DNA from: Escherichia coli
GTDB taxonomy: Bacteria; Pseudomonadota; Gammaproteobacteria; Enterobacterales; Enterobacteriaceae
Length of the DNA: 64,000 nucleotides
Assembly (NCBI RefSeq): GCF_024502345.1
Contig: NZ_JALDNN010000001.1
Reading direction: 5' to 3' (one strand)
In this document: positions 1 through 64,000 of the stretch, in pieces
How positions within the stretch are numbered: position 1 is the stretch's first letter
Layout of the letters: every line of letters starts with the position of its first letter
The notes under the pieces: model-generated
What the model was told of the DNA's origin: nothing
Database searches by the model: none
The model's input: only the letters and a program-made list of their open reading frames with translations
Translations under genes and position numbers: made by a program

Positions 1-381
1 GTTAATGACGAAGGCTGGTACGCTACGCGCGATCGCGGTGAGATGCATAATGGCAAGCTGACCATTGTCGGACGTTTAGACAATCTATTCTTCAGTGGCG
101 GAGAGGGTATTCAGCCGGAAGAAGTCGAGCGCGTAATTGCTGCACATCCTGCGGTTTTGCAGGTGTTTATCGTCCCCGTTGCCGACAAGGAGTTTGGTCA
201 TCGACCGGTGGCGGTGATGGAGTATGACCACGAGAGCGTTGATCTTAGTGAATGGGTGAAAGATAAGCTGGCCCGTTTTCAGCAACCGGTACGTTGGCTG
301 ACTTTGCCGCCGGAGCTGAAAAACGGCGGTATTAAAATTTCACGTCAGGCGCTAAAAGAGTGGGTGCAACGTCAGCAATAA
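1..381 (+). CDS. menE: o-succinylbenzoate-CoA ligase, C-terminal part (5' end lies outside the window)
   Basis: Frame 1 is open from base 1 to the stop at 379-381; translation VNDEGWYATRDRGEMHNGKLTIVGRLDNLFFSGGEGIQPEEVERVI... is a typical AMP-binding ligase C-terminus; position next to pmrD/arn. Confidence 0.85.
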   Translation, partial: VNDEGWYATRDRGEMHNGKLTIVGRLDNLFFSGGEGIQPEEVERVIAAHPAVLQVFIVPVADKEFGHRPVAVMEYDHESVDLSEWVKDKLARFQQPVRWLTLPPELKNGGIKISRQALKEWVQRQQ

Positions 382-490
382 TTAACCCTCCGTTTCACTT
401 CTCAGTTCTGCCATTCCATTGCCGTTGATAAAGAGTTTATCTGTTAATCTGTAAATTGAGATGAAAACTCTTAGCAAACAGGATAATACA

Positions 491-757
491 ATGGAATGGC
501 TGGTCAAAAAATCGTGCTGCAATAAACAAGATAACAGACATGTACTTATGCTCTGCGATGCTGGCGGCGCGATAAAAATGATCGCCGAAGTGAAGAGTGA
601 CTTCGCCGTGAAAGTGGGGGATTTACTCTCACCTTTGCAGAATGCGCTTTACTGTATTAATCGTGAAAAGCTGCATACGGTGAAAGTCCTCTCCGCAAGC
701 TGTTATAGCCCCGATGAGTGGGAACGGCAGTGTAAAGTGGCAGGGAAAACTCAGTAA
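491..757 (+). CDS. pmrD: PmrD, connector protein linking PhoPQ to PmrAB signalling (88 aa)
   Basis: ATG at 491; translation [35 protein letters not shown]... recognised as PmrD; the six-frame ORF 461..757 is a 10-codon upstream extension. Confidence 0.9.
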
Positions 758-1137
758 CGTTGTTTTGTCGTGGGCAGGAAAATCAGCATCAACCCGCTCA
801 TAATACAGGCTACTCCCAGTAGTGCTTTCAGCGAAAAAGTCCCTTCCCAGCCGGGAAGTACCATTGAAGCAATCCATACCAGCACATAACTCATACTGAG
901 CAAGGCATAGGCTTTGCTTAGCGCAAGTTTATGTAGTGTTTTATACCAACAAAAAACGGAAAGCAGATAACCCAGCAGCCCGAGTAACAGTATCCGGGCA
1001 TCCAGCCCAAAAGCTAACAGAGCCGCGATAAAATCCCATAAGTGCGTCATCGGCGGCAGATGACTCGCCGCAAAACCCAGGCTTAATTGCGCAACTGAGG
1101 CAATAATGACGCTGAATAATCCCCACATCAGGCCCAT
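751..1137 (-). CDS. arnF: undecaprenyl-phosphate-Ara4N flippase subunit ArnF (128 aa)
   Basis: Internal start [22 protein letters not shown]... within ORF 751..1419; ATG overlaps the arnE stop (TAATG); small multi-TM protein; 3' end overlaps pmrD 3' end by 7 bp on the opposite strand. Confidence 0.85.
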
Positions 1138-1472
1138 TACACCGTACTCCCGAGGATCACAATGCCACCAATAATGAACGCCACCCCACACCAGTGACGC
1201 GGCGATACCGGTTCGTGCCACAGTTTTACTGCAGCCAGCGTCACCCAGACAAAATTCAGACTTAACATCGGGTAGGCAATGCCTACCGGTACGTTCTGCA
1301 AGACCAGCAGCCAGAGCACCATGGCAAGACCAAGACAAGCCAGCGCCAGTCCCAGCCACAGCACGATATGTTTGCGCCGTTTGTTTATCGCCACAAAGCA
1401 GGTTGCCTGCTTCTGACACAACTGCCCGGCAACGCTAAGCAAGCTGGCAAAGACTAATGTTAGCCAGATCAT
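1137..1472 (-). CDS. arnE: undecaprenyl-phosphate-Ara4N flippase subunit ArnE (111 aa)
   Basis: ORF 1137..1472; hydrophobic SMR-like protein [22 protein letters not shown]...; start overlaps the arnT stop. Confidence 0.9.
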
Positions 1473-3121
1473 TTGGGACGATACTGAATCAGCACCAGAC
1501 GCTCCTGACGATCGATGGCATCTGCGGGCGGAATGGCGAGACTGTTGATATCTTCATCGCGGTCAACCGAAAGCACGAGTGTAATAATCCCCTCCTGACG
1601 ATGTTGATTAAGCCAGTTTGCGAACTCATCATCGCTGACAAATCTCCCTTTCGCATCCGGATAATTAAGGCCGTATTTCAACTCACCTGTCTGGCGATAC
1701 ATGATGATGTCATCGCGTTGCAGGCTCCATGCCAGACCTGCGGCAACACCGACGCTATCAGTAAGAATATAGCGGCTTGGCTGAAGTGATTCTTGTGTCA
1801 TCTCGACAAAAAATTGCGGATGTTTTCCTTCCATGACTCTGTCAGGAATTGAAAATCCTACCAGCAACGCCAGCCCCAGCGGGCAAAGCGCGGCAAAAGA
1901 CCAGGTCTTTTCGACGTTTGTTAAGGTGTACCAGCCGAAAAATGCCCATAGCGAAAAAATCGACCAGGCACAAAAGACTTTATAGCTCTCGAAGGTTTGC
2001 CACACCGGCGTGTTCATTGGTCCCCAGGGGGAGACCACAAATGTGGCAATAATGCCAGTGACGCCAAAAGCGATGTTAATCCAGCCATTAATCCGCAGCG
2101 CCAGAGGATTATTTTTTGCTGCCAGCAAAGCGTAATGTGCCAACAGCATTGCCAGAGGTGCAAAGCAAGAAAGAATATAGGTGGGCAATTTGCCTTTAGC
2201 GACGGAGAAAAACAGCAGCGGCATTATCGTCCAGCTCAACAAATAGACGGTTGCGGAATGCTTGCGGTTTTTCCAGCCTGTGTACAGTGCACCGGGGAGT
2301 AATCCCAGCCACGGCAGGCTACCGGCAATGATGACCGGCACGTAGTACCAGAACGGGGCTCTGTGTTGGGCATCATCCAGTGCAAAGCGTTGAATATGCT
2401 CAACCCAGAAAAAATAGTGCCAGAAGTCAGGCTCCCGCTGCGCTATCGCCAGTCCCCAGGGGAGAACCGTCAGTACGCAACTGATAACCGCCAGCCAGCC
2501 GTAAATAAAGAGATCTTTCCAGCGTTTTTGCGTCGCTACCCATGGCAGCACGCTTAATACCGGCACGGCAAGGGCGAGAAAACCTTTGGTCATCACCCCC
2601 ATGCCGCAGGTGATTCCCAGCAGTAAAAATCCTGCGCTTTTGCCTTTCCACGTCTGTGCCTGCATTGCCAGCCAGAAGCTGCACATTCCCGCCACCAGCC
2701 AGAAGGCAATAAACGGATCGAGCACGGCATAAGTGCCGATGGCATAGACAATAAACAATGAGAGGTAAATCACTGTGGCGAGTAGAGCCAGACGTTTATC
2801 GCGCCATAAGCGCAGAGTAAACCAGGTCACCAGCGCGGCAGTTAACAGGGTCACAAAGATAACGCCTGCCCGCACACCAAAGTTATTCGCGCCAAATAGC
2901 CATTGCCCAATGCTGTTAATCCAGTATCCGGCAATGGGTTTTTCGAAATAACGTAGCCCTAACAGATGGGGCACAATCCAGTCGCCGGATGCCAGCATTT
3001 CTCGACTGATTTCCGCATAACGCGTTTCATCGGGTTGCCATAGCAGACGCGTGCTGATCGGTAACAGGTAATAGCAGGCAATAAACGCGAAGAGGCCGAT
3101 AAGGTAACGTACCGATTTCAT
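1469..3121 (-). CDS. arnT: undecaprenyl-phosphate 4-amino-4-deoxy-L-arabinose:lipid A arabinosyltransferase ArnT (550 aa)
   Basis: ORF 550 aa, polytopic membrane glycosyltransferase ([42 protein letters not shown]...); operon context. Confidence 0.95.
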
Positions 3122-4011
3122 CAGCGACTACCCGCAATTTGTTGGCAACCCAGCCAGCCTTCACGTCCGGCAATATTTCCGCGAACAACTTGTCCGAGCG
3201 GCAACGTCTCTGATAACAGTTCGCTTAAAGGGCAAAATGTCACGCCTTCCTGAGCTGCGCGTTTGAGGAGATCCACAAAATTATGCTGATAAGCGCAGCC
3301 TTCAACTTCTGCATGAATGGTATAAACCGGCGTGCCTTTATCTCGCAGGATGCGGTTGAGTAACCAACCATTAAAATCTTCTGCTTTCACATCCCGACCA
3401 ATCACTTCGTCCCAGGTGGGTAATGTCACCGGAATTTGCGCAGTGCCAGGGTTTCCTGATTCGAGCAGTGGACGGAACGGCATGGCCCCACGGCAATCGC
3501 TGTTGTAGCGCAAATGGAACGCTTCTTTTGCTTCGATCACCTGCTGGTCGGCACGCCAGCCCGCAGCGGCAGAACAGGTTACCGGTTGACCGATAATCTC
3601 TTCCAGGGTGCGAAGGCCGCGTGCAATATCGTCGATCATTGTTTGCCGATCCCAGTTACCGCTATGGGCTTGCCAGGCATGGTGATCCCAGGCGTGCAGG
3701 CCGACTTCGTGATGTTTAGCCGCTTCACGAATGATATCGGCATTGGCATGACCAATCTCTTTACCTGGCCAGGCCGTACCTGCCAGTAAAATATCCCAGC
3801 CATAAAGCGATGCCGCGTTTGAGCGCAGCATCTTCCACAAAAACTGTGGCTTCACCAGTCGCCAGAGATGGCGGCCCATATTGTCCGGGCCGACGCTGAA
3901 AAAAATGCTGGCCTGAATATTATGCTTACTCAAGATTTCCAGCAGACGCGGCACGCCTTCACGGGTGCCACGAAAGGTATCGACATCAATGCGTAAGCCT
4001 ACTTTGGTCAT
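3121..4011 (-). CDS. arnD: 4-deoxy-4-formamido-L-arabinose-phosphoundecaprenol deformylase ArnD (296 aa)
   Basis: ORF 296 aa, polysaccharide deacetylase-like sequence; start overlaps the arnA stop. Confidence 0.95.
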
Positions 4012-5989
4012 GATGGTTTATCCGTAAGATCAACGGTGCGCAGGAAGAAATCCAGCGTTTCGTCGATGGTTTCCTGCATATCAATTTTCGGTTCCCAGTC
4101 CAGGCAGCGGTGGGCATTGCGGATGCTCGGTTTACGATGCTCTACGTCCTGATATCCTTTGCCGTAGTAGCTGCTACTTTCGACAACGCGAAAGCCCGTA
4201 AACGGTGGGAAATGATGGCGCAGCGGATGTTTTTCGAAGCTCGCCAGCAGCATCTCGCCCAGTTCCTCAATGCTCGCTTCGTTCTCAGGATTGCCAATGT
4301 TGATAATTTCGCCGTCGCAGCGATTTCCCGCATTTTCGATAATGCGGTATAACGCCTCGATACCATCGCGAATATCAGTAAAGCAGCGTTTTTGTTTTCC
4401 GCCATCAATCAGCTTAATCGGTGAACCTTCTACCAGATTGAGAATGAGTTGCGTAATCGCGCGGGAGCTGCCGATTCGTGCCGCATTAAGGTTATCCAGT
4501 CGTGGTCCCATCCAGTTAAACGGGCGGAAGAGGGTGAACTGTAAACCCTCTTTTTCGCCATAGGCCCAGATAACCCGATCAAGTAATTGTTTTGACACCG
4601 AATAAATCCAGCGTGGTTTATTCACCGGGCCGACGATTAAATTAGAATGGTCCTCATCGAAGTATTTATCGCTACACATCCCATAAACTTCTGAAGTTGA
4701 CGGGAAGATGATTCGCTTACGGTACTTCACGCAGTAGCGGATAATGCGCAGATTCTCTTCAAAATCGAGTTCAAATACGCGCAGCGGGTTGCGGGTATAT
4801 TCAATCGGCGTGGCTATCGCCACCAGCGGCAAGACGACATCACATTTTTTGACGTGATACTCAATCCATTCGGAATGAATACTGATATCGCCTTCGACAA
4901 AGTGAAAATGCGGATGATTCAGAAAACGGCTTATCGCATCGCTGCCAATATCCAGACCGTAAACTTCATAATGATCTTCGCGCAGCAGGCGTTCTGTCAG
5001 ATGGTTGCCAATAAAGCCATTCACCCCGAGGATGAGTACCCGGGTACGGCGTCGGGCGGCACAGGCAGGCTGGCTATTCAAGCGTGAACCTTGCACCAGG
5101 CCCAGCGTCTGCGCTAATTGCGAGCCCTGCATAGTAATGCCGTCGCCCGCCTGTCCGGTGACGATTTCCAGCGCGCCATCGCCACAGGCAATCAGCAACG
5201 GCGCAACAGAAATCACGCTCCCCGGCTGTGCTTTGCTGGCATGAGGATGAACACGCGACGACCAGACGGTGAATTTCTGATTGCCAGCATAGCTGAAGGC
5301 ACCCGGCCACGGATCGGCAACGGCACGTACCATGTTGTGCAGTACGGATGCCGGCTTATGCCATTCGAGGAAACTGTCATCCGGCGTTCTGCGACCAAAA
5401 CAGGTGGCTTCGTTTTCGCGCTGGGCGATTTCCAGAATATTACCGTGTTTAATGGCGGGTAATGTCTGTTCCAGTAGCTGGCGCGCGGCATGGCACAATT
5501 TATGATGCAGCGTAATGGCGATATCATCTGGCGCAATGGCAACGCGCAGTTGCGCCACAATGGCCCCGGCATCGGCACGTTTTACCATTCGGTGCAATGT
5601 AACGCCAGTTTCTGTTTCACCGTTCACCAGCACCCAGTTCAGCGGCGCGCGACCACGATATTTTGGTAACAGCGAACCATGCAGATTAAATGCACCTGCG
5701 GGAGCGAGCTGCAAAATTTCGTCGCAAATAAGATGGCGATAATAAAAAGAGAAAATCACATCTGGCGACAGTTGGGCAATGCGTTCCACCCACAGCGGAT
5801 GATTAACGTCATCCGGCGCATAAACCGGAATGCCTCTTTCCGCCGCCAGACGAGCCACAGAACCATAAAAGGCTTTTTCACCGGGATTATCGGTATGGGT
5901 AAAAATGGCGCTAATTTCGTAACCGGTAGCCAGCAGGGCTTCAATACCGAGGCATCCCATATCGTGGTAGGCAAAAACGACGGTTTTCA

Positions 5990-5990
<1 letters not shown>
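4008..5990 (-). CDS. arnA: bifunctional UDP-glucuronic acid decarboxylase / UDP-Ara4N formyltransferase ArnA (660 aa)
   Basis: ORF 660 aa; N-terminal formyltransferase fold and C-terminal Rossmann motif [14 protein letters not shown]; operon context. Confidence 0.96.
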
Positions 5991-6961
<971 letters not shown>

Positions 6962-8119
6962 TTATTGTCCTGCGAGTTGCTGAAGGGCTGTGATGACATA
7001 GTCGGCATCGGCGGTAGTCATATCCGGGAACAGCGGCAAAGAACAGATGCGTTCGCTATTCCATTCGGTATTCGGTAACGACAGCGTGGGAAAACGCTCG
7101 CGATAATATTTTTGTGTGTGAGCGGCGCGGAAATGTAACCCGGTACCAATGCCTCTTTCTTTTAACGCTTCCATCAACGCATTTCGACTGATACCACAAC
7201 GTTGTTCATCGATACGAATAATAAACAGATGCCAGGCGTGAACGTGCGGCCAGGCGGGAAGGCTTAATGGCTGAAAGGGGAGAGCTGCCAGTGCTTGCTG
7301 ATATTGCAGGGCAATTTCGCGCCGACGGGTGTTGAGGTGCTCTAATTTAGCTAACTGTGTCAGGGCAATCGCGGCGTTAATATCGGTCAGATTGTACTTA
7401 TAGCCCGGAGTTAAGACTTCAGCCTGCGGTGCACGGCCCCAGGTTTGTCTGTCATAGGCATCGACACCCAGACCGTGAAATTTCAGCATCCGTAGCTGGC
7501 GGGCAAGGTTTTCATTATCAGTTACAATCAGGCCACCTTCAGCACAGGTAATATTTTTAATGGCATGAAATGAAAAAATAGCGGTACCTTTTGCGCCAAT
7601 ATGTCGCCCTTTGTAATACGTACCTACGGCATGGGCAGCATCTTCGATAACTGCGATGCCGTAACGTTCGCCAATGGCGCGAATGGCGTCAATATCTGCT
7701 GGCGCACCGGCATAATGCACCGGAATGATGGCTTTAGTGCGTGGCGTAATGGCTGATTCGATCGCTTCAGGCGTGACCATCAGCGTATCGCGATCGACAT
7801 CCACCATTACCGGTGTTGCACCCAGCAAGGAAATCATATTGAGGGTTGAAACCCAGGTCAGGGAAGGCGTAATCACTTCATCGCCCTTGCCAATTTCCAA
7901 CGCCATTAGCGTGATATGCATTCCGGCGGTGGCTGAACTGACCGCGATGGCATGCTGATTTCCCGTCAACTGGCAAAAGGCTTGTTCAAGCGCGTGATTC
8001 TTCGGACCGGTTGTGATCCAACCGGATTCGAGAACCTCTTTAACTGCAGCGAGTTCCTCCACGCCCATTGCTGGTCGCGAAAAAGGCAAAAATTCTGACA
8101 TTGCTTTTCCTTCCGCCAT
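6962..8119 (-). CDS. arnB: UDP-4-amino-4-deoxy-L-arabinose--oxoglutarate aminotransferase ArnB (385 aa from MAEGK; ORF extends to 8134)
   Basis: DegT/ArnB-type PLP aminotransferase ([11 protein letters not shown]..., [13 protein letters not shown]); first gene of the operon; start choice 8119 versus 8134 is uncertain. Confidence 0.93.
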
Positions 8120-8199
8120 TGAATACCTGTCCACTTATATTTGCTATAAAGAGTGTTGTGTATATTTTGCCATTTGGAGCGAAATTTTAAGGATAGAAT

Positions 8200-8216
8200 A
8201 TTAACTTAACCTTAAG
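8200..8216 (-). promoter_or_regulatory. PmrA (BasR) box upstream of arnB: CTTAAG-N5-GTTAAT when read on the minus strand
   Basis: Direct hexamer repeat with 5-bp spacer matching the PmrA consensus CTTAAT-N5-CTTAAT, about 80-95 bp upstream of the arnB start codon in the arnB-ais divergent intergenic region. Confidence 0.7.
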
Positions 8217-8408
8217 AAACTAATATTAGACGTAAATATTGAAATTTTTATATTTTTTCTTATTTAGGCTTTGCATTTGGCAAAATTTTGAGGCATTTTG
8301 CCGGCATCGCAGGATTTTTAATATTACACCAACTGCTAATTATCGCCAGAAATGTCGCTCAATTTCACGGTAATTGTCTGGTTGCGCTTGTCTATAGGTG
8401 GAGTTTAC

Positions 8409-9011
8409 GTGTTAGCTTTTTGCCGCTCTTCGTTGAAGTCAAAAAAATATTTCATCATTTTACTGGCGCTCGCTGCAATTGCCGGACTGGGTACTCATGC
8501 TGCCTGGAGTAGCAATGGTTTGCCACGTATCGACAATAAAACACTGGCCAGACTGGCACAGCAGCACCCGGTTGTCGTTTTGTTTCGCCATGCTGAACGT
8601 TGCGATCGTTCAACCAATCAATGCTTGTCAGATAAAACAGGTATTACGGTCAAAGGTACCCAGGATGCCCGTGAACTGGGCAACGCTTTTAGCGCTGACA
8701 TCCCTGATTTCGATCTTTATTCCAGTAATACCGTCCGGACCATTCAGTCCGCGACCTGGTTTTCAGCGGGTAAAAAGCTCACGGTAGATAAACGACTTCT
8801 TCAATGCGGTAATGAGATCTATAGTGCAATTAAAGACTTACAAAGCAAAGCACCTGATAAAAATATCGTTATTTTTACCCATAATCATTGCCTGACATAT
8901 ATTGCTAAAGATAAGCGTGATGCGACATTTAAACCTGATTATCTGGATGGTTTAGTCATGCATGTGGAAAAAGGCAAAGTTTATCTGGATGGGGAATTCG
9001 TTAACCACTAA
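8409..9011 (+). CDS. ais: Ais, lipopolysaccharide core heptose(II)-phosphate phosphatase, aluminium-inducible (200 aa, GTG start)
   Basis: Translation from GTG 8409 ([26 protein letters not shown]...) has a signal-like N-terminus and the histidine-phosphatase motif LFRHAER; the longer ATG-initiated ORF 8352..9011 is probably not the real start. Confidence 0.85.
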
Positions 9012-9022
9012 ATTTTCAATCT

Positions 9023-9042
9023 GACAGCCAGTGATGGCTGTC
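9023..9042. terminator. 7-bp perfect stem hairpin (GACAGCC-N6-GGCTGTC) between convergent ais and nudI; candidate bidirectional terminator
   Basis: Inverted repeat seen directly in the 38-bp gap between the two stop codons; no strong T-run. Confidence 0.4.
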
Positions 9043-9049
9043 ATCATTG

Positions 9050-9475
9050 TTAAAGAAGACCTTTCAAACGTAACGTTTTTCGGGTGGCAACATTCAAATC
9101 ATAATGCACCAGATCTTCAGGTTTTACCCACGCGTAGTCCTGAAACTCTTCGTTTATTTTCACTTCTCGGTTGGCAGAAACGCAGTCAAAAATCAGGTAA
9201 ATCATATAAATCTCTTCCTTGCGACCATCTGCATACGTCTTGGTGCGAATATCATCGCTGAAGGTCCACGGCGTGATTTCTGTCAAAAGCAGCTGTTCTC
9301 CCAATTCTTCGCGAATTTCGCGGCGTAGTGCCTCTTCAATTCGTTCGCCGGGCTCCACGCCGCCACCCGAAAGCGCCCATTGACCGGGGAAAACGCCGCG
9401 ATCGTCGGCCATTTTACACAGCAAATAAGCACCATCATTTTGAATCAAAGGGCATACAATAGTCCGTTGTCGCAC
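9050..9475 (-). CDS. nudI: Nudix hydrolase NudI (141 aa, GTG start)
   Basis: Nudix box [23 protein letters not shown]; start assigned to GTG at 9475 ([19 protein letters not shown]...). Confidence 0.88.
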
Positions 9476-9753
9476 AGGGGTATTCCTTATAAATAAAAAG
9501 AAACCATGAGAATACGGTAACTCAGAAATATGTGAAAGTGACAGTAATCTCTTTTGCGATGATAACTGCACTTATTATTATTTTTGTGTGTATCGGTAAG
9601 CTGTGTTTATTTTTTCGGCGTTTAATTATTTAAGAAGTATTTAGTTACAATAAGTGACTAGATCCCTTTTTTCGCTCATTGAATCCTCTGCGCCAGGCAG
9701 TACAATCCCGCAGCTTTGGGAATTTTGATTAATTGCTTGTGGGAAAGGGGATA

Positions 9754-10296
9754 ATGAAAAAAATTGCGCTAGCAGGTCTGGCCGGAATGCTGTTGGTTTC
9801 TGCATCGGTCAATGCAATGAGCATCAGCGGCCAGGCGGGTAAAGAATACACCAATATTGGTGTCGGTTTTGGGACTGAATCGACGGGCCTGGCGTTAAGC
9901 GGTAACTGGACACATAACGACGACGACGGTGACGTCGCTGGCGTGGGGCTGGGGTTGAATCTGCCTCTCGGGCCGTTAATGGCGACCGTTGGCGGAAAAG
10001 GCGTTTACACCAACCCGAATTACGGCGATGAAGGTTATGCCGCAGCGGTAGGAGGTGGTTTGCAGTGGAAAATTGGCAACAGCTTCCGTTTGTTTGGCGA
10101 GTATTACTACTCTCCGGATTCGCTCTCCAGCGGTATTCAAAGTTATGAGGAAGCGAATGCTGGCGCGCGTTACACCATTATGCGTCCAGTCAGTATTGAG
10201 GCGGGTTATCGCTACCTGAATCTGTCGGGTAAAGACGGCAACCGCGACAACGCCGTGGCTGACGGCCCGTATGTTGGGGTTAACGCCAGTTTCTGA
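9754..10296 (+). CDS. yfaZ: outer-membrane beta-barrel protein YfaZ (180 aa)
   Basis: ATG 9754 preceded by AAGGGG; signal peptide MKKIALAGLAGMLLVSASVNA; Gly/Tyr-rich beta-strand composition ending in F. Confidence 0.88.
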   Translation: MKKIALAGLAGMLLVSASVNAMSISGQAGKEYTNIGVGFGTESTGLALSGNWTHNDDDGDVAGVGLGLNLPLGPLMATVGGKGVYTNPNYGDEGYAAAVGGGLQWKIGNSFRLFGEYYYSPDSLSSGIQSYEEANAGARYTIMRPVSIEAGYRYLNLSGKDGNRDNAVADGPYVGVNASF

Positions 10297-10302
10297 TCCC
10301 TT

Positions 10303-10326
10303 CCGGCGCGGCATTCTGCCGCGCCA
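10303..10326 (+). terminator. GC-rich hairpin (GGCGCGGC...GCCGCGCC) downstream of yfaZ
   Basis: Inverted repeat immediately after the yfaZ stop, followed by a moderately T-rich tract. Confidence 0.45.
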
Positions 10327-10395
10327 TTCAGTTTCTTACTACGCCTTATCTCCCTTTGCGTTATAGTGATTCGATAACAAAAGCAGGAGATAACC

Positions 10396-11598
10396 ATGTT
10401 AAAAGTGGAAATGCTATCCACCGGGGATGAAGTGTTACACGGGCAAATCGTTGACACTAACGCTGCCTGGCTGGCCGATTTTTTCTTTCATCAGGGGTTG
10501 CCATTATCTCGCCGCAATACGGTGGGGGATAACCTTGATGACTTAGTCACCATTCTTCGCGAACGTAGTCAGCACGCCGATGTGCTGATCGTTAACGGCG
10601 GGCTGGGGCCGACCAGTGATGATTTAAGCGCACTCGCCGCTGCGACAGCAAAAGGTGAAGGCCTGGTGTTGCATGAAGCCTGGCTCAAAGAGATGGAACG
10701 CTATTTCCACGAACGTGGACGAGTAATAGCACCGAGCAACCGTAAACAAGCGGAGCTGCCTGCCAGTGCTGAATTTATCAATAACCCGGTAGGCACCGCC
10801 TGTGGTTTTGCCGTGCAGCTTAATCGTTGCCTGATGTTCTTTACCCCCGGCGTACCGTCAGAATTTAAGGTGATGGTCGAGCACGAAATCCTGCCGCGCC
10901 TGCGCGAGCGTTTTTCTTTACCACAGCCGCCGGTTTGCCTGCGTTTGACTACCTTTGGTCGTTCGGAAAGCGATCTGGCACAAAGCCTGGACACTCTACA
11001 ACTGCCGCCGGGGGTAACAATGGGCTATCGCTCCTCAATGCCGATCATCGAACTGAAACTCACCGGACCGGCAAGCGAGCAACAGGCGATGGAAAAACTG
11101 TGGCTGGACGTTAAACGTGTTGCCGGACAGAGCGTGATTTTCGAAGGCACCGAAGGACTGCCCGCGCAGATCAGTCGCGAATTGCAAAACCGCCAGTTCA
11201 GCCTGACGTTGAGCGAGCAATTCACCGGTGGTTTATTGGCTTTGCAACTTTCTCGCGCAGGTGCTCCACTGCTGGCGTGTGAAGTGGTTCCTTCACAGGA
11301 GGAAACCCTGGCGCAAACTGCGCACTGGATTACAGAACGGCGGGCCAACCATTTTGCCGGGCTGGCACTGGCTGTTTCGGGTTTCGAGAACGAGCATCTC
11401 AACTTTGCGCTAGCCACGCCAGACGGTACTTTCGCTCTGCGTGTGCGTTTCAGCACTACACGCTATAGCCTGGCTATCCGTCAGGAAGTGTGCGCAATGA
11501 TGGCACTGAATATGCTGCGCCGTTGGTTAAACGGCCAGGACATCGCCAGTGAGCATGGCTGGATTGAGGTTGTTGAGTCCATGACCTTATCCGTCTGA
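10396..11598 (+). CDS. yfaY: CinA-family protein YfaY (400 aa)
   Basis: N-terminal MoCF-biosynthesis/CinA-like domain (MLSTGDEVLHGQIVDTNAAWLA..., LIVNGGLGPTSDD); length and context. Confidence 0.88.
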   Translation: MLKVEMLSTGDEVLHGQIVDTNAAWLADFFFHQGLPLSRRNTVGDNLDDLVTILRERSQHADVLIVNGGLGPTSDDLSALAAATAKGEGLVLHEAWLKEMERYFHERGRVIAPSNRKQAELPASAEFINNPVGTACGFAVQLNRCLMFFTPGVPSEFKVMVEHEILPRLRERFSLPQPPVCLRLTTFGRSESDLAQSLDTLQLPPGVTMGYRSSMPIIELKLTGPASEQQAMEKLWLDVKRVAGQSVIFEGTEGLPAQISRELQNRQFSLTLSEQFTGGLLALQLSRAGAPLLACEVVPSQEETLAQTAHWITERRANHFAGLALAVSGFENEHLNFALATPDGTFALRVRFSTTRYSLAIRQEVCAMMALNMLRRWLNGQDIASEHGWIEVVESMTLSV

Positions 11599-11817
11599 TT
11601 CCGCCACTCTGTGCCGGTTTACTGCACCGGCACATTCCCCCTCCGGCAAAATTTGTCCAACCTGTTGTACTCAATAAGAAAAAATCCGTGCGCTGATTCA
11701 CAAATTTGTGCGTAATTTCTCCAGTCCGTTGGACGAGGAGCGGGATTTGATGCGCTTCACAATTTTACTCCCCCTGAGCAACGAGACTGATTCCAGTATC
11801 TAAGACTGGAGTCCAGT

Positions 11818-12600
11818 ATGTTGGAATCAAGCAAAGTTCCCGCCCTGACACGGGCTATTGATATTCTCAATTTGATTGCCCGCATTGGCCCCTGTAATGC
11901 TGCGACGATCATTGACACATTGGGGATCCCTAAAAGCACGGCCTATTTGCTGCTTAATGAACTCAGGCGTCAGCGTTTTCTTAGCCTTGATCACCAGGAA
12001 AATTTTTGTTTGTGGACCAAGCTGGTGGAGCTTTCCGGTCATGCGTTAAGCAAGATGGATCTCCGGGAACTGGCTCGACCGCGTTTGACGCAACTGATGG
12101 ATACCACCGGGCTGTTATGTCACCTGGGGATTATTGATAACGGCAGCGCTTATTACATTTTGAAAGTGGAGTCATCAGCCACTATCAGCGTGCGTTCACA
12201 TGAAGGAAAAAGCCTTTCGCTTTATCGCTCCGGAATAGGTAAATGCCTGCTTGCCTGGCAACCTGCAACTGTACAGCAAAGTATTATCGAAGGGCTGGTC
12301 TGGGAGCAGGCGACACCCACAACGATTACTCATCCACAGCAACTTCACGAAGAACTGGCGCGTATTCGCCGTCAGGGCTGGAGCTATGACAACGGCGAAG
12401 ATTACGCCGATGTCCGTTGTGTCGCTGCGCCGGTGTTTAACGCCAATAACGAGCTTACCGCTGCGATCTCGGTGGTCGGTACCCGCTTACAAATCAATGA
12501 AGAATACCGTGATTATCTGGCGGGCAAGGCCATTGCCTGCGCCAGGGATATTTCACGTCTGTTGGGATGGAAAAGTCCCTTTGACTTACAAGCCTCATAA
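11818..12600 (+). CDS. rhmR: IclR-family transcriptional regulator RhmR (260 aa)
   Basis: N-terminal HTH ([41 protein letters not shown]) and IclR effector domain; first gene of the rhamnonate cluster. Confidence 0.88.
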
Positions 12601-12614
12601 CAATGGAGAACATC

Positions 12615-13820
12615 ATGACCCTACCAAAAATTAAACAGGTTCGCGCCTGGTTTACTGGCGGTGCGACAGCAGAAAAAGGCGCTGGCGGCGGTGATTATCA
12701 CGACCAGGGGGCGAATCACTGGATAGACGATCATATTGCCACCCCGATGAGTAAATACCGCGATTACGAGCAGTCACGCCAGTCATTTGGCATTAACGTT
12801 CTTGGCACGTTGGTTGTTGAAGTCGAAGCAGAAAACGGCCAGACCGGATTCGCTGTTTCGACAGCCGGTGAAATGGGCTGTTTTATCGTCAAAAAACACC
12901 TTAACCGTTTCATTGAGGGTAAATGTGTCAGTGATATCAAACTGATCCACGATCAAATGCTCAATGCCACCCTGTATTACTCCGGCTCTGGTGGCCTGGT
13001 GATGAATACGATTTCCTGTGTCGATCTGGCTCTGTGGGATCTGTTCGGCAAAGTGGTCGGGCTTCCGGTTTATAAACTTTTAGGCGGCGCTGTTCGTGAT
13101 GAGATTCAGTTCTACGCCACAGGTGCGCGTCCGGATCTGGCAAAAGAGATGGGCTTTATCGGTGGCAAAATGCCGACGCACTGGGGGCCACATGATGGCG
13201 ATGCGGGGATCCGCAAAGATGCCGCTATGGTCGCGGATATGCGTGAAAAATGCGGTGAGGATTTCTGGTTAATGCTCGACTGCTGGATGAGTCAGGACGT
13301 GAACTATGCGACCAAACTGGCCCACGCTTGCGCGCCCTATAACCTGAAATGGATCGAAGAGTGCCTGCCGCCACAGCAGTATGAAGGTTATCGCGAACTG
13401 AAACGCAACGCGCCAGTCGGAATGATGGTCACCAGCGGTGAGCACCACGGCACACTGCAATCTTTTCGTACGCTTTCAGAAACCGGTATCGACATTATGC
13501 AGCCGGATGTTGGCTGGTGCGGTGGCTTAACCACGCTGGTGGAAATTGCCGCAATCGCCAAATCCAGGGGGCAACTGGTGGTGCCGCACGGTTCGTCTGT
13601 TTACTCCCACCATGCGGTGATCACCTTCACCAATACGCCATTCAGCGAATTCCTGATGACCAGTCCGGATTGTTCAACGATGCGTCCGCAGTTTGATCCG
13701 ATTCTGCTTAATGAGCCGGTTCCGGTGAATGGTCGTATTCATAAATCAGTGCTTGATAAACCCGGTTTCGGCGTCGAACTCAATCGTGACTGCAATTTGA
13801 AACGCCCCTACAGCCACTAA
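12615..13820 (+). CDS. rhmD: L-rhamnonate dehydratase RhmD, enolase superfamily (401 aa; ORF also open from ATG 12603)
   Basis: Enolase-superfamily protein; ATG 12615 has a GGAG Shine-Dalgarno 6 nt upstream. Confidence 0.9.
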
Positions 13821-13876
13821 TCACTCCGGGCGTTGCTGTGACAACGGTAACGCCCACATATTCTAAGGAGCTTTTT

Positions 13877-15166
13877 ATGAGCACCGCTTTGCTTGACGCC
13901 GTGGTGAAGAAAAACCGTGTGCGTTTAATTCCGTTTATGTTGGCGCTGTATGTGCTGGCGTTTCTCGACCGTTCGAATATCGGTTTTGCCAAACAGACCT
14001 ACCAGATTGATACCGGGTTGAGTAATGAAGCTTATGCGCTGGGAGCAGGCATTTTCTTTGTGGTATATGCGTTTCTGGGTGTTCCGGCGAATCTTTTGAT
14101 GCGCAAACTGGGGGCCAGAACCTGGATTGGTACGACAACACTGCTGTGGGGATTTCTTTCGGCAGCCATGGCATGGGCCGATACTGAAGCGAAATTTCTG
14201 ATAGTTCGCACTCTGCTTGGTGCTGCGGAGGCCGGATTTTTCCCTGGTATGATTTATCTCACCTCGCAATGGTTTCCGCAGCGTAATCGCGCCAGCATTA
14301 TGGGGCTGTTCTATATGGGCGCACCGCTGGCGTTAACACTGGGATCACCGCTTTCCGGCGCGCTGCTGGAGATGCATGGATTTATGGGGCATCCCGGCTG
14401 GTTCTGGATGTTTGTGATTGAAGGATTGTTGGCAGTCGGCGCTGGGGTATTCACATTCTTTTGGCTTGATGACACACCGGAGCAGGCACGTTTTCTGAGT
14501 AAACAAGAAAAAACGTTGCTTATCAATCAACTGGCAAGTGAAGAACAACAGAAAGTGACTTCTCGGCTGAGCGATGCGCTGCGTAATGGCCGAGTCTGGC
14601 AACTAGCGATTATCTACCTGACCATTCAGGTGGCTGTTTACGGATTAATTTTCTTCCTGCCGACCCAGGTTGCGGCATTGCTGGGGACAAAAGTGGGCTT
14701 TACGGCGTCGGTGGTCACCGCCATTCCGTGGGTTGCGGCCTTGTTTGGGACCTGGCTTATTCCGCGCTATTCCGATAAAACCGGCGAACGGCGTAATGTC
14801 GCAGCGCTGACATTACTGGCGGCGGGCATTGGTATTGGTCTGTCCGGGCTGCTTTCTCCAGTAATGGCGATCGTAGCGCTGTGTGTTGCAGCCATCGGGT
14901 TTATTGCCGTGCAGCCGGTGTTCTGGACGATGCCGACACAACTGCTTTCCGGTACGGCGCTGGCTGCGGGGATTGGTTTTGTAAACCTGTTTGGTGCAGT
15001 GGGCGGGTTTATTGCCCCGATCCTGCGCGTGAAAGCAGAAACGTTATTTGCCAGCGATGCGGCGGGATTACTGACGCTGGCAGCGGTGGCGGTCATCGGT
15101 TCGCTGATTATTTTCACTCTGCGTGTAAATCGCACCGTTGCGCAGACCGACGTGGCACATCATTAA
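13877..15166 (+). CDS. rhmT: MFS transporter RhmT, putative L-rhamnonate transporter (429 aa)
   Basis: ATG 13877 preceded by AAGGAG; 12-TM MFS-like hydrophobic profile. Confidence 0.88.
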
Positions 15167-15183
15167 ATAGGTTAAGGAACACG

Positions 15184-15987
15184 ATGAACACATTATTAAG
15201 CAATCCCTTTAAAGAACGTTTACGCAAGGGCGAAGTGCAAATTGGTCTGTGGTTAAGCTCAACAACTGCCTATATGGCAGAAATTGCCGCCACTTCCGGT
15301 TATGACTGGTTGCTGATTGATGGGGAGCACGCGCCAAACACCATTCAGGATCTTTATCACCAGCTACAGGCGGTAGCCCCCTATGCCAGCCAACCCGTGA
15401 TCCGTCCGGTGGAAGGCAGTAAACCGCTGATTAAACAAGTCCTGGATATTGGCGCGCAAACTCTACTGATCCCGATGGTCGATACTGCCGATCAGGCACG
15501 TCAGGTGGTGTCTGCCACGCGCTATCCTCCCTACGGTGAGCGTGGAGTCGGGGCCAGTGTGGCACGGGCTGCGCGCTGGGGACGCATTGAGAATTACATG
15601 GCGCAAGTTAACGATTCACTTTGTCTGTTGGTGCAGGTGGAAAGTAAAACGGCACTGGATAACCTGGACGAAATCCTCGACGTCGAAGGGATTGATGGCG
15701 TGTTTATTGGACCTGCGGATCTTTCTGCGTCGTTGGGCTACCCGGATAACGCCGGGCACCCGGAAGTGCAGCGAATTATTGAAACCAGCATTCGGCGGAT
15801 CCGTGCTGCGGGTAAAGCGGCTGGTTTTCTGGCTGTGGCTCCTGATATGGCGCAGCAATGCCTGGCGTGGGGAGCGAACTTTGTCGCTGTTGGCGTTGAC
15901 ACGATGCTCTACAGCGATGCCCTGGATCAACGACTGGCGATGTTTAAATCAGGCAAAAATGGGCCACGCATCAAAGGTAGTTATTGA
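15184..15987 (+). CDS. rhmA: 2-keto-3-deoxy-L-rhamnonate aldolase RhmA, HpcH/HpaI family (267 aa)
   Basis: Starts [26 protein letters not shown]...; the six-frame ORF 14881..15987 is an in-frame upstream extension overlapping rhmT and is not taken as the real start. Confidence 0.9.
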
Positions 15988-16027
15988 TATCAAAGGCCCA
16001 TGGGGATCGGCTGTGGGCCTGTGTTAA

Positions 16028-16228
16028 TTAGTGGTTATTCGCTGCCAGATCGGCTTCGCTTAGCTGGGTGGCCGCGAGCACCAGGTCACGATCAAAGCCC
16101 TGTTCCAGCATGCGCAAAGCAATTTTAATGGCTTGTTCATGCATGCCTTCCTGCAAACCTTCTAATTTACCTTCTTGCCAGCCAATTTGATGTCCTTCCT
16201 GCCGTAGCCGTTCAGCATTAGTCATCAA
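16028..16228 (-). CDS. ypaA: YpaA, 66-aa standalone copy of the Rpn C-terminal domain (partial duplicate of the rpnE 3' end)
   Basis: [45 protein letters not shown]... is near-identical to the last ~70 residues of the adjacent 323-aa ORF. Confidence 0.7.
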   Translation of the reverse strand: MMTNAERLRQEGHQIGWQEGKLEGLQEGMHEQAIKIALRMLEQGFDRDLVLAATQLSEADLAANNH

Positions 16229-16237
16229 TCTCTCCTT

Positions 16238-17209
16238 TTAATGACAGTTCGGAATATCAGCATCAGTGAGTTGGGTTGCCGCCAGCACAATCTCACGTTC
16301 AAAGCCCTGCTCCAGCATGCGCAAGGCAATTTTAATGGCTTGCTCATGCATGCCTTCCTGCAAACCTTCTAATTTACCTTTCTGCAGACCCTCCAATTTA
16401 CCTTGCTGCAAACCTTCTAATTTACCTTCCTGCCAACCAATTTGATGTCCTTCCTGCCGTAGCCGTTCAGCAATAGTCATTAATCTCTCCTTTTGTAGTG
16501 GTGAACGTTCGGCAATCTCCTGAATAAAACGGGTGAAACGGGAGGTATCGCCGCATTGCAGCAGATAATTAAACAGTGTTTGTAGCTGGCTGTCATTAGT
16601 GAAGCCTCTAACCAAAAGCGTGGTGATCCTGTCGACCATACCGATTAAATCGCGGTCGCGAATATGCTTTTGAATCAGTTCCAGCAGAGCTATACGCCGA
16701 TGTTGCATGATCTCATCGTCAGGTACGATGGTGATATCCACCAACGGAAAAGCTTCGGTGTACAACTGCCGGGCAAGTTGCGGATCGTCAAACTCATCCA
16801 GCCAGTTGAGTGAGTACGGGTAGGGCGAGGTTTCGCCATGATAAAACAGCAACGGCACCACCAGCTGGACTCTGTCATAGCCTTTGTCCAGGTGACGCTG
16901 CATGGCGGCAGTGGCATAGCGCATTAGCCGAAAAGCCATATTCTTTTCTGCAGAGCTTTGATGTTCAATCACGCAGTAGATATAGCCGTCACCGTCGCTG
17001 GTTTCCACGGACCACAAAACATCCGAGTAGTAAGCGCGTAAACTTTTTTCAATAAAACTAGTGGGTTCCAGGCGTAAGGTTTGCAGGTTGCAAAGCTTGC
17101 GCAGTGGTTCTGGTAAATGTATTTCGAGAAAATCCCGTGCGGTTTCGGGTGTGAACATAAAGGTTTTAAACACCGCATCATGCGGGGAGGAGGTTGTTGA
17201 TTCGGTCAT
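16238..17209 (-). CDS. rpnE: Rpn-family recombination-promoting nuclease / transposase_31-like protein RpnE (YfaD), 323 aa
   Basis: ORF 323 aa ([19 protein letters not shown]...), recognised as YhgA/Rpn family; C-terminus contains the GKLEGLQ repeat. Confidence 0.85.
16361..16432 (-). repeat. three in-frame tandem copies of a 24-bp unit (CAAACCTTCTAATTTACCTTCCTG and variants) in the rpnE 3' region, encoding (Q/K/E)GKLEGLQ x3
   Basis: Seen directly: units at 16361-16384, 16385-16408 and 16409-16432; ypaA carries a single copy (16154-16177). Confidence 0.9.
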
Positions 17210-17402
17210 GGTTGTCCGTCACCTGATATTTATGATGACGCGACATTACGGTTATCCCAGGCCTTTGACATCTGCCAGTTTCAGCCTTTGCGAGACGTTT
17301 TCAGAGGAATTTTCACTGCGTTGCAACGCATACATGGTGCGTGGAATCGCGCTCGCAAAAATGCCCGATAAGCAATGTGCTTACCGGGCATCAAAAGGTC
17401 GG

Positions 17403-21467
<4,065 letters not shown>

Positions 21468-21611
21468 TGTTATCCCTCTGAAGTTCGTTTTTTACCATTT
21501 AGCCATAGTAAAAACATGAATTGTTTGATTTCGCGCATATTCGCTCATAATTCGAAAGTGAAACGTGATTTCATGCGTCATTTTGAACATTTTGTAAATC
21601 TTATTTAATAA

Positions 21612-21631
21612 TGTGTGCGGCAATTCACATT
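21612..21631. promoter_or_regulatory. CRP-binding site TGTGC-GGCAAT-TCACA in the glpA/glpT divergent control region
   Basis: Near-perfect match to the CRP consensus TGTGA-N6-TCACA, about 120 bp upstream of the glpT ATG; the glp regulon is known to be cAMP-CRP dependent. Confidence 0.65.
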
Positions 21632-21739
21632 TAATTTATGAATGTTTTCTTAACATCGCGGCAACTCAAGAAACGGCAGGTTCTCTCACTGAATCAGGCT
21701 GTTAATCATAAATAAGACCACGGGCCACGGAGGCTATCA

Positions 21740-23098
21740 ATGTTGAGTATTTTTAAACCAGCGCCACACAAAGCGCGCTTACCTGCCGCGGAGATCGATC
21801 CGACTTATCGTCGATTGCGCTGGCAAATTTTCCTGGGGATATTCTTTGGCTATGCTGCTTACTATTTGGTTCGTAAGAACTTTGCGCTCGCTATGCCTTA
21901 CCTGGTGGAGCAGGGATTCTCACGCGGTGATTTAGGTTTTGCGCTTTCTGGGATCTCGATCGCCTATGGATTTTCGAAATTCATCATGGGTTCGGTATCG
22001 GATCGCTCGAATCCGCGCGTTTTCCTGCCCGCAGGTTTGATTCTGGCGGCGGCAGTGATGTTGTTTATGGGCTTTGTGCCATGGGCGACGTCGAGCATTG
22101 CGGTAATGTTTGTACTGTTGTTCCTCTGCGGTTGGTTCCAGGGGATGGGGTGGCCGCCGTGTGGTCGTACTATGGTGCACTGGTGGTCGCAGAAAGAACG
22201 TGGCGGCATTGTGTCAGTGTGGAACTGTGCGCACAACGTCGGTGGTGGTATTCCGCCGCTGCTGTTCCTGCTGGGGATGGCCTGGTTCAATGACTGGCAC
22301 GCGGCGCTCTATATGCCCGCTTTCTGCGCCATTCTGGTGGCATTATTCGCCTTTGCGATGATGCGCGATACCCCGCAATCCTGTGGCCTGCCGCCGATCG
22401 AAGAGTACAAAAATGATTATCCGGACGACTATAACGAAAAAGCGGAACAGGAGCTGACTGCGAAGCAAATCTTCATGCAGTACGTGCTGCCGAACAAACT
22501 GCTGTGGTACATCGCCATCGCCAACGTGTTCGTTTATCTGCTGCGTTACGGCATCCTCGACTGGTCACCGACTTATCTGAAAGAGGTTAAGCATTTCGCG
22601 CTGGATAAATCCTCCTGGGCCTACTTCTTCTATGAGTATGCGGGTATTCCGGGCACCCTGCTGTGCGGCTGGATGTCGGATAAAGTCTTCCGTGGCAACC
22701 GTGGGGCAACCGGCGTCTTCTTTATGACACTGGTGACCATCGCGACTATCGTTTACTGGATGAACCCGGCAGGTAACCCAACCGTCGATATGATTTGTAT
22801 GATTGTTATCGGCTTCCTGATCTACGGCCCTGTGATGCTGATCGGTCTGCATGCGCTGGAACTGGCACCGAAAAAAGCGGCAGGAACGGCAGCGGGCTTT
22901 ACCGGTCTGTTTGGTTACCTGGGCGGTTCGGTGGCGGCGAGCGCGATTGTTGGCTACACCGTGGACTTCTTCGGCTGGGATGGCGGCTTTATGGTAATGA
23001 TTGGCGGCAGCATTCTGGCGGTTATCTTGTTGATTGTTGTGATGATTGGCGAAAAACGTCGCCATCAGGAATTACTGCAAAAACGCAACGGAGGCTAA
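21740..23098 (+). CDS. glpT: glycerol-3-phosphate:phosphate antiporter GlpT, MFS (452 aa)
   Basis: ORF 452 aa; MFS organophosphate antiporter sequence ([31 protein letters not shown]...). Confidence 0.96.
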
Positions 23099-23102
23099 TG
23101 GC

Positions 23103-24182
23103 ATGAAATTGACGCTGAAAAACCTTAGCATGGCGATCATGATGAGCACTATAGTCATGGGAAGCAGTGCACTGGCGGCGGACAGCAACGAAAAAATAGT
23201 CATCGCCCATCGCGGTGCCAGTGGATATTTGCCGGAGCATACGCTGCCAGCAAAAGCGATGGCGTATGCGCAGGGAGCGGATTATCTGGAACAGGATTTG
23301 GTGATGACCAAAGACGACCATCTGGTTGTTCTGCATGACCATTACCTCGATCGTGTTACTGATGTTGCCGATCGTTTCCCGGATCGGGCGCGCAAAGACG
23401 GTCGTTACTACGCGATAGATTTCACGCTGGATGAAATTAAGTCGTTGAAATTTACCGAAGGTTTCGATATTGAAAACGGTAAAAAAGTGCAGACTTATCC
23501 GGGGCGTTTCCCAATGGGTAAGTCCGACTTCCGGGTGCACACCTTTGAAGAAGAGATTGAATTTGTTCAGGGGTTAAATCACTCTACCGGGAAAAATATC
23601 GGTATCTATCCAGAAATCAAAGCGCCGTGGTTCCATCATCAGGAAGGGAAGGATATTGCGGCAAAAACGCTGGAAGTGCTGAAGAAATATGGTTACACCG
23701 GTAAAGACGATAAAGTTTATTTGCAATGTTTTGATGCTGATGAGCTGAAGCGTATTAAGAATGAGCTGGAACCCAAAATGGGCATGGATCTCAATCTGGT
23801 ACAGCTGATTGCCTATACCGACTGGAATGAAACGCAGCAGAAACAGCCGGACGGAAGCTGGGTTAATTACAACTACGACTGGATGTTTAAGCCGGGTGCC
23901 ATGAAACAGGTGGCGGAATATGCAGATGGTATTGGTCCGGATTACCATATGTTGATTGAGGAGACATCGCAGCCGGGTAATATCAAACTCACTGGCATGG
24001 TGCAAGATGCTCAGCAGAACAAGCTGGTAGTGCATCCTTATACCGTGCGGTCAGATAAACTGCCTGAATACACAACTGATGTGAATCAGTTATATGATGC
24101 TCTGTATAACAAAGCGGGTGTAAATGGGTTGTTTACTGATTTCCCTGATAAAGCGGTTAAATTCCTGCATAAAGATAATTAA
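23103..24182 (+). CDS. glpQ: periplasmic glycerophosphodiester phosphodiesterase GlpQ (about 358 aa)
   Basis: ATG 23103 with GGAGG upstream; signal peptide MKLTLKNLSMAIMMSTIVMGSSALA; catalytic motif HRGASGYLPEHT. Confidence 0.95.
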   Translation: MKLTLKNLSMAIMMSTIVMGSSALAADSNEKIVIAHRGASGYLPEHTLPAKAMAYAQGADYLEQDLVMTKDDHLVVLHDHYLDRVTDVADRFPDRARKDGRYYAIDFTLDEIKSLKFTEGFDIENGKKVQTYPGRFPMGKSDFRVHTFEEEIEFVQGLNHSTGKNIGIYPEIKAPWFHHQEGKDIAAKTLEVLKKYGYTGKDDKVYLQCFDADELKRIKNELEPKMGMDLNLVQLIAYTDWNETQQKQPDGSWVNYNYDWMFKPGAMKQVAEYADGIGPDYHMLIEETSQPGNIKLTGMVQDAQQNKLVVHPYTVRSDKLPEYTTDVNQLYDALYNKAGVNGLFTDFPDKAVKFLHKDN

Positions 24183-24189
24183 TGACACA

Positions 24190-24228
24190 GGCATCCGGGA
24201 AGGCAAAACCTGACCGGATGCCCTTTTC
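24190..24228. terminator. hairpin GGCATCCGG-N15-CCGGATGCC followed by CTTTT, between convergent glpQ and the LysR gene
   Basis: 9-bp perfect inverted repeat directly after the glpQ stop; T-run on the + strand. Confidence 0.5.
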
Positions 24229-25105
24229 ACAATATGCCTTTGACCACCAGGGTTTCCATACACATTTGCAATAAAAACAATGGGCTGCCTTCTACCGGCG
24301 CCTCTTTGACCAGCAATGAAATTTGCCGATAAAACGTCGGCTCCAGCGGGACAGAGCATAACTCACCGGCGACGGCTTTCAGCGTCAGCTCCGGTAACAG
24401 AGCAATTCCTAATCCCTGGCGAATAAAACTTATTGCCGTATCTGGATGGTTAAATTCATATTTAATGACCGGCGTAATATTCTTTTCCTTAAATAACGCC
24501 ATAATGCTTAATTCATAACGCCCCTTACTGATAATGAGCGGTTCTCCCACCAGTTCTTCCACCGATATAGCGTTATTTTTTGCCAGGGGATGAGCATCTG
24601 GCAGCACCACGGTAAATTTATCCTGATATACCGGGACGGAATACATTCCGGTTACCGGAAAATGGACAAAACCGGCATCGATAGTTTCGTTTTGCACCGA
24701 ATCAATAATTTCACTGCTGTTCTCTTCGTAAGGAATGATTTTTATCTGCGGATGATAAGTTTCAAAATAGCGAATAATACCCGGTAAAATACACGCGCAG
24801 GCGCTGGGAAAGCAGCCGATGCGCAGCGTTCTGGTCGGGTTATGTTTTTCCTGCTCGGCAATTTCTTTCACAGCGTTCACTTCACGGGTAATCGCCCGCA
24901 GATGGCTTGCGATGCGTGAGCCGGCGTCAGTCAGCTGCAGTGCTTTTCGCCGCTCGCGGATCAGGATCTCTACGCCAAGCTCTTGCTCCAGGGTGGCAAT
25001 GGCCTGGCTTACGGCGGATTGCGTCATAAACAGGCGCTTACTGGCTTCGGTAAAGCCGCCATAATCCAGTACGGCGAGCAGGGTGTGGATTTGGGTTAGT
25101 GTCAT
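24227..25105 (-). CDS. LysR-family transcriptional regulator (292 aa)
   Basis: N-terminal LysR HTH (MTLTQIHTLLAVLDYGGFTEASKRLFMTQSAVSQAIATLEQELG) plus substrate-binding domain; divergent from an MFS gene. Probably the intact counterpart of the K-12 yfaH remnant (inference). Confidence 0.85.
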   Translation of the reverse strand: MTLTQIHTLLAVLDYGGFTEASKRLFMTQSAVSQAIATLEQELGVEILIRERRKALQLTDAGSRIASHLRAITREVNAVKEIAEQEKHNPTRTLRIGCFPSACACILPGIIRYFETYHPQIKIIPYEENSSEIIDSVQNETIDAGFVHFPVTGMYSVPVYQDKFTVVLPDAHPLAKNNAISVEELVGEPLIISKGRYELSIMALFKEKNITPVIKYEFNHPDTAISFIRQGLGIALLPELTLKAVAGELCSVPLEPTFYRQISLLVKEAPVEGSPLFLLQMCMETLVVKGIL

Positions 25106-25148
25106 TAGTAATATCTAATTAATATGATTAAAACGATTAATTTCTCTT

Positions 25149-25174
25149 ATAGAGTGCATCCATTTATACTCTAT
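25149..25174. promoter_or_regulatory. LysR-type T-N11-A operator candidate: inverted repeat ATAGAGT-N12-ACTCTAT
   Basis: Perfect 7-bp inverted repeat in the 164-bp divergent intergenic region between the LysR gene and the MFS gene. Confidence 0.55.
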
Positions 25175-25269
25175 TTCTATCGAGTAAATCACATTTTGAC
25201 GCACCTGTAGTGGTTCAGCCTGTGATGCTGAGCGGTGTCCTTGTGCGCCATTTGAACGGGTCGTTTAGT

Positions 25270-26460
25270 ATGAAAGAAAAATTATGGACGAAAGATTTTT
25301 GGGCAATCACCATTATTAGCTTTATTATCTTTTTCGTCTTTTATGTGTTGCTGACCTTATTACCTATTTATATCTCCGATCGTCTCCATGCATCCCCTGA
25401 TAAAGCTGGTCTGCTGGTGACATTATTTTTAATTGCGGCGATTGTTATTCGACCCTTTGCCGGGCAATGGGTGGGTAAATATTCGAATAAAACTATTCTG
25501 GTGCTCTCTTCTCTGGCCTTTTTGGTGGTCACTGCGCTGTATCCTTTTTGCCACTCAATAGAATCACTGCTTTTTATTAGGGTGCTTCATGGTATTACCT
25601 TCGGGGTTATCACAACGGTAAAGGGAACGATTTCCGCGCGGCTGATCCCGGCTTCCCGACGTGGGGAGGGCATCAGTTTTTTCTCTTTGGCAATGGGGCT
25701 GGCAATGGTGGTCGGGCCGTGGATTGGCCTGAATATGGCGCGCTGGGAGGCCTTTAATATGGCTTTCTGGTTATGTACTGGCGTTGCGGCGGTGGGGATT
25801 ATCCTGTCGCTGATTATGACCGTGCCGCCGGTTATCAGCCATGCCGATGGTTCAAAGCCAAAGATGGGCTTCGCCGCCATGTTCGATCGCGCGGCATTGC
25901 CGTTTGCCATGGTTACATTCTTTATGACCTTTTCGTATGCCGGGGTTTCTGCCTTTCTGGCGCTTTACGCCCGCGAACTTAATCTGATGTCGGCGGCCAG
26001 TAATTTCCTGCTCTGCTACGCCATCTTCCTGATGATCTGCCGTACCTTCACCGGCAATGTTTGCGACAAAAAAGGCCCGAAATATGTGGTTTACCCCTGC
26101 CTGCTGTTCTTTACGGTTGGGCTGGTGGTTCTCGGCTACACCCAGGGCAGCGTAATGATGGTCGTTTCTGGCGCGTTGATTGGTATCGGGTATGGTTCCG
26201 TGACGCCAGTTTTTCAGACGCAGATTATCAGTTCAGTGGAACCGCATAAAATCGGTGTCGCAAACTCCCTCTTCTTCAATGCGATGGATGCAGGCCTGGC
26301 GCTGGGAGCCTGTGTGATGGGGATGATGGTTGCACATACTGGCTACCGAATGATTTATCTGCTGGGCGCACTATTAGTGGTAGTGGCTGGTGGAGTCTAT
26401 GCGCTGCAAATGAAGGGTAAAAGCGGTGTCGCGCTAGTAGTGGCAAAAGAAATTCATTAA
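25270..26460 (+). CDS. MFS transporter (396 aa), divergently paired with the LysR regulator
   Basis: ATG 25270 (MKEKLWTKDFWAITIISFIIFFVFYVLLTLLPIYI...); multi-TM hydrophobic profile of a major-facilitator transporter; six-frame ORF begins 20 codons upstream. Confidence 0.8.
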   Translation: MKEKLWTKDFWAITIISFIIFFVFYVLLTLLPIYISDRLHASPDKAGLLVTLFLIAAIVIRPFAGQWVGKYSNKTILVLSSLAFLVVTALYPFCHSIESLLFIRVLHGITFGVITTVKGTISARLIPASRRGEGISFFSLAMGLAMVVGPWIGLNMARWEAFNMAFWLCTGVAAVGIILSLIMTVPPVISHADGSKPKMGFAAMFDRAALPFAMVTFFMTFSYAGVSAFLALYARELNLMSAASNFLLCYAIFLMICRTFTGNVCDKKGPKYVVYPCLLFFTVGLVVLGYTQGSVMMVVSGALIGIGYGSVTPVFQTQIISSVEPHKIGVANSLFFNAMDAGLALGACVMGMMVAHTGYRMIYLLGALLVVVAGGVYALQMKGKSGVALVVAKEIH

Positions 26461-26540
26461 TACGACACGTTTCATTAAGATTTTTCGCAGGTAACCACCT
26501 ATAGTCATTGTCGTTAATAAAAAATGACAGGCGATAGGGT

Positions 26541-27191
26541 ATGGCAGTTTCAGCAAAGCACGACGAATTTAATCACTGGTGGGCAACAGAGGGCGACTGG
26601 GTTGAAGAGCCTAACTATCGCCGTAATGGTATGAGCGGGGTGCAATGCGTCGAGCGCAACGGCAAAAAGCTATATGTAAAGCGCATGACGCATCATCTGT
26701 TTCATTCCGTACGTTATCCTTTCGGCCGACCAACGATTGTCCGTGAGGTTGCGGTAATTAAAGAACTGGAACGGGCCGGTGTCATCGTGCCGAAGATCGT
26801 TTTTGGTGAAGCGATGAAAATTGAGGGGGAATGGCGCGCGTTGCTGGTGACTGAAGATATGGCGGGGTTCATCAGCATTGCTGACTGGTATGCCCAGCAT
26901 GCAGTAACGCCCTATTCTGACGAAGTACGGCAAGCCATGTTGAAAGCAGTGGCGCTGGCGTTTAAGAAAATGCATAGCGTTAATCGTCAGCATGGCTGTT
27001 GTTATGTTCGCCATATCTATGTGAAAACAGAAGGTAAGGCAGAAGCTGGTTTTCTTGATCTGGAGAAAAGTCGTCGCCGCTTGCGTCGCGATAAAGCGAT
27101 TAATCATGACTTCCGCCAGCTGGAAAAATATCTGGAGCCGATCCCCAAAGCGGACTGGGAGCAGGTAAAAGCGTATTACTACGCCATGTAA
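26541..27191 (+). CDS. inaA: InaA, acid-inducible Kdo/WaaP-family kinase-like protein (216 aa)
   Basis: ORF 216 aa with lipopolysaccharide-kinase-like sequence; position between glpQ and yfaE. Confidence 0.88.
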   Translation: MAVSAKHDEFNHWWATEGDWVEEPNYRRNGMSGVQCVERNGKKLYVKRMTHHLFHSVRYPFGRPTIVREVAVIKELERAGVIVPKIVFGEAMKIEGEWRALLVTEDMAGFISIADWYAQHAVTPYSDEVRQAMLKAVALAFKKMHSVNRQHGCCYVRHIYVKTEGKAEAGFLDLEKSRRRLRRDKAINHDFRQLEKYLEPIPKADWEQVKAYYYAM

Positions 27192-27244
27192 TCGTTGTAG
27201 GCCAGATAATACGCGTAAGCGTCGTATCTGGCGCTAGTACCCGA

Positions 27245-27499
27245 TCACAACTCAATTTCAATATCGCCTTTTGCCCGGCAACAACAGGGCAAAATTTCCC
27301 CCGGCTGAATAAAGGCTAACGGTTCGGCAATCCAGTCCACCTGGCCTGCAACAAGGCGCGTGCGACAGGAGCCGCAGTAACCTTCGCGGCACTGGTACTC
27401 AACCGCCACATTGTGGGATTCCAGCGCCGCCAGAAGGGAAGGGTGTTCATCCTGGCACAGCAGTTGTGTGCCAGTGATGCGCAGGGTAACGCAGGCCAT
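27245..27499 (-). CDS. yfaE: 2Fe-2S ferredoxin YfaE, diferric-tyrosyl radical maintenance for NrdB (84 aa)
   Basis: Cys motif CREGYCGSC...C; immediately downstream of nrdB, overlapping its stop. Confidence 0.92.
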   Translation of the reverse strand: MACVTLRITGTQLLCQDEHPSLLAALESHNVAVEYQCREGYCGSCRTRLVAGQVDWIAEPLAFIQPGEILPCCCRAKGDIEIEL

Positions 27500-28629
27500 C
27501 AGAGCTGGAAGTTACTCAAATCGTCGGTGTCCACTTCGGAGTCAATCTGCCCGACCAGATAAGAACTCACCTCCACTTCCTGTGGAGCAACCTGCACGTT
27601 ATCAGACACCAGCCAGGTGTTGATCCACGGGATCGGGTTGGAGCGCGTCTGGAACGGCAGATCCAAACCAACCGCCTGCATACGGATATTGGTGATGTAC
27701 TCCACGTACTGGCAGAGAATGTCTTTGTTCAGACCAATCATCGAACCGTCACGGAACAGATAATCCGCCCAGTCTTTCTCCTGTTGTGCCGCCTGGACAA
27801 ACAGGTCATAGCACTCCTGCTTACATTCTTCGGCAATTTCCGCCATCTCCGGATCATCCGCGCCGCTGCGCAGCAGATTCAGCATATGCTGGGTGCCGGT
27901 CAGGTGCAGGGCTTCGTCGCGGGCAATCAGGCGAATAATTTTGGCGTTACCTTCCATCAGCTCACGTTCAGCGAATGCGAAAGAGCAAGCAAAGCTGACG
28001 TAGAAACGAATCGCTTCCAGCGCGTTAACGCTCATCAGGCAGAGATACAGTTTTTTCTTCAACTCGCGCAGGCTAACGGTTACGGTTTTACCGTTAACGG
28101 TGTGGGTGCCTTCGCCCAGCAGGTGCCAGTAGCTGGTCATTTCGATCAGCTCATCGTAATAGCTGGAGATCCCTTCCGCACGTTTCTGGATCTGCTCGTT
28201 GGTGACGATATCGTCAAACACAACAGACGGATCGTTAACGATATTACGAATGATATGAGTATAGGAACGGGAATGAATCGTTTCTGAGAACGCCCAGGTT
28301 TCGACCCAAGTTTCCAGTTCCGGGATCGAGATCAGCGGCAGCAGTGCCACGTTCGGGCTACGACCCTGAATGGAGTCCAGCAGCGTCTGATATTTCAGGT
28401 TGCTGATAAAGATGTGTTTTTCGTGTTCAGGCAGCGCCTGGTAATCGATACGGTCACGAGAAACGTCAACTTCTTCCGGACGCCAGAAGAAAGAGAGCTG
28501 CTTTTCGATCAGCTTTTCGAAGATGTCATATTTTTGCTGATCGTAGCGAGCCACGTTGACCGGCTGACCAAAGAACATCGGTTCTTTGAGCTGATCATTT
28601 TTCGTCTGTGAAAAGGTGGTATATGCCAT
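27499..28629 (-). CDS. nrdB: class Ia ribonucleotide reductase beta subunit NrdB (376 aa)
   Basis: Start [34 protein letters not shown] at 28629; di-iron/tyrosyl-radical protein; the six-frame ORF extends 17 codons upstream into the REP region. Confidence 0.95.
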
Positions 28630-28639
28630 GAGTGTGTCC

Positions 28640-28775
28640 TGTTGGGAGTTTAATGCCGGATAAGGCATTTTACGCCGCATCCTGTGCCTGATGCGACGCT
28701 GGCGCGTCTTATCAGGCCTACAAACCGAGCCGTAGGCCTGATAAGGCGTTTACGCCGCATCCGGCATCTCAATAT
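28640..28775. repeat. REP/BIME element in the nrdA-nrdB intergenic region
   Basis: Imperfect palindromes of the GCCTGATGCGACGCT / GCCGGATGCGGCGTAAACGCCTTATC(A/C)GGCCTAC type, characteristic of E. coli REP sequences. Confidence 0.8.
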
Positions 28776-31060
28776 CAGATCTTACATGCGCCGCTTTCGC
28801 AGCCATCGTCCTGGATTGACGGCACCAGATCGTCCTGCGCGTCTTCAGCGCCGTCACGGGTGTTCTGATAATACAGCGTTTTGACCCCGAATTTGTAGGC
28901 GGTGAGCAGGTCTTTCAGCAATTGCTGCATCGGCACTTTTCCTGACGGGAAGCGTGACGGATCGTAGTTGGTGTTAGCAGAGATCGACTGATCGATAAAT
29001 TTCTGCATGATACCCACCAGTTGCAGGTAGCCATCGTTACCCGGCATTTCCCACAGCAGCTCATAGGCGTCGTGCAGATGCTCGTAGTCCGGCACTACCT
29101 GGCGCAGAATACCGTCTTTCGACGCTTTGATGCTGACGTAACCGCGCGGCGGTTCAATACCGTTAGTGGCGTTAGAGATCTGTGAAGAAGTCTCGGACGG
29201 CATCAGGGCAGAAAGCGTGGAGTTACGCAGACCGTGCGTTTTGATCGATTCACGCAGTGCTTCCCAGTCGTAATGCAGTGGTTCATTAGCGATGGCATCC
29301 AGATCTTTCTTATAGGTATCGATCGGCAGGATCCCTTTCGCGTAAGTGGTTTCGTTAAACCACGGGCACGCGCCTTGCTCTTTCGCCAGCTCATTAGACG
29401 CTTTCAGCAGGTAATACTGAATCGCTTCGAAGGTTTTATGCGTCAGGTTGTTGGCGCTGCCGTCGGAGTAACGTTTACCGTGCTTCGCCAGGTAGTAAGC
29501 GAAGTTGATCACACCAATACCCAGCGTACGACGACCCATCGCCCCGCGTTTGGCGGCCGGGATCGGGTAATCCTGATAATCCAGCAGCGCGTCAAGTGCA
29601 CGAACCGCCAGAATCGCCAGCTCTTCCAGTTCATCCAGGCTGTTAATTGCGCCCAGATTGAATGCAGACAGCGTACACAGCGCGATTTCACCGTTTTCGT
29701 CGTTGACGTCGTTCAGCGGTTTGGTCGGCAGGGCGATTTCCAGGCACAGGTTAGACTGGCGCACTGGCGCGATGGCCGGATCAAACGGGCTATGGGTATT
29801 GCAGTGGTCAACGTTCTGAATATAGATACGACCGGTAGACGCACGTTCCTGCATCATCAGCGAGAACAGCTCAACGGCTTTCACACGCTGCTTGCGGATG
29901 CTGTCGTCTTTCTCATATTTGGTATACAGGCGTTCAAACTCTTCCTGATCGGCGAAGAATGCGTCGTACAGCCCCGGTACGTCGGACGGGCTGAACAGGG
30001 TGATATCTTCACCTTTCAGCAGGCGGGTATACATCAGTTTGTTGATCTGTACCCCGTAGTCCATATGACGCACGCGGTTGCCTTCCACCCCACGGTTGTT
30101 TTTCAACACCAGCAGGCTTTCAACTTCCAGATGCCACATCGGGTAGAACAGCGTTGCCGCACCGCCGCGCACGCCGCCCTGAGAGCAGGATTTCACCGCC
30201 GTCTGGAAATGTTTGTAGAACGGAATACAACCGGTATGGAACGCTTCGCCACCGCGAATCGGGCTACCCAGCGCACGAATACGCCCGGCGTTGATGCCGA
30301 TCCCGGCACGCTGGGAAACATATTTCACAATCGCGCTGGAGGTGGCGTTGATGGAATCCAGGCTGTCGCCGCACTCGATCAGTACGCAGGAGCTGAACTG
30401 ACGAGTCGGGGTACGCACGCCGGACATGATTGGCGTCGGCAGCGAAATTTTAAATGTGGAAACCGCGTCGTAAAAACGCTTCACATATTGCAGGCGCGTT
30501 TCACGCGGGTAGTTCGAGAACAGGCACGCGGCAACCAGAATATAAAGGAACTGGGCGCTTTCGTAGATTTCGCCGGTCACGCGGTTCTGTACCAGATATT
30601 TGCCTTCCAGTTGCTTAACGGCAGCATAAGAGAAGGTCATATCACGGTCGTGATCGATAAACGTGTCCATCTGCTTGAACTCTTCTTCCGTGTAGTCTTC
30701 CAGCAGATGATTATCGTATTTGCCCATCTCGACCATTTTCACCACGTGGTCGTACAGCGCAGGCGGCTCAAACTGGCCGTAGGCTTTTTTACGCAGGTGG
30801 AAGATCGCCAGGCGCGCGGCGAGATACTGATAATCCGGCGCATCACGGGAGATCAGGTCTGCGGCAGCCTTGATAATGGTTTCGTGGATGTCAGAGGTCT
30901 TGATACCGTCATAAAACTGAATGTGGGAGCGCAGCTCGACTTGGGAAATCGAAACGTTATGCAGTCCTTCTGCCGCCCAATCCAGAACGCGATGGATTTT
31001 GTCGAGATTGATGCGCTCTGTGCTACCGTCGCGCTTTGTCACCAGCAGATTCTGATTCAT
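28775..31060 (-). CDS. nrdA: class Ia ribonucleotide reductase alpha subunit NrdA (761 aa)
   Basis: ORF 761 aa with ATP-cone N-terminus (MNQNLLVTKRDGSTERINLDKIHRVL) and the conserved C-terminal Cys pair. Confidence 0.97.
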   Translation of the reverse strand: MNQNLLVTKRDGSTERINLDKIHRVLDWAAEGLHNVSISQVELRSHIQFYDGIKTSDIHETIIKAAADLISRDAPDYQYLAARLAIFHLRKKAYGQFEPPALYDHVVKMVEMGKYDNHLLEDYTEEEFKQMDTFIDHDRDMTFSYAAVKQLEGKYLVQNRVTGEIYESAQFLYILVAACLFSNYPRETRLQYVKRFYDAVSTFKISLPTPIMSGVRTPTRQFSSCVLIECGDSLDSINATSSAIVKYVSQRAGIGINAGRIRALGSPIRGGEAFHTGCIPFYKHFQTAVKSCSQGGVRGGAATLFYPMWHLEVESLLVLKNNRGVEGNRVRHMDYGVQINKLMYTRLLKGEDITLFSPSDVPGLYDAFFADQEEFERLYTKYEKDDSIRKQRVKAVELFSLMMQERASTGRIYIQNVDHCNTHSPFDPAIAPVRQSNLCLEIALPTKPLNDVNDENGEIALCTLSAFNLGAINSLDELEELAILAVRALDALLDYQDYPIPAAKRGAMGRRTLGIGVINFAYYLAKHGKRYSDGSANNLTHKTFEAIQYYLLKASNELAKEQGACPWFNETTYAKGILPIDTYKKDLDAIANEPLHYDWEALRESIKTHGLRNSTLSALMPSETSSQISNATNGIEPPRGYVSIKASKDGILRQVVPDYEHLHDAYELLWEMPGNDGYLQLVGIMQKFIDQSISANTNYDPSRFPSGKVPMQQLLKDLLTAYKFGVKTLYYQNTRDGAEDAQDDLVPSIQDDGCESGACKI

Positions 31061-31137
31061 GTATGTCGTACCTGTTTTTGGAATTCTTTCCGCAATAGTT
31101 TCATGCAGACTACCTGTAGTACGGGAAGCTGCTTAGA

Positions 31138-31186
31138 ACACTATATATAGGGGGTATGTTTGGGATTCACTGCAAGATAGTGTGAA
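31138..31186 (-). promoter_or_regulatory. two NrdR-box-like palindromes (ACACTATATATAGGGG and CACTGCAAGATAGTGTG) upstream of nrdA
   Basis: Paired 16-bp palindromic elements about 85-125 bp upstream of the nrdA ATG, resembling the NrdR operator consensus. Confidence 0.55.
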
Positions 31187-31213
31187 AATGGCCCTCTTGC
31201 AAGTGCATAACTT

Positions 31214-31222
31214 TGTGGATAA
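31214..31222 (-). promoter_or_regulatory. DnaA box (TTATCCACA on the minus strand) in the nrdA promoter region
   Basis: Exact match to the DnaA box consensus TTATNCACA. Confidence 0.6.
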
Positions 31223-31755
31223 CTCAGGAAGGAAAAAGTGGCTTTCGCGCACCTTAGGTCAGACAAGGTGTCCGGGAAAGTCAATGGGAAGAGAAAAATT
31301 TGTTAAAAATAACTGTTCGGCGATTTCTTGAACGGCAGAATAGGTTGGATAAATTGATATAGATGGTTTATTAATCTTTTTGCTAATGATTGCAAAAATT
31401 GATCTAAGCACGAGTCATCACATAATCTGATGTATCAGTTGTGGTCAATATATAAGCGAATGTAAGCGATTGTTGATGTCGAAATGGTTGTTTTCTATTC
31501 GGTTATTGTTAAATGCGAAGCCATTTTGTTAATTTAGCTTATATTATAAGAAAATTATTCATTACTTTAATTTAGTTTAAATATAACTGGTATCCCTTAA
31601 GGTTATTAACTTGAATTATGACGCACTGATACTATTCATCAAATAATAATAAAATAGCTATTGCATCTGGTTGGACAATTTACAAAAGAAAGATAACCCA
31701 TATTGTATAATGCGTTTAAATATGCCGTCTTATATAAAATGATGGTCAGATTAAT

Positions 31756-34700
31756 ATGCGGATTATCTTTCTACGCAAGGAGTATTTATCTCTACTCCCG
31801 TCAATGATTGCATCTCTTTTCTCTGCTAACGGTGTCGCGGCGGCCATTGATTTATGCCAGGGATATGATATCAAAGCGAGTTGTCACGCCAGCAGGCAAA
31901 GCCTTTCAGGCATTACGCAGGTCTGGAGTATCGCCGATGGGCAATGGCTGGTTTTTTCGGATATGACCAATAATGCCAGCGGTGGGGCCGTATTTTTGCA
32001 ACAAGGAGCGGAATTTACATTATCACCAGAAAATGAAACTGGAATGACTCTGTTTGCCAATAACACCGTTTCAGGAGAATATAATAACGGCGGGGCAATA
32101 TTTGCTAAAGAAAACTCAACGCTGAATCTTACGGATGTTATTTTTTCTGGTAACGTCGCAGGCGGCTATGGTGGCGCAATCTATTCTTCTGGTACTAACG
32201 ATACCGGTGCCATCGATTTACGTGTCACTAACGCCGTGTTTCGCAATAACATCGCTAATGACGGCAAAGGTGGTGCAATTTATACCATCAATAATGATAT
32301 CTATTTAAGTGATGATGTTTTTAACAATAACCAGGCATATACATCAACAAGTTACAGTGATGGCGATGGCGGCGCAATCGATGTCACAGATAATAATAGC
32401 GACAGCAAGCATCCTTCAGGTTATACGATAATAAATAACACTGCCTTTACAAATAACACTGCCGAAGGTTATGGCGGGGCGATATATACCAATAGCGCGA
32501 CGGCTCCCTATCTTATTGATATTTCTGTTGATGACAGCTACAGCCAGAACGGAGGCGTGTTAGTCGATGAGAACAATAGCGCAGCAGGCTATGGAGATGG
32601 TCCTTCCTCTGCGGCGGGTGGCTTTATGTATCTCGGCTTAAGTGAAGTTACCTTTGATATTGCCGACGGAAAAACGCTGGTTATCGGCAATACAGAGAAT
32701 GACGGAGCTGTTGACTCTATTGCTGGTACCGGGTTGATCACCAAAACAGGTTCCGGCGATCTGGTACTTAATGCAGATAACAATGACTTTACTGGTGAGA
32801 TGCAGATTGAAAACGGTGAAGTTATTCTGGGCCGCAGCAACTCCCTGATGAATGTCGGAGATACTCATTGCCAGGACGATCCGCAAGACTGCTACGGTCT
32901 GACGATAGGGAGTATTGATAAGTACCAGAATCAGGCAGAGCTAAACGTTGGCTCGACCCAACAAACTTTTGTGCACGCATTGACGGGCTTTCAGAATGGC
33001 ACTTTAAATATCGATGCTGGTGGCAACGTTACTGTTAATCAGGGCAGTTTTGCTGGCATCATCGAAGGTGCTGGTCAGCTCACCATTGCGCAAAACGGCA
33101 GCTACGTGCTGGCAGGGGCGCAGTCGATGGCGCTAACCGGCGATATAGTCGTTGATGATGGTGCGGTGCTTTTGCTGGAAGCCGACGCGGCAGATCTTAC
33201 CGCTCTCCAGGACGATCCGCAGTCGATCGTGTTAAACGGCGGTGTGCTCGATCTCTCTGATTTCTCCACCTGGCAGAGCGGCACATCATACAATGATGGC
33301 CTTGAAGTCAGTGGCAGCAGCGGAACGGTTATCGGCAGTCAGGATGTGGTAGATCTTGCAGGCGGAAACGATATGCATATCGGCGGCGACGGGAAAGATG
33401 GCGTCTACGTGGTGATCGATGCGGGTGACGGGCAGGTCAGCCTGGCAAATGACAATCAATACCTCGGCACAACGCAAATCGCTTCCGGTACGCTGATGGT
33501 GAGCGACAACTCGCAGCTTGGAGATACCCATTATAACCGCCAGGTTATCTTTACCGATAAGCCACAAGAAAGCGTGATGGAGATTACTGCCAATGTCGAT
33601 ACTCGCTCTACAACGACTGAGCATGGGCGTGATATTGAAATGCGCGCCGACGGTGAAGTGGCAGTTGATGCGGGGGTAGACACGCAGTGGGGCGCACTGA
33701 TGGCTGACAGCAGCGGGCAGCATCATGATGAGGGTAGCACATTGACGAAAACGGGGGCGGGTACGCTGGAGCTGACCGCCAGCGGTACAACGCAGTCGGC
33801 GGTACGTGTCGAAGAAGGCACCCTGAAAGGTGATGTTGCTGATATCCTTCCTTATGCTTCATCACTGTGGGTTGGTGACGGGGCAACGTTCGAGACTGGC
33901 GCGGATCAGGATATTCAGTCTATCGATGCTACTTCCAGCGGCACTATCGACATCAGCGATGGTACGGTTTTGCGCCTGACCGGGCAGGATACTTCCGTCG
34001 CCCTTGATGCCTCACTGTTTAACGGCGATGGGACGCTGGTAAATGCTACCGATGGCGTGACGTTGACAGGCGAGCTTAATACCAACCTTGAAACTGACAG
34101 CCTGACCTATCTTGCTGACGTGACGGTTAATGGTGATCTGACCAATACGTCCGGTGCGGTTAGCCTGCAAAATGGCGTCGCTGGCGATACGCTGACGGTA
34201 AACGGTGATTATACCGGCGGCGGTACGCTACTGTTCGACAGCGAATTAAACGGCGATGACTCGGTAAGCGATCAATTGGTGATGAACGGTAATACTGCTG
34301 GCAACACAACTGTGGTGGTTAACTCCATTACAGGGATTGGTGAGCCGACATCGACAGGCATTAAAGTGGTTGATTTCGCAGCTGATCCCACGCAGTTTCA
34401 AAACAATGCACAGTTCAGTCTGGCTGGCAGTGGCTACGTCAACATGGGAGCGTATGACTACACGCTAGTGGAAGATAACAACGACTGGTATCTGCGATCG
34501 CAAGAAGTAACGCCGCCATCGCCACCTGAGCCAGACCCGACTCCCGATCCTGATCCCACGCCGGATCCTGACCCAACCCCCGACCCGGCCCCTACGCCTG
34601 CTTACCAGCCGGTGCTGAATGCCAAAGTTGGCGGTTATCTCAATAACCTGCGGGCGGCAAATCAGGCGTTTATGATGGAGCGACGCGATCACGCTGGTAG

Positions 34701-35508
34701 CGATGGTCAGACGCTGAATTTACGTGTTATCGGCGGACGTTATCATTACACGGCGGCAGGGCAACTGGCTCAGCAGGAAGACACTTCTACGGTGCAGCTT
34801 AGCGGTGACCTGTTTAGCGGGCGCTGGGGCGATGATGGCGAGTGGATGCTTGGGATTGTAGGTGGCTACAGCGATAACCAGGGCGACAGCCGCTCGAGTA
34901 TGACCGGAACTCGCGCCGATAACCAGAACCACGGTTATGCCGTTGGGCTGACCTCAAGCTGGTATCAGCACGGTAATCAGAAGCAGGGGGCCTGGCTGGA
35001 TAGCTGGCTGCAATACGCGTGGTTTAACAATGATGTTTCCGAACAAGACGATGGCGTGGATCATTACCATTCGTCGGGGATTATCGCCTCGCTGGAAGCG
35101 GGGTATCAGTGGTTACCGGGGCGTGGTGTGGTGATTGAACCGCAGGCGCAGGTGATTTATCAGGGCGTGCAGCAGGATGATTTTACCGCCGCTAACCGTG
35201 CGCGCGTGTCACAATCGCAGGGTGATGATATTCAGACGCGGCTGGGTTTACACAGCGAATGGCGTACCGCTGTTCATGTCATACCAACATTAGATCTGAA
35301 TTATTATCACGATCCCCATTCGACGGAAATTGAAGAGGATGGCAGCACTATCAGTGACGATGCGGTGAAGCAATGGGGTGAAATAAAAGTGGGAGTCACG
35401 GGCAATATCAGTCAGCGAGTGTCCCTGCGCGGCAGCGTGGCGTGGCAGAAAGGGAGTGATGATTTTGCCCAGACGGCAGGGTTTTTGTCGATGACGGCGA
35501 AATGGTAA
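31756..35508 (+). CDS. yfaL: AIDA-I-type autotransporter adhesin YfaL/EhaC (1250 aa)
   Basis: Large ORF with repeated GGA(I/V)Y beta-helix passenger motifs, a proline-rich PEPDPTPDPDPTPDPDPTPDPAPTP linker and a C-terminal beta-barrel translocator ending in ...AKW; preceded by about 690 bp of AT-rich DNA. Confidence 0.93.
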   Translation: MRIIFLRKEYLSLLPSMIASLFSANGVAAAIDLCQGYDIKASCHASRQSLSGITQVWSIADGQWLVFSDMTNNASGGAVFLQQGAEFTLSPENETGMTLFANNTVSGEYNNGGAIFAKENSTLNLTDVIFSGNVAGGYGGAIYSSGTNDTGAIDLRVTNAVFRNNIANDGKGGAIYTINNDIYLSDDVFNNNQAYTSTSYSDGDGGAIDVTDNNSDSKHPSGYTIINNTAFTNNTAEGYGGAIYTNSATAPYLIDISVDDSYSQNGGVLVDENNSAAGYGDGPSSAAGGFMYLGLSEVTFDIADGKTLVIGNTENDGAVDSIAGTGLITKTGSGDLVLNADNNDFTGEMQIENGEVILGRSNSLMNVGDTHCQDDPQDCYGLTIGSIDKYQNQAELNVGSTQQTFVHALTGFQNGTLNIDAGGNVTVNQGSFAGIIEGAGQLTIAQNGSYVLAGAQSMALTGDIVVDDGAVLLLEADAADLTALQDDPQSIVLNGGVLDLSDFSTWQSGTSYNDGLEVSGSSGTVIGSQDVVDLAGGNDMHIGGDGKDGVYVVIDAGDGQVSLANDNQYLGTTQIASGTLMVSDNSQLGDTHYNRQVIFTDKPQESVMEITANVDTRSTTTEHGRDIEMRADGEVAVDAGVDTQWGALMADSSGQHHDEGSTLTKTGAGTLELTASGTTQSAVRVEEGTLKGDVADILPYASSLWVGDGATFETGADQDIQSIDATSSGTIDISDGTVLRLTGQDTSVALDASLFNGDGTLVNATDGVTLTGELNTNLETDSLTYLADVTVNGDLTNTSGAVSLQNGVAGDTLTVNGDYTGGGTLLFDSELNGDDSVSDQLVMNGNTAGNTTVVVNSITGIGEPTSTGIKVVDFAADPTQFQNNAQFSLAGSGYVNMGAYDYTLVEDNNDWYLRSQEVTPPSPPEPDPTPDPDPTPDPDPTPDPAPTPAYQPVLNAKVGGYLNNLRAANQAFMMERRDHAGSDGQTLNLRVIGGRYHYTAAGQLAQQEDTSTVQLSGDLFSGRWGDDGEWMLGIVGGYSDNQGDSRSSMTGTRADNQNHGYAVGLTSSWYQHGNQKQGAWLDSWLQYAWFNNDVSEQDDGVDHYHSSGIIASLEAGYQWLPGRGVVIEPQAQVIYQGVQQDDFTAANRARVSQSQGDDIQTRLGLHSEWRTAVHVIPTLDLNYYHDPHSTEIEEDGSTISDDAVKQWGEIKVGVTGNISQRVSLRGSVAWQKGSDDFAQTAGFLSMTAKW

Positions 35509-35509
35509 T

Positions 35510-35640
35510 CGCTGTCTGACCATCACTATTGCCGGATGCGGCGTAAACGCCTTATCTGGCCTACGGAGAGCATTTGTAGGCCTGATAAGACGCGGCAAGC
35601 GTCGCATCAGGCATTGGCGCGGTTGCCGGATGAATCCAAA
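35510..35640. repeat. REP/BIME element between convergent yfaL and ubiG
   Basis: GCCGGATGCGGCGTAAACGCCTTATCTGGCCTAC and GTAGGCCTGATAAGACGCGGCAAGCGTCGCATCAGGC palindromes. Confidence 0.8.
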
Positions 35641-35648
35641 CAACAACC

Positions 35649-36371
35649 TCACTTATTCTGCGTGTGCAGCATATAGTTCACATCCACGCCGGGGCCGAGT
35701 TTAAAAGTATTAGTGATCGGGTTGTAATGTAGCCCGGTTATATGTCGCTCTTTAAGGCTTGTCTGATCTACCCAGCCAAGCAGCTCTGCCGGTTTAATAA
35801 ACTTCTTCACATCATGCGTGCCTTTGGGCACCATGCGCAAAATATATTCCGCGCCAACCACCGCCATCAGCCATGACTTGCCGTTGCGGTTAAGCGTCGA
35901 GAAAAAGACATCGCCGCCCGGTTTCACCAGTTGCGCACAGGCTCTGACCACTGACTGCGGATCGGGGACGTGCTCCAGCATCTCCATGCAGGTCACCACA
36001 TCATACTGCCCGGCATGTTTTGCCGCGTGCTCTTCCACGGTTTCCTGCACGTAATCCACCTGAATGCCGCTTTCCAGCGCGTGCAGCTTTGCCACCTGCA
36101 ATGGCTCAAAGCCCATATCCAGACCGGTCACCGTCGCGCCTTCGCGCGCCATACTCTCGGCCAGAATGCCGCCGCCACAACCGACATCGAGCACCTTTTT
36201 GCCAAATAAGCCGCCAGCACGCTCGGCAATATAGCCCAGACGCAGCGGGTTAATGCGGTGCAGCGGTTTGAACTCACCTTCCAGATCCCACCAGCGGGAG
36301 GCGACGGCTTCAAATTTAGCGATCTCTTCGTGGTCTACGTTATGGTTTACCGGCGATTTTTCGGCATTCAT
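35649..36371 (-). CDS. ubiG: bifunctional ubiquinone biosynthesis O-methyltransferase UbiG (240 aa)
   Basis: Start [21 protein letters not shown] at 36371; SAM-binding motif [13 protein letters not shown]. Confidence 0.95.
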
Positions 36372-36517
36372 TGGCACTTCTACTCCGTAATTGGCAAGAC
36401 AAACGAGTATATCAGGCATTGGATGTGAATAAAGCGTATAGGTTTACCTCAAACTGCGCGGCTGTGTTATAATTTGCGACCTTTGAATCCGGGATACAGT
36501 AGAGGGATAGCGGTTAG

Positions 36518-39145
36518 ATGAGCGACCTTGCGAGAGAAATTACACCGGTCAACATTGAGGAAGAGCTGAAGAGCTCCTATCTGGATTATGCGATGTCGGT
36601 CATTGTTGGCCGTGCGCTGCCAGATGTCCGAGATGGCCTGAAGCCGGTACACCGTCGCGTACTTTACGCCATGAACGTACTAGGCAATGACTGGAACAAA
36701 GCCTATAAAAAATCTGCCCGTGTCGTTGGTGACGTAATCGGTAAATACCATCCCCATGGTGACTCGGCGGTTTATGACACGATCGTCCGTATGGCGCAGC
36801 CATTCTCGCTGCGTTACATGCTGGTAGACGGTCAGGGTAACTTCGGTTCCATCGACGGCGACTCTGCGGCGGCAATGCGTTATACGGAAATCCGTCTGGC
36901 GAAAATTGCCCATGAACTGATGGCCGATCTCGAAAAAGAGACGGTCGATTTTGTTGATAACTATGACGGCACGGAAAAAATTCCCGACGTCATGCCAACC
37001 AAAATTCCTAACCTGCTGGTGAACGGTTCTTCCGGTATCGCCGTAGGTATGGCAACCAACATCCCGCCGCACAACCTGACGGAAGTCATCAACGGTTGTC
37101 TGGCGTATATCGATGATGAAGACATCAGCATTGAAGGGCTGATGGAACACATCCCGGGGCCGGACTTCCCGACGGCGGCAATCATTAACGGTCGTCGCGG
37201 TATTGAAGAAGCTTACCGTACCGGTCGCGGCAAGGTGTATATCCGCGCTCGCGCAGAAGTGGAAGTTGACGCCAAAACCGGTCGTGAAACCATTATCGTC
37301 CACGAAATTCCGTATCAGGTAAACAAAGCGCGCCTGATCGAGAAGATTGCGGAACTGGTAAAAGAAAAACGCGTGGAAGGCATCAGCGCGCTGCGTGACG
37401 AGTCTGACAAAGACGGTATGCGCATCGTGATTGAAGTGAAACGCGATGCGGTCGGTGAAGTTGTGCTCAACAACCTCTACTCCCAGACCCAGTTGCAGGT
37501 TTCTTTCGGTATCAACATGGTGGCATTGCACCATGGTCAGCCGAAGATCATGAACCTGAAAGACATCATCGCGGCGTTTGTTCGTCACCGCCGTGAAGTG
37601 GTGACCCGTCGTACTATTTTCGAACTGCGTAAAGCTCGCGATCGTGCTCATATCCTTGAAGCATTAGCCGTGGCGCTGGCGAACATCGACCCGATCATCG
37701 AACTGATCCGTCATGCGCCGACGCCTGCAGAAGCGAAAACTGCGCTGGTTGCTAATCCGTGGCAGCTGGGCAACGTTGCCGCGATGCTCGAACGTGCTGG
37801 CGACGATGCTGCGCGTCCGGAATGGCTGGAGCCAGAGTTCGGCGTGCGTGATGGTCTGTACTACCTGACCGAACAGCAAGCTCAGGCGATTCTGGATCTG
37901 CGTTTGCAGAAACTGACCGGCCTTGAGCACGAAAAACTGCTCGACGAATACAAAGAGCTGCTGGATCAGATCGCGGAACTGTTGCGTATTCTTGGTAGCG
38001 CCGATCGTCTGATGGAAGTGATCCGCGAAGAGCTGGAGCTGGTTCGTGAACAGTTCGGTGACAAACGTCGTACTGAAATCACCGCCAACAGCGCAGACAT
38101 CAACCTGGAAGATCTGATCACCCAGGAAGATGTGGTCGTGACGCTCTCTCACCAGGGCTATGTTAAATATCAGCCGCTTTCTGAATACGAAGCGCAGCGT
38201 CGTGGCGGGAAAGGTAAATCTGCCGCACGTATTAAAGAAGAAGACTTTATCGACCGACTGCTGGTGGCAAACACGCACGACCATATTCTGTGCTTCTCCA
38301 GCCGTGGTCGCGTCTATTCGATGAAAGTTTACCAGTTGCCGGAGGCCACTCGTGGCGCGCGCGGTCGTCCGATCGTCAACCTGCTGCCGCTGGAGCAGGA
38401 CGAACGTATCACCGCGATCCTGCCGGTGACCGAGTTTGAAGAAGGCGTGAAAGTCTTCATGGCGACCGCTAACGGTACTGTGAAGAAAACCGTCCTCACC
38501 GAATTCAACCGTCTGCGTACCGCCGGTAAAGTGGCGATCAAACTGGTTGAAGGCGATGAGCTGATCGGCGTTGATCTGACCAGTGGCGAAGATGAAGTAA
38601 TGCTGTTCTCCGCCGAAGGTAAAGTGGTGCGCTTTAAAGAGTCTTCTGTCCGTGCGATGGGCTGCAACACCACCGGTGTTCGCGGTATTCGTTTAGGCGA
38701 AGGCGATAAAGTCGTCTCTCTGATCGTGCCTCGTGGCGATGGCGCAATCCTCACCGCAACGCAGAACGGTTATGGTAAACGTACTGCAGTGGCGGAATAC
38801 CCGACTAAGTCGCGTGCGACGAAAGGGGTTATCTCCATCAAGGTTACCGAACGTAACGGTTTAGTGGTTGGCGCGGTGCAGGTAGATGACTGCGACCAGA
38901 TCATGATGATCACCGATGCCGGTACGCTGGTACGTACGCGCGTTTCAGAAATCAGCATCGTGGGCCGTAACACCCAGGGCGTGATCCTCATCCGTACTGC
39001 GGAAGATGAAAACGTAGTGGGTCTGCAACGTGTTGCTGAACCGGTTGACGAGGAAGATCTGGATACCATCGACGGCAGTGCCGCGGAAGGGGACGATGAA
39101 ATCGCTCCGGAAGTGGACGTTGACGACGAGCCAGAAGAAGAATAA
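36518..39145 (+). CDS. gyrA: DNA gyrase subunit A GyrA (875 aa)
   Basis: ORF 875 aa; catalytic Tyr region AAMRYTEIR; QRDR reads GDSAVYD (Ser83/Asp87, wild type); acidic C-terminal tail. Confidence 0.98.
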
Positions 39146-39293
39146 TTTTACTTCTTCATGCCAAAAGGGAGCTATCTCCCTTGTTTGAATTGAAAAGTCC
39201 AGGCTGCAAAGTCTGGGCTTTTGTCGTATTAGGGCGCGGTAAAGTTTGGCTGTGTCCGTAAAAAATGGCTGGCTATACACAAGGAATGTGGCA

Positions 39294-46140
<6,847 letters not shown>

Positions 46141-47790
46141 GTGAACTGGCGCAGAATCGTCTGGCTATTGGCGTTGGTTACTCTGCCAACGCTTGCGGAG
46201 GAGACGCCGTTACAACTGGCACTGCGCGGTGCGCAGCACGATCAACTGTATCAGCTGTCGTCATCAGGCGTGACCAAAGCCTCGACATTACCTGACTCGC
46301 TCACCACGCCGTTAGGGAGTTTGTGGAAACTGTATGTTTACGCCTGGCTGGAGGATACCCATCAACCGGAGCAGCCCTACCAGTGTCGCGGAAACTCCCC
46401 GGAAGAGGTTTATTGTTGTCAGGCTGGGGAGAGCATAACGAGCGATACCGCGCTGGTACGTTCCTGTGGGCTCTATTTTGCGCCGCAGCGGTTGCATATT
46501 GGCGCAGATGTGTGGGGGCAATACTGGCAACAGCGTCAGGCACCTGCGTGGTTAGCGTCTCTTACTACGCTGAAGCCAGAAACCTCGGTAACGGTTAAAT
46601 CGCTGCTTGATTCATTAGCGACGTTACCTGCGCAAAACAAAGCTCAGGAAGTCTTACTGGATGTGGTGCTGGACGAGGCGAAAATCGGTGTCGCATCCAT
46701 GCTCGGTAGTCGGGTACGGGTGAAAACCTGGAGCTGGTTTGCCGATGATAAACAGGAAATCCGTCAGGGTGGTTTTGCTGGCTGGTTAACCGATGGTACA
46801 CCGCTGTGGGTTACTGGCAGTGGCACCAGCAAAACGGTACTGACCCGTTATGCGACGGTGCTTAATCGGGTTTTGCCAGTGTCGACGCAAGTTGCCAGTG
46901 GGCAATGTGTAGAGGTGGAGCTGTTTGCCCGCTATCCGCTGAAGAAAATCACAGCGGAAAAGAGTACGACGGCAGTAAAACCCGGCGTACTTAATGGGCG
47001 CTATCATGTGACGTTTACTAATGGTAACCACATTACGTTTGTCAGCCACGGTGAGACGACCTTACTGAGCGAAAAGGGCAAACTGAAATTGCAGTCGCAT
47101 CTCGATCGTGAAGAGTACGTTGCCAGAGTTCTGGATCGCGAGGCGAAAAGTACGCCCCCTGAGGCAGCGAAAGCCATGACCGTGGCGATTCGCACTTTTT
47201 TACAGCAAAACGCCAATCGGGAAGGCGATTGCCTGACCATCCCCGACAGCAGCGCCACGCAGCGTGTTTCTGCTTCGCCAGCGACCACGGGGGCGCGAAC
47301 GATGACCGCCTGGACGCAGGATCTCATCTATGCAGGCGATCCGGTTCATTATCATGGCAGTCGCGCTACCGAAGGGACACTTTCCTGGCGGCATGCCATG
47401 GCCCAGGCGGGGCAGGGAGAGCGTTACGACCAGATACTCGTGTTTGCTTATCCCGACAACAGCCTTAGCCGCTGGGGAGCGCCACGCTCAACCTGTCAGT
47501 TATTACCCAAAGCGAAAGCCTGGCTGGCGAAAAAAATGCCGCAGTGGCGGCGTATATTACAAGGCGAGACGGGGTACAACGAACCAGACGTGTTTGCGGT
47601 CTGTCGTTTAGTCTCAGGTTTCCCCTATACCGATCGGCAGCAGAAACGGCTGTTTATTCGTAACTTCTTTACGCTTCAGGATCGGCTGGATTTAACCCAT
47701 GAGTATCTGCACCTGGCCTTTGATGGTTATCCCACCGGGCTTGATGAGAACTATATCGAAACGCTGACCCGACAATTATTAATGGACTAA
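46141..47790 (+). CDS. yfaQ: YfaQ, DUF2300-like secreted protein (549 aa, GTG start)
   Basis: Starts immediately after the yfaS stop; signal peptide MNWRRIVWLLALVTLPTLAEE. Confidence 0.85.
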   Translation: MNWRRIVWLLALVTLPTLAEETPLQLALRGAQHDQLYQLSSSGVTKASTLPDSLTTPLGSLWKLYVYAWLEDTHQPEQPYQCRGNSPEEVYCCQAGESITSDTALVRSCGLYFAPQRLHIGADVWGQYWQQRQAPAWLASLTTLKPETSVTVKSLLDSLATLPAQNKAQEVLLDVVLDEAKIGVASMLGSRVRVKTWSWFADDKQEIRQGGFAGWLTDGTPLWVTGSGTSKTVLTRYATVLNRVLPVSTQVASGQCVEVELFARYPLKKITAEKSTTAVKPGVLNGRYHVTFTNGNHITFVSHGETTLLSEKGKLKLQSHLDREEYVARVLDREAKSTPPEAAKAMTVAIRTFLQQNANREGDCLTIPDSSATQRVSASPATTGARTMTAWTQDLIYAGDPVHYHGSRATEGTLSWRHAMAQAGQGERYDQILVFAYPDNSLSRWGAPRSTCQLLPKAKAWLAKKMPQWRRILQGETGYNEPDVFAVCRLVSGFPYTDRQQKRLFIRNFFTLQDRLDLTHEYLHLAFDGYPTGLDENYIETLTRQLLMD

Positions 47791-47794
47791 TGCT

Positions 47795-48571
47795 ATGCGA
47801 AAGATTTTTCTTCCGTTGTTACTGGTGGCGCTTTCGCCTGTCGCTCACAGTGAAGGTGTGCAGGAAGTCGAGATTGACGCACCGCTCTCAGGCTGGCATC
47901 CGGCAGAGGGCGAAGATGCCAGTTTTTCACAATCGATCAATTACCCGGCGTCGTCCGTCAATATGGCAGATGATCAAAATATCTCAGCGCAGATCCACGG
48001 CAAAATAAAGAATTATGCTGCGGCGGGTAAAGTTCAGCAGGGCCGGCTGGTGGTCAACGGTGCCAGTATGCCGCAGAGAATTGAATCCGATGGTTCATTT
48101 GCACGCCCTTATATTTTCACTGAAGGCAGCAACAGCGTGCAGGTCATCAGCCCAGATGGGCAAAGCCGACAAAAAATGCAGTTTTACTCAACGCTGGGCG
48201 CTGGAGTGATTCGCGCACGTTTACGGCTGGTTCTCTCGTGGGATACGGACAATACCGACCTCGATCTTCACGTTGTCACGCCCGATGGCGAACACGCCTG
48301 GTACGGTAACACCGTGCTGAAAAACAGTGGTGCACTGGATATGGATGTCACGACGGGGTATGGACCCGAGATTTTCGCCATGCCAGCGCCAGTTCACGGG
48401 CGCTATCAGGTGTATATCAACTACTACGGCGGGCGCAGCGAAACGGAATTAACCACCGCCCAACTGACGCTGATCACCGATGAAGGATCGGTCAATGAGA
48501 AACAGGAAACATTTATTGTACCGATGCGTAATGCTGGCGAGCTGACGCTGGTGAAAAGTTTTGACTGGTGA
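47795..48571 (+). CDS. yfaP: YfaP, DUF2135-like secreted protein (258 aa)
   Basis: ATG 47795, 4 nt after the yfaQ stop; signal peptide MRKIFLPLLLVALSPVAHSEG. Confidence 0.85.
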   Translation: MRKIFLPLLLVALSPVAHSEGVQEVEIDAPLSGWHPAEGEDASFSQSINYPASSVNMADDQNISAQIHGKIKNYAAAGKVQQGRLVVNGASMPQRIESDGSFARPYIFTEGSNSVQVISPDGQSRQKMQFYSTLGAGVIRARLRLVLSWDTDNTDLDLHVVTPDGEHAWYGNTVLKNSGALDMDVTTGYGPEIFAMPAPVHGRYQVYINYYGGRSETELTTAQLTLITDEGSVNEKQETFIVPMRNAGELTLVKSFDW

Positions 48572-48845
48572 TCCATCCCTTCACACAACCTGGCTCTTTC
48601 TTTTTTCAGATAAGACTGCTGGGCGATCTGCCGACGCCAGGATATAACCATTAACAAGCGTCGGCAGATTGGTCATTTCTTATTTTTCGTACTGAGAACT
48701 GTCCATTTACTCCGGCTTTCCTGGTTAAGGCAATGGTTTCTAAGCGATACGCATTATTGCAATGGTGACAGAACATTGCGGTAACACGCTTTTACCGCTA
48801 CCTTAACCACACTCCATCGGTCACCTGAGGCGGAGCTTCGCCCCT

Positions 48846-51695
48846 TTGAAATACCTTGCTTCTTTTCGTACAACCCTGAAAGCCTCGCGCTACATGTTCA
48901 GAGCATTGGCGTTAGTGCTCTGGCTGTTGATTGCTTTTTCATCCGTTTTTTACATCGTTAATGCGTTACATCAGCGAGAATCGGAAATTCGTCAGGAATT
49001 TAATCTGAGTTCCGATCAGGCTCAGCGCTTTATTCAACGCACCTCTGATGTGATGAAAGAGCTGAAGTACATCGCCGAAAATCGCTTATCGGCAGAAAAC
49101 GGTGTGCTTTCCCCGCGTGGACGAGAAACGCAGGCGGATGTGCCTGCGTTTGAACCGCTGTTTGCCGACTCCGATTGTTCAGCAATGAGTAACACCTGGC
49201 GAGGTTCTCTGGAGTCATTGGCGTGGTTTATGCGCTACTGGCGCGATAATTTTTCTGCGGCTTACGATCTCAATCGGGTATTTTTAATCGGCAGCGATAA
49301 CCTCTGCATGGCCAATTTCGGTCTGCGTGATATGCCAGTGGAACGCGATACCGCGTTGAAAGCGTTGCATGAACGCATCAATAAATATCGAAATGCACCA
49401 CAAGATGATAGCGGCAGTAACCTCTACTGGATCAGCGAAGGTCCGCGCCCTGGCGTCGGGTATTTTTACGCGTTGACGCCAGTTTATCTGGCGAACCGGT
49501 TGCAGGCGCTTTTGGGTGTCGAGCAGACCATCCGGATGGAGAATTTTTTCTTACCTGGTACGTTGCCGATGGGGGTTACCATTCTTGATGAAAATGGTCA
49601 TACCCTGATTTCGCTTACCGGACCAGAAAGCAAAATTAAGGGCGATCCTCGCTGGATGCAGGAACGCTCCTGGTTTGGCTATACGGAAGGGTTCCGGGAG
49701 CTGGTGCTGAAGAAAAATCTGCCACCCTCATCGCTAAGCATCGTTTATTCGGTGCCGGTTGATAAGGTGCTGGAACGCATTCGCATGTTGATCCTTAACG
49801 CAATTTTGCTGAATGTGCTTGCCGGAGCTGCATTGTTTACTCTCGCGCGGATGTACGAGCGGCGTATTTTCATTCCGGCGGAAAGCGACGCCCTGCGACT
49901 GGAAGAACATGAGCAGTTCAATCGCAAGATTGTCGCCTCCGCGCCAGTGGGTATCTGCATTTTGCGTACCGCTGATGGCGTCAATATTTTAAGTAACGAA
50001 CTGGCGCATACCTATCTCAATATGCTTACGCATGAGGACCGCCAACGACTGACGCAAATTATCTGTGGGCAGCAGGTCAATTTTGTTGATGTCCTGACCA
50101 GCAACAATACCAATCTGCAAATCAGCTTCGTCCATTCGCGCTATCGTAATGAAAACGTGGCCATTTGTGTGCTGGTGGATGTTTCTTCGCGCGTGAAGAT
50201 GGAAGAGTCGTTGCAGGAGATGGCACAAGCAGCGGAACAGGCGAGCCAGTCAAAATCGATGTTCCTTGCCACCGTCAGTCATGAGCTGCGAACGCCGCTG
50301 TATGGCATTATCGGTAACCTGGATCTGTTGCAAACCAAAGAGTTACCGAAAGGCGTCGATCGTCTGGTGACGGCAATGAACAACTCTTCCAGCCTGTTGT
50401 TGAAAATTATCAGCGATATTCTCGATTTCTCGAAGATTGAATCAGAACAGTTGAAGATCGAACCGCGTGAGTTTTCACCGCGTGAAGTGATGAACCACAT
50501 CACCGCCAACTATTTACCGCTGGTGGTACGCAAGCAGTTAGGCTTGTACTGCTTTATTGAACCGGATGTGCCAGTGGCTTTAAATGGCGACCCGATGCGT
50601 TTACAGCAGGTCATCTCCAACCTGTTGAGTAACGCCATAAAATTCACCGATACCGGCTGTATAGTTTTGCATGTTCGCGCTGATGGCGATTATCTCTCTA
50701 TCCGTGTTCGCGATACCGGCGTGGGGATACCGGCGAAAGAAGTGGTGCGCTTGTTTGATCCCTTCTTCCAGGTCGGAACGGGCGTACAGCGAAACTTCCA
50801 GGGGACCGGTCTGGGTCTGGCGATTTGTGAAAAACTGATCAGCATGATGGACGGCGACATCTCGGTAGATTCAGAACCGGGAATGGGCAGCCAGTTTACC
50901 GTGCGTATTCCGTTGTACGGCGCTCAGTACCCGCAGAAAAAAGGCGTGGAAGGGTTGAGTGGTAAACGCTGCTGGCTGGCGGTCCGCAATGCGTCGCTCT
51001 GTCAGTTCCTGGAAACCAGTTTGCAGCGCAGCGGCATCGTCGTAACAACATACGAAGGGCAGGAACCGACTCCCGAAGATGTGTTAATTACTGACGAGGT
51101 AGTGAGTAAAAAATGGCAGGGTAGAGCGGTAGTGACCTTCTGTCGTCGCCATATTGGTATTCCGCTGGAGAAAGCGCCAGGGGAGTGGGTACACAGTGTG
51201 GCTGCTCCGCATGAGCTACCGGCATTGTTGGCGCGTATTTATTTGATCGAGATGGAGAGCGACGATCCTGCTAACGCTCTGCCGTCGACGGACAAAGCGG
51301 TCAGCGATAATGACGATATGATGATTCTGGTCGTGGATGATCATCCGATTAACCGACGTCTGCTGGCAGATCAGTTGGGATCGTTGGGCTATCAATGTAA
51401 AACCGCGAATGATGGCGTCGATGCGCTTAATGTACTTAGCAAGAATCATATTGATATCGTGCTTAGCGACGTCAACATGCCAAATATGGATGGTTACCGC
51501 TTGACGCAACGCATTCGTCAGTTGGGACTGACGTTGCCGGTAATCGGAGTAACTGCTAATGCGTTGGCTGAAGAGAAGCAGCGGTGTCTGGAGTCCGGTA
51601 TGGACAGCTGCCTGTCGAAGCCGGTAACGCTGGATGTGATAAAACAGACGCTGACGGTATATGCCGAGAGGGTCAGGAAATCGCGGGAATCGTAG
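48846..51695 (+). CDS. rcsC: hybrid sensor histidine kinase RcsC (949 aa, TTG start)
   Basis: HisKA H-box SHELRTPLYGI, HATPase domain and C-terminal receiver (LVVDDHPINRRL...DVNMPNMDG). Confidence 0.96.
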   Translation: MKYLASFRTTLKASRYMFRALALVLWLLIAFSSVFYIVNALHQRESEIRQEFNLSSDQAQRFIQRTSDVMKELKYIAENRLSAENGVLSPRGRETQADVPAFEPLFADSDCSAMSNTWRGSLESLAWFMRYWRDNFSAAYDLNRVFLIGSDNLCMANFGLRDMPVERDTALKALHERINKYRNAPQDDSGSNLYWISEGPRPGVGYFYALTPVYLANRLQALLGVEQTIRMENFFLPGTLPMGVTILDENGHTLISLTGPESKIKGDPRWMQERSWFGYTEGFRELVLKKNLPPSSLSIVYSVPVDKVLERIRMLILNAILLNVLAGAALFTLARMYERRIFIPAESDALRLEEHEQFNRKIVASAPVGICILRTADGVNILSNELAHTYLNMLTHEDRQRLTQIICGQQVNFVDVLTSNNTNLQISFVHSRYRNENVAICVLVDVSSRVKMEESLQEMAQAAEQASQSKSMFLATVSHELRTPLYGIIGNLDLLQTKELPKGVDRLVTAMNNSSSLLLKIISDILDFSKIESEQLKIEPREFSPREVMNHITANYLPLVVRKQLGLYCFIEPDVPVALNGDPMRLQQVISNLLSNAIKFTDTGCIVLHVRADGDYLSIRVRDTGVGIPAKEVVRLFDPFFQVGTGVQRNFQGTGLGLAICEKLISMMDGDISVDSEPGMGSQFTVRIPLYGAQYPQKKGVEGLSGKRCWLAVRNASLCQFLETSLQRSGIVVTTYEGQEPTPEDVLITDEVVSKKWQGRAVVTFCRRHIGIPLEKAPGEWVHSVAAPHELPALLARIYLIEMESDDPANALPSTDKAVSDNDDMMILVVDDHPINRRLLADQLGSLGYQCKTANDGVDALNVLSKNHIDIVLSDVNMPNMDGYRLTQRIRQLGLTLPVIGVTANALAEEKQRCLESGMDSCLSKPVTLDVIKQTLTVYAERVRKSRES

Positions 51696-51893
51696 GACGG
51701 ATAAGGTGTTTATGCCGCATCCGGCATTCAGTGCAAATGCCAGATGCGACGCTGACGCGTCTTATCTGGCCTACTTTAATGTAATCTGTTGAAATAATGG
51801 GAATCGTAGGACGGATAAGGCGTTTACGCCGCATCCGGCAATCGGTGCAAATGCCAGATAAGACACTAACGCGTCTTATCTGGCCTACAGATG
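51685..51893. repeat. REP/BIME array between convergent rcsC and rcsB, organised as a 114-bp tandem duplication that includes the last 11 bp of rcsC
   Basis: GGGAATCGTAGGACGGATAAGG...GCCGCATCCGGCA...GCGTCTTATCTGGCCTAC occurs twice, starting at 51685 and 51799. Confidence 0.8.
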
Positions 51894-51894
51894 A

Positions 51895-52545
51895 TTAGTC
51901 TTTATCTGCCGGACTTAAGGTCACAGAAGAGAGATAATTCAGCAGGGCGATATCGTTCTCGACACCCAGCTTCATCATCGCAGATTTCTTCTGGCTACTG
52001 ATGGTTTTAATACTGCGGTTCAGCTTTTTAGCGATCTCGGTCACCAGGAAGCCTTCCGCAAACAGGCGCAGAACTTCACTCTCTTTTGGCGAGAGACGCT
52101 TGTCACCGTAACCACCAGCACTGATTTTTTCCAACAGGCGAGAAACGCTTTCCGGGGTAAATTTCTTCCCTTTCTGCAGCGCGGCGAGAGCTTTCGGCAG
52201 ATCGGTCGGTGCACCTTGTTTCAGCACGATCCCTTCGATATCCAGATCCAATACCGCACTAAGAATCGCCGGGTTGTTGTTCATGGTCAGAACAATAATC
52301 GACAGGCTTGGGAAATGGCGCTTGATGTACTTAATTAAGGTAATGCCATCGCCGTACTTATCGCCAGGCATGGAGAGATCGGTAATCAACACATGCGCAT
52401 CCAGTTTCGGCAGGTTGTTGATCAGTGCTGTAGAGTCTTCAAATTCGCCGACAACATTCACCCACTCAATTTGCTCAAGTGATTTGCGAATACCGAACAA
52501 GACTATCGGATGGTCATCGGCAATAATTACGTTCATATTGTTCAT
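51895..52545 (-). CDS. rcsB: response regulator RcsB, LuxR/FixJ family (216 aa)
   Basis: Start MNNMNVIIADDHPIVLFG at 52545; receiver domain plus C-terminal LuxR HTH; the six-frame ORF extends 15 codons upstream. Confidence 0.96.
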   Translation of the reverse strand: MNNMNVIIADDHPIVLFGIRKSLEQIEWVNVVGEFEDSTALINNLPKLDAHVLITDLSMPGDKYGDGITLIKYIKRHFPSLSIIVLTMNNNPAILSAVLDLDIEGIVLKQGAPTDLPKALAALQKGKKFTPESVSRLLEKISAGGYGDKRLSPKESEVLRLFAEGFLVTEIAKKLNRSIKTISSQKKSAMMKLGVENDIALLNYLSSVTLSPADKD

Positions 52546-52561
52546 GTAATAGGCTACCTTG

Positions 52562-55234
52562 CTACAGCAAGCTCTTGACATAACTGTCAATGTCGCTGAT
52601 GTATTTTTCTATTCCTGGAACATCCTTCTCACGAATCAGATGTTCCAGCGTTTCACATAACTGCTTGCCGGGTACCAGATTTAGCATGGCAAATACGCCT
52701 TTAAGACGATGAGCCGTTTGGGCTAACGCAGCAAAGTCACTGGTTGCTGCTTCAGTATACAGCCTCTTAACATCATCCGGTACTGTGTCTACAAAGAGCG
52801 CATAATAGCCGCTGGCATGGAGTTGCGCATTTTCATCTCCGCCCAGAGGCGATTCTGTCACCTCTTCCTGCGCCAGTTGCACTTCAATTAATTGTAAGAC
52901 CGCTTCCTGCATAGCGTTGCTCATATTGAAGTTGACGCACAATTGACCAGGCCCAATTTCCCGTACGCCAGACTCATCATCGCTTAAAAGCAAGCCAGAG
53001 GCAGTAAGATTAGACGGATTATCCGTTAAAAAGATATCATAATCTTGACTAATTAATCTTTCATCGGGTGTGATACAGGTTGCACCCCAATTTTCTAACT
53101 GGCGAGTGACAATATTCCGAATTTCTGCCGAAGTAACATCCACCATTACGCAGACATCATCCAGTAAACGCTCTTCTTCCTCTTCAACTTCCGGGTCAGC
53201 TGCGAGCATTTTGATATGCACAGAGTAGCGTGTACCAAGCCCATCCCGCGTTTTGATGTTTAAATGACCGCCCAGTTTACGTGCCAGTTGATCGCTCAGC
53301 CAGAATGCCAGCGGGTCCGCCTTGCCATAGCGATCGTTTTGGGTCTGGTTGATAAACGGGAAGTGCAAATTATCCATTTCATGAATGCTTACGCCTTCTC
53401 CGGTGTCCAGAATGCGGAACGTCAGGCGGTCTTCGGAGGACTCATCCTGATCAACCTCAAGGGTGATTTTTCCCAATTGCGTTGAGGTCACGGCATATTG
53501 CATCAGTAGCAGCAAAATACGTCGTAAGGCATCGCGATCGCCACGGCGCATATCGTGTGCTTTCAGATGATTGTTAATCAGCAGTTGCAGACCTTTACGC
53601 TTGATGGCAGGCAACACTGAAGGCACAACTTCATCAATTAAATCCTGCACGGAGAACAGCACCGTCTCACTTTTCCAGCTATCGTCCGCAAGCATGTTCG
53701 CTAACTGTATTTCATCGACCAGCCGCACCAGCACATCTGCCTGATTCGCCAGTTGTTTGCTTTCCGGGGCGTTGAGTTTAGCCGCGCTCTCCGCCAGGGA
53801 CTGTGCAGGTTCTTTCAGCGCATCGCCAATGTTTTTCATAAAGGTCATCCGCCCCTGCTGGTTTTTCTCATACAGACGCTGCGCCTGCTTGAGTTTCTTG
53901 TTTACCAGCACTTCGCGATCCTGATCGCGAATAATGAAAATTTGTGTGCGCGGCGCGACCTGGCTGCGGAACATGCGGATCTCATACAGCTCGTTATTGA
54001 TCGTCGCCTGAATAATCCCCTGATGCTGTTCCGCCATGGTGGTGATGTTTTGCAGATTCAAATGCGGCAGCAAATGATCGGCAATTTTGTTACTTATGAC
54101 AGTGCGGTTCGATTCCTGATCGTGAACCAGCAGGCCGAGCGGCAGCAGTGAGACTATCTCTTCATTGATTGCCCGTAAAATGCGCAATTCGTTATTGACC
54201 GCCGTGTTGGGTAGACTTTCTGTACTGCGACTGGAGAAATGGCGGAATGTGGTATAGCCAAATAACGCCAGCGCCAGCAAACCGATGTTCAGCAGCAGTG
54301 GCAGCAGAATGTTTTGCAACGTATCCAGCAATAAGGTGCCATAAGGAACCTGCCAGACCAGTCGCATATCGGTAGAGTTGAGTGCCGAGGAGATTTCAAT
54401 CTTCGTACTGTTAAAGTGGATACTGACGCTATCCGTCCCTTCTTTCTCATTATCATTGTCTCCCGTTGCCGTCGCGTCTGGCTCAAGGCGGAAACTGTCC
54501 AGCGGCATACCCGGTGGGATCAAATCATTAATCGGCAGATCAAAAGCCACGACCGTTGCCAGATGTCCCGGCTGGTTGAACGTGGTACGTAAGGTAAAGT
54601 AATGACCGTTCTGCCAGGCCAGGCGGCGCATGTTAGAAAAACTTTCGCGTTCATCGAGGGCGTTGGCCTGTTGCAACATCTCTGCACGACGTGAATCAAC
54701 AATGTCACTGACGGTCGATTCTTTAAATCCGGAGGTGAGATCTTTGAGGGGCAGGGTTGAGATCAGTACCAGACTGTTATCCTGACCATTCAGGTAATAC
54801 ATTGACCACGGTACATTTTCTGCGCCCCACAATGTGTCCAGATAGGTGGACATCCGTTGAGTCATCTCAAGCGTTGAGTTGTCGTGAGAGCCAAAGATTA
54901 ACGCTTCCGTTTTGCGGCGCGGTTTTTCCAGATAGTAGACATCCTGTTTCAGGCGCGTCTCTTGTAAACCTTCGCCGGAGGAGGGGGAGGTCGTCGCGGC
55001 AATGTTGTCGTAGATCTGCCAGGTCACGTAACGCCAGTTATCGACGCGCTTTTGGATAGCATGGGTAATGTCGACAATCTGGTAACTTTTATCTTTCAGC
55101 CAGGCGTTAACGGCGCTTTGTACCATTACACCCATCGTCACCAGTAACACAATGATCAACAGTAAAAAGAAGCGGGTAATGCTCCCCGGTAGGAGTGAAA
55201 AGCGGGTCGTGGCCGTTGTCTCTTTCTGACGCAT
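52562..55234 (-). CDS. rcsD: phosphotransfer (HPt) protein RcsD (890 aa)
   Basis: ORF 890 aa with N-terminal TM/periplasmic domain, degenerate kinase-like core and C-terminal HPt domain; immediately upstream of rcsB. Confidence 0.95.
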   Translation of the reverse strand: MRQKETTATTRFSLLPGSITRFFLLLIIVLLVTMGVMVQSAVNAWLKDKSYQIVDITHAIQKRVDNWRYVTWQIYDNIAATTSPSSGEGLQETRLKQDVYYLEKPRRKTEALIFGSHDNSTLEMTQRMSTYLDTLWGAENVPWSMYYLNGQDNSLVLISTLPLKDLTSGFKESTVSDIVDSRRAEMLQQANALDERESFSNMRRLAWQNGHYFTLRTTFNQPGHLATVVAFDLPINDLIPPGMPLDSFRLEPDATATGDNDNEKEGTDSVSIHFNSTKIEISSALNSTDMRLVWQVPYGTLLLDTLQNILLPLLLNIGLLALALFGYTTFRHFSSRSTESLPNTAVNNELRILRAINEEIVSLLPLGLLVHDQESNRTVISNKIADHLLPHLNLQNITTMAEQHQGIIQATINNELYEIRMFRSQVAPRTQIFIIRDQDREVLVNKKLKQAQRLYEKNQQGRMTFMKNIGDALKEPAQSLAESAAKLNAPESKQLANQADVLVRLVDEIQLANMLADDSWKSETVLFSVQDLIDEVVPSVLPAIKRKGLQLLINNHLKAHDMRRGDRDALRRILLLLMQYAVTSTQLGKITLEVDQDESSEDRLTFRILDTGEGVSIHEMDNLHFPFINQTQNDRYGKADPLAFWLSDQLARKLGGHLNIKTRDGLGTRYSVHIKMLAADPEVEEEEERLLDDVCVMVDVTSAEIRNIVTRQLENWGATCITPDERLISQDYDIFLTDNPSNLTASGLLLSDDESGVREIGPGQLCVNFNMSNAMQEAVLQLIEVQLAQEEVTESPLGGDENAQLHASGYYALFVDTVPDDVKRLYTEAATSDFAALAQTAHRLKGVFAMLNLVPGKQLCETLEHLIREKDVPGIEKYISDIDSYVKSLL

Positions 55235-55545
55235 TCGTGTTTATGACCTGTTAAAACTTCGCGAAGTGATAGGGCAGTATAAAGGGTACAGTGTGAAATT
55301 CCAGACTCTTACCTGATTGATGATTCTCTATTCTCCCGTGATATTTATCATCCTGCATTGGGGGAAATAGATGTACAAGCGCCATTTTGCTGTACAAATA
55401 ACCTACGAAAAGCCCAACGAAATTAATTGCAAATAAACGAAGATTGCTGGAAATTATGCTGATGTTAATTATTTGTGAAATAGTTAACAAGCGTTATAGT
55501 TTTTCTGTGGTAGCACAGAATAATGAAAAGTGTGTAAAGAAGGGT

Positions 55546-55638
55546 AAAAAAAACCGGATGCGAGGCATCCGGTTGAAATAGGGGTAAACAGACATTCAGA
55601 AATGAATGACGGTAATAAATAAAGTTAATGATGATAGC
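55546..55638 (-). ncRNA. micF: MicF small regulatory RNA (antisense regulator of ompF mRNA), including its intrinsic terminator
   Basis: Minus-strand sequence GCTATCATCATTAACTTTATTTATTACCGTCATTCATTTCTGAATGTCTGTTTACCCCTATTTCAACCGGATGCCTCGCATCCGGTTTTTTTT matches MicF as I recall it; divergent from ompC. Confidence 0.9.
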
Positions 55639-55793
55639 GGGAGATATTCTAGTTGCGAGTGAAGGTTTTGTTTTGACATTCAGTGCTGTCAAATACTTAA
55701 GAATAAGTTATTGATTTTAACCTTGAATTATTATTGCTTGATGTTAGGTGCTTATTTCGCCATTCCGTAATAATCTTAAAAAGTTCCCTTGCA

Positions 55794-55855
55794 TTTACAT
55801 TTTGAAACATCTATAGCGATAAATGAAACATCTTAAAAGTTTTAGTATCATATTC
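55794..55855 (+). promoter_or_regulatory. OmpR-binding sites C1-C3 of the ompC promoter (TTTACATTTTGAAACATCTA / TAGCGATAAATGAAACATCT / TAAAAGTTTTAGTATCATAT)
   Basis: Three tandem 20-bp OmpR-box-like elements about 120-180 bp upstream of the ompC ATG. Confidence 0.75.
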
Positions 55856-55972
55856 GTGTTGGATTATTCTGCATTTTTGGGGAGAATGGACCTGCCGACT
55901 GATTAATGAGGGTTAATCAGTATGCAGTGGCATAAAAAAGCAAATAAAGGCATATAACAGAGGGTTAATAAC

Positions 55973-57085
55973 ATGAAAGTTAAAGTACTGTCCCTCCTGG
56001 TCCCAGCTCTGCTGGTAGCAGGCGCAGCAAATGCTGCTGAAGTTTACAACAAAGACGGCAACAAATTAGATCTGTACGGTAAAGTAGACGGCCTGCACTA
56101 TTTCTCCGACAACGATAAGGTTGATGGCGACAAGACCTACATGCGTCTTGGCTTCAAAGGTGAAACTCAGGTTACTGACCAGCTGACCGGTTACGGCCAG
56201 TGGGAATATCAGATCCAGGGTAACGCTCCGGAAAGCGAAAACAACTCCTGGACCCGTGTGGCATTTGCTGGTCTGAAATTCCAGGACGTTGGTTCTTTCG
56301 ACTACGGTCGTAACTACGGCGTTGTTTACGACGTAACCTCCTGGACCGACGTGCTGCCAGAATTCGGTGGCGACACCTACGGTTCTGACAACTTCATGCA
56401 GCAGCGTGGTAACGGCTTCGCGACCTACCGTAACACCGACTTCTTCGGTCTGGTTGACGGCCTGAACTTTGCTGTTCAGTATCAGGGCAAAAACGGTAGC
56501 GTAAGCGGCGAAGGCATGACCAACAACGGTCGTGATGCTCTTGAGCAGAACGGTGACGGTGTTGGTGGTTCTATCACTTATGACATCGGTGAAGGCTTCA
56601 GCTTCGGTGGTGCGATCTCCAGCTCCAAACGCACCGCAGAGCAGAACAACAGTGCTCGTTTCATCGGTAATGGTGATCGTGCAGAAACCTACACTGGTGG
56701 TCTGAAATACGACGCTAACAACATCTACCTGGCTGCTCAGTACACCCAGACTTATAACGCAACTCTGGCTGGTGATTTAGGCTGGGCGAACAAAGCCCAG
56801 AACTTTGAAGTGGTTGCCCAGTATCAGTTCGACTTCGGTCTGCGTCCTTCTGTTGCTTACCTGCAGTCCAAAGGTAAAAATCTGAATGCCAACATCGCTG
56901 GTCGTACTTACGACGACGAAGATCTGGTGAAATATGTTGATGTTGGTGCTACCTACTACTTCAACAAAAACATGTCCACCTATGTTGATTACAAAATCAA
57001 CCTGCTGGACGACAATAACTTCACCCGCGCTGCTGGCATCAACACTGATGACATCGTAGCTCTGGGTCTGGTTTACCAGTTCTAA
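55973..57085 (+). CDS. ompC: outer membrane porin OmpC (370 aa)
   Basis: Signal peptide [21 protein letters not shown], porin beta-barrel sequence ending ...GLVYQF. Confidence 0.97.
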
Positions 57086-57103
57086 TCTCGATTTCTATCG
57101 AAC

Positions 57104-57127
57104 AAAGGGCCTGCGGGCCCTTTTTTC
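57104..57127 (+). terminator. rho-independent terminator of ompC (GGGCC-TGCG-GGCCC followed by TTTTTT)
   Basis: GC-rich hairpin followed by a T6 run directly downstream of the ompC stop. Confidence 0.8.
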
Positions 57128-57196
57128 ATTGTTTTCAGCGTACAAACACAGTTTTTTGGTGTACTCTTGCGACCGTTCGCATGAGGATAATCACGT

Positions 57197-58252
57197 ATGG
57201 AAATAAGCTTTACCCGCGTGGCACTGCTGGCTGCCGCGCTCTTCTTTGTTGGTTGCGATCAAAAACCACAACCCGCCAAAACCCACGCTACTGAAGTTAC
57301 CGTTCTTGAAGGCAAAACCATGGGTACCTTCTGGCGTGCCAGCATCCCGGGCATTGATGCCAAACGCAGTGCCGAACTTAAAGAAAAGATTCAGACCCAG
57401 CTGGACGCCGACGATCAGCTGCTTTCGACCTATAAAAAAGATTCCGCGCTGATGCGCTTTAACGACTCGCAAAGTTTGTCGCCGTGGCCGGTAAGTGAAG
57501 CGATGGCCGATATCGTCACCACCTCGCTGCGCATTGGCGCAAGGACCGATGGTGCGATGGATATAACCGTCGGGCCGCTGGTGAATCTGTGGGGCTTTGG
57601 CCCGGAACAACAGCCGGTTCAAATTCCGAGCCAGGAACAGATCGATGCGATGAAAGCCAAAACTGGTTTACAGCACCTTACGGTCATTAATCAGTCGCAT
57701 CAGCAATATCTGCAAAAAGACCTGCCGGATTTATATGTCGATCTCTCTACCGTCGGCGAAGGTTATGCGGCGGATCACCTGGCACGCTTGATGGAGCAGG
57801 AAGGGATTTCCCGCTATCTGGTGTCGGTGGGGGGCGCGCTGAACAGCCGTGGTATGAACGGTGAAGGCCAGCCGTGGCGGGTAGCGATTCAAAAGCCAAC
57901 CGATAAAGAAAATGCGGTTCAGGCCGTGGTGGATATCAACGGTCATGGTATTAGCACCTCTGGCAGCTACCGTAACTATTACGAACTGGACGGCAAACGT
58001 CTTTCCCATGTTATCGATCCGCAAACCGGGCGTCCCATCGAACACAATCTGGTATCCGTGACGGTGATTGCTCCGACGGCGCTGGAAGCCGATGCCTGGG
58101 ATACTGGCTTGATGGTACTCGGGCCGGAGAAAGCCAAAGAGGTTGTTCGCCGGGAAGGGCTGGCGGTTTATATGATCACCAAAGAAGGCGATAGCTTTAA
58201 AACCTGGATGTCACCACAGTTTAAAAGCTTCCTTGTCAGCGAAAAAAATTAA
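57197..58252 (+). CDS. apbE: FAD:protein FMN transferase ApbE, lipoprotein (351 aa)
   Basis: Lipoprotein signal with lipobox (LLAAALFFVGC); ApbE-family sequence; length 351 aa. Confidence 0.93.
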   Translation: MEISFTRVALLAAALFFVGCDQKPQPAKTHATEVTVLEGKTMGTFWRASIPGIDAKRSAELKEKIQTQLDADDQLLSTYKKDSALMRFNDSQSLSPWPVSEAMADIVTTSLRIGARTDGAMDITVGPLVNLWGFGPEQQPVQIPSQEQIDAMKAKTGLQHLTVINQSHQQYLQKDLPDLYVDLSTVGEGYAADHLARLMEQEGISRYLVSVGGALNSRGMNGEGQPWRVAIQKPTDKENAVQAVVDINGHGISTSGSYRNYYELDGKRLSHVIDPQTGRPIEHNLVSVTVIAPTALEADAWDTGLMVLGPEKAKEVVRREGLAVYMITKEGDSFKTWMSPQFKSFLVSEKN

Positions 58253-58258
58253 AGCGCA
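58246..58258 (+). promoter_or_regulatory. Ada box (AAATTAAAGCGCA) in the ada promoter, overlapping the apbE stop codon
   Basis: Matches the Ada-responsive element AAANNAAAGCGCA, 68-80 bp upstream of the ada ATG. Confidence 0.65.
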
Positions 58259-58325
58259 AGATTGTTGGTTTTTGCGTGATGGTGACCGGGCAGACTAAAG
58301 GCTATCCTTAACCAGGGAGCTGATT

Positions 58326-59390
58326 ATGAAAAAAGCCACATGCTTAACTGACGATCAACGCTGGCAATCTGTCTTAGCCCGCGACCCGAATGCCGACGGC
58401 GAATTCGTTTTCGCCGTGCGTACCACAGGCATCTTTTGCCGTCCGTCTTGCCGCGCCAGACATGCTTTGCGGGAAAACGTCTCCTTCTACGCAAATGCCA
58501 GCGAGGCACTCGCCGCTGGCTTTCGCCCCTGCAAACGTTGTCAGCCAGAAAAAGCCAATGCCCAGCAACATCGGTTGGATAAAATCACCCACGCGTGTCG
58601 ACTGCTGGAACAGGAAACGCCTGTAACGCTGGAAGCCTTAGCCGACCAGGTGGCGATGAGTCCATTTCATCTACATCGGTTGTTTAAAGCGACTACCGGA
58701 ATGACGCCTAAAGCCTGGCAACAGGCCTGGCGCGCTCGCCGTTTGCGCGAATCGCTGGCGAAAGGGGAGAGCGTGACGACGTCTATTCTTAACGCCGGAT
58801 TCCCCGACAGCAGCAGTTACTATCGCAAAGCTGACGAAACGCTGGGCATGACGGCTAAACAATTCCGTCACGGTGGCGAAAATCTGGCGGTGCGTTACGC
58901 GCTGGCTGATTGTGAGCTGGGTCGTTGCCTGGTGGCAGAAAGCGAGCGGGGGATTTGCGCGATATTGCTGGGCGATGATGACGCGACACTAATCAGCGAG
59001 TTGCAGCAGATGTTTCCCGCTGCCGACAACGCGCCTGCCGATCTGATGTTTCAGCAACATGTGCGTGAAGTGATCGCCAGCCTCAATCAACGCGATACGC
59101 CGCTGACGTTACCGCTGGACATTCGCGGCACTGCTTTTCAGCAACAAGTCTGGCAGGCACTGCGCACGATACCTTGCGGTGAAACCGTCAGTTATCAGCA
59201 ACTGGCTAACGCCATCGGCAAACCGAAAGCGGTACGGGCCGTTGCCAGCGCCTGTGCCGCCAACAAGCTGGCTATCATAATACCCTGTCATCGGGTGGTC
59301 CGTGGTGATGGCACACTTTCCGGTTACCGCTGGGGCGTGTCGCGTAAAGCGCAACTGCTGCGCCGCGAAGCTGAAAATGAGGAGAGGTAA
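58326..59390 (+). CDS. ada: bifunctional transcriptional activator / methylphosphotriester and O6-methylguanine-DNA methyltransferase Ada (354 aa)
   Basis: N-terminal Zn/Cys region (FCRPSCRAR), AraC-type HTH, and C-terminal methyl-acceptor motif PCHRV. Confidence 0.96.
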   Translation: MKKATCLTDDQRWQSVLARDPNADGEFVFAVRTTGIFCRPSCRARHALRENVSFYANASEALAAGFRPCKRCQPEKANAQQHRLDKITHACRLLEQETPVTLEALADQVAMSPFHLHRLFKATTGMTPKAWQQAWRARRLRESLAKGESVTTSILNAGFPDSSSYYRKADETLGMTAKQFRHGGENLAVRYALADCELGRCLVAESERGICAILLGDDDATLISELQQMFPAADNAPADLMFQQHVREVIASLNQRDTPLTLPLDIRGTAFQQQVWQALRTIPCGETVSYQQLANAIGKPKAVRAVASACAANKLAIIIPCHRVVRGDGTLSGYRWGVSRKAQLLRREAENEER

Positions 59391-60040
59391 TGTTGGATCT
59401 GTTTGCCGATGCTGAACCGTGGCAAGAGCCACTGGCGGCTGGAGCGGTAATTTTGCACCGTTTTGCTTTTAACGCTGCGGAGCAACTGATCCGCGATATT
59501 AATGACGTTGCCAGCCAGTCGCCGTTTCGCCAGATGGTCACCCCCGGGGGATATACCATGTCGGTGGCGATGACCAACTGTGGGCATCTGGGCTGGACGA
59601 GCCATCGGCAAGGTTATCTCTATTCGCCCATTGATCCGCAAACAAATAAACCGTGGCCCGCCATGCCACAGAGTTTTCATAATTTATGTCAACGTGCGGC
59701 TACGGCGGCGGGCTATCCAGATTTCCAGCCAGATGCTTGTCTTATCAACCGCTACGCTCCTGGCGCGAAACTGTCGCTGCATCAGGATAAAGACGAACCG
59801 GATCTGCGCGCGCCAATTGTTTCTGTTTCTCTGGGCTTACCCGCGATTTTTCAGTTTGGTGGCCTGAAACGTAATGATCCGCTCAAACGTTTGTTGTTGG
59901 AACATGGCGATGTGGTGATATGGGGCGGTGAATCGCGGCTGTTTTATCACGGTATTCAACCGTTGAAAGCGGGGTTTCATCCACTCACCACCGACTGCCG
60001 CTACAACCTGACATTCCGTCAGGCAGGTAAAAAAGAATAA
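59390..60040 (+). CDS. alkB: Fe(II)/2-oxoglutarate-dependent DNA/RNA alkylation repair dioxygenase AlkB (216 aa)
   Basis: Start overlaps the ada stop (TAATG); HxD iron-binding motif in LHQDKDE. Confidence 0.96.
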   Translation: MLDLFADAEPWQEPLAAGAVILHRFAFNAAEQLIRDINDVASQSPFRQMVTPGGYTMSVAMTNCGHLGWTSHRQGYLYSPIDPQTNKPWPAMPQSFHNLCQRAATAAGYPDFQPDACLINRYAPGAKLSLHQDKDEPDLRAPIVSVSLGLPAIFQFGGLKRNDPLKRLLLEHGDVVIWGGESRLFYHGIQPLKAGFHPLTTDCRYNLTFRQAGKKE

Positions 60041-60115
60041 AAATAAGAATTATTATTGCTGTGCGCGCGAAGATGTTTAAACTGCGGGCTGTAATTCATT
60101 GTCCGGGTTTTCTGC

Positions 60116-61759
60116 ATGGAACTTCTTGTACTTGTCTGGCGGCAGTATCGCTGGCCATTTATCAGTGTGATGGCGCTAAGCCTCGCCAGTGCGGCATTAG
60201 GCATTGGCTTAATTGCTTTTATCAATCAGCGCCTTATCGAAACGGCGGATACCAGTCTGCTGGTATTGCCGGAGTTTCTGGGATTATTGCTGCTGTTGAT
60301 GGCAGTCACTCTCGGATCGCAACTGGCGCTCACCACTTTGGGGCATCACTTCGTTTACCGACTGCGTAGTGAATTTTTCAAGCGGATTCTGGATACCAAC
60401 GTCGAGCGCATTGAACAACTCGGTAGCGCCTCGTTGCTGGCGGGATTAACCAGCGATGTGCGCAATATCACCATTGCTTTTGTGCGTCTGCCGGAACTGG
60501 TGCAGGGGATCATTCTCACTATCGGTTCAGCGGCGTATCTGTGGATGCTGTCGGGCAAAATGTTGCTGGTAACGGCTATCTGGATGGCGATCACCATCTG
60601 GGGTGGTTTTGTACTGGTGGCGCGGGTGTACAAACATATGGCGACCCTGCGTGAAACCGAAGACAAGCTGTACACGGATTTTCAAACCGTACTCGAAGGG
60701 CGCAAAGAGCTGACTCTGAATCGGGAACGCGCCGAGTATGTGTTTAACAACCTCTACATTCCTGATGCGCAAGAGTATCGCCATCATATTATCCGCGCAG
60801 ACACCTTCCATCTTAGTGCCGTGAACTGGTCAAACATCATGATGCTGGGCGCTATCGGCCTGGTGTTCTGGATGGCGAACAGTCTCGGTTGGGCTGATAC
60901 CAACGTTGCTGCGACCTATTCGTTGACACTGTTATTCCTGCGTACGCCGCTGCTTTCGGCGGTTGGCGCATTGCCGACGCTGCTGACGGCGCAGGTGGCG
61001 TTTAACAAGCTGAACAAATTCGCACTCGCGCCTTTCAAAGCAGAGTTTCCGCGCCCGCAGGCGTTTCCCAACTGGCAAACGCTGGAGCTGCGTAACGTGA
61101 CGTTTGCTTATCAGGATAACGCGTTTTCCGTTGGTCCGATTAACCTCACCATCAAACGTGGTGAACTGCTGTTTCTGATTGGCGGCAACGGTAGCGGAAA
61201 ATCGACGCTGGCGATGTTGCTGACGGGCTTGTATCAGCCACAAAGCGGCGAAATCTTGCTGGATGGCAAACCTGTCAGCGGCGAACAACCGGAAGATTAT
61301 CGCAAACTGTTTTCGGCAGTGTTTACCGATGTCTGGCTGTTTGATCAACTGCTGGGGCCGGAGGGTAAACCCGCTAACCCGCAACTGGTTGAGAAGTGGC
61401 TGGCGCAGCTGAAAATGGCTCATAAGCTTGAGTTAAGCAACGGGCGTATTGTTAACCTGAAGTTATCAAAAGGGCAGAAAAAACGCGTGGCGCTGTTGCT
61501 GGCGCTGGCAGAAGAACGCGATATTATCCTGCTGGATGAATGGGCGGCGGATCAGGATCCACACTTCCGTCGTGAGTTTTATCAGGTGTTGCTGCCGCTG
61601 ATGCAGGAGATGGGTAAAACTATTTTCGCTATCAGTCATGATGATCATTACTTTATCCACGCCGACCGCCTGCTGGAAATGCGCAATGGGCAACTTAGCG
61701 AGCTGACGGGCGAAGAGCGCGATGCCGCTTCGCGTGATGCCGTTGCCCGGACGGCATAA
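60116..61759 (+). CDS. yojI: ABC transporter permease/ATPase YojI, microcin J25 efflux (547 aa)
   Basis: N-terminal TM domain plus C-terminal ABC ATPase with Walker [10 protein letters not shown], signature LSKGQKKR and Walker B ILLDE. Confidence 0.94.
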
Positions 61760-61964
61760 TATTACGACGCTGACCTGGCGGACTGCTGCCGTCAGGTCAA
61801 TATGCTAAAAATCCCTTCATTTCTAATAACCCTATAATTAATCAACGAAATTATAATGTTTCTAAAATTAGAATATAATTTATAAACATTATTTAAATGT
61901 TGTTACTTAAGTGTTACCGTTGATGCCGCGCAAATCTCACCTGCAATAAAGCGACTAAAAGTAA

Positions 61965-63623
<1,659 letters not shown>

Positions 63624-63629
63624 TGATGT

Positions 63630-63660
63630 GCCACATCCGGCATGGTATGCCGGATGTGGC
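63630..63660 (+). terminator. perfect 14-bp inverted repeat (GCCACATCCGGCAT-GGT-ATGCCGGATGTGGC) immediately downstream of mqo; candidate terminator hairpin
   Basis: Seen directly; not followed by a strong T-run. Confidence 0.45.
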
Positions 63661-63665
63661 GTATG

Positions 63666-64000
63666 CTGATAAGACGCGCCAGCGTCGCATCAGGCAACCG
63701 GCTCGGGCGTTAGATGTCGGATGCGGCGTGACCGCCTTATCCGACCTACGGGGTGGAGCACTTCACAGCGGTGTAGGCCTGATAAGACGCGTCAGCGTCG
63801 CATCAGGCAACCGGCTCGGACGTTGGATGTCGGATGCGGCGTAACCGCCTTATCCGACCTACGGGGTGGAGCACTTCACAGCGGTGTAGGCCTGATAAGA
63901 CGCGTCAGCGTCGCATCAGGCAACCGGCTCGGACGTTGGATGTCGGATGCGGCGTAACCGACTTATTCGACCTACGGGGTGGAGCACTTCACAGCGGCGT
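63666..64000. repeat. BIME-type REP array: at least three tandem copies of a 113-bp unit, continuing beyond the window end
   Basis: Unit starts at 63666, 63779 and 63892; each contains REP palindromes (CTGATAAGACGCG(C/T)CAGCGTCGCATCAGGC, GGATGCGGCGT(A/G)ACCGCCTTATCCGACCTAC); explains the duplicated small ORFs in the six-frame track. Confidence 0.85.

Follow-up and report, generated by a model that had tools for sequence, protein, structure and literature searches.

Does the proline-rich linker of the Escherichia coli autotransporter YfaL change length so readily that the reach of this adhesin differs from one strain to the next? An initial annotation of a 64,000-nt stretch of E. coli DNA (hereafter, the window) proposed that it could, as the linker appeared to be encoded by a near-tandem nucleotide repeat of the kind that is prone to slipped-strand errors. 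Here we consider the gene and the place of the linker within the protein, the repetitiveness of the linker's DNA, and the linker alleles of other E. coli.

A proline-rich spacer between the passenger and the barrel

The gene (yfaL or ehaC; 31756..35508 on the + strand, from the ORF list and its translation) is intact and encodes a protein of 1,250 amino acids. The NCBIfam equivalog NF007285 covers all of it (residues 1-1250 of 1,250) at 2781.6 bits, as compared to a cut-off of 1459, which confirms the name given by the initial annotation. The Pfam matches are Chlam_PMP, PATR, AC_1 (PF18883), Pertactin, and Autotransporter (PF03797), and the translocator also matches TIGR01414. From Pfam, the AIDA-I transport unit (4MEE), and an AF2 model, the protein has a passenger beta-helix, an autochaperone, a pore helix, and a 12-stranded barrel, so it is a type Va autotransporter adhesin of the AIDA-I family. 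YfaL/EhaC is already known and is nearly universal in E. coli, with annotations of yfaL in 5,419 of 5,426 genomes. Its chromosomal slot is conserved: in the window, it lies between nrdA and ubiG-gyrA, and ubiG and gyrA are downstream of it in 17 of the 18 fetched loci with full flanks. (In the exception, L015, GntR and MFS genes follow ubiG.)

The linker does lie at the passenger/translocator junction. The autochaperone domain (AC_1, aa 794-904, 34135..34467, +) caps the beta-helical passenger at its C-terminal end and aligns with the AIDA-I transport unit (4MEE) and with the autochaperone of IcsA (3ML3); the Pertactin match is just upstream of the linker. The final conserved strand ahead of the linker is WYLRS (aa 911-915, 34486..34500, +), and its W, Y, L, and S do not vary among homologues of 30-36% identity (columns W132, Y133, L134, and S136 of alignment A1). 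The AF2 model of aa 780-1250, whose mean pLDDT is 84.5, has strands at 131-135 and 137-140 (model numbering) around this motif. After the linker come a predicted pore-spanning alpha-helix (aa 956-970, 34621..34665, +; AF2 helix 177-191, pLDDT 87-92), which aligns with the helix segment of 4MEE, and the barrel (from about aa 986 to 1249 or 1250, 34711..35505, +; PF03797 at 989-1228, TIGR01414, and 12 strands from AF2). Between these well-predicted strands and the helix, residues 920-948 are modeled as coil with a pLDDT of 55-60. The alignment to 4MEE likewise places the linker in a short stretch that WYL(T/R)S precedes and the pore helix follows.

The linker directly follows the end of the cap (...WYLRSQE), and its flanking sequences are ...TGGTATCTGCGATCGCAAGAA and TACCAGCCGGTG. 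It spans 34507-34602 and encodes the 32 residues VTPPSPP-EPDPT-PDPDPT-PDPDPT-PDPAPT-PA, or VTPPSPPEPDPTPDPDPTPDPDPTPDPAPTPA (aa 918-949), starting with the codon GTA at 34507 for V918. This includes the peptide that was first reported, PEPDPTPDPDPTPDPDPTPDPAPTP; the reported start was also right, but the proline-rich segment ends two bases beyond the reported 34600. Proline makes up 16 of the 32 residues, versus 1.3% of the remainder of YfaL, and this pattern is far beyond chance.

The peptide can be divided into a head and units A to D, all on the + strand. The head, VTPPSPP (aa 918-924, 34507..34527), is the site of a -9 nt variant that lacks SPP and of the B2-type substitution to VNPTPPP. 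Unit A, EPDPT (34528..34542; GAG CCA GAC CCG ACT), begins with a glutamate that is rare, as most alleles have aspartate there. Unit B is PDPDPT (34543..34560; CCC GAT CCT GAT CCC ACG), and unit C has the same residues (34561..34578; CCG GAT CCT GAC CCA ACC). Unit D is PDPAPT, followed by PA (aa 942-949, 34579..34602), and it is the site of +6 nt variants with PDPAPDPT or PDPAPAPT.

The repeat is in the peptide more than in the DNA

The near-tandem nucleotide repeat is partly there, but it is weaker than claimed. Units B and C are adjacent and fit the proposed 18-nt consensus, except that unit C starts with CCG instead of CCC. The two units are identical at 14 of 18 bases, and the four differences are all synonymous and at third positions. 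With a minimum score of 30, Tandem Repeats Finder did not report any repeat. A separate repeat search found no tandem family, and its sole find was a pair of 12-nt direct repeats, CTGATCCCACGC, with a spacing of 168 nt: one copy is upstream of the linker and encodes ADPT (34382..34393, +), and the other is within the linker (34550..34561, +). The longest exact direct repeat within the window's linker is just 8 nt (GATCCTGA). Given the lack of any Tandem Repeats Finder hit and the 14/18 identity of the best units, this linker does not have the several identical tandem units of DNA that are expected of a phase-variable repeat.

As a null model, we re-encoded the linker peptide with local codon usage from a background of 32 ORFs. 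With this background, the longest repeat was 8 nt versus 10.9 ± 2.9 nt in the null (P = 0.16), and the identity at an offset of 18 was 0.684 versus 0.752 ± 0.038 (P = 0.05). The linker's DNA is thus about as repetitive as the peptide requires, or slightly less so, and the similarity of the DNA is a by-product of the repeat in the peptide. We also considered whether the codons had been scrambled against slippage. A background of 3 genes gave a stronger deviation, but with the 32-ORF background there was only a trend (P = 0.05-0.16; P = 0.054 for a chi-square test of proline codons), so we make no such claim.

Other alleles are more repetitive. The -18 nt allele has exact repeats of 17-20 nt, the +18 nt allele has a repeat of 29 nt, and the K-12-type allele has a repeat of 11 nt, as compared to only 8 nt in the window, so the mutability of the linker may depend on the allele. 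As for other features on either strand, we found just short, chance antisense ORFs, and no Rfam family matched within 31000-37000.

Length classes across E. coli

The initial annotation expected the length of the linker to vary between strains, and it named an identical repeat number in all strains as the contrary outcome. We compared alleles from 5,419 complete E. coli genomes, by sampling and with identity bands, and found at least nine classes of linker length. Because the length of the linker differs among strains, that contrary outcome does not hold. About 63% of genomes have the same length as the window, about 28% are shorter by 18 nt, about 8% are longer by 6 nt, and about 3% are shorter by 24 nt. 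The rare classes are -12, -9, +12, and +18 nt, plus a deletion of 168 nt. In an even-step sample of 60 of the 5,419 genomes, the spans were 601 nt in 38 genomes, 583 nt in 14, 607 nt in 5, and 577 nt in 2, with a large deletion in 1. In all 18 of the loci that we fetched from this sample, the length difference mapped to the linker.

Every length change in the complete genomes is in frame, and the indels end within direct repeats of 3-12 nt. The 168-nt deletion, in strain VTB97022v (L018), ends at the 12-nt repeats 34382-34393 and 34550-34561. The initial annotation viewed the variation as a count of repeat units, but most steps are of 6 nt (one Pro-X pair) rather than whole PxPDPT units, and the length changes little (by about -12 to +6 residues at most). 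Different residues occur at the X positions (E/D, A/E/D, P/Q, T/S/V, and S/L), and all alleles, like distant relatives, maintain PDPT and the Pro-X register.

Identity bands gave workable counts for the -18 class (1,497 genomes at 95% identity or above) and for the L020 type discussed below. Queries for the -24, +6, and +18 classes were confounded by split or partial alignments, and for these we used row sampling instead. Our short queries missed about 1,020 genomes, which presumably have divergent B2-type alleles without a 28-nt seed. Because this census was built from samples and identity bands rather than by extracting the linker from each genome on a phylogeny, rare changes within lineages could have escaped it.

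What maintains the different lengths?

We think that the YfaL linker is probably an indel-tolerant, proline-rich spacer with a stable, species-wide polymorphism in its length and not a fast, reversible switch. The spacer would be an acidic (Pro-X)n peptide of 32 residues, with proline at every second position and with X mostly Asp or Thr, that serves as a tether between the passenger, a beta-helix capped by the autochaperone, and the alpha-helix plugging the barrel in the outer membrane. We infer that it forms an extended, polyproline-II-like, negatively charged stalk, which would keep a distance of a few nanometres between the passenger and the surface of the barrel and LPS. Because the linker has no fold to preserve, in-frame insertions and deletions are tolerated. 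Indels would occur rarely, as slippage or deletion events at imperfect direct repeats of just 3-12 nt. A new length would then be inherited vertically and be transferred among yfaL backgrounds by homologous recombination, and the outcome would be a stable polymorphism of roughly 20-38 residues in at least nine classes.

The sequences of the alleles suggest that the common classes are old variants that are stably inherited. A conserved codon signature distinguishes each class and is common to anywhere from tens of genomes to over 1,000. The synonymous differences between units act as barcodes that are kept across alleles, and the units have not been homogenised. A single length was found throughout the sampled rows of O157:H7 and throughout the sampled laboratory lineages of K-12, B, and C. 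Linker classes also appear to have reached other passenger backgrounds by recombination rather than by recurrent slippage. For example, the passengers of L007 (+6) and L017 (-24) differ by 0.1% over 1.5 kb, yet the linker of L017 is that of L008, and in L012, an O157-like passenger is paired with the -18 linker.

The lengths do follow lineages: 32-34 aa in O157:H7, K-12, and B2 and 26 aa in O104:H4, O103, and O111. Perhaps each lineage has a linker whose length is tuned to how thick its O-antigen or capsule is, which would let the passenger clear this layer; a role in reach has been proposed for another proline-rich autotransporter linker (bioRxiv 10.1101/2022.02.15.480547). We consider this unlikely, as neutral inheritance equally predicts that the lengths would track lineages, and rough K-12 and smooth O157:H7 have the same length. 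Also, we estimate that about 20-38 residues would differ by at most 2-4 nm in contour, which is small relative to O-antigen and capsule thickness.

Alternatively, the immune system could have imposed diversifying selection on the linker as an exposed epitope. The linker is acidic and surface-exposed, its X positions vary, and its nucleotide diversity has a local peak of 9.6%, versus 4-5% in the flanks. In Bordetella, the pertactin repeats (GGXXP)n and (PQP)n vary as well (PMC3279416). Nevertheless, immune selection seems very doubtful to us. The linker's dN/dS is 0.14 with a dS of 0.41, so the peak in diversity is synonymous. This dN/dS is about the same as in the passenger (0.16-0.18) and is below that of the barrel (0.21), so we rejected diversifying selection. 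The conservation of the Pro-X register and of PDPT also argues against an epitope that is under pressure to change.

It is highly unlikely, in our view, that the linker is more than a passive tether, whether as a stalk whose length is adapted to how deep the O-antigen or capsule layer is or as an acid-cleavable Asp-Pro tether that would shed the passenger during passage through the stomach. Asp-Pro is the most acid-labile peptide bond. The linker's composition (it has seven or eight Asp-Pro bonds) and the lineage-linked lengths are the sole pointers to a reading of this kind.

What about the original suggestion, that this is a slippage-prone repeat of the contingency type, with frequent changes in unit number that vary the reach of the adhesin among close strains? 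Length classes do exist, and two of the rare ones are just the one-unit changes that slippage would give. L020-type alleles have an exact 18-nt deletion of one unit between 11-nt repeats, and L023 (+18) has an exact tandem duplication of 18 nt; it is unit B (in the register GATCCTGATCCCACGCCG) that is lost in L020 and doubled in L023. There is also a derivative of the -18 allele, with its 17-20-nt repeats, that is shorter by one more unit (P0005/P0008). And some short-read (Logan) assemblies contain frameshifted products that are truncated in the linker (P0041-P0043 and P0067), which, if real, would mean that slippage is more frequent than we have inferred. Nevertheless, we find a hypervariable repeat most improbable. 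The L020 type is present in 26 genomes and the +18 allele in one strain among 5,418 records, and each common class is one recognisable sequence type, with 26 to about 1,500 genomes. In the sampled lineages, unit number does not vary among close isolates in the way that it would at a contingency locus; instead, the clonal lineages were uniform in every sample. The short exact repeats of the window's allele, the lack of homogenisation of units, and the absence of frameshifts from the complete genomes also argue against frequent slippage.

Finally, we find it hardly credible that the differences in length arose as errors of sequencing or assembly in a difficult, C-rich stretch. The linker is a frequent break point in short-read assemblies of S. 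sonnei and E. coli. However, only complete genomes entered the census, the variants are all in frame, the sequence of each class is reproducible in many independent assemblies, and the classes correlate with the flanking haplotype or the lineage.

Linkers of other autotransporters

A proline-rich spacer of this sort is already known and ordinary, as there are similar ones in TibA, in Aat, and in many AIDA-I-type relatives; the YfaL linker resembles these in its position, its proline content, and its prediction as coil. In E. coli TibA, which is of the AIDA-I type, a proline-rich domain (residues 627-677) lies between the junction region and the membrane-embedded beta-domain (PMC3835316). This is the same architectural place, after the autochaperone, and the lengths are similar, but TibA is another protein with another repeat sequence and its segment is longer (about 50 aa vs. 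32). Aat from Agrobacterium (Atu5364) has a proline-rich linker with the same functional idea, reach, as in the initial annotation. However, that organism is distant, reach is a proposal there too, and length polymorphism is not described.

In the passenger of pertactin, isolates differ in the number of units of two proline-containing repeats, R1 (GGXXP)n and R2 (PQP)n (PMC3279416). YfaL likewise has a polymorphism of repeat number between isolates, with its nine or more classes, but its length changes mostly by Pro-X pairs rather than by whole units. Furthermore, the variation in pertactin is recent and tied to shifts in the vaccine era, while the YfaL classes seem to be old and are lineage-stable, with a dN/dS of 0.14.

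The autochaperone, helix, and barrel of AIDA-I (4MEE) are homologous to those of YfaL (E = 1e-37), which fixes the topology of YfaL. In AIDA-I, however, the slot holds only about 15 residues and is not proline-rich; the YfaL linker is an expansion of it. The (Glu-Pro)/(Lys-Pro) spacer of TonB is rigid, and the procyclins of trypanosomes carry (Glu-Pro)n rods. These are also extended spacers of alternating Pro-acidic dipeptides, but the analogy is one of composition only, without common ancestry. Similarly, the precomputed matches of Pfam Trypan_PARP (PF05887) to the linkers of the YfaL-like homologues P0076 and P0086 reflect shared composition.

Our search for homologous proteins returned mostly fragments, without full-length clusters of YfaL, and was informative for linker variants and for distant relatives. 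In homologues at 30-36% identity, the slot has 10-51 residues, and many of these segments are proline-rich and often PDPT-like: P0086 has seven PDP[DE]PT units, and P0076 has PDPDPN. Because the linker is short or not proline-rich in some others (P0114, with 10 aa, P0102, and P0115), a proline-rich stalk is not essential to this family.

Implications

Because short-read assemblies tend to break at the linker, yfaL alleles should be called with care in draft genomes. Many partial YfaL proteins from S. sonnei end in the linker. We considered an IS insertion and rejected it, as the contig ends are about 14 nt apart, without foreign sequence; the contigs more likely broke for reasons of coverage or assembly.

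YfaL residues 786-1250, which include the linker, serve as a scaffold for surface display (PMC13101318). The natural range of 20-38 residues (10-51 in relatives) suggests that the spacer of such a display protein could be adjusted in Pro-X steps with the protein retained. For E. coli itself, the linker's significance may be little beyond bookkeeping, and its length is a convenient, stable marker for families of yfaL alleles. If the length did control the exposure of the passenger through the LPS layer, then we would have in the linker a neat molecular ruler.

The gene and its linker

The single long ORF that contains window 34507-34602 is yfaL/ehaC (31756..35508, + strand, 1250 aa), as it matches the NCBIfam equivalog NF007285 from end to end (2781 bits versus a cut-off of 1459). 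Pfam identifies Chlam_PMP and PATR repeats in the passenger, an AC_1 autochaperone domain at aa 794-904, a Pertactin domain at aa 811-914, and the autotransporter barrel at aa 989-1228. The initial annotation had the coordinates and peptide of the linker right: translation of the ORF gives VTPPSPP-EPDPT-PDPDPT-PDPDPT-PDPAPT-PA at aa 918-949, in which 16 of 32 residues are proline, versus 1.3% elsewhere in YfaL. In a published autotransporter review, YfaL is assigned to adhesin Group 8 (PMC9289746). The stretch encodes nothing besides this segment of YfaL: antisense ORFs there are short and unremarkable, and the linker region has no matches to Rfam families.

When the C-terminal 471 residues of YfaL are aligned to the AIDA-I transport-unit crystal structure (4MEE, E = 1e-37), the linker's slot comes after WYL(T/R)S, a conserved strand, and before the pore helix. 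AIDA-I, in contrast, has just ~15 residues there. AlphaFold2 modelling of aa 780-1250 (mean pLDDT 84.5) gives residues 920-948 as coil (pLDDT 55-60), followed by a helix (956-970) and then 12 barrel strands. The linker (window 34519-34629, aa 922-958) also weakly matches, in sequence, residues 515-547 of internalin K from Listeria (PDB 4L3A, E = 1e-4), which presumably reflects common proline-rich composition rather than homology.

Linker length varies among strains

A difference in linker length between strains had been proposed, and alignment of yfaL alleles across E. coli bears this out. A 601-nt query around the linker matched 5,419 of 5,426 complete genomes, and we examined an even-step sample of 60 rows. 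The match spanned 601 nt, with no difference from the window, in 38 of the 60, as compared to 583 nt (-18) in 14, 607 nt (+6) in 5, and 577 nt (-24) in 2; one match was split by a 168-nt deletion. In 18 of 18 loci fetched from this sample, the length difference mapped to the linker. An allele-specific query found the -18 allele in 1,497 genomes at 95% identity or above (~28%), while by sampling, the +6 class makes up ~8% of genomes and the -24 class ~2-4%. Rare classes are -12, with two unrelated forms (loci L019 and L020; the L020 type is in 26 genomes at ≥99%, including EAEC 042), -9 (L021 and L022), +12 (L024), and +18 (L023, one strain with two records). The protein database also has a form with a 20-residue linker and forms without most or all of it (P0005/P0008, P0009, and P0010). 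The window's own allele, with E at unit A (34528-34542) and A at unit D (within 34579-34602), is rare (5 genomes at ≥99%).

Several records deserve comment. Only one matches the window exactly across the 601-nt query (L001, NZ_CP080085.1, strain 19SZHZ869Rt). Its yfaL is annotated as a pseudogene, frameshifted by one extra base near window 33765, whereas the window has an intact ORF; the difference may be real or a sequencing error in that record. A record labeled "strain DH5alpha" (H62, NZ_CM135829.1) carries the -18 allele, 100% identical to locus L005, in place of the K-12 allele. At 4.83 Mb, it is larger than the K-12 genome, and the label is possibly mistaken. Among partial YfaL proteins (P0024-P0119), dozens of S. 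sonnei sequences and some E. coli ones have ends that vary within the linker, where short-read contigs stop. Because the upstream and downstream ends of S. sonnei draft contigs (L025-L028) are just ~14 nt apart, with no IS sequence at the ends in the linker, the breaks point to coverage or assembly drop-out in a C-rich stretch. (The upstream contig also begins abruptly, at ~aa 304.) Finally, four proteins from Logan/SRA assemblies (P0041, P0042, P0043, and P0067) have a predicted frame shift within the linker and an early stop (...PIQSPLTSRC*); real alleles or errors, these products would not have a barrel.

The DNA is no more repetitive than the peptide requires

The initial annotation described the linker as a near-tandem nucleotide repeat, which was overstated. 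The best two units, 34543-60 and 34561-78, are similar, with 4 of 18 positions differing, all synonymously. But Tandem Repeats Finder reported no repeat in the linker at its lowest score, a repeat search of the linker DNA gave no tandem family, and the longest exact repeat in the window's allele is 8 nt. If the peptide is re-encoded with the codon usage of 32 ORFs from the window, the expected longest repeat is 10.9±2.9 nt (P = 0.16), and the expected identity at an offset of 18 nt is 0.752±0.038, versus 0.684 observed (P = 0.05). (A background of three genes overstated this deviation towards low repetitiveness.) Because the re-encoded peptide predicts equal or higher repetitiveness, the similarity of the DNA is no more than the peptide repeat forces, and the window's allele shows no sign of recent duplication.

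Origin and pace of length changes

Every linker variant from a complete genome keeps the reading frame, and the steps are mostly multiples of 6 nt, i.e., Pro-X pairs. Since the end points of indels fall in short direct repeats, slippage or microhomology-mediated events do occur in the linker, in line with the initial annotation, and occasionally with exact units: L020 has lost 18 nt (GATCCTGATCCCACGCCG) between 11-nt repeats, and L023 has an exact tandem duplication of the unit that L020 lost. The -12 event has 6 nt of exact microhomology and the -24 event has 3 nt. A 12-nt direct repeat, CTGATCCCACGC, is found at 34382-93 and 34550-61, 168 nt apart, and strain VTB97022v (L018, NZ_CP178670.1) has an in-frame deletion of exactly 168 nt that joins the two copies. 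This takes the end of the autochaperone domain and half of the linker, yet the annotation still treats the gene as intact, at 1194 aa.

Nevertheless, the idea of a hypervariable, slippage-driven feature is not borne out, because on the available evidence, linker length changes slowly. The units carry individual synonymous "barcodes" that are kept across alleles, so the units are not homogenised. Every common class consists of a single recognisable sequence, present in tens to ~1,500 genomes. We saw a single length in every sampled O157:H7 genome, and the same length in every sampled member of the K-12, B and C laboratory lineages; in the K-12-type background (11-nt repeat, roughly two thousand genomes), a unit was duplicated in one strain. 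Mutability probably depends on the allele, given exact repeats of 8 nt in the window, 17-20 nt in the -18 type, and 29 nt in the +18 allele.

Mismatches between linker class and flanking sequence point to recombination. Over 1.5 kb of passenger, the difference between loci L007 (+6) and L017 (-24) is 0.1%, yet L017 has the linker of L008; L012 combines an O157-like passenger with a -18 linker; and L004 (+6) and L005 (-18) are 0.3-0.8% apart upstream. More broadly, yfaL is a strong diversity hotspot and a recombination mosaic: among 17 sampled alleles, the mean pairwise difference is 4-14% along the gene (31756-35508) versus 0.2-1% in gyrA (36518-37500), and B2-type passengers (536, M45, and CUVET19-1704) differ by 22-23% from all others. 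Judging from dN/dS (0.14 in the linker, with dS of 0.41; 0.16-0.18 in the passenger; 0.21 in the barrel), selection on the linker is not special, with the peptide pattern conserved and silent sites not.

The only other in-frame indel site in the 3.75-kb gene is at approximately 33385-33423 (aa ~544-556, ...GGNDMHIGGDGKDGVYVV...), where strain DETEC-S586 is missing 39 nt and B2-type alleles have an additional 6 nt. Downstream, the yfaL-ubiG intergenic region (35509-35648) has REP/BIME-like palindromic elements (tgccggatgcggcgtaaacgccttatc..., gtaggcctgataagacgcg...), and its length is ~60, 127 or 140 nt among strains, by presence or absence of 13 nt and 80 nt. In the B2 strain CUVET19-1704 (L015, NZ_CP115358.1, 4726-5807), ubiG is followed by genes for a GntR-family regulator (frameshifted) and an MFS transporter, unlike in the 17 remaining loci that were fetched with flanks, where gyrA is directly after ubiG.

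Comparison to other autotransporters

This is an ordinary finding, of a known kind. TibA carries a proline-rich domain at the very same place (PMC3835316), as does the Agrobacterium autotransporter Aat, for which a role to "extend the reach" was suggested (bioRxiv 10.1101/2022.02.15.480547), and among autotransporters, pertactin is the classical case of a proline-containing repeat whose unit number is polymorphic (PMC3279416). The slot is variable across the family: relatives of YfaL in Pseudomonas, Budvicia, Citrobacter, Yersinia, and metagenomes (30-36% identity) have 10-51 residues there, which are often PDPT-like and sometimes not proline-rich at all. The linker is most likely an unstructured, acidic, polyproline-like stalk that joins the autochaperone cap to the pore helix and tolerates in-frame indels. 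We infer that it is extended and may act as a spacer; by our own estimate, with each residue of polyproline II adding ~0.3 nm, the observed range of lengths alters the contour by 2-4 nm at most.

Follow-up and report, generated by a model that had tools for sequence, protein, structure and literature searches.

Fluoroquinolones act by entering the double-strand break made by DNA gyrase and blocking its religation (PMC9917921). The C3/C4 keto-acid of the drug chelates a Mg2+ ion whose surrounding waters are hydrogen-bonded to Ser83 and Asp87, both of which serve as anchors in the Escherichia coli gyrase, and the commonest resistance changes are S83L and D87N/Y (PMC9917921). The gyrA changes catalogued in PointFinder with K-12 MG1655 as the reference comprise A51V, A67S, G81C, D82G, S83L/W/A/V/I, A84P/V, D87N/G/Y/H/V, Q106H/R, and A196E (PMC5890747 Table 1).

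Two described proteins serve as points of comparison for the gene examined here. The first is GyrA of E. coli K-12 MG1655 (b2231, NP_416734.1), an 875-residue protein that represents the reference quinolone-susceptible allele. The second is ParC, subunit A of topoisomerase IV, which has a paralogous breakage-reunion domain, shares the helix-4 motif HPHGDSA..Y(D/E) and the same bridge mechanism, and differs in its length (752 residues), the lack of a GyrA box, the numbering of the corresponding residues (Ser80/Glu84) and its location at a different locus. In type IIA topoisomerases a tyrosine (Tyr122 in E. coli numbering) has the catalytic role in the breakage-reunion domain, and the GyrA box is the hallmark that sets the C-terminal domain of gyrase apart from that of topoisomerase IV.

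This report describes the gyrA gene contained in a 64-kb window (the whole stretch of DNA that was analysed), a collinear chromosomal segment bounded by menE on one side and the start of eco on the other. The closest public genome is that of strain C 236-04A (O125ac:K+:H10, NZ_CP109924.1), which is 99.95% identical to the window, the differences being 28 substitutions and 2 indels, none of them in gyrA. It is almost certain that the window carries a chromosomal E. coli gyrA with a wild-type quinolone-resistance-determining region (QRDR), from which no target-mediated quinolone resistance arises. The gene, its residues, the mechanism and the exact allele are already present in reference databases and the literature, and no new biology is described.

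The gyrA locus and its protein

The features of the locus are collected in Table 1. A single long open reading frame covers the codons under study, and its ATG at 36518 sets the reading frame. The product scores 1309.7 bits with the NCBIfam gyrA equivalog model TIGR01063 (cut-off 877) and 1258.7 with NF004043 (cut-off 902). Among the Pfam families, the type IIA breakage-reunion domain PF00521 covers residues 32-507 (E = 6.7e-163), and six stretches of PF03989 correspond to the gyrase C-terminal blades. Full-length E. coli GyrA structures (e.g., 6rks) align with residues 1-875, end to end, and structure 1zi0 matches the C-terminal domain (residues 535-841). Arg121 is intact beside the catalytic tyrosine, as is the acidic tail. 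The gene order yfaL-ubiG-gyrA-yfaA-yfaT is common to the window and K-12. This open reading frame is the chromosomal gyrA of E. coli, as seen in its family score, domains, Tyr122, GyrA box and position.

Table 1. Coordinates of gyrA, its neighbours and the features discussed in the text.
Feature	Position	Strand	Basis or comment
ubiG, divergent upstream neighbour (240 aa)	35649..36371	-	Synteny marker; protein identical to K-12
ubiG-gyrA divergent intergenic region, 146 bp	36372..36517	.	Identical to K-12; four-way comparison
gyrA CDS, DNA gyrase subunit A	36518..39145	+	875 codons plus stop; ORF list, translation, profiles
QRDR, codons 67-106	36716..36835	+	Protein identical to K-12; codon-by-codon comparison with MG1655
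19-residue peptide quoted in the initial annotation, residues 78-96, includes helix 4 of the DNA-gate	36749..36805	+	Regular expression on translation
Codons 83-87, Ser83-Ala-Val-Tyr-Asp87 (TCG GCG GTT TAT GAC), the span reported in the initial annotation	36764..36778	+	Sequence and K-12 codon comparison
Codon 122, TAT, catalytic Tyr122, intact	36881..36883	+	Residue read from translation
GyrA box QRRGGKG, residues 560-566	38195..38215	+	Regular expression on translation
Codon 678, GAA (Glu), D678E, C-terminal beta-pinwheel domain	38549..38551	+	Sole amino-acid difference from K-12 GyrA
Terminator-like hairpin, 20 nt past the gyrA stop codon	39165..39182	+	Consensus scan only, weak
yfaA, downstream neighbour as in K-12	39294..40982	+	Synteny marker

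The protein is identical to K-12 GyrA at 874 of 875 residues, with the same QRDR, Tyr122, GyrA box and acidic tail, and this degree of identity to a characterised enzyme suggests that it would carry out ATP-dependent negative supercoiling together with GyrB. At the nucleotide level the two genes differ at 36 of 2628 positions (98.63% identity), and 35 of these differences are silent. Because the gyrA region (36400-39200; 2801 bp) is 100% identical to those of C 236-04A and of strain 19SZHZ869Rt (NZ_CP080085.1), the protein is that of record WP_001281251.1, the GyrA of C 236-04A O125ac:H10, 19SZHZ869Rt and strain 133, from which it differs at no position inside gyrA.

A search for regulatory variation upstream of gyrA revealed no difference from K-12 in the 146-bp spacer. 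At position 36442 the window has G and the closest genome has A; the A is private to that genome, and the window agrees with K-12 and NZ_CP080085.1. The spacer contains TGTTATAAT, an extended -10 element with TATAAT at 36468-36473, which, from what is known of the K-12 gene, is presumably the gyrA promoter. This promoter was missed by a simple sigma-70 consensus scan, whose only match (36954-36981) lies inside the coding sequence, is within chance expectation and was discarded.

The quinolone-resistance-determining region and drug sensitivity

The codon for Ser83 is TCG (36764-36766; 36518 + 246 = 36764) and that for Asp87 is GAC (36776-36778), and a six-frame translation of the whole window contains the motif HPHGD a single time. 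The QRDR, whose boundaries at codons 67 and 106 were reportedly set by Yoshida et al. in 1990, shows only silent differences from K-12, at codons 85 (GTT), 91 (CGT) and 100 (TAC), with a further one just beyond it at codon 111 (TCC). The K-12 residue is present at each of positions 51, 67, 81, 82, 83, 84, 87, 106, 119, and 196, and none of the gyrA resistance substitutions catalogued in PointFinder occurs in the window protein, all listed positions having been compared with K-12. Alleles of fluoroquinolone-resistant strains (S83L and S83L+D87N/Y; e.g., WP_001281225.1) belong to the same gene and occur on the same silent backgrounds (codon 85 GTT or GTC); their codon 83 is TTG and their codon 87 is AAC or TAC, whereas the window has TCG and GAC.

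The initial annotation had named the gene as gyrA, read codons 83 and 87 as TCG (Ser) and GAC (Asp) within a quoted peptide and declared S83L and D87N/G/Y absent. The gene name is borne out by the equivalog score, the structures and the near-complete identity to K-12; coordinates, codons and peptide were recovered exactly, and the absence of the substitutions extends to the whole protein, which departs from K-12 at D678E alone.

In the mechanism described for this enzyme, GyrA provides the DNA breakage-reunion half of gyrase, and the drug inserts in the cleaved DNA gate, where a Mg2+-water bridge to two helix-4 residues, Ser83 and Asp87, holds or positions the fluoroquinolone. With both anchors and all catalogued positions unmutated, drug-stabilised cleavage complexes should form normally, and gyrA would make no target-mediated contribution to resistance. 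A normal, drug-sensitive gyrase is predicted because both anchors are present and the remaining protein is that of the reference enzyme; this phenotype is deduced from residue identity with the K-12 protein.

Alternative readings and population context

The alternative that survives best concerns the strain rather than the gene, namely that the source strain is non-susceptible through loci outside the window, so that a wild-type gyrA would be a true but misleading guide to phenotype. The candidates are plasmid-borne qnr, aac(6')-Ib-cr, qepA or oxqAB-type genes, changes in gyrB, parC or parE, and efflux up-regulation through marR, acrR or soxR. The 48 chromosomal genes of the window, all of them open reading frames, take up its entire coding space; ompC and micF are present and are not primary determinants, and no parC, parE, gyrB, marR, acrR or acquired quinolone-resistance gene was found among the 48, so that the candidate loci lie beyond what the window displays. 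One of the 153 genomes with a GyrA allele that carries D678E only is resistant (PMC7067475), and marR mutants with wild-type gyrA show 4-16-fold increases in levofloxacin MIC (PMC6830822 Table 2). For reference, the ciprofloxacin MIC of wild-type K-12 in PMC6830822 is 0.015 ug/ml. On the other hand, the remaining 152 carriers of that allele are susceptible (PMC7067475), and, for E. coli resistance to be of clinical relevance, gyrase mutations at Ser83/Asp87 are typically needed (PMC9917921). Moreover, ParC and ParE of C 236-04A are identical to those of K-12; this genome is a proxy that differs from the window at about 0.05% of sites over the 64 kb, and it is suggestive of wild-type ParC and ParE in the source strain as well. 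Resistance encoded elsewhere is thus considered unlikely. Since the window holds no parC, parE, gyrB or acquired genes, gyrA can be said to contribute no resistance, but susceptibility of the whole strain is not deducible from it. The prediction of susceptibility in the initial annotation had been confined to this locus, and that scope appears rightly drawn given the absence of parC, parE, gyrB and qnr-type genes from the window. As a routine resistance-genotyping call, this isolate has an unmutated gyrase, the enzyme that fluoroquinolones primarily target in E. coli, and for strain annotation the call can be used to regard high-level fluoroquinolone resistance as unlikely, as this is not expected where gyrA is unchanged.

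A second alternative is that D678E, located in the DNA-wrapping C-terminal domain, alters gyrase (its supercoiling set-point or its drug response), in which case the allele would differ in function from that of wild-type K-12. The window protein has no other amino-acid change, and D678E recurs in resistance surveys beside S83L and D87N. However, the replacement of Asp by Glu is conservative and keeps the charge, and the change lies outside the resistance region and is missing from the curated PointFinder list. The allele found here is of the same class as 'gyrA-1 (D678E)' of a pan-genome study, as judged from the description in that paper, and the 'D678E only' allele was present there in 153 genomes, of which 152 were susceptible to fluoroquinolones and 1 was resistant (PMC7067475 Table 3), that is, nearly all carriers devoid of S83L/D87N were susceptible. 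In a Thai clinical series D678E follows sequence type (ST405, ST38, ST448, ST1193), with or without S83L/D87N (PMC10638923); such a distribution across sequence types is the pattern that would be expected of a lineage marker. A functional effect of D678E is thus highly improbable. The nucleotide allele itself is a minority one: only 353 of 5425 complete genomes match the region 36400-39200 at an identity of 99% or more, although the protein it encodes is near-reference; there is a very slight chance that D678E and this minority haplotype together mark a lineage in which, even with a wild-type QRDR, gyrase differs measurably in its supercoiling set-point or its response to quinolones.

The wild-type codons might also stem from an error of sequencing or assembly that hides S83L or a D87 substitution, and a sequencing error at these codons is what the initial annotation had named as refuting its reading; no evidence in favour of such an error was found. 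A 45-nt query (codons 76-90) was searched against 5426 complete E. coli genomes. The wild-type haplotype of the window, with GTT at codon 85, was found exactly in 2012 of 5425 genomes and at 90-95% identity in 337, and the wild-type haplotype of the K-12 type, with GTC at this codon, exactly in 639 and at 90-95% identity in 1503. In this collection, which is biased to clinical isolates, about 49% or more of the complete genomes are therefore wild type over the 45-nt core, and a wild-type QRDR is entirely ordinary in E. coli. Only the exact matches and those with three or more mismatches can be interpreted, as the bands with one or two mismatches mix silent variants and single mutants; judged from these identity bands, with five records spot-checked, about 1840 of 5425 genomes (about a third) have at least three mismatches and are probably double mutants. 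Of the five lower-identity matches sampled, four carried S83L+D87N or S83L+D87Y, and these occurred on both silent backgrounds; the fifth had a wild-type core in which codon 84 was a silent GCA. In the gyrA search of the 5426 genomes, one match belonged to a record with a plasmid label, and one genome gave no gyrA match at all.

A sequencing error is not credible because the 45-nt core occurs exactly in 2012 of 5425 genomes; in addition, the two genomes with which the 2801-bp region shares 100% identity were sequenced independently, in Denmark and China, and codons 83 and 87 do not lie within a homopolymer run. An artefact at these codons is therefore extremely improbable and was rejected, and the wild-type reading of gyrA, which nothing in the sequence contradicts, is retained.

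The reading of the motif as part of parC, which would misplace both the numbering and the resistance inference, can be suggested by the near-identical motif HPHGDSACYEAMVLMA of ParC (seen in parC of the closest relative) and by the fact that the NCBIfam ParC models also match the window protein at lower scores, but it is refuted by the model scores (parC_Gneg 581.5 vs a cut-off of 628.9 and parC_Gpos 692.1 vs 813.25, the gyrA model being far above its own), the GyrA box, the length of 875 residues with six gyrase C-terminal blades, the 874 residues shared with K-12 GyrA, the ubiG-gyrA-yfaA order as in K-12 and the distance of about 0.92 Mb between parC and gyrA in the closest relative.

Other loci in the window

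Several additional features of the window were recorded in the comparison with K-12 and the closest genomes. The atoSC-atoDAEB operon, which in K-12 separates rcsC from yfaP and takes up about 7.3 kb, is absent; yfaP ends at 48571 and rcsC starts at 48846, leaving a 274-bp spacer (48572-48845), as in the two closest genomes. Within the yfaA-yfaT-yfaS-yfaQ-yfaP cluster, yfaS (41626-46140, + strand), which encodes a member of the alpha-2-macroglobulin family, is an intact frame of 1504 codons, and the K-12 annotation lists it as a pseudogene. A LysR-family regulator gene (24227-25105, - strand) and yfaA are uninterrupted in the window and annotated as 'frameshifted' in NZ_CP109924.1, which has a 2-bp indel at window position 24938 and a 1-bp indel at 39814; these may be either real differences or assembly errors in the public record.

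The gene of the autotransporter adhesin YfaL/EhaC (31756-35508, + strand) is intact (1250 codons) in the window and in NZ_CP109924.1 and frameshifted in NZ_CP080085.1; the proteins of the window and NZ_CP109924.1 differ in one residue (position 476, Ala and Gly, respectively). The pmrD gene and the arnBCADTEF operon (491-8101), which is responsible for the aminoarabinose modification of lipid A and is relevant to polymyxins, are present and intact, and the arn products show three amino-acid differences from those of NZ_CP109924.1 (ArnF L102S, ArnA A598T, and ArnB V297I). At 16028-17209 (- strand), between the rhamnonate genes and glpC, a 323-codon gene for an ISNCY-family (Rpn-type) transposase lies beside a truncated open reading frame.

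The antisense sRNA MicF (55546-55639, - strand; Rfam RF00033, 116.8 bits) is located upstream of ompC (55973-57085). Relative to NZ_CP109924.1, there is a substitution 12 nt before the MicF 5' end, at 55651, on its upstream side, and ompC itself has two silent substitutions. Two REP-type arrays match Rfam naRNA4: the one at 51695-51885 (+ strand) contains two REP copies between the convergent genes rcsC and rcsB, and the one at 63664-63972 (- strand), which lies between mqo and eco, contains three copies in a tandem of about 113 bp. This mqo-eco array accounts for most of the differences from NZ_CP109924.1 at the window's end.

Follow-up and report, generated by a model that had tools for sequence, protein, structure and literature searches.

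The yfaP-rcsC spacer of Escherichia coli as a probable old deletion scar of the ato operon holding a decayed atoS fragment

The genes rcsC and yfaP of Escherichia coli K-12 MG1655 are separated by the ato genes, in the order rcsC(-), atoS, atoC, atoD, atoA, atoE, atoB, yfaP(-). In the window analyzed in this study, a stretch of 64,000 nt from an E. coli contig (NZ_JALDNN010000001.1), the same two genes are only 274 bp apart and an inverted repeat is found between them. The question raised by this locus is whether the spacer is a site that was never occupied by ato or the scar of an ato deletion, and what the inverted repeat represents in either case.

The yfaP-rcsC spacer and its K-12 counterpart

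According to the ORF list, yfaP is located at 47795-48571 on the plus strand (258 aa, stop codon at 48569-48571) and rcsC at 48846-51695 on the same strand (949 aa, TTG start). The boundaries of rcsC are identical in the RefSeq annotation of the nearest genome. The two proteins share 98% (YfaP) and 99.8% (RcsC) amino acid identity with their K-12 counterparts. The yfaP gene is the final gene of a co-oriented yfaS-yfaQ-yfaP run, in which yfaQ occupies 46141-47790, and rcsC is followed by rcsB and rcsD on the minus strand. The yfaS gene at 41521-46140 is an intact ORF of 1539 aa belonging to the alpha-2-macroglobulin family, whereas yfaS of K-12 MG1655 carries a pseudogene annotation (b4500). 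With yfaP ending at 48571 and rcsC starting at 48846, the spacer covers 48572-48845 and the interval of 274 bp given in the initial annotation is borne out.

No intact gene is present in the spacer. The only ORFs of at least 40 aa touching it are of 41 aa and 77 aa, both on the minus strand and both without Pfam match above threshold, and RefSeq leaves the spacer without annotated feature in nearly all genomes. The ato genes are absent from the entire 64-kb window, where a tblastn search with the K-12 Ato proteins returned only weak paralogous matches inside rcsC. The interval had initially been described as free of coding sequence; this is right as to intact genes, but overlooked that the inverted repeat sits in a pseudogene fragment of atoS.

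The MG1655 annotation places ato between rcsC and yfaP, as the initial annotation had stated, and the two genes are not adjacent there. The distance from the yfaP stop to the rcsC start is 7,490 bp in MG1655, a net difference of 7,216 bp to the window. An alignment of the interval to the K-12 flanks and a search for direct repeats at the breakpoints had been proposed together with that statement, and both were carried out. On the yfaP side, the K-12 homology ends at 48572, one base past the stop codon (blastn, 48300-48572 to L001 15639-15367, the K-12 locus, 98.2%), while on the rcsC side high identity starts at 48767 and continues onward at 99.7%. These two flanks enclose 194 scar-specific nt. 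The boundary at 48767 is the onset of constraint and not a deletion breakpoint: all of the spacer except its first ~25 nt aligns with the K-12 rcsC-atoS intergenic region and about the first 150 nt of atoS. The aligned part displays ~79% identity to K-12, has lost the start codon, and carries internal deletions of 52 nt and 11 nt.

The atoS remnant is located at 48597-48677 on the minus strand and corresponds to about nt 67-147 of K-12 atoS (codons ~23-49). Blastn matches 48597-48661 to nt 82-147 of K-12 atoS (66 nt, 78.8% identity, E = 1e-6) in collinear position and, as expected, on the minus strand. Global and multiple alignments (MAFFT) carry the homology over the former atoS start into the rcsC-atoS intergenic region, and the homology of the remnant is reproduced against Citrobacter atoS alleles. 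The minus-strand translation of the remnant reads PTLVNGYILASADRPAVLSEKRK, to be compared with PTLTIGYIVETEGRSAVLSEK(E)KK in K-12, and there are stop codons on both sides of this frame. The 5' tip of atoS (nt 1-14) was placed by the MAFFT alignment at 48678-48691 on the minus strand, separated from the piece at 48597-48677 by the 52-nt internal deletion (atoS nt ~15-66). Its start codon is destroyed by a change of CAT to CGT at 48688-48690 on the plus strand (ATG to ACG). The former rcsC-atoS intergenic region on the atoS promoter side follows in the same alignment at 48692-48766, decayed and with the 11-nt deletion, and atoS beyond about nt 150 is wholly missing from the scar. Identity of the remnant to the E1V33-type, SCPM-type and Citrobacter atoS alleles is much the same throughout (77-80%); one divergent allele as its donor was rejected on this account, and no lineage can be named.

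The ~25 nt at 48572-48596 constitute the zone of the distal breakpoint, and their source is not identifiable. No match of at least 12 nt to this zone was found in K-12 or in the 82 locus records L001-L082, except in another scar. The search for direct repeats and microhomology at the breakpoints found none, the junction being too old and decayed to recover any.

The upstream region and leader of rcsC at 48767-48845 (plus strand) is nearly identical to K-12, with 76 of 79 nt aligning at 100% and with columns conserved as far as Citrobacter. These ~80 nt before the TTG start probably serve as promoter and leader of rcsC. No call was made by the consensus promoter scan in this near-invariant stretch. 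A small hairpin, GGCGGAGCTTCGCC, is situated within it, immediately before the TTG start. Another conserved block, GGTTAAGGCAATGGTTTCTAAGCGA (GGTTAAGGCAATGGTTTCT...), lies at 48715-48748 inside the former rcsC-atoS intergenic region. Scar genomes, ato+ E. coli and Citrobacter alike have kept it, and it shares 94% identity with Escherichia whittamii against 72-74% in the neighbouring blocks. Because the block survives without atoS, it is read as serving rcsC, and is probably a regulatory site on the rcsC side.

Deletion scar, empty site and single origin

Based upon this anatomy, the 274-bp spacer is very probably an old ato deletion scar which holds a decayed piece of atoS. One old deletion of ~7.2 kb would have taken atoC and atoDAEB entirely, the greater part of atoS, and also the 73 bp between atoB and yfaP that hold a bidirectional terminator. 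What would have been left, counted from the rcsC side, is the leader at 48767-48845, the atoS promoter region at 48692-48766, the atoS fragment at 48597-48691 and the ~25-nt junction.

An empty site would require ato to be a horizontally acquired island that was inserted in the K-12 lineage and never reached this strain. The variable presence of ato among E. coli genomes fits such a history, as does the LAA pathogenicity island, a mobile element that provides some STEC strains with a second atoSC-atoDAEB copy (PMC5539235, PMC10562709). It is refuted, however, by the atoS-derived sequence in the spacer, which has the right place and orientation. A survey with the RcsC N-terminus as query, limited to a single genome for each species, did not recover E. 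albertii, E. fergusonii, E. marmotae and E. ruysiae; in the loci that it yielded, a tblastn search with K-12 proteins placed rcsC divergent from atoS-atoC-atoD-atoA-atoE-atoB in ~20 Citrobacter species as well as further Escherichia lineages. The synteny shared with Citrobacter implies that ato is ancestral at the locus and argues against an island of the K-12 lineage. Composition and borders of the K-12 ato region also speak against an island: the GC content of 0.48-0.54 is like that of the flanks, and the annotation of the region contains no integrase or mobility genes, no tRNA and no flanking direct repeats. The atoS remnant, the Citrobacter synteny, the ordinary GC content and the lack of mobility genes together exclude the empty site, which retains hardly any probability, and support the deletion scar, which nothing in the data contradicts. 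An assembly or sampling artefact of the window can be dismissed, as 1,537 complete RefSeq genomes have the identical junction, the closest of them matching at 99.8% over 1,274 bp.

The initial annotation had left the choice between empty site and deletion scar undecided; the collinear decayed 5' end of atoS upholds the latter and removes the former. Its label of an accessory island is misleading for genes that are ancestral, of ordinary base composition, and bordered in K-12 by neither mobility genes nor tRNA. It was correct that ato is variably present, since ato is absent in the window and present at the K-12 site, and ato DNA was detected in 3,932 of the 5,426 complete E. coli genomes.

The contiguous yfaP-rcsC junction was found in 1,537 of these 5,426 genomes (~28%), including strains of O157:H7, O55:H7, O104:H4, O157:H16 and O125ac:H10. 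Genomes with ato include K-12, BL21(DE3), UTI89 and an O121 strain. The counts of scars and of genomes with ato DNA together exceed 5,426 by 43, so at least 43 genomes carry the scar plus ato DNA elsewhere, which is probably the copy on the LAA island. The spacer is matched in 3,718 ato+ E. coli genomes only through atoS, at ~78% (78.3%). Over the 194 scar-specific nt, each of the 1,537 E. coli scars reaches at least 95% identity, with no intermediates down to the atoS match of ~78%.

A scar was also found in E. whittamii (L005), with the same yfaP-side junction, the 52-nt and 11-nt deletions, the destroyed start codon and the hairpin-forming substitutions. The secondary features common to the E. 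whittamii and E. coli scars indicate that the scar arose once. The flanking genes of E. whittamii and the window differ with dS of 0.38 (yfaQ), 0.41 (yfaP) and 0.76 (rcsC). Judged from these comparisons, the scar either predates the split of E. coli and E. whittamii or crossed between the two lineages long ago, and the scar haplotype, once arisen, has persisted beside the ato+ haplotype. Escherichia sp. E1V33 (L006), a close relative of E. whittamii with 96.5% identical rcsC, possesses an intact ato, and both clades, E. coli and E. whittamii/E1V33, appear polymorphic for ato. Since Escherichia atoS alleles differ from one another by up to 25-28%, the 21% distance of the remnant to K-12 atoS is no clock. 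The atoS of E1V33 itself is 75% identical to K-12 in nucleotides and 82% in amino acids, as distant as the Citrobacter alleles, and the nucleotide identity to K-12 climbs along the cluster from atoC (78%) to atoD (84%) and atoA (89%).

The same junction might also have been produced many times by a deletion hotspot, and ato was indeed lost independently at least two further times. Escherichia sp. MOD1-EC7003 (L003:9246-10000) has atoS nt 1-302 (97% to K-12) fused to a 3' remnant of atoB (~150 nt, 79% identity), with a REP-like element beside yfaP. In E. coli PCP06171 (L085:3001-4655), a recent IS1A-mediated deletion extends from atoS nt 417 into yfaQ, and the rest of ato and yfaP are gone. These losses have other breakpoints, which argues against a hotspot, as does the identity of at least 95% among the scars, and the secondary features shared with E. 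whittamii are implausible to recur. A repeated origin is thus very improbable, and we keep to the single origin of the scar.

Exchange between lineages is suggested in another locus record, L074 (CP089930.1, labelled E. coli E69), where rcsC and rcsB display 88% and 91% nucleotide identity to K-12 and atoS, atoC, atoD and atoE display 96-98%. In this mosaic locus, the ato block or rcs may have been exchanged.

Structure, origin and possible function of the inverted repeat

The inverted repeat initially reported at about 48626-48670 is real. It consists of the perfect 12-bp arms ATCTGCCGACGC at 48626-48637 and GCGTCGGCAGAT at 48658-48669, complementary in 12 of 12 positions and separated by a 20-nt loop. 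A perfect inverted repeat of at least 12 appeared in one of 2000 first-order Markov random 274-mers, which puts it beyond chance. The 129-nt RNA around the repeat folds better than all 200 shuffles (z = -3.8), and the RNA hairpin comprises 13 consecutive pairs and three outer pairs past a one-base bulge, with ~-26 kcal/mol for a 71-nt segment. A U-rich run, UCAUUUCUUAUUUUUCG, starts ~7 nt after the stem on the plus strand, in the sense of yfaP. The 66-nt segment with the repeat is confined to scar genomes and is single-copy in them (median 1, maximum 2 where an IS has split it); a dispersed repeat of the REP/BIME or ERIC type was rejected on this single copy. No Rfam match at E <=1 was found on either strand of 48300-49100. 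The repeat is wholly inside the atoS remnant and is not a signature of recombination or of a mobile element.

The ancestral state of the repeat can be read from functional atoS alleles, of which 22 were compared (E. coli, other Escherichia and Citrobacter). The region of the left arm is near-invariant in them (CCTTCnGTTTCTAC), the right arm is close to that of the scar, and the ancestral arms are complementary at 7 of 12 positions. Differences between the scar and the functional atoS consensus amount to 7/12 in the left arm, 2/12 in the right arm, 5/20 in the loop and 4/28 in the flanks, so that the left arm stands out with 7/12 against 11/60 elsewhere (Fisher p = 0.0075). This cluster of substitutions indicates that the repeat was made after atoS died, when the left arm was turned into the complement of the right arm. 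Quasi-palindrome template switching is a known mutational mechanism in E. coli. A template switch on the existing 7-of-12 quasi-palindrome has about an even chance of being the event that made the repeat. The scar resembles the products of this mechanism in its substitution cluster confined to one arm and in the passage from an imperfect to a perfect repeat. It differs from established cases in that it is read from sequence comparison alone, and stepwise selection for a hairpin would lead to the same end state.

The position of the hairpin draws attention to the terminator that was lost. The K-12 atoB-yfaP spacer (L001:15295-15367, 73 bp) folds as AAAACACCCGATA-loop-TATCGGGTGTTTTT, with a 14-bp stem and with A and U runs at the sides, and is by prediction a textbook bidirectional intrinsic terminator. 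With the deletion, this terminator is gone and rcsC is now 274 bp downstream of yfaP and co-directional with it. The scar hairpin resembles Rho-independent terminators such as that of K-12 atoB/yfaP in being a GC-rich hairpin after the last gene of an operon, with a U-rich stretch, in the place of the deleted terminator. It differs from them by a loop of 20 nt instead of 3-8 nt and a U-tract displaced 7 nt past the stem, and with these dimensions it was not called by the consensus terminator scan. The same scan also missed the K-12 atoB-yfaP terminator, which was seen by folding, and its negatives need care. Consensus scans for promoters and terminators made no call among the scar-specific positions of the spacer; the sole terminator-like call, at 48778-48798 on the minus strand, is outside the inverted repeat.

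Conservation relative to E. whittamii is distributed unevenly along the spacer. The identity is 50% at 48572-48595, 94% at 48596-48680 (remnant and hairpin), 74% at 48681-48714, 94% in the block at 48715-48748, 72% at 48749-48766 and 96% in the rcsC leader at 48767-48845, and the third codon positions of yfaP and rcsC are 68-78% identical. No other part of the scar diverges as fast as the junction zone at 48572-48596, where 8 of 25 positions differ. Differences to E. whittamii number 4 in the 65 positions of the atoS remnant and 2 in the 44 of the hairpin, compared with 25 in the 130 of the remaining scar-specific sequence. Under the third-position rate of 21.7%, the binomial probability is 6e-4 for the remnant and 2e-3 for the hairpin, and the remnant is distinguished from the rest of the scar with Fisher p = 0.018. 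The partitions into remnant and hairpin were set independently of the E. whittamii comparison; the case is nevertheless one deep comparison, and the remnant was recognised partly through its little change, which is an ascertainment bias. These values suggest that the hairpin region is under constraint, and the same is suggested for the block at 48715-48748.

Selection may have kept the hairpin region since the deletion, for instance as a non-canonical 3'-end element or stand-in for the lost terminator that would shield rcsC from yfa read-through, though we consider this a tentative reading with rather less than an even chance. The repeat could equally be neutral debris, a mutational by-product without function whose low divergence reflects noise or the local mutation rate, and we place the chance of this at about one half. 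Several observations fit debris: as a terminator the hairpin is non-canonical and has no Rfam family, the two arm changes of E. whittamii lack compensation, as does a left-arm G-to-C change at 48636 in E. coli Z1323HEC0422, and an IS3-family element in the loop (~48648) splits the repeat in E. coli SRY206 (L086:1093-2700). Nor is the U-tract conserved, E. whittamii and strain TA8571 having a weaker one. The dependence on one deep comparison points the same way, further divergent scar alleles not having been found. Among candidates for stem covariation, the RcsC-based species scan yielded only E. whittamii, a search for YfaP homologues with five contig look-ups yielded only E. coli (ato+ or scar) or unrelated genera, and a metagenome scan with a scar-specific 24-mer yielded two E. 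coli-like contigs. Neutral debris does not easily explain, on the other hand, that remnant and hairpin show a divergence three to five times below that of the flanking third codon positions, and also below that of the scar segments interleaved with them. Nor would recombination easily make a mosaic as fine as 24/85/34/34/18 nt. The most far-reaching reading, that ato+ and scar form a long-lived trans-species polymorphism in which the dead atoS fragment was exapted and the template-switch hairpin kept by selection as a 3'-end or insulator element between the yfa operon and rcsC, the gene of an envelope-stress kinase, is unlikely. That the atoS remnant was exapted in the form of a hairpin is a possible, minor lead.

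Relation to known systems and meaning for the locus

The prevalence of the ato operon was reported to differ by >50% between phylogroups A and B1 (PMC9602453), AtoS/AtoC is given as "not present" in three of four tabulated Shigella species (PMC9496106), and the second atoSC-atoDAEB copy is assigned to module I of the LAA pathogenicity island (PMC5539235, PMC10562709). The variable content of ato genes is therefore already known and the finding is ordinary at the gene-content level. No description of the scar anatomy or of transcripts from the junction was found in the open-access literature.

In being present in some E. coli and absent in others, ato is similar to the K-12-specific segments ("K-islands") and other pangenome polymorphisms. 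The locus departs from the K-island picture in that the site is resolved as a deletion from an ancestral ato+ state, shared with E. whittamii, and not as an insertion in K-12. The scar also resembles the remnants of reductive evolution in enterobacteria, with its truncated 5' fragment, dead start codon, indels and raised divergence at the place of the intact gene. It differs from usual remnants in being unusually old for an intraspecific polymorphism, as the scar is shared by a sister species, and in that part of the atoS remnant has changed less than synonymous sites in the flanks.

Loss of ato means loss of the AtoSC two-component system and of acetoacetate and short-chain fatty-acid catabolism, unless a second copy is present elsewhere. 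Scar strains, including O157:H7 and O104:H4, have no AtoSC and no acetoacetate/butyrate genes at the native locus, and the ato regulation described for K-12 is not transferable to them. With rcsC following directly after the yfa operon in the same direction, and with the native terminator gone, Rcs expression could be wired slightly differently in these strains. In evolutionary terms, the gene-content polymorphism at this locus is one of loss and not of gain; the loss happened more than once independently, and the scar is of such an age that a sister species has it too.

Follow-up and report, generated by a model that had tools for sequence, protein, structure and literature searches.

The gap between the convergent genes rcsC and rcsB in Escherichia coli holds a two-unit array that, by its sequence, consists of inverted Y / Z2-like REP pairs and is BIME-2-like, and the second unit of which begins with a non-coding copy of the 3' end of rcsC. 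It is likely that this array was founded by one local copy, that it later changed by unequal exchange or slippage, and that it has a putative role as the shared 3' end of the two genes. The array was studied in a stretch of 64,000 nucleotides from an E. coli genome (contig NZ_JALDNN010000001.1), hereafter called the window. Alleles were counted in 5,426 complete E. coli genomes, and outgroups were reached through RcsC homologues, the corresponding look-up with the RcsB protein having returned E. coli alone.

The rcsC coding sequence (949 aa) is found at 48846..51695 on the plus strand and ends with a TAG stop codon (51693-51695). It was identified from the open reading frame list, RefSeq annotation of loci identical, or nearly so, to this one, and RcsC homologues. 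The coding sequence of rcsB (216 aa) lies at 51895..52545 on the minus strand, as given by the open reading frame list, the annotation of matching genomes and the translation, leaving a gap of 199 bp. A repeat search of the region found a single family of direct repeats, 51677-51774 and 51791-51888, each 98 nt long, 114 nt apart from start to start and 89% identical. When the rcsC-rcsB region was scanned at different lags, 82 of 90 positions matched at lag 114, and at most 39 at all other lags from 100 to 129. The periodicity that an earlier note on this DNA had expected a self-alignment to display is accordingly present, and the periodic block extends from 51677 to 51888, its left edge slightly beyond that of the 51685-51893 given in that note. 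By length the array amounts to 1.86 copies, and it is absent from the output of Tandem Repeats Finder.

The first unit starts at the left end of the repeat with the real last codons of rcsC, GAAATCGCGGGAATCGTAG (51677..51695, plus strand), as defined by the limit of the direct repeat and by homology to the rcsC ends of other genera. Since the rcsC reading frame ends at 51695, the first 19 nt of copy 1 are its last codons and stop, and the unit does begin inside rcsC, as had been proposed. A Y-type REP on the minus strand follows at 51692..51725 (three mismatches to the Y consensus, none expected by chance). Its body is intergenic, with a 4-nt overlap with rcsC that includes the stop codon; it thus sits flush on the gene, and its GTAGG tail provides the rcsC stop codon through the GTAG. 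Next come the 13-nt head-to-head linker ATTCAGTGCAAAT (51726..51738, read from the sequence and in register with 51840-51852) and a Z2-like REP on the plus strand (51739..51774, two mismatches to the Z2 consensus), which has GCCAGAT...ATCTGGC where the canonical stem has GCCTGAT...ATCAGGC. The units are separated by a locus-specific spacer of 16 nt, TTTAATGTAATCTGTT (51775..51790), which is not found after the last unit. The head of unit 2 is a non-coding pseudo-3' end of rcsC, GAAATAATGGGAATCGTAG (51791..51809, plus strand), identical to 51677-51695 at 16 of 19 positions. It is followed by a second minus-strand Y-type REP (51806..51839, one mismatch) and a second plus-strand Z2-like REP, GCCAGATAAGACACTAACGCGTCTTATCTGGCCTAC (51853..51888), placed by its register with 51739-51774, which ends 6 nt from the rcsB stop codon. 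This last REP has more than three mismatches to the Z2 consensus in its loop-side half, and it has perfect 12-nt inverted arms (51853-51864 and 51873-51884). Three short open reading frames inside the array (51584-51784, 51661-51792 and 51673-51834) are treated as repeat artefacts, and annotators should meet short reading frames called within the rcsC-rcsB array with the same caution. The RefSeq annotation of MG1655 lists no REP features.

Membership in the REP class follows from the consensus scan, where Y matches at 51692-51725 and 51806-51839 and a Z2 match at 51739-51774 were found and none was expected by chance. Both units have the BIME-2 layout, with a minus-strand Y and a plus-strand Z2-like REP 13 nt apart, and the tandem, variable copy number of BIME-2 is also seen, with two units in the window, one to four in the 5,426 E. 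coli genomes and five in E. albertii. The two units match the Rfam model naRNA4 (RF02564) on the plus strand at 51695..51771 and 51809..51885, scoring 70.4 and 73.7 bits where the gathering threshold is 59.5, a match that denotes likeness to the REP325 unit and nothing further. The nucleoid role that has been proposed for naRNA4 is disputed. BIME-1 elements (RIP/RIB) are made up of Y and Z1 REPs and have a long L linker carrying an IHF site. The rcsC-rcsB units have the 13-nt head-to-head linker and no long L linker. The only IHF match in the array (51782-51794, one mismatch) was rejected as a site because such matches occur at chance level, 49 in the window compared with 54 expected. A BIME-1 identity was thus rejected, and the suggestion in the earlier note that the array is a target for IHF has to be dropped. 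DNA gyrase binding has been established for BIME-2 generally, according to work cited in PMC3333891, and by analogy it is plausible that the Y/Z2 pairs at rcsC-rcsB bind the enzyme. The tail-to-tail linkers of BIME-2 elements are variable in both length and sequence (PMC3333891); the one at rcsC-rcsB is unique to the locus and unlike the linker of the array downstream of mqo.

In the favoured reading, a 98-nt segment made up of the last 19 nt of rcsC and the REP pair would have been copied once, 16 nt downstream of itself, in an ancestor common to E. coli, E. albertii and the other non-coli Escherichia examined, which would give the 114-bp period. Outside the REP, 12 of the 15 bases in the head of copy 2 match the rcsC end (P = 1.2e-5 at fixed offset). 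The head-to-head linkers of the two units match, and both units have the paired change in the Z2 stem (T/A to A/T), which is absent from the other Z2 copies in the window. The 43-nt junction between the units is confined to the rcsC-rcsB locus across the 5,426 genomes. Taken together, these features argue for a local duplication and not for two independent insertions. The earlier note had described a tandem duplication, and the 114-nt periodicity bears this out; the founding event does not look like a clean 114-bp duplication, however, since no second copy of the 16-nt spacer is present on either side. Judged from the sequences, the founding step seems to need something extra, whether a copy placed 16 nt downstream, a junction filler, or a terminal spacer that was later lost. 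Another odd feature, if the copies diverged gradually, is a clustered change of three nucleotides (CGC to AAT or ATT) that sets the pseudo-head apart from the real rcsC end in every lineage alike.

In genera lacking the array, rcsC ends with sequence homologous to the real rcsC end (GAAA-NCG-CGG-G..), which supports that coding sequence was copied into the array. Among the matches listed in the contig scan there was one non-coli Escherichia. E. albertii has five units with the pseudo-end and spacer, Escherichia sp. E2748 has two or three units with the spacer and pseudo-head, and both elements are kept in E. whittamii, Escherichia sp. MR and L008 (rcsC 91.6% identical in DNA). They are absent in E. 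fergusonii, Salmonella and about 30 other genera compared at rcsC-rcsB. As the pseudo-end and spacer are present in E. albertii and four other non-coli Escherichia and absent elsewhere, the coding capture was probably a single ancient event, and on this distribution the origin of the array appears datable to before the split between E. coli and E. albertii. The claim in the earlier note that the array grew by recombination that captured coding sequence is therefore upheld for the direction, from gene to array, but the capture was probably one old event, and later changes have added no further one.

An unlikely alternative reverses the order of events. The ancestral gap sequence would then comprise the spacer, the 'pseudo-head' and REP pair 2, and pair 1 would later have been copied into the rcsC end and joined at the microhomology GGGAATC, so that the incoming REP would have remade the end of the gene without any capture of coding sequence. 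Such an order would fit with the REP providing both the stop codon and the last codon of rcsC, and with the identity between the real end and the pseudo-end extending for only 7-11 nt beside GTAGG. Three bases farther upstream differ in every lineage, and the 5-nt match GAAAT that is then left over may be due to chance (about 3% by a binomial estimate). However, rcsC of E. fergusonii also ends with ..ACGTAGG in spite of having no array, suggesting that the REP tail at the stop codon is old. The E. fergusonii spacer, moreover, has no significant similarity to the spacer and pseudo-head: in five of six comparisons 884 to 1,985 of 2,000 shuffles were as good, and in the best one 95 of 2,000, uncorrected. 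The three differences among the 19 head positions are also in line with the overall divergence of 11% between the copies.

A second possibility is that a RAYT (TnpA-REP) added the units, cutting both a REP site and a C|T 'linker' located within rcsC and then joining the strands. In the model of Ton-Hoang et al. the amplification of BIMEs is driven by TnpA-REP, which in vitro cleaves at C|T linkers lying a certain distance away from the REP, yielding products with extra REP units (PMC3333891). Such an event could bring non-REP flank along, and 1 nt beyond the left limit of the repeat there is a C|T on the minus strand. The limit is nevertheless 1 nt off this C|T, and the base at that position differs in all lineages. 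A clean tandem unit would further be predicted, but the last unit lacks the spacer, and the joints of chimeric units are scattered through the homologous 98 nt instead of lying at defined cleavage sites. The six GTAGG tails found elsewhere in the window are preceded by neither AATC nor GGGAATC, and hence give no hint of a RAYT target preference. An origin of this kind is thus considered very unlikely. As far as sequence can tell, homologous exchange, replication slippage and strand transfer by a RAYT look alike. Independent arrival of two REP pairs, with the periodicity reflecting general REP similarity, could appeal to the expectation that any two nearby pairs of such dispersed repeats would agree over about 70 of 98 nt, but it is refuted, and left with next to no probability, by the match in the non-REP head, the linker and rare stem variant common to both pairs, the junction unique to the locus and the exact 114-nt period of arrays with three, four and five units.

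The later history of the locally founded array can be read from its alleles. One unit is found in 979 of the 5,426 E. coli genomes, two in about 4,400, three in 30 and four in 2, which agrees with the strain-to-strain length polymorphism that had been predicted, and which is also seen between mqo and eco (4.0 and 5.9 units). The spacer and pseudo-head are present in the 4,436 genomes with at least two units. They occur once per genome, unless the array belongs to the 32 with at least three units, and at the rcsC-rcsB locus only, and since they are restricted in this way they were rejected as a general BIME motif. In the one-unit alleles copy-1 and copy-2 markers are combined in chimeras, among which at least four different joints occur, and the middle units of longer arrays are chimeric as well; in XJ34, the middle unit has a copy-2 head on a copy-1 body. 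The joints are found at many positions within the homologous 98 nt, the longer arrays retain their period exactly, and throughout E. coli, E. albertii and the remaining non-coli Escherichia examined each extra unit begins with the conserved pseudo-head. The chimeric one-unit alleles and middle units point to unequal homologous exchange as the process by which the array loses and gains units. Judged from the sequences, its size has changed since its founding only as the 98-nt repeats exchanged unequally or slipped, giving one to five units and the chimeric ones. On the evidence of the joints, later size changes are exchanges between existing units, with nothing new captured.

No intrinsic terminator, in the form of a GC-rich stem-loop followed by a T run, was found on either strand between 51500 and 52100. 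Both strands fold far better than shuffled sequences (z = -4.2 and -7.5). In the other genera examined the rcsC-rcsB gap is 33-134 nt, and in most of them it contains a GC-rich terminator-like hairpin, often flanked by A and T runs, as read by eye. The array would thus stand where most other Enterobacteriaceae examined carry such a hairpin, and its REP hairpins would form the shared 3' end of the convergent transcripts, as a putative two-way terminator and/or a block to decay. Liang, Rudd and Deutscher are said to have found in 2015 that translation is damped by REPs lying no more than about 15 nt from a stop codon. With one stop codon overlapped by a REP and the other 6 nt from one, the array may also damp the translation termination of RcsC and RcsB. 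REPs between convergent genes have been described as two-way terminators or decay blocks, and genome-wide the effects of REPs are context-dependent with large variance (bioRxiv 10.64898/2026.03.23.713779); at rcsC-rcsB the role as terminator or decay block and any effect on translation are putative. A literature search found no published link between REPs and the rcsC-rcsB gap.

It would be a long shot to regard the number of units as a heritable dial on the Rcs envelope-stress phosphorelay, and the same applies to the separate idea that the founding event is an in vivo footprint of a RAYT cutting at a 'linker'. If the dial were real, each change between one and five units would alter the 3' UTR that rcsC shares with rcsB, and thereby termination, decay and stalling at the stop codons, and the dosage of RcsC and RcsB would differ among strains with no change in coding sequence or promoter. 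Should unit number affect RcsC or RcsB levels, the locus would be a small example of regulatory variation residing in a 3' UTR.

It is textbook knowledge that E. coli has REP/BIME arrays and that these grow in tandem and vary in copy number between strains. Both the phenomenon and the locus are already known, and the rcsC-rcsB array is of little importance beyond that locus. What is added here is a quantified allele spectrum, visible joints, a datable origin, a REP that provides a stop codon, and an array in the position usually held by a terminator-like hairpin in most other genera examined. Like the BIME-2 arrays between mqo and eco and between yjdM and yjdN (REP325), it has alternating inverted Y/Z2-type REPs with a short head-to-head linker, and its tandem copies are well conserved within the locus and variable in number between strains, as is known for tandem BIME-2 copies (PMC3333891). 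The units at rcsC-rcsB and mqo all match the Rfam model built on REP325. The rcsC-rcsB array differs from BIME-2 in its tail-to-tail linker, which consists of the 16-nt spacer and the decayed last 15 nt of rcsC before GTAG, from canonical Z2 in the paired T/A to A/T change of its stems, and from the mqo-eco array in its small size (1 to 5 units compared with 4 to 6).

An inverted REP pair is thought to be the mobile unit of REPINs. The core of the rcsC-rcsB unit is such a pair, as in REPINs and RAYT-mobilised doublets (Bertels and Rainey; Nunvar; Ton-Hoang), but in contrast to these the array grows and shrinks locally and driven by homology, with no sign of mobilisation, the joints being homologous and not site-specific. 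REPs in 3' UTRs are mRNA stabilisers, and the rcsC-rcsB array resembles them in lying between convergent genes with one stop codon overlapped and the other 6 nt away. With its 114-bp period, copy alleles from 1 to 5, exchange chimeras and gene conversion between units it is also similar to a bacterial minisatellite or VNTR, except that its unit derives from a palindrome dispersed in the genome and not from unique sequence.

The earlier note had listed four REP clusters in the window, two of them expanded. All four are present, with consensus matches at 28686-28765, 35531-35564, 51692-51839 and 63716-63921 and none expected by chance, and the two expanded ones are periodic, with 114 bp at rcsC and 113 bp at mqo. 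The array downstream of mqo (63664..64000, minus strand) consists of 113-bp pairs of Z2 and Y REPs and is cut by the end of the window, where Tandem Repeats Finder reports 2.9 copies with 97% matches, and it has three Rfam naRNA4 matches. The whole genomes give 4.0 to 5.9 units for this array, with 5.9 in MG1655 and 4.0 in strain 19SZHZ869Rt, the rcsC-rcsB region of which is identical to that of the window. The two remaining clusters are unexpanded: the one at 28640..28775 contains three REPs, and the one at 35531..35620 a Y and an inverted Z2, both identified by consensus matches and by reading the sequence.

The window comes from the E. coli chromosome. The rcsC gene ends at position 51695 on the plus strand (stop codon TAG at 51693-51695), and rcsB (51895-52545) and rcsD are on the minus strand, according to the ORF list and the matching genomes. 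rcsC and rcsB, both part of the Rcs phosphorelay, are thus convergent, and the observation is about the 199-bp gap that separates them. Strain 19SZHZ869Rt has the sequence of window positions 51400-52200 at 100% identity. Among 5,426 complete genomes of E. coli, 5,425 gave a hit for this segment, with at least 80% of it covered in 5,343. A direct-repeat search identified a single family, 51677-51774 and 51791-51888, with 98-nt copies spaced 114 nt apart and 89% identical. In a lag scan 82 of 90 positions matched at lag 114, and every other lag from 100 to 129 gave at most 39 matches. Tandem Repeats Finder does not list the array because it holds fewer than two full copies. Copy 1 starts 19 nt within rcsC, with GAAATCGCGGGAATCGTAG, and copy 2 starts with GAAATAATGGGAATCGTAG. 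The earlier note had described a periodic REP array at rcsC, a repeated unit beginning in the last rcsC codons, and three further REP clusters, all of which are present in the window; its observation is correct and its interpretation largely right.

Within each unit the Y-type REP (51692-51725 and 51806-51839) is on the minus strand and the Z2-like REP (51739-51774 and 51853-51888) on the plus strand, the two joined head to head by a 13-nt linker, and a 16-nt spacer, TTTAATGTAATCTGTT, separates the units. Both Y-type REPs and the first Z2-like one were placed by consensus match, the second Z2-like copy by the register of the repeat. The first REP has the rcsC stop codon in its GTAGG tail and the rcsB stop lies 6 nt beyond the end of the last, so the gap is nearly all REP. 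Both Z2-like copies carry a paired change, GCCAGAT...ATCTGGC and not GCCTGAT...ATCAGGC, that is absent from the remaining Z2 copies in the window. Both REP pairs pass the threshold of Rfam naRNA4, a model built on one REP325 unit, and so does every unit of longer rcsC arrays and of the array downstream of mqo. On both strands the array folds much better than shuffled controls.

An in-frame TAA lies 6 nt past the rcsC TAG, in GGATAAGG (51693-51704). The TAG is lost in some database RcsC variants, which end three residues later (..RESKAG; ..RDSLDG, 57 member sequences; among the compared proteins P0030, P0048 and P0061), and in one frameshifted variant the reading frame continues across the entire REP pair. 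Another RcsC labelled E. coli (P0001; 1,003 aa, 94% identity) has normal N- and C-terminal ends, and its length thus points to an internal insertion or duplication of ~54 aa.

As REPs are alike everywhere, the non-REP parts are the telling ones. Of the 15 bases preceding GTAGG, 12 are the same in both copies (P = 1.2e-5), and the two head-to-head linkers are alike at 11 of 13. A 43-nt probe was made of the spacer and the pseudo-head, the non-coding copy of the rcsC 3' end that heads each extra unit. It has matches in 4,436 of the 5,426 genomes, with a median of one per genome, all chromosomal and all in unannotated sequence; the rcsC-array linker is thus not a dispersed BIME motif. Judged by its sequence, the array is the product of local duplication.

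Copy number was surveyed in 5,426 genomes using three probes and E-value limits that let only full-length single alignments through. One unit was found in 979 genomes and two or more in 4,436, with three or more in 32 and four in 2; 11 of the 5,426 are unaccounted for in these counts. The rcsC-rcsB gaps of fetched examples (85, 199, 313 and 427 nt) form an exact 114-nt ladder, and the strain-to-strain length polymorphism named in the earlier note is borne out as a range of 1 to 4 units. At least four classes of joint are seen among eight one-unit alleles: the body is all copy-1 type in ETEC1738, SUISSEKPC3NDM5, CFSAN061768 and PRO_A-1551; PV0838 has a copy-1 left half and a copy-2 right half; PK12 has an ET729-type copy-1 start and changes to copy 2 at AATCGG; and in A25 and CFT073 the body is all copy-2 type after the real rcsC end. 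Middle units are mosaic in three- and four-unit arrays, that of XJ34 having a copy-1 body under a copy-2 head. Unit 2 of ET729 carries copy-1 markers, in which gene conversion between units is visible. Such joint classes and mosaic middle units are the products expected from repeated unequal homologous exchange or slippage, and recurrent events of this kind between the 98-nt repeats would generate the chimeric one-unit and middle units. For the founding event, amplification driven by the TnpA-REP transposase, RAYT (PMC3333891), is an unlikely alternative; it leaves the scattered homologous joints unexplained, and no RAYT target motif was seen at other REP tails in the window. The array is BIME-2-like, consisting of tandem REP pairs in variable copy number as in the known class (PMC3333891). 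Elements of this kind are well known, and the locus belongs to the best-studied of bacteria; the 19 nt captured from rcsC, the stop codon supplied by a REP and the allele spectrum are neat but unsurprising.

Relatives were reached via RcsC homologues, and the gaps were parsed from the retrieved contigs. E. albertii has five units in a 541-nt gap, each extra unit headed by GAAATAATGGGAATCGTAGG and preceded by the spacer ATTATTGTAATCTATT. Two genomes of Escherichia sp. E2748 with identical RcsC protein have two or three units (172 or 286 nt). In E. whittamii, Escherichia sp. MR and L008 (gaps of 146, 147 and 154 nt) the REPs are partly deleted and both spacer and pseudo-head are retained; L008 is a genome labelled E. 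coli but divergent, with an rcsC DNA identity of 91.6%. The 83-nt gap of E. fergusonii is without a pseudo-head and has one Y-like hairpin, its rcsC also ending in ..ACGTAGG; Salmonella has its own REP pair after a TAA stop (102 nt). The pseudo-head was found in none of ~30 other genera, where the gaps of 33-134 nt mostly hold a GC-rich hairpin, often with A and T runs alongside; REP-like palindromes occur in a few Citrobacter and Enterobacter gaps. In most genera at the compared loci L009-L037, outside Escherichia and Salmonella, there is a single such hairpin, often with A residues in a run on one side and T residues on the other, and it resembles a two-way intrinsic terminator; in Escherichia REPs are found there instead.

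In all genera compared the rcsC ends can be aligned with the real one (AAA-NCG-CGG-G..), which argues that copying ran from gene to array. Capture of the rcsC end was probably one event, before the split of E. coli and E. albertii. The reversed order, with unit 2 ancestral and a copied unit 1 entering the end of rcsC at a GGGAATC microhomology, is weaker and seems improbable. The same clustered three bases separate the pseudo-head from the real end in all lineages, as that order would allow, but E. fergusonii rcsC has the same CGTAGG gene end, and the similarity of the E. fergusonii spacer to spacer plus pseudo-head is not significant. For copying from gene to array, a clean 114-bp tandem duplication is rejected: it predicts 228 periodic bases and 212 were found, and the spacer has no partner at either 51661-51676 (rcsC codons; 3/16 match) or 51889-51904 (rcsB stop and last codons). 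The unpartnered spacer leaves three possible founding forms: a 98-nt copy set 16 nt downstream, a junction with added filler, or later loss of a terminal spacer. Two independent REP insertions are ruled out by the matching non-REP heads, the linkers and the locus-specific junction.

The array occupies the site where most other genera examined have a GC-rich, terminator-like hairpin, and a terminator scan of the rcsC-rcsB region gave no stem-plus-T-run terminator. Liang, Rudd and Deutscher reportedly found in 2015 that a REP less than ~15 nt from a stop codon lowers the output of the upstream gene via ribosome stalling; the rcsC and rcsB stops both lie within such a distance. The array is likely to act as a two-way terminator and/or decay block, possibly with stalling at both stops. 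A 2026 preprint (bioRxiv 10.64898/2026.03.23.713779) describes REPs between convergent genes as two-way terminators and/or decay blocks, and it lends no support to the earlier proposal that naRNA4 acts in nucleoid compaction. The suggestion that such arrays are IHF targets does not apply to the rcsC array, since the long L linker that marks BIME-1 is missing from its units and the sole IHF-like match is at chance level.

The expanded array reported downstream of mqo has the 113-bp period claimed for it, with 2.9 copies of a Z2 + Y unit up to the window end. It has 5.9 copies in MG1655 versus 4.0 in 19SZHZ869Rt, the strain that agrees fully with the window across rcsC-rcsB, and is thus polymorphic too. 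Its tail-to-tail linker motif (ACYGCTGTGAAGTGC..) starts right after the eco stop codon (positions 805-835 of compared locus L114; also L088), so the mqo-eco array abuts a gene end as well; no copy of mqo was found within it. A perfect hairpin with 14-nt arms, GCCACATCCGGCAT and ATGCCGGATGTGGC, and a 3-nt loop lies at 63630-63660, past the mqo stop and ahead of the first 113-bp unit.

The atoSCDAEB operon, found between yfaP and rcsC in K-12 MG1655 (~7.3 kb; locus L113), is absent from the window, where 274 nt (48572-48845) separate a yfaP-sized ORF of 258 aa (47795-48571) from the downstream rcsC. yfaP adjoins rcsC in E. albertii and E. whittamii too, and an atoS-like kinase lies beside rcsC in E. 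fergusonii and Escherichia sp. E2748. A 24-nt tandem repeat at 16353-16438 (3.6 copies, 83% matches) is in frame in a 323-aa ORF (16238-17209, minus strand) and would give an 8-residue protein repeat. The small RNA MicF is found at 55546-55639 on the minus strand (full-length Rfam match, 116.8 bits), its expected place beside ompC and rcsD.

Follow-up and report, generated by a model that had tools for sequence, protein, structure and literature searches.

The DNA between rcsD and ompC in this Escherichia coli genome holds, with a probability that we put at about 0.97, an intact and canonical divergent E. coli micF-ompC locus. The locus is already known and brings no new biology, and no feature of the sequence speaks against this reading. 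The stretch analysed (hereafter the window) is 64 kb long, and a scan of its whole length against Rfam returned the MicF family (RF00033) at 55546-55639 on the minus strand with 116.8 bits (E 9.5e-18), the gathering score of the model being 79. The covariance-model search that the first-pass annotation had proposed for MicF thus ends 38 bits above threshold, and its claim of a complete MicF sRNA on the minus strand is borne out by a match that spans model positions 1-94 of 94 and is full length rather than truncated. A permissive scan of 55200-56100 gave no second Rfam match at E<=1 besides MicF. In the curated record of K-12 MG1655, micF is annotated as a 93-nt ncRNA whose equivalent in the window runs from 55638 down to 55546; the RF00033 model has one extra 5' base relative to this 93-nt K-12 gene, which is why the match reaches 55639. 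The gene is accordingly placed as follows:

55546-55638, minus strand: micF, the 93-nt MicF sRNA (RF00033, 116.8 bits), with its 5' end at 55638 and its 3' end at 55546.

The RNA is identical to that of K-12 at 92 of its 93 positions, the sole substitution lying at 55557. Two helices, an internal stem-loop and a Rho-independent terminator, are found both in the Rfam alignment and in the minimum free energy (MFE) fold of MicF, which leaves the first 25 nt unpaired and is far more stable than those of 200 dinucleotide shuffles (z = -5.4). Two parts of the molecule follow from these data:

55546-55574, minus strand: MicF intrinsic terminator, a 10-pair stem-loop (55552-55574) followed by a U tract (55546-55551), supported by a terminator scan, the Rfam consensus structure and the fold.
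55606-55638, minus strand: MicF nt 1-33, the 5' region for target pairing, single-stranded, free of pairs through nt 25 of the MFE fold and invariant in six E. coli strains.

With the substitution at 55557 (G in the window, A in K-12), the terminator stem of the RNA has a G-C pair where K-12 has G·U, and the RF00033 consensus carries the base of the window at this position. A 75-codon ORF with a TTG start does exist at 55465-55692 on the minus strand, overlapping micF, and would allow the region to be read as encoding a small protein. We give this reading almost no credence, given that the ORF is purely mechanical (a TTG start in AT-rich DNA of 33% GC) and crosses both the promoter and the terminator of micF, that the match of the stretch to an RNA covariance model is full-length and has conserved helices, and that K-12 annotates an ncRNA and no CDS at micF.

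The 5' region of MicF is complementary to ompF. Since ompF lies outside the window, the K-12 gene was taken as the pairing partner, and MicF nt 1-33 forms 25 pairs with positions -17 to +11 of K-12 ompF at -27.1 kcal/mol, in a duplex spanning the Shine-Dalgarno sequence and the AUG. An equally good duplex was found in only one of 18,250 background 50-nt windows taken from both strands of the 64 kb. This calculation, which sets MicF nt 1-33 against a 50-nt window of ompF and a genomic background, replaced an unrestricted RNAduplex run that paired the whole of MicF with 180 nt of ompF and whose over-extended duplex with large loops (z = -1.3) was no better than those of shuffled sequences and was discarded. 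The one background window in question, which gives the best background duplex (-29 kcal/mol; minus strand, 61627-61671), has an internal loop of 10 nt and is antisense to a 547-aa coding ORF (60116-61759), and was therefore judged to be a chance match.

Upstream of micF, two control elements were located on the same strand:

55646-55651, minus strand: micF -10 hexamer TAGAAT, at -13 to -8, read from the sequence.
55670-55689, minus strand: putative Mar/Sox/Rob box (marbox) ACAGCACTGAATGTCAAAAC, at -51 to -32 of micF in class II position, with one mismatch to AYNGCACNNWNNRYYAAAYN.

The hexamer at the -35 position of micF (55669-55674, minus strand) reads AAAACA, a poor match, and the -35 region is overlapped by the marbox, which is invariant in the six strains. 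The box has a CACT-7N-AAA layout with its centre near -41; the same layout and centre occur in the class II micF promoter of Klebsiella, the subject of a cryo-EM study of RamA (PMC8811837). The marbox pattern was found three times in the 64 kb for 1.43 occurrences expected, a count that does not by itself rise above chance, and it is because of its position at micF, not because of the pattern count, that we regard the candidate as meaningful. A scan with the sigma-70 consensus picked up neither the micF nor the ompC promoter, as expected of activator-dependent promoters, and we therefore placed the promoter hexamers of both genes from their position and their identity with K-12. The two matches that the scan did return in the region (55473-55500 and 55823-55851) were set aside as being at chance level, with 2 found for 2.3 expected.

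On the opposite strand, the features of ompC are these:

55859-55887, plus strand: ompC core promoter, with -35 TTGGAT (55859-55864), a 17-bp spacer and -10 GAGAAT (55882-55887), read from the sequence and identical to K-12.
55892-55972, plus strand: 5' leader of ompC, about 79-81 nt long; a hairpin occupies 55892-55927 (inverted repeat and fold), and the Shine-Dalgarno sequence GAGGG is at 55960-55964.
55973-57085, plus strand: ompC coding sequence of 370 aa, an ORF matching NCBIfam NF007841 ('porin OmpC') with 755 bits.

The core promoter agrees with the consensus at 8 of 12 positions, under the scan threshold of 9, and the transcription start of ompC, which we infer from the position of the -10 element, is a prediction. 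The 755 bits of OmpC on NF007841 compare with a cut-off of 484, and the protein falls below the cut-offs of the other porin models, scoring 473 on that for OmpF (<583) and 461 on that for PhoE (<599). It is 89% identical to the OmpC of K-12 (370 versus 367 aa), from which this allele differs by indels at three sites and by clustered substitutions, while about 99% of the regulatory region upstream agrees with K-12. We also note two copies of the 10-mer GAGGGTTAAT in the leader of ompC, 52 nt apart, the first copy (55908-55917) in and beside the loop of the 5' hairpin and the second (55960-55969) forming the Shine-Dalgarno region. The spacing of 335 bp between micF and ompC given in the first-pass annotation was recovered exactly (55973 - 55638 = 335, or 334 intervening bases); it runs from the 5' end of micF to the ATG of ompC at 55973, not to the ompC promoter, and is also 335 in K-12 (2313084 - 2312749).

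Between the two promoters lie the putative binding sites of OmpR. A C1 duplex used in dimerisation experiments with OmpR, TCCCTTGCATTTACATTTTGAAACATCTATAGCGAT (PMC2586830), has an exact 36-bp match at 55785-55820, for which 0 are expected by chance. An OmpR consensus-like 20-mer listed for the ompF upstream region of Yersinia pestis (PMC3050692) has its sole match in the 64 kb at 55794-55813, with 3 mismatches (17/20) and 0.01 expected. The half-site TGAAACATCT occurs at 55803 and again 21 bp further on, at 55824. In the published architecture, ompC has three contiguous 20-bp OmpR sites, each composed of two 10-bp half-sites (PMC3050692), and this arrangement gives the following boxes here:

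55794-55813, plus strand: OmpR box C1, TTTACATTTTGAAACATCTA, inside the match to the published C1 duplex at 55785-55820.
55814-55833, plus strand: OmpR box C2, TAGCGATAAATGAAACATCT, which repeats the C1 half-site TGAAACATCT and is identical to K-12; border from the 3 x 20 bp architecture.
55834-55853, plus strand: OmpR box C3, TAAAAGTTTTAGTATCATAT, identical to K-12; border from the 3 x 20 bp architecture.

Over 55794-55853 all 60 bp agree with K-12, and C3, which ends at 55853, sits 6 bp before the -35 hexamer of ompC. The borders given for C2 and C3 are those predicted from the published 3 x 20 bp architecture; a full-text literature search with the C2 and C3 sequences returned no OmpR paper. 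Three tandem OmpR boxes had been proposed at 55794-55855, and while the boxes and their start stand, the end lies at 55853, making the span first given 2 bp too long.

What the analysis itself shows is the set of sequence elements, with their positions and their identity to K-12, and the complementarity between MicF and ompF. Protein binding, expression and regulation at this locus we infer from the literature, and the following scheme is to be read in that light. MicF, a class 1 Hfq-binding sRNA (PMC9988348), would act in trans as a 93-nt RNA working with the chaperone Hfq; transcription of its gene would run leftward, starting at a weak sigma-70 promoter and stopping at an intrinsic terminator of its own, and its pairing with ompF would block translation and lower the amount of OmpF porin. 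For K-12, the expression of MicF, its binding of Hfq and its repression of OmpF in vivo are established (PMC5745476; PMC9988348). Transcribed rightward, ompC would depend on a weak promoter in need of OmpR-P on C1 to C3 upstream of its -35 element. At low osmolarity OmpR-P is described as occupying C1 only, which is insufficient for the activation of ompC, and at high osmolarity as filling C2-C3, which turns ompC on (PMC3050692), so that OmpC would likewise be expected to rise here once both boxes are filled. The co-induction of micF by OmpR described at high osmolarity (PMC5745476; PMC3617542) would reinforce the fall in OmpF. The marbox over the -35 region of micF would link MicF to antibiotic and oxidative stress, under which the gene is induced by SoxS, MarA and Rob (PMC5745476; PMC3617542). 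The micF-ompC intergenic region is also bound by H-NS (PMC5745476).

The only other reading of any weight is that C1-C3 serve ompC alone, micF responding to osmolarity through other sites or indirectly, so that the two genes would be neighbours rather than a co-regulated unit. Further experiments are needed, according to one study, to establish direct activation of micF by OmpR (PMC5175337). The geometry of the region lends this reading some plausibility, in that the start of C1 is 156 bp upstream of that of micF, a long way for a direct activator, and in that micF has a proximal activator site of its own, the marbox. Counting against it, Takayanagi et al., as cited in PMC5175337, are said to have reported a positive cis element for micF in 1991. 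Reviews moreover have OmpR activating micF at high osmolarity, with ompC and micF co-induced (PMC5745476; PMC3617542), and binding of OmpR at micF is detected by ChIP (PMC3945435). On balance we consider it unlikely that the boxes act on ompC only. The co-regulated divergent unit remains the preferred reading; what the first-pass annotation had observed in the micF-ompC region is confirmed, and its interpretation is supported.

The closest characterized system is the locus of K-12 MG1655 itself (micF, b4439; ompC, b2215; NC_000913.3, 2312749-2313176), which has the same genes in the same orientation with the same 335-bp spacing. The two regions align without gaps, and 4 substitutions separate them over the 427 bp; no difference between the window and K-12 is seen in the C1-C3 span, in the marbox or in either core promoter. 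The differences (window/K-12) are G/A at 55557 in the terminator stem, A/T at 55644 (position -6 of micF), T/C at 55768, where no element was assigned, and C/T at 55892, at about +1 of ompC and at the base of its leader hairpin, where the change is from U·G to C-G if the base is transcribed. We note that both differences falling in predicted RNA stems (55557 and 55892) change a G·U pair to G-C. Six E. coli strains aligned over these 427 bp show no variation in the MicF seed, the marbox, C2, C3 or the core promoter of ompC; variation in MicF is confined to the terminator position, and in C1 one strain has a one-base insertion in a T-run and a second strain a single substitution.

Since both 55644, at -6 of the promoter, and 55557, in the terminator stem, differ from K-12, the micF of the window might be a functionally altered allele in which the level or the stability of MicF is changed. 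We hold this to be very improbable: the variants are shared with other lineages (G at 55557 in 4 of the 6 strains, A at 55644 in 3 of the 6), the substitutions leave the -10 hexamer of micF, the marbox and the seed untouched, and the change at 55557 strengthens a terminator pair that already existed and brings in the base of the Rfam consensus. Only slightly less improbable is the broader proposition that the substitutions together (T to A at -6 of micF, G·U to G-C in the terminator and U·G to C-G in the ompC hairpin) may measurably shift the balance between OmpF and OmpC in this lineage away from that of K-12. The three regulatory-region variants concerned (55644, 55557 and 55892) are common among E. 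coli lineages, and the difference at 55768 is likewise shared with other lineages.

The best database match to the region is E. coli O125ac:K+:H10 strain C 236-04A (NZ_CP109924.1), with 99.9% identity over 701 bp. The length of ompC and the flanking genes are as in the window, and micF is unannotated; a G at the equivalent of 55651 makes its micF -10 hexamer CAGAAT, as against TAGAAT in the window. A like layout is found in E. coli at micC-ompN, where a porin-repressing sRNA is divergent from another porin gene (PMC5745476). That system differs in its RNA family, in its target, which is ompC, and in its locus, and the whole-window Rfam scan gave no match to MicC.

The surroundings of the locus agree with its identification. 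The gene order rcsB(-) rcsD(-) micF(-) ompC(+) apbE(+) ada(+) alkB(+) reproduces the K-12 order as read on the opposite strand, and micF is divergent from ompC and adjoins rcsD, whose product is encoded by an 890-aa ORF at 52562-55234 on the minus strand (1569 bits). The intergenic region has 33% G+C, compared with 51% for the window. Further along the window, several observations concern other genes. The ato locus (atoS, atoC and atoDAEB), which in K-12 separates rcsC from yfaP by some 7.3 kb, is missing at 47795-48845, and a YfaP homologue 98% identical to that of K-12 ends at 48571, 274 bp before the start of rcsC at 48846. An unbroken ORF of 1539 codons (41521-46140) stands at the position of yfaS, a pseudogene in K-12; identified by position and length alone, yfaS appears to be intact in this strain. 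Five matches to the REP-like Rfam family naRNA4 (RF02564) lie just above its gathering score: a tandem pair on the plus strand at 51695-51885, between the convergent genes rcsC and rcsB, and a tandem group of three on the minus strand at 63664-63972, close to the right end of the window.

Across the species, of 5,426 complete E. coli genomes, 5,374 carry a single copy of the 427-bp region at an identity of at least 98%, with 98.4 to 99.8% identity among the full-length matches listed. The window is accordingly part of an E. coli chromosome. No match to the region was found in 52 of the 5,426, and 28 genomes cover less than 80% of it. A separate observation concerns NZ_CP038295.1 (O55:H7 TB182A; 2501-3184), where a deletion that extends into ompC from a point shortly upstream of the micF start has removed the entire control region between the genes, together with the 5' part of ompC, a gene annotated there as partial.

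MicF, which affects the permeability of the outer membrane, including the entry of antibiotics, is the founding example among trans-acting antisense regulatory RNAs. The expectation that an ORF-only annotation would miss its gene was correct, in that no micF feature is present in the PGAP records inspected: the PGAP annotation of the closest strain leaves the stretch from rcsD to ompC empty, and in 13 more RefSeq records no feature lies over the micF match. Among the records inspected, micF is annotated only in the curated record of K-12. The interest of this locus is thus one of annotation only: a gene list drawn from ORFs or from the PGAP records inspected would omit micF.

Follow-up and report, generated by a model that had tools for sequence, protein, structure and literature searches.

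In the window, by which we mean the whole 64,000-nucleotide stretch of Escherichia coli DNA that was analysed, the Ada site in front of ada straddles the stop codon of the upstream gene apbE: AAT is both the A box of the site and the last codon (Asn) of apbE, while TAA ends the gene and at the same time forms the first three of the six spacer bases. Because it serves both ends, AATTAA has stayed frozen across the Enterobacteriaceae. We are highly confident that the locus holds the well-studied promoter through which Ada activates ada-alkB, the adaptive-response operon of E. coli that turns on repair of alkylated DNA. All three, Ada box, promoter and operon, have been in the textbooks since the 1980s; here they are real, conserved in related bacteria and already known. 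The new part lies in the comparative results, namely the fixed gene order, the frozen A box and stop codon, and the retained 1-nt overlap between ada and alkB. Coordinates are collected in Table 1.

Of 5426 complete E. coli genomes, 5421 carried the chromosomal region ompC-apbE-ada-alkB-yojI. The gene ends from our ORF calls for apbE, ada and alkB agreed with the RefSeq annotation of a 100%-identical genome, and the neighbour downstream of alkB is annotated as yojI. It is the same locus, with the same flanking genes, as ada-alkB of K-12 (b2213-b2212). The promoter was identical to that of K-12 at 160/161 bases and the ada/alkB junction at 81/81; the single promoter difference, A at 58294 in the window and C in K-12, lies 2 bases upstream of the putative -10. 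Both 93-nt promoter alleles are common, the window version being found identically in 1778 and the K-12 version in 1185 of the 5421 genomes. Ada matched its K-12 counterpart in 354/354 residues, while AlkB differed in 4 residues and ApbE in 2.

Ada repairs methylphosphotriesters and thereby becomes methylated at Cys38; the methylated N-terminal domain binds AAT-N6-GCAA, and RNA polymerase is thereby brought to the adjacent downstream core promoter, which is weak. The Ada of the window carries C38, C42, C69 and C72 plus R45, R71, F114, H115, R118 and C321, so that the zinc site with the methyl-acceptor Cys38 and the box-reading residues R45, R71, F114, H115 and R118 are complete. In 73 orthologues C38, R71, H115 and R118 were invariant, position 45 was R or K, and position 114 was F, Y or W. 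AlkB has its H131, D133 and H187 in place.

Table 1. Features of the apbE-ada-alkB region, in window positions.
Feature	Sequence	Position	Strand	Remarks
apbE (ftp)		57197..58252	+	FAD:protein FMN transferase; ORF, Pfam ApbE 6e-84, RefSeq annotation
Classic "Ada box"	AAATTAAAGCGCA	58246..58258	+	Identical in K-12
Ada site, modern form AAT-N6-GCAA	AATTAAAGCGCAA	58247..58259	+	A box 58247-58249, B box 58256-58259
Conserved block	GATTGTTGGTTTTT	58260..58273	+	Consensus GATTGCGGGTTTTT; between B box and -35
Putative -35 hexamer	TTGCGT	58272..58277	+	
Putative -10 hexamer (block 2)	TAAAGG	58296..58301	+	18 nt after -35; inferred assignment
Conserved block 3	CTATCCTTAA	58302..58311	+	TA..CT invariant
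Probable ada transcription start		58307..58308	+	Approximate; geometry from -10
ada Shine-Dalgarno (SD)	GGGAG	58315..58319	+	GGAG conserved
ada		58326..59390	+	354 aa; Ada Zn-binding, AraC HTH and O6-MeG methyltransferase domains
alkB SD	GAGGAGAGG	59379..59387	+	Within the last ada codons
ada stop/alkB start	TAATG	59388..59392	+	Common A
alkB		59390..60040	+	216 aa; Fe(II)/2-oxoglutarate DNA demethylase

The preliminary description had placed the start of the Ada box AAATTAAAGCGCA in the last codons of apbE, and this was read directly from the DNA: the box at 58246-58258 spans the TAA stop at 58250-58252, where the 3' end of apbE reads ...GAA AAA AAT TAA, so that 4 of its bases are coding, 3 are the stop and 6 are intergenic. 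The additional claim that the ada promoter is embedded in the end of apbE holds for its upstream edge, the A box and the stop. B box, -35 and -10 all fall within the 73 nt between the apbE stop and the ada ATG at 58326, which makes "embedded" an overstatement. The Ada site has been defined as A box AAT plus B box GCAA (PMC4437013, PMC3788762). A tiling-array paper gives AATTAAAGCGCAA as the Ada site of ada, 66 nt upstream of the gene (PMC6505713), which is exactly the gap 58260-58325 in the window.

Conservation was surveyed at species level within the Enterobacteriaceae, on the best 80 loci from one genome-collection scan. Gene order at the locus was the same in 80/80 of these loci, and in 78/80 the last sense codon of apbE was AAT (Asn, 58247-58249 in the window), coinciding with the A box, with TAA beginning the spacer. 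Among 78 distinct sequences, the A-box AAT was retained in 77 and the apbE TAA in all 78, with no synonymous or stop-codon variation, and entropy was zero at AT-TAA-A and at GCAAG of the Ada site. In contrast, the stop codon of the next gene, ada, drifts (TAA 53, TGA 22, TAG 4), as do neighbouring synonymous sites, other two-fold codons being split about 50:50. What is conserved is AAT-N6-GCAA and not the older AAAGCGCA, which was kept in only 10 of the best 80 species loci; the base directly 5' of the B box is A, not C, in most of them, and A at this place is reported to lower Ada affinity about 10-fold (PMC3788762).

The motif by itself proves little. The strict pattern AAANNAAAGCGCA matched once in the 64-kb window (both strands) versus 0.08 matches expected, and 8 of 100 shuffles had one. 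AAT-N6-GCAA was not enriched in the window (14 found versus 16.5 expected) and is thus useless as stand-alone evidence. The meaning of the site therefore rests on its position, on the near-identity to the characterised K-12 promoter and on conservation. The promoter sequence as such had no match in a full-text literature search, and a search on the apbE/ada overlap returned nothing relevant.

Conservation of these bases for the sake of apbE itself was considered, the need being an essential C-terminal Asn, an efficient TAA stop or, with GCAAG...GGTTTTT, an intrinsic terminator. An A-tract, the short palindrome GCAAGATTGC and a T-run do bear a superficial likeness to a terminator, and no other terminator lies downstream of apbE. 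The predicted hairpins, however, have little stability and differ from sequence to sequence (stem usually 3 bp, median MFE -7 kcal/mol, median z -0.57), and the residues ahead of the terminal Asn are free to vary (SEKN, SGKN, REQN, GEPN). In locus L080, moreover, an in-frame TAG ends apbE two codons earlier with AATTAAAGCGCAAG still intact, and the AATTAA and GCAAG bases have been published as Ada contacts (PMC4437013, PMC3788762). An explanation from the needs of apbE is thus largely refuted, and we give it hardly any credence. With the bases attributed to Ada, the six-base stretch is a codon, a stop codon and an activator site at once, a clean small example that is frozen across a bacterial family.

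Downstream of the B box, the GATTGTTGGTTTTT block showed a column conservation of at least 80-95% in 66 distinct sequences and is probably the rest of the Ada/alpha-CTD contact region. TTGCGT is taken here as the putative -35 hexamer. The spacing between the B-box end and the first position of this hexamer was 13 nt in 66/66 sequences, with T at that position in 65/66. The first T of block 2 was invariant and lay 37 nt from the B box in 65/66 sequences, with the normally essential A at position 2 of this hexamer missing in many genera. A simple sigma-70 scan between apbE and ada revealed no site at a threshold of 9/12 matches, in keeping with a weak core promoter; TAAAGG is weak as a -10, as expected of an activator-dependent promoter.

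The apbE segment in the tiling-array data ends at U00096.2 position 2308447, corresponding to about 58306 in the window, at a resolution of 7-14 nt; for this conversion we assumed a 1978-nt offset between the K-12 coordinate versions, based on the old ada coordinates. An ada start near 58307 fits both the conserved spacing and this boundary. With a start at ~58306, the value given by the boundary, the Ada site would lie at about -61 to -49. At promoters of the ada/aidB type, the Ada site is described as lying roughly 60 to 40 bp upstream of the start, and the published Ada footprint reportedly extends from -63 to -31.

Block 3 offers another candidate for the -10, TATCCT at 58303-58308, with a start near 58315, a leader of ~12 nt and the Ada site at about -68 to -56. 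All 66 distinct sequences share TA..CT of block 3, whose hexamers (TATGCT, TACACT, TATCCT) come nearer to the consensus than block 2. Yet TATCCT lies 43, 44, 50 or 54 nt from the Ada box, against a constant 37 nt for block 2, and such variation counts against TATCCT because a promoter that depends on an activator requires a constant geometry. So does the end of the tiling-array segment at ~58306; with a start at ~58315, moreover, the A box would fall outside both the reported footprint and a site 60 to 40 bp upstream. We therefore regard this assignment as highly improbable and retain block 2 as the putative -10. Under both plausible starts, the Ada box is located upstream of -45, so that neither start is at odds with the box position given in the preliminary description. 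The position of block 3 is tied to the SD and ATG, not to the Ada box. A role of block 3 as an anti-SD hairpin was discarded, given that inspection by eye revealed no consistent SD pairing across genera. An Rfam search on two loci with ~155-nt leader insertions returned no family.

With block 2 as -10, methylated Ada at 58247-58259 would direct polymerase to the -35 TTGCGT and the -10 TAAAGG, and transcription would start near 58307, giving a single mRNA with ada and alkB and, after induction, probably also yojI. A fragment of the ada promoter from -100 to -1 was inducible by MMS and MNNG, strongly so by MMS (PMC3788762), and ada was induced by +1.76 log2 upon MNNG treatment (PMC6505713).

At the other end of ada, the TAATG overlap of the preliminary description was confirmed at 59388-59392, the ada TAA (59388-59390) and the alkB ATG (59390-59392) having 1 nt in common. 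Both genes are on the same strand and the same transcript, ada-alkB being one Ada-induced operon (PMC8643705). The 1-nt overlap, as TAATG or TGATG, was kept in 72/80 of the best 80 species loci; its retention, whichever of TAA and TGA serves as the stop, suggests that the geometry of the junction is under selection. The overlap is consistent with translational coupling of ada and alkB, proposed earlier for this junction, and such coupling is plausible. Translation of alkB would begin at an AUG whose A also belongs to the ada UAA, with a strong SD ahead of it among the last ada codons; ribosomes ending ada can probably restart there, and free ribosomes probably load directly too. A literature search on ada/alkB translational coupling returned nothing relevant and no experiment.

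Alternatively, alkB may be translated mainly via independent ribosome loading at its own SD, TAATG reflecting compact operon packing. The alkB SD is indeed strong, with an anti-SD duplex energy of about -9 kcal/mol, and conserved, an SD-like tetramer occurring 6-11 nt before the alkB start in 77/79 loci and within 20 nt in 78/79. No stable RNA structure hiding the SD or AUG was found, the fold of 59330-59450 being no better than shuffles (z -0.69), and basal AlkB is reported to be scarcer than basal Ada (PMC8643705). In addition, the junction is TAGCGATG in Salmonella arizonae/diarizonae and TAAATG in E. albertii, and these, like a few further species, have no overlap; several species without it still have both genes. 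Against this stands the retention of the overlap despite stop-codon switching, and the two routes are not mutually exclusive. Predominantly independent loading is a possibility that we take seriously but consider less likely than not; restarting by ribosomes that have ended ada, with direct loading beside it, is the reading that we prefer.

As a discovery, the locus carries little weight, the window containing the textbook system essentially unchanged. An intrinsic apbE terminator was rejected: a terminator scan was without match, the region gave z -0.44, and stems were weak and inconsistent in 57 distinct sequences. Without a terminator, transcription from apbE would continue past the Ada site and into ada-alkB. 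The stochastic adaptive-response switch is seeded by about one Ada molecule per cell, which this read-through could provide. CTATCCTTAA, for its part, could act as a second promoter, independent of Ada and possibly served by sigma-S, or as a leader element setting basal or stationary-phase ada expression. That the apbE/ada junction goes beyond the textbook in either of these ways, by read-through for basal Ada or through block 3, is in our view unlikely. The missing terminator and the unexplained block 3 are of interest because the source of basal Ada bears on current single-cell work on stochastic induction.

Among the other promoters of the Ada regulon in E. coli, that of aidB, a gene outside the window, is arranged as at ada, with AAT-N6-GCAA upstream of the -35. 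Both alpha-CTD and sigma of RNA polymerase take part in its activation (PMC4437013, PMC3788762), and it, too, has A instead of C just 5' of the B box, with the reported ~10-fold lower Ada affinity (PMC3788762). The alkA promoter responds to the same regulator through a related box, AAAGCAA, listed as AATATGAAAGCAA in PMC6505713, but there the core promoter is nearer to the Ada site and polymerase is contacted in another way (PMC4437013); alkA itself stands apart, ~160 kb away and outside the window. The Salmonella ada locus shares with E. coli the order apbE-ada-alkB and the overlap of stop and A box, and its published box GAATTAAAACGCA (PMC3788762) matches loci L025 and L026 of our survey. 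It differs in the ada/alkB junction, which is TAGCGATG without overlap, in an extra 10 nt inserted after block 2 and ahead of block 3, and in its Ada, which is reported to be a weaker activator (PMC3788762).

Read directly from the sequence, the Ada box lies across the apbE stop codon exactly where the preliminary description had placed it, and the TAATG overlap of ada and alkB is likewise exact; all gene ends agree with the ORF listing and with the RefSeq annotation in a genome that is 100% identical. The ada promoter had also been described as embedded in the end of apbE, which holds for its upstream edge; the rest lies outside the gene. The 64-kb window contains a single copy of the 13-mer pattern AAANNAAAGCGCA, where 0.08 would be expected. 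The core motif AAT-N6-GCAA (A box AAT, B box GCAA) showed no enrichment in the window (14 observed, 16.5 expected), so that by itself it carries little weight.

Features of the apbE-ada-alkB region and its neighbourhood (window coordinates)
Feature	Coordinates	Strand	Remarks
apbE	57197-58252	+	tail GAA AAA AAT TAA; stop 58250-58252
Ada box AAATTAAAGCGCA	58246-58258		spans 4 coding bases, stop, 6 intergenic bases
Block 1			A/B box and GATTGCGGGTTTTT, then TTG opening a -35-like hexamer (E. coli TTGCGT, 58272-58277)
Block 2			CA..CT; T is first base of E. coli TAAAGG (58296-58301)
Block 3	58302-58311		TA..CT (E. coli CTATCCTTAA); TA..CT invariant in 66 distinct sequences
ada ATG	58326		73 nt past apbE stop, 6 nt past GGGAG Shine-Dalgarno (SD)
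TAATG	59388-59392		ada TAA (59388-59390) and alkB ATG (59390-59392), one A in common
naRNA4-type (REP/BIME-like) repeats, two copies	51695-51885	+	
MicF antisense sRNA	55546-55639	-	Rfam 116.8 bits; divergent from ompC, as this locus predicts
naRNA4-type (REP/BIME-like) repeats, three copies	63664-63972	-	immediately downstream of mqo

A species-representative genome collection was scanned once with Ada, and the best 80 loci (Ada identity 64-96%; Escherichia, Citrobacter, Salmonella, Enterobacter, Klebsiella, Raoultella, Kluyvera, Kosakonia, Leclercia, Lelliottia, Trabulsiella and others) were compared. The gene order apbE-ada-alkB was found in all 80, and AAT-N6-GCAA begins exactly 3 nt upstream of the apbE stop in 78, the exceptions being one locus reading CAT TAA (L036) and one with a frameshifted apbE, where the motif is still present (L082). 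Of 78 distinct apbE tails, 77 have AAT as the final codon and all have TAA as the stop, with zero entropy over AT-TAA-A and GCAAG. These genomes end ada with TAA (53), TGA (22) or TAG (4), use TTT and TTC about equally for the Phe codons of apbE, and vary in the ApbE residues immediately preceding the terminal Asn. A natural case of the motif being retained even where non-coding is the locus labelled Escherichia sp. ESNIH1 (L080), in which an in-frame TAG makes apbE two codons shorter (...QSK*N*) and AATTAAAGCGCAAG is unchanged. The frozen AAT-TAA beside these drifting positions, together with this locus, therefore places the constraint in the Ada site, not in ApbE.

The spacer of the site is variable among the 80 loci (AATTAAAAAGCAA in 54, AATTAAAGCGCAA in only 10, mostly Escherichia), and the older box AAAGCGCA is therefore not the conserved unit. 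At the position equivalent to 58254-58255, most genera carry AATTAAAAAGCAA, with A and not C directly 5' of the B box; an A there has been reported to weaken Ada binding about 10-fold. The C variant AAAGCGCAA is confined to 10 loci, mostly Escherichia; in 8 further loci the C is part of a different spacer (ACGCAA or CCGCAA). The window Ada has the zinc/methyl-acceptor cysteines C38, C42, C69, C72 and C321, the A-box readers R45 and R71 and the B-box readers F114, H115 and R118 (roles as reported in PMC3788762). The 73 Ada orthologues from the 80 loci show no change at C38, R71, H115, R118 or C321; Lys replaces R45 in 18 of them, and F114 is replaced by Tyr in 28 and by Trp in 1.

Alignment of 66 distinct Enterobacteriaceae promoter sequences revealed three conserved blocks. 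Measured from the B box, the first T of the -35-like hexamer lies 13 nt away in all 66 and the block-2 T 37 nt away in 65; together with the Ada box, the -35 and block 2 thus make up one rigid unit, as would be expected of an activator-dependent promoter. Length variation is confined to the region downstream of block 2. Block 3, which resembles a -10 hexamer, is unlikely to be the true -10 of the Ada-dependent promoter, because it is found at varying distances from the Ada box (43, 44, 50 or 54 nt); it lies 14 nt from the ada SD in 63 of the 66 sequences. With TAAAGG as -10, transcription would start near 58307-58308 and the Ada site would fall at about -61 to -49. The DNase footprint of methylated Ada has been reported to span -63 to -31, and descriptions of the Ada site place it between 60 and 40 bp upstream of the transcription start. 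A simple sigma-70 scan found no promoter between apbE and ada, which is consistent with a core promoter dependent on Ada. Block 3, which resembles the sigma-S extended -10 consensus, would straddle the inferred +1 and may represent either a second promoter or a leader element.

Inserts of about 155 nt separate block 3 from the ada SD in Klebsiella indica and Citrobacter sedlakii (L079 2338-2465; L024); in both species the Ada box keeps its place at the apbE stop. That of L079 has 20-nt terminal inverted repeats and a MITE-like appearance; no Rfam family matched either insert. In two Salmonella loci (L025, L026), blocks 2 and 3 are separated by an additional 10 nt. A weak adaptive response has been reported for Salmonella.

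An apbE terminator within block 1 was rejected, there being no scan match, a z of -0.44 and weak, inconsistent stems in 57 distinct sequences. Neither scan nor folding gave an intrinsic terminator in the apbE-ada interval (58253-58325). A published tiling-array transcript segment of apbE ends at U00096.2 2308447, corresponding to about 58306 (close to the start expected with TAAAGG as -10) at 7-14 nt resolution if the offset between K-12 coordinate versions is 1978 nt, which we assume from old ada coordinates. Transcripts of apbE may therefore enter ada-alkB, and such read-through may contribute to basal Ada. An Escherichia-specific inverted repeat (58253-58277) pairs the B-box region GCGCAA with the -35 hexamer TTGCGT in a predicted 8-bp RNA helix (z about -2); it is absent from other genera, and no T-run follows the helix.

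The 1-nt overlap of ada and alkB is present in 72 of the 80 loci, as TAATG in 52 and TGATG in 20, and selection on the junction is suggested by this geometry staying while the stop codon changes. The overlap is lost in Salmonella enterica subsp. arizonae and diarizonae (L025, L026; TAGCGATG) and in L008, L064 and L076, the junctions without overlap also including TAAATG in E. albertii and TGATCGTG and TAGTTATG in others. Of 79 loci, 77 have an SD-like tetramer 6-11 nt upstream of the alkB start codon and 78 have one somewhere within 20 nt; the median predicted anti-SD pairing energy is -9.1 kcal/mol. The co-translation proposed in the preliminary description would plausibly proceed through termination and restart; independent ribosome loading at alkB is equally possible. 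Structure-dependent coupling is not supported, as RNA folding around the junction was no better than shuffles (z -0.69). The overlap was reportedly remarked upon in the 1986 alkB sequence paper, and a literature search found no paper testing translational coupling of the two genes.

Downstream, the alkB-yojI interval (60041-60115) has no plus-strand terminator-like site, and ada, alkB and yojI formed a single MNNG-induced transcript in the tiling-array study (PMC6505713); the induced operon may therefore run on into yojI, the gene for microcin J25 efflux.

Of 5426 complete E. coli genomes, 5421 matched the 3-kb region, which is chromosomal in every one and annotated apbE, ada, alkB and yojI. 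Pfam domains were ApbE; Ada zinc, AraC-type HTH and two methyltransferase domains; and 2OG-Fe(II) oxygenase. The K-12 MG1655 counterparts (b2214 (ftp/apbE), b2213, b2212, b2211) lie on the opposite strand. Ada is identical (354/354 residues), the ada/alkB junction shows no differences, and the promoter has 1 mismatch in 161 bases, at 58294 (A in the window, C in K-12); results on the K-12 promoter therefore hold for the window. Position 58294, 2 bases upstream of the putative -10, is A in all other Escherichia species loci. Among the 5421 genomes, the 93-nt promoter allele of the window is identical in 1778 and that of K-12 in 1185.

According to reviews, the A box and B box are common to the ada, alkA and aidB promoters. 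The tiling-array study gives AATTAAAGCGCAA (spacer of 6 nt) as lying 66 nt from the start of ada, a gap that is exactly 58260-58325 in the window, and MNNG induced ada by +1.76 log2 (PMC6505713). A reporter carrying -100 to -1 relative to the ada ATG, i.e., 58226-58325 including the final 27 nt of apbE, was strongly induced by MMS and MNNG (PMC3788762), and ada and alkB are handled throughout as a single operon (PMC8643705; PMC2753364). The initial reading of the ada promoter is supported, with the caveats that the upstream promoter edge alone is inside apbE and that coupling is unproven. The Ada box and the ada-alkB arrangement are already known, and our additions are limited to the frozen AAT-TAA and the unexplained block 3.
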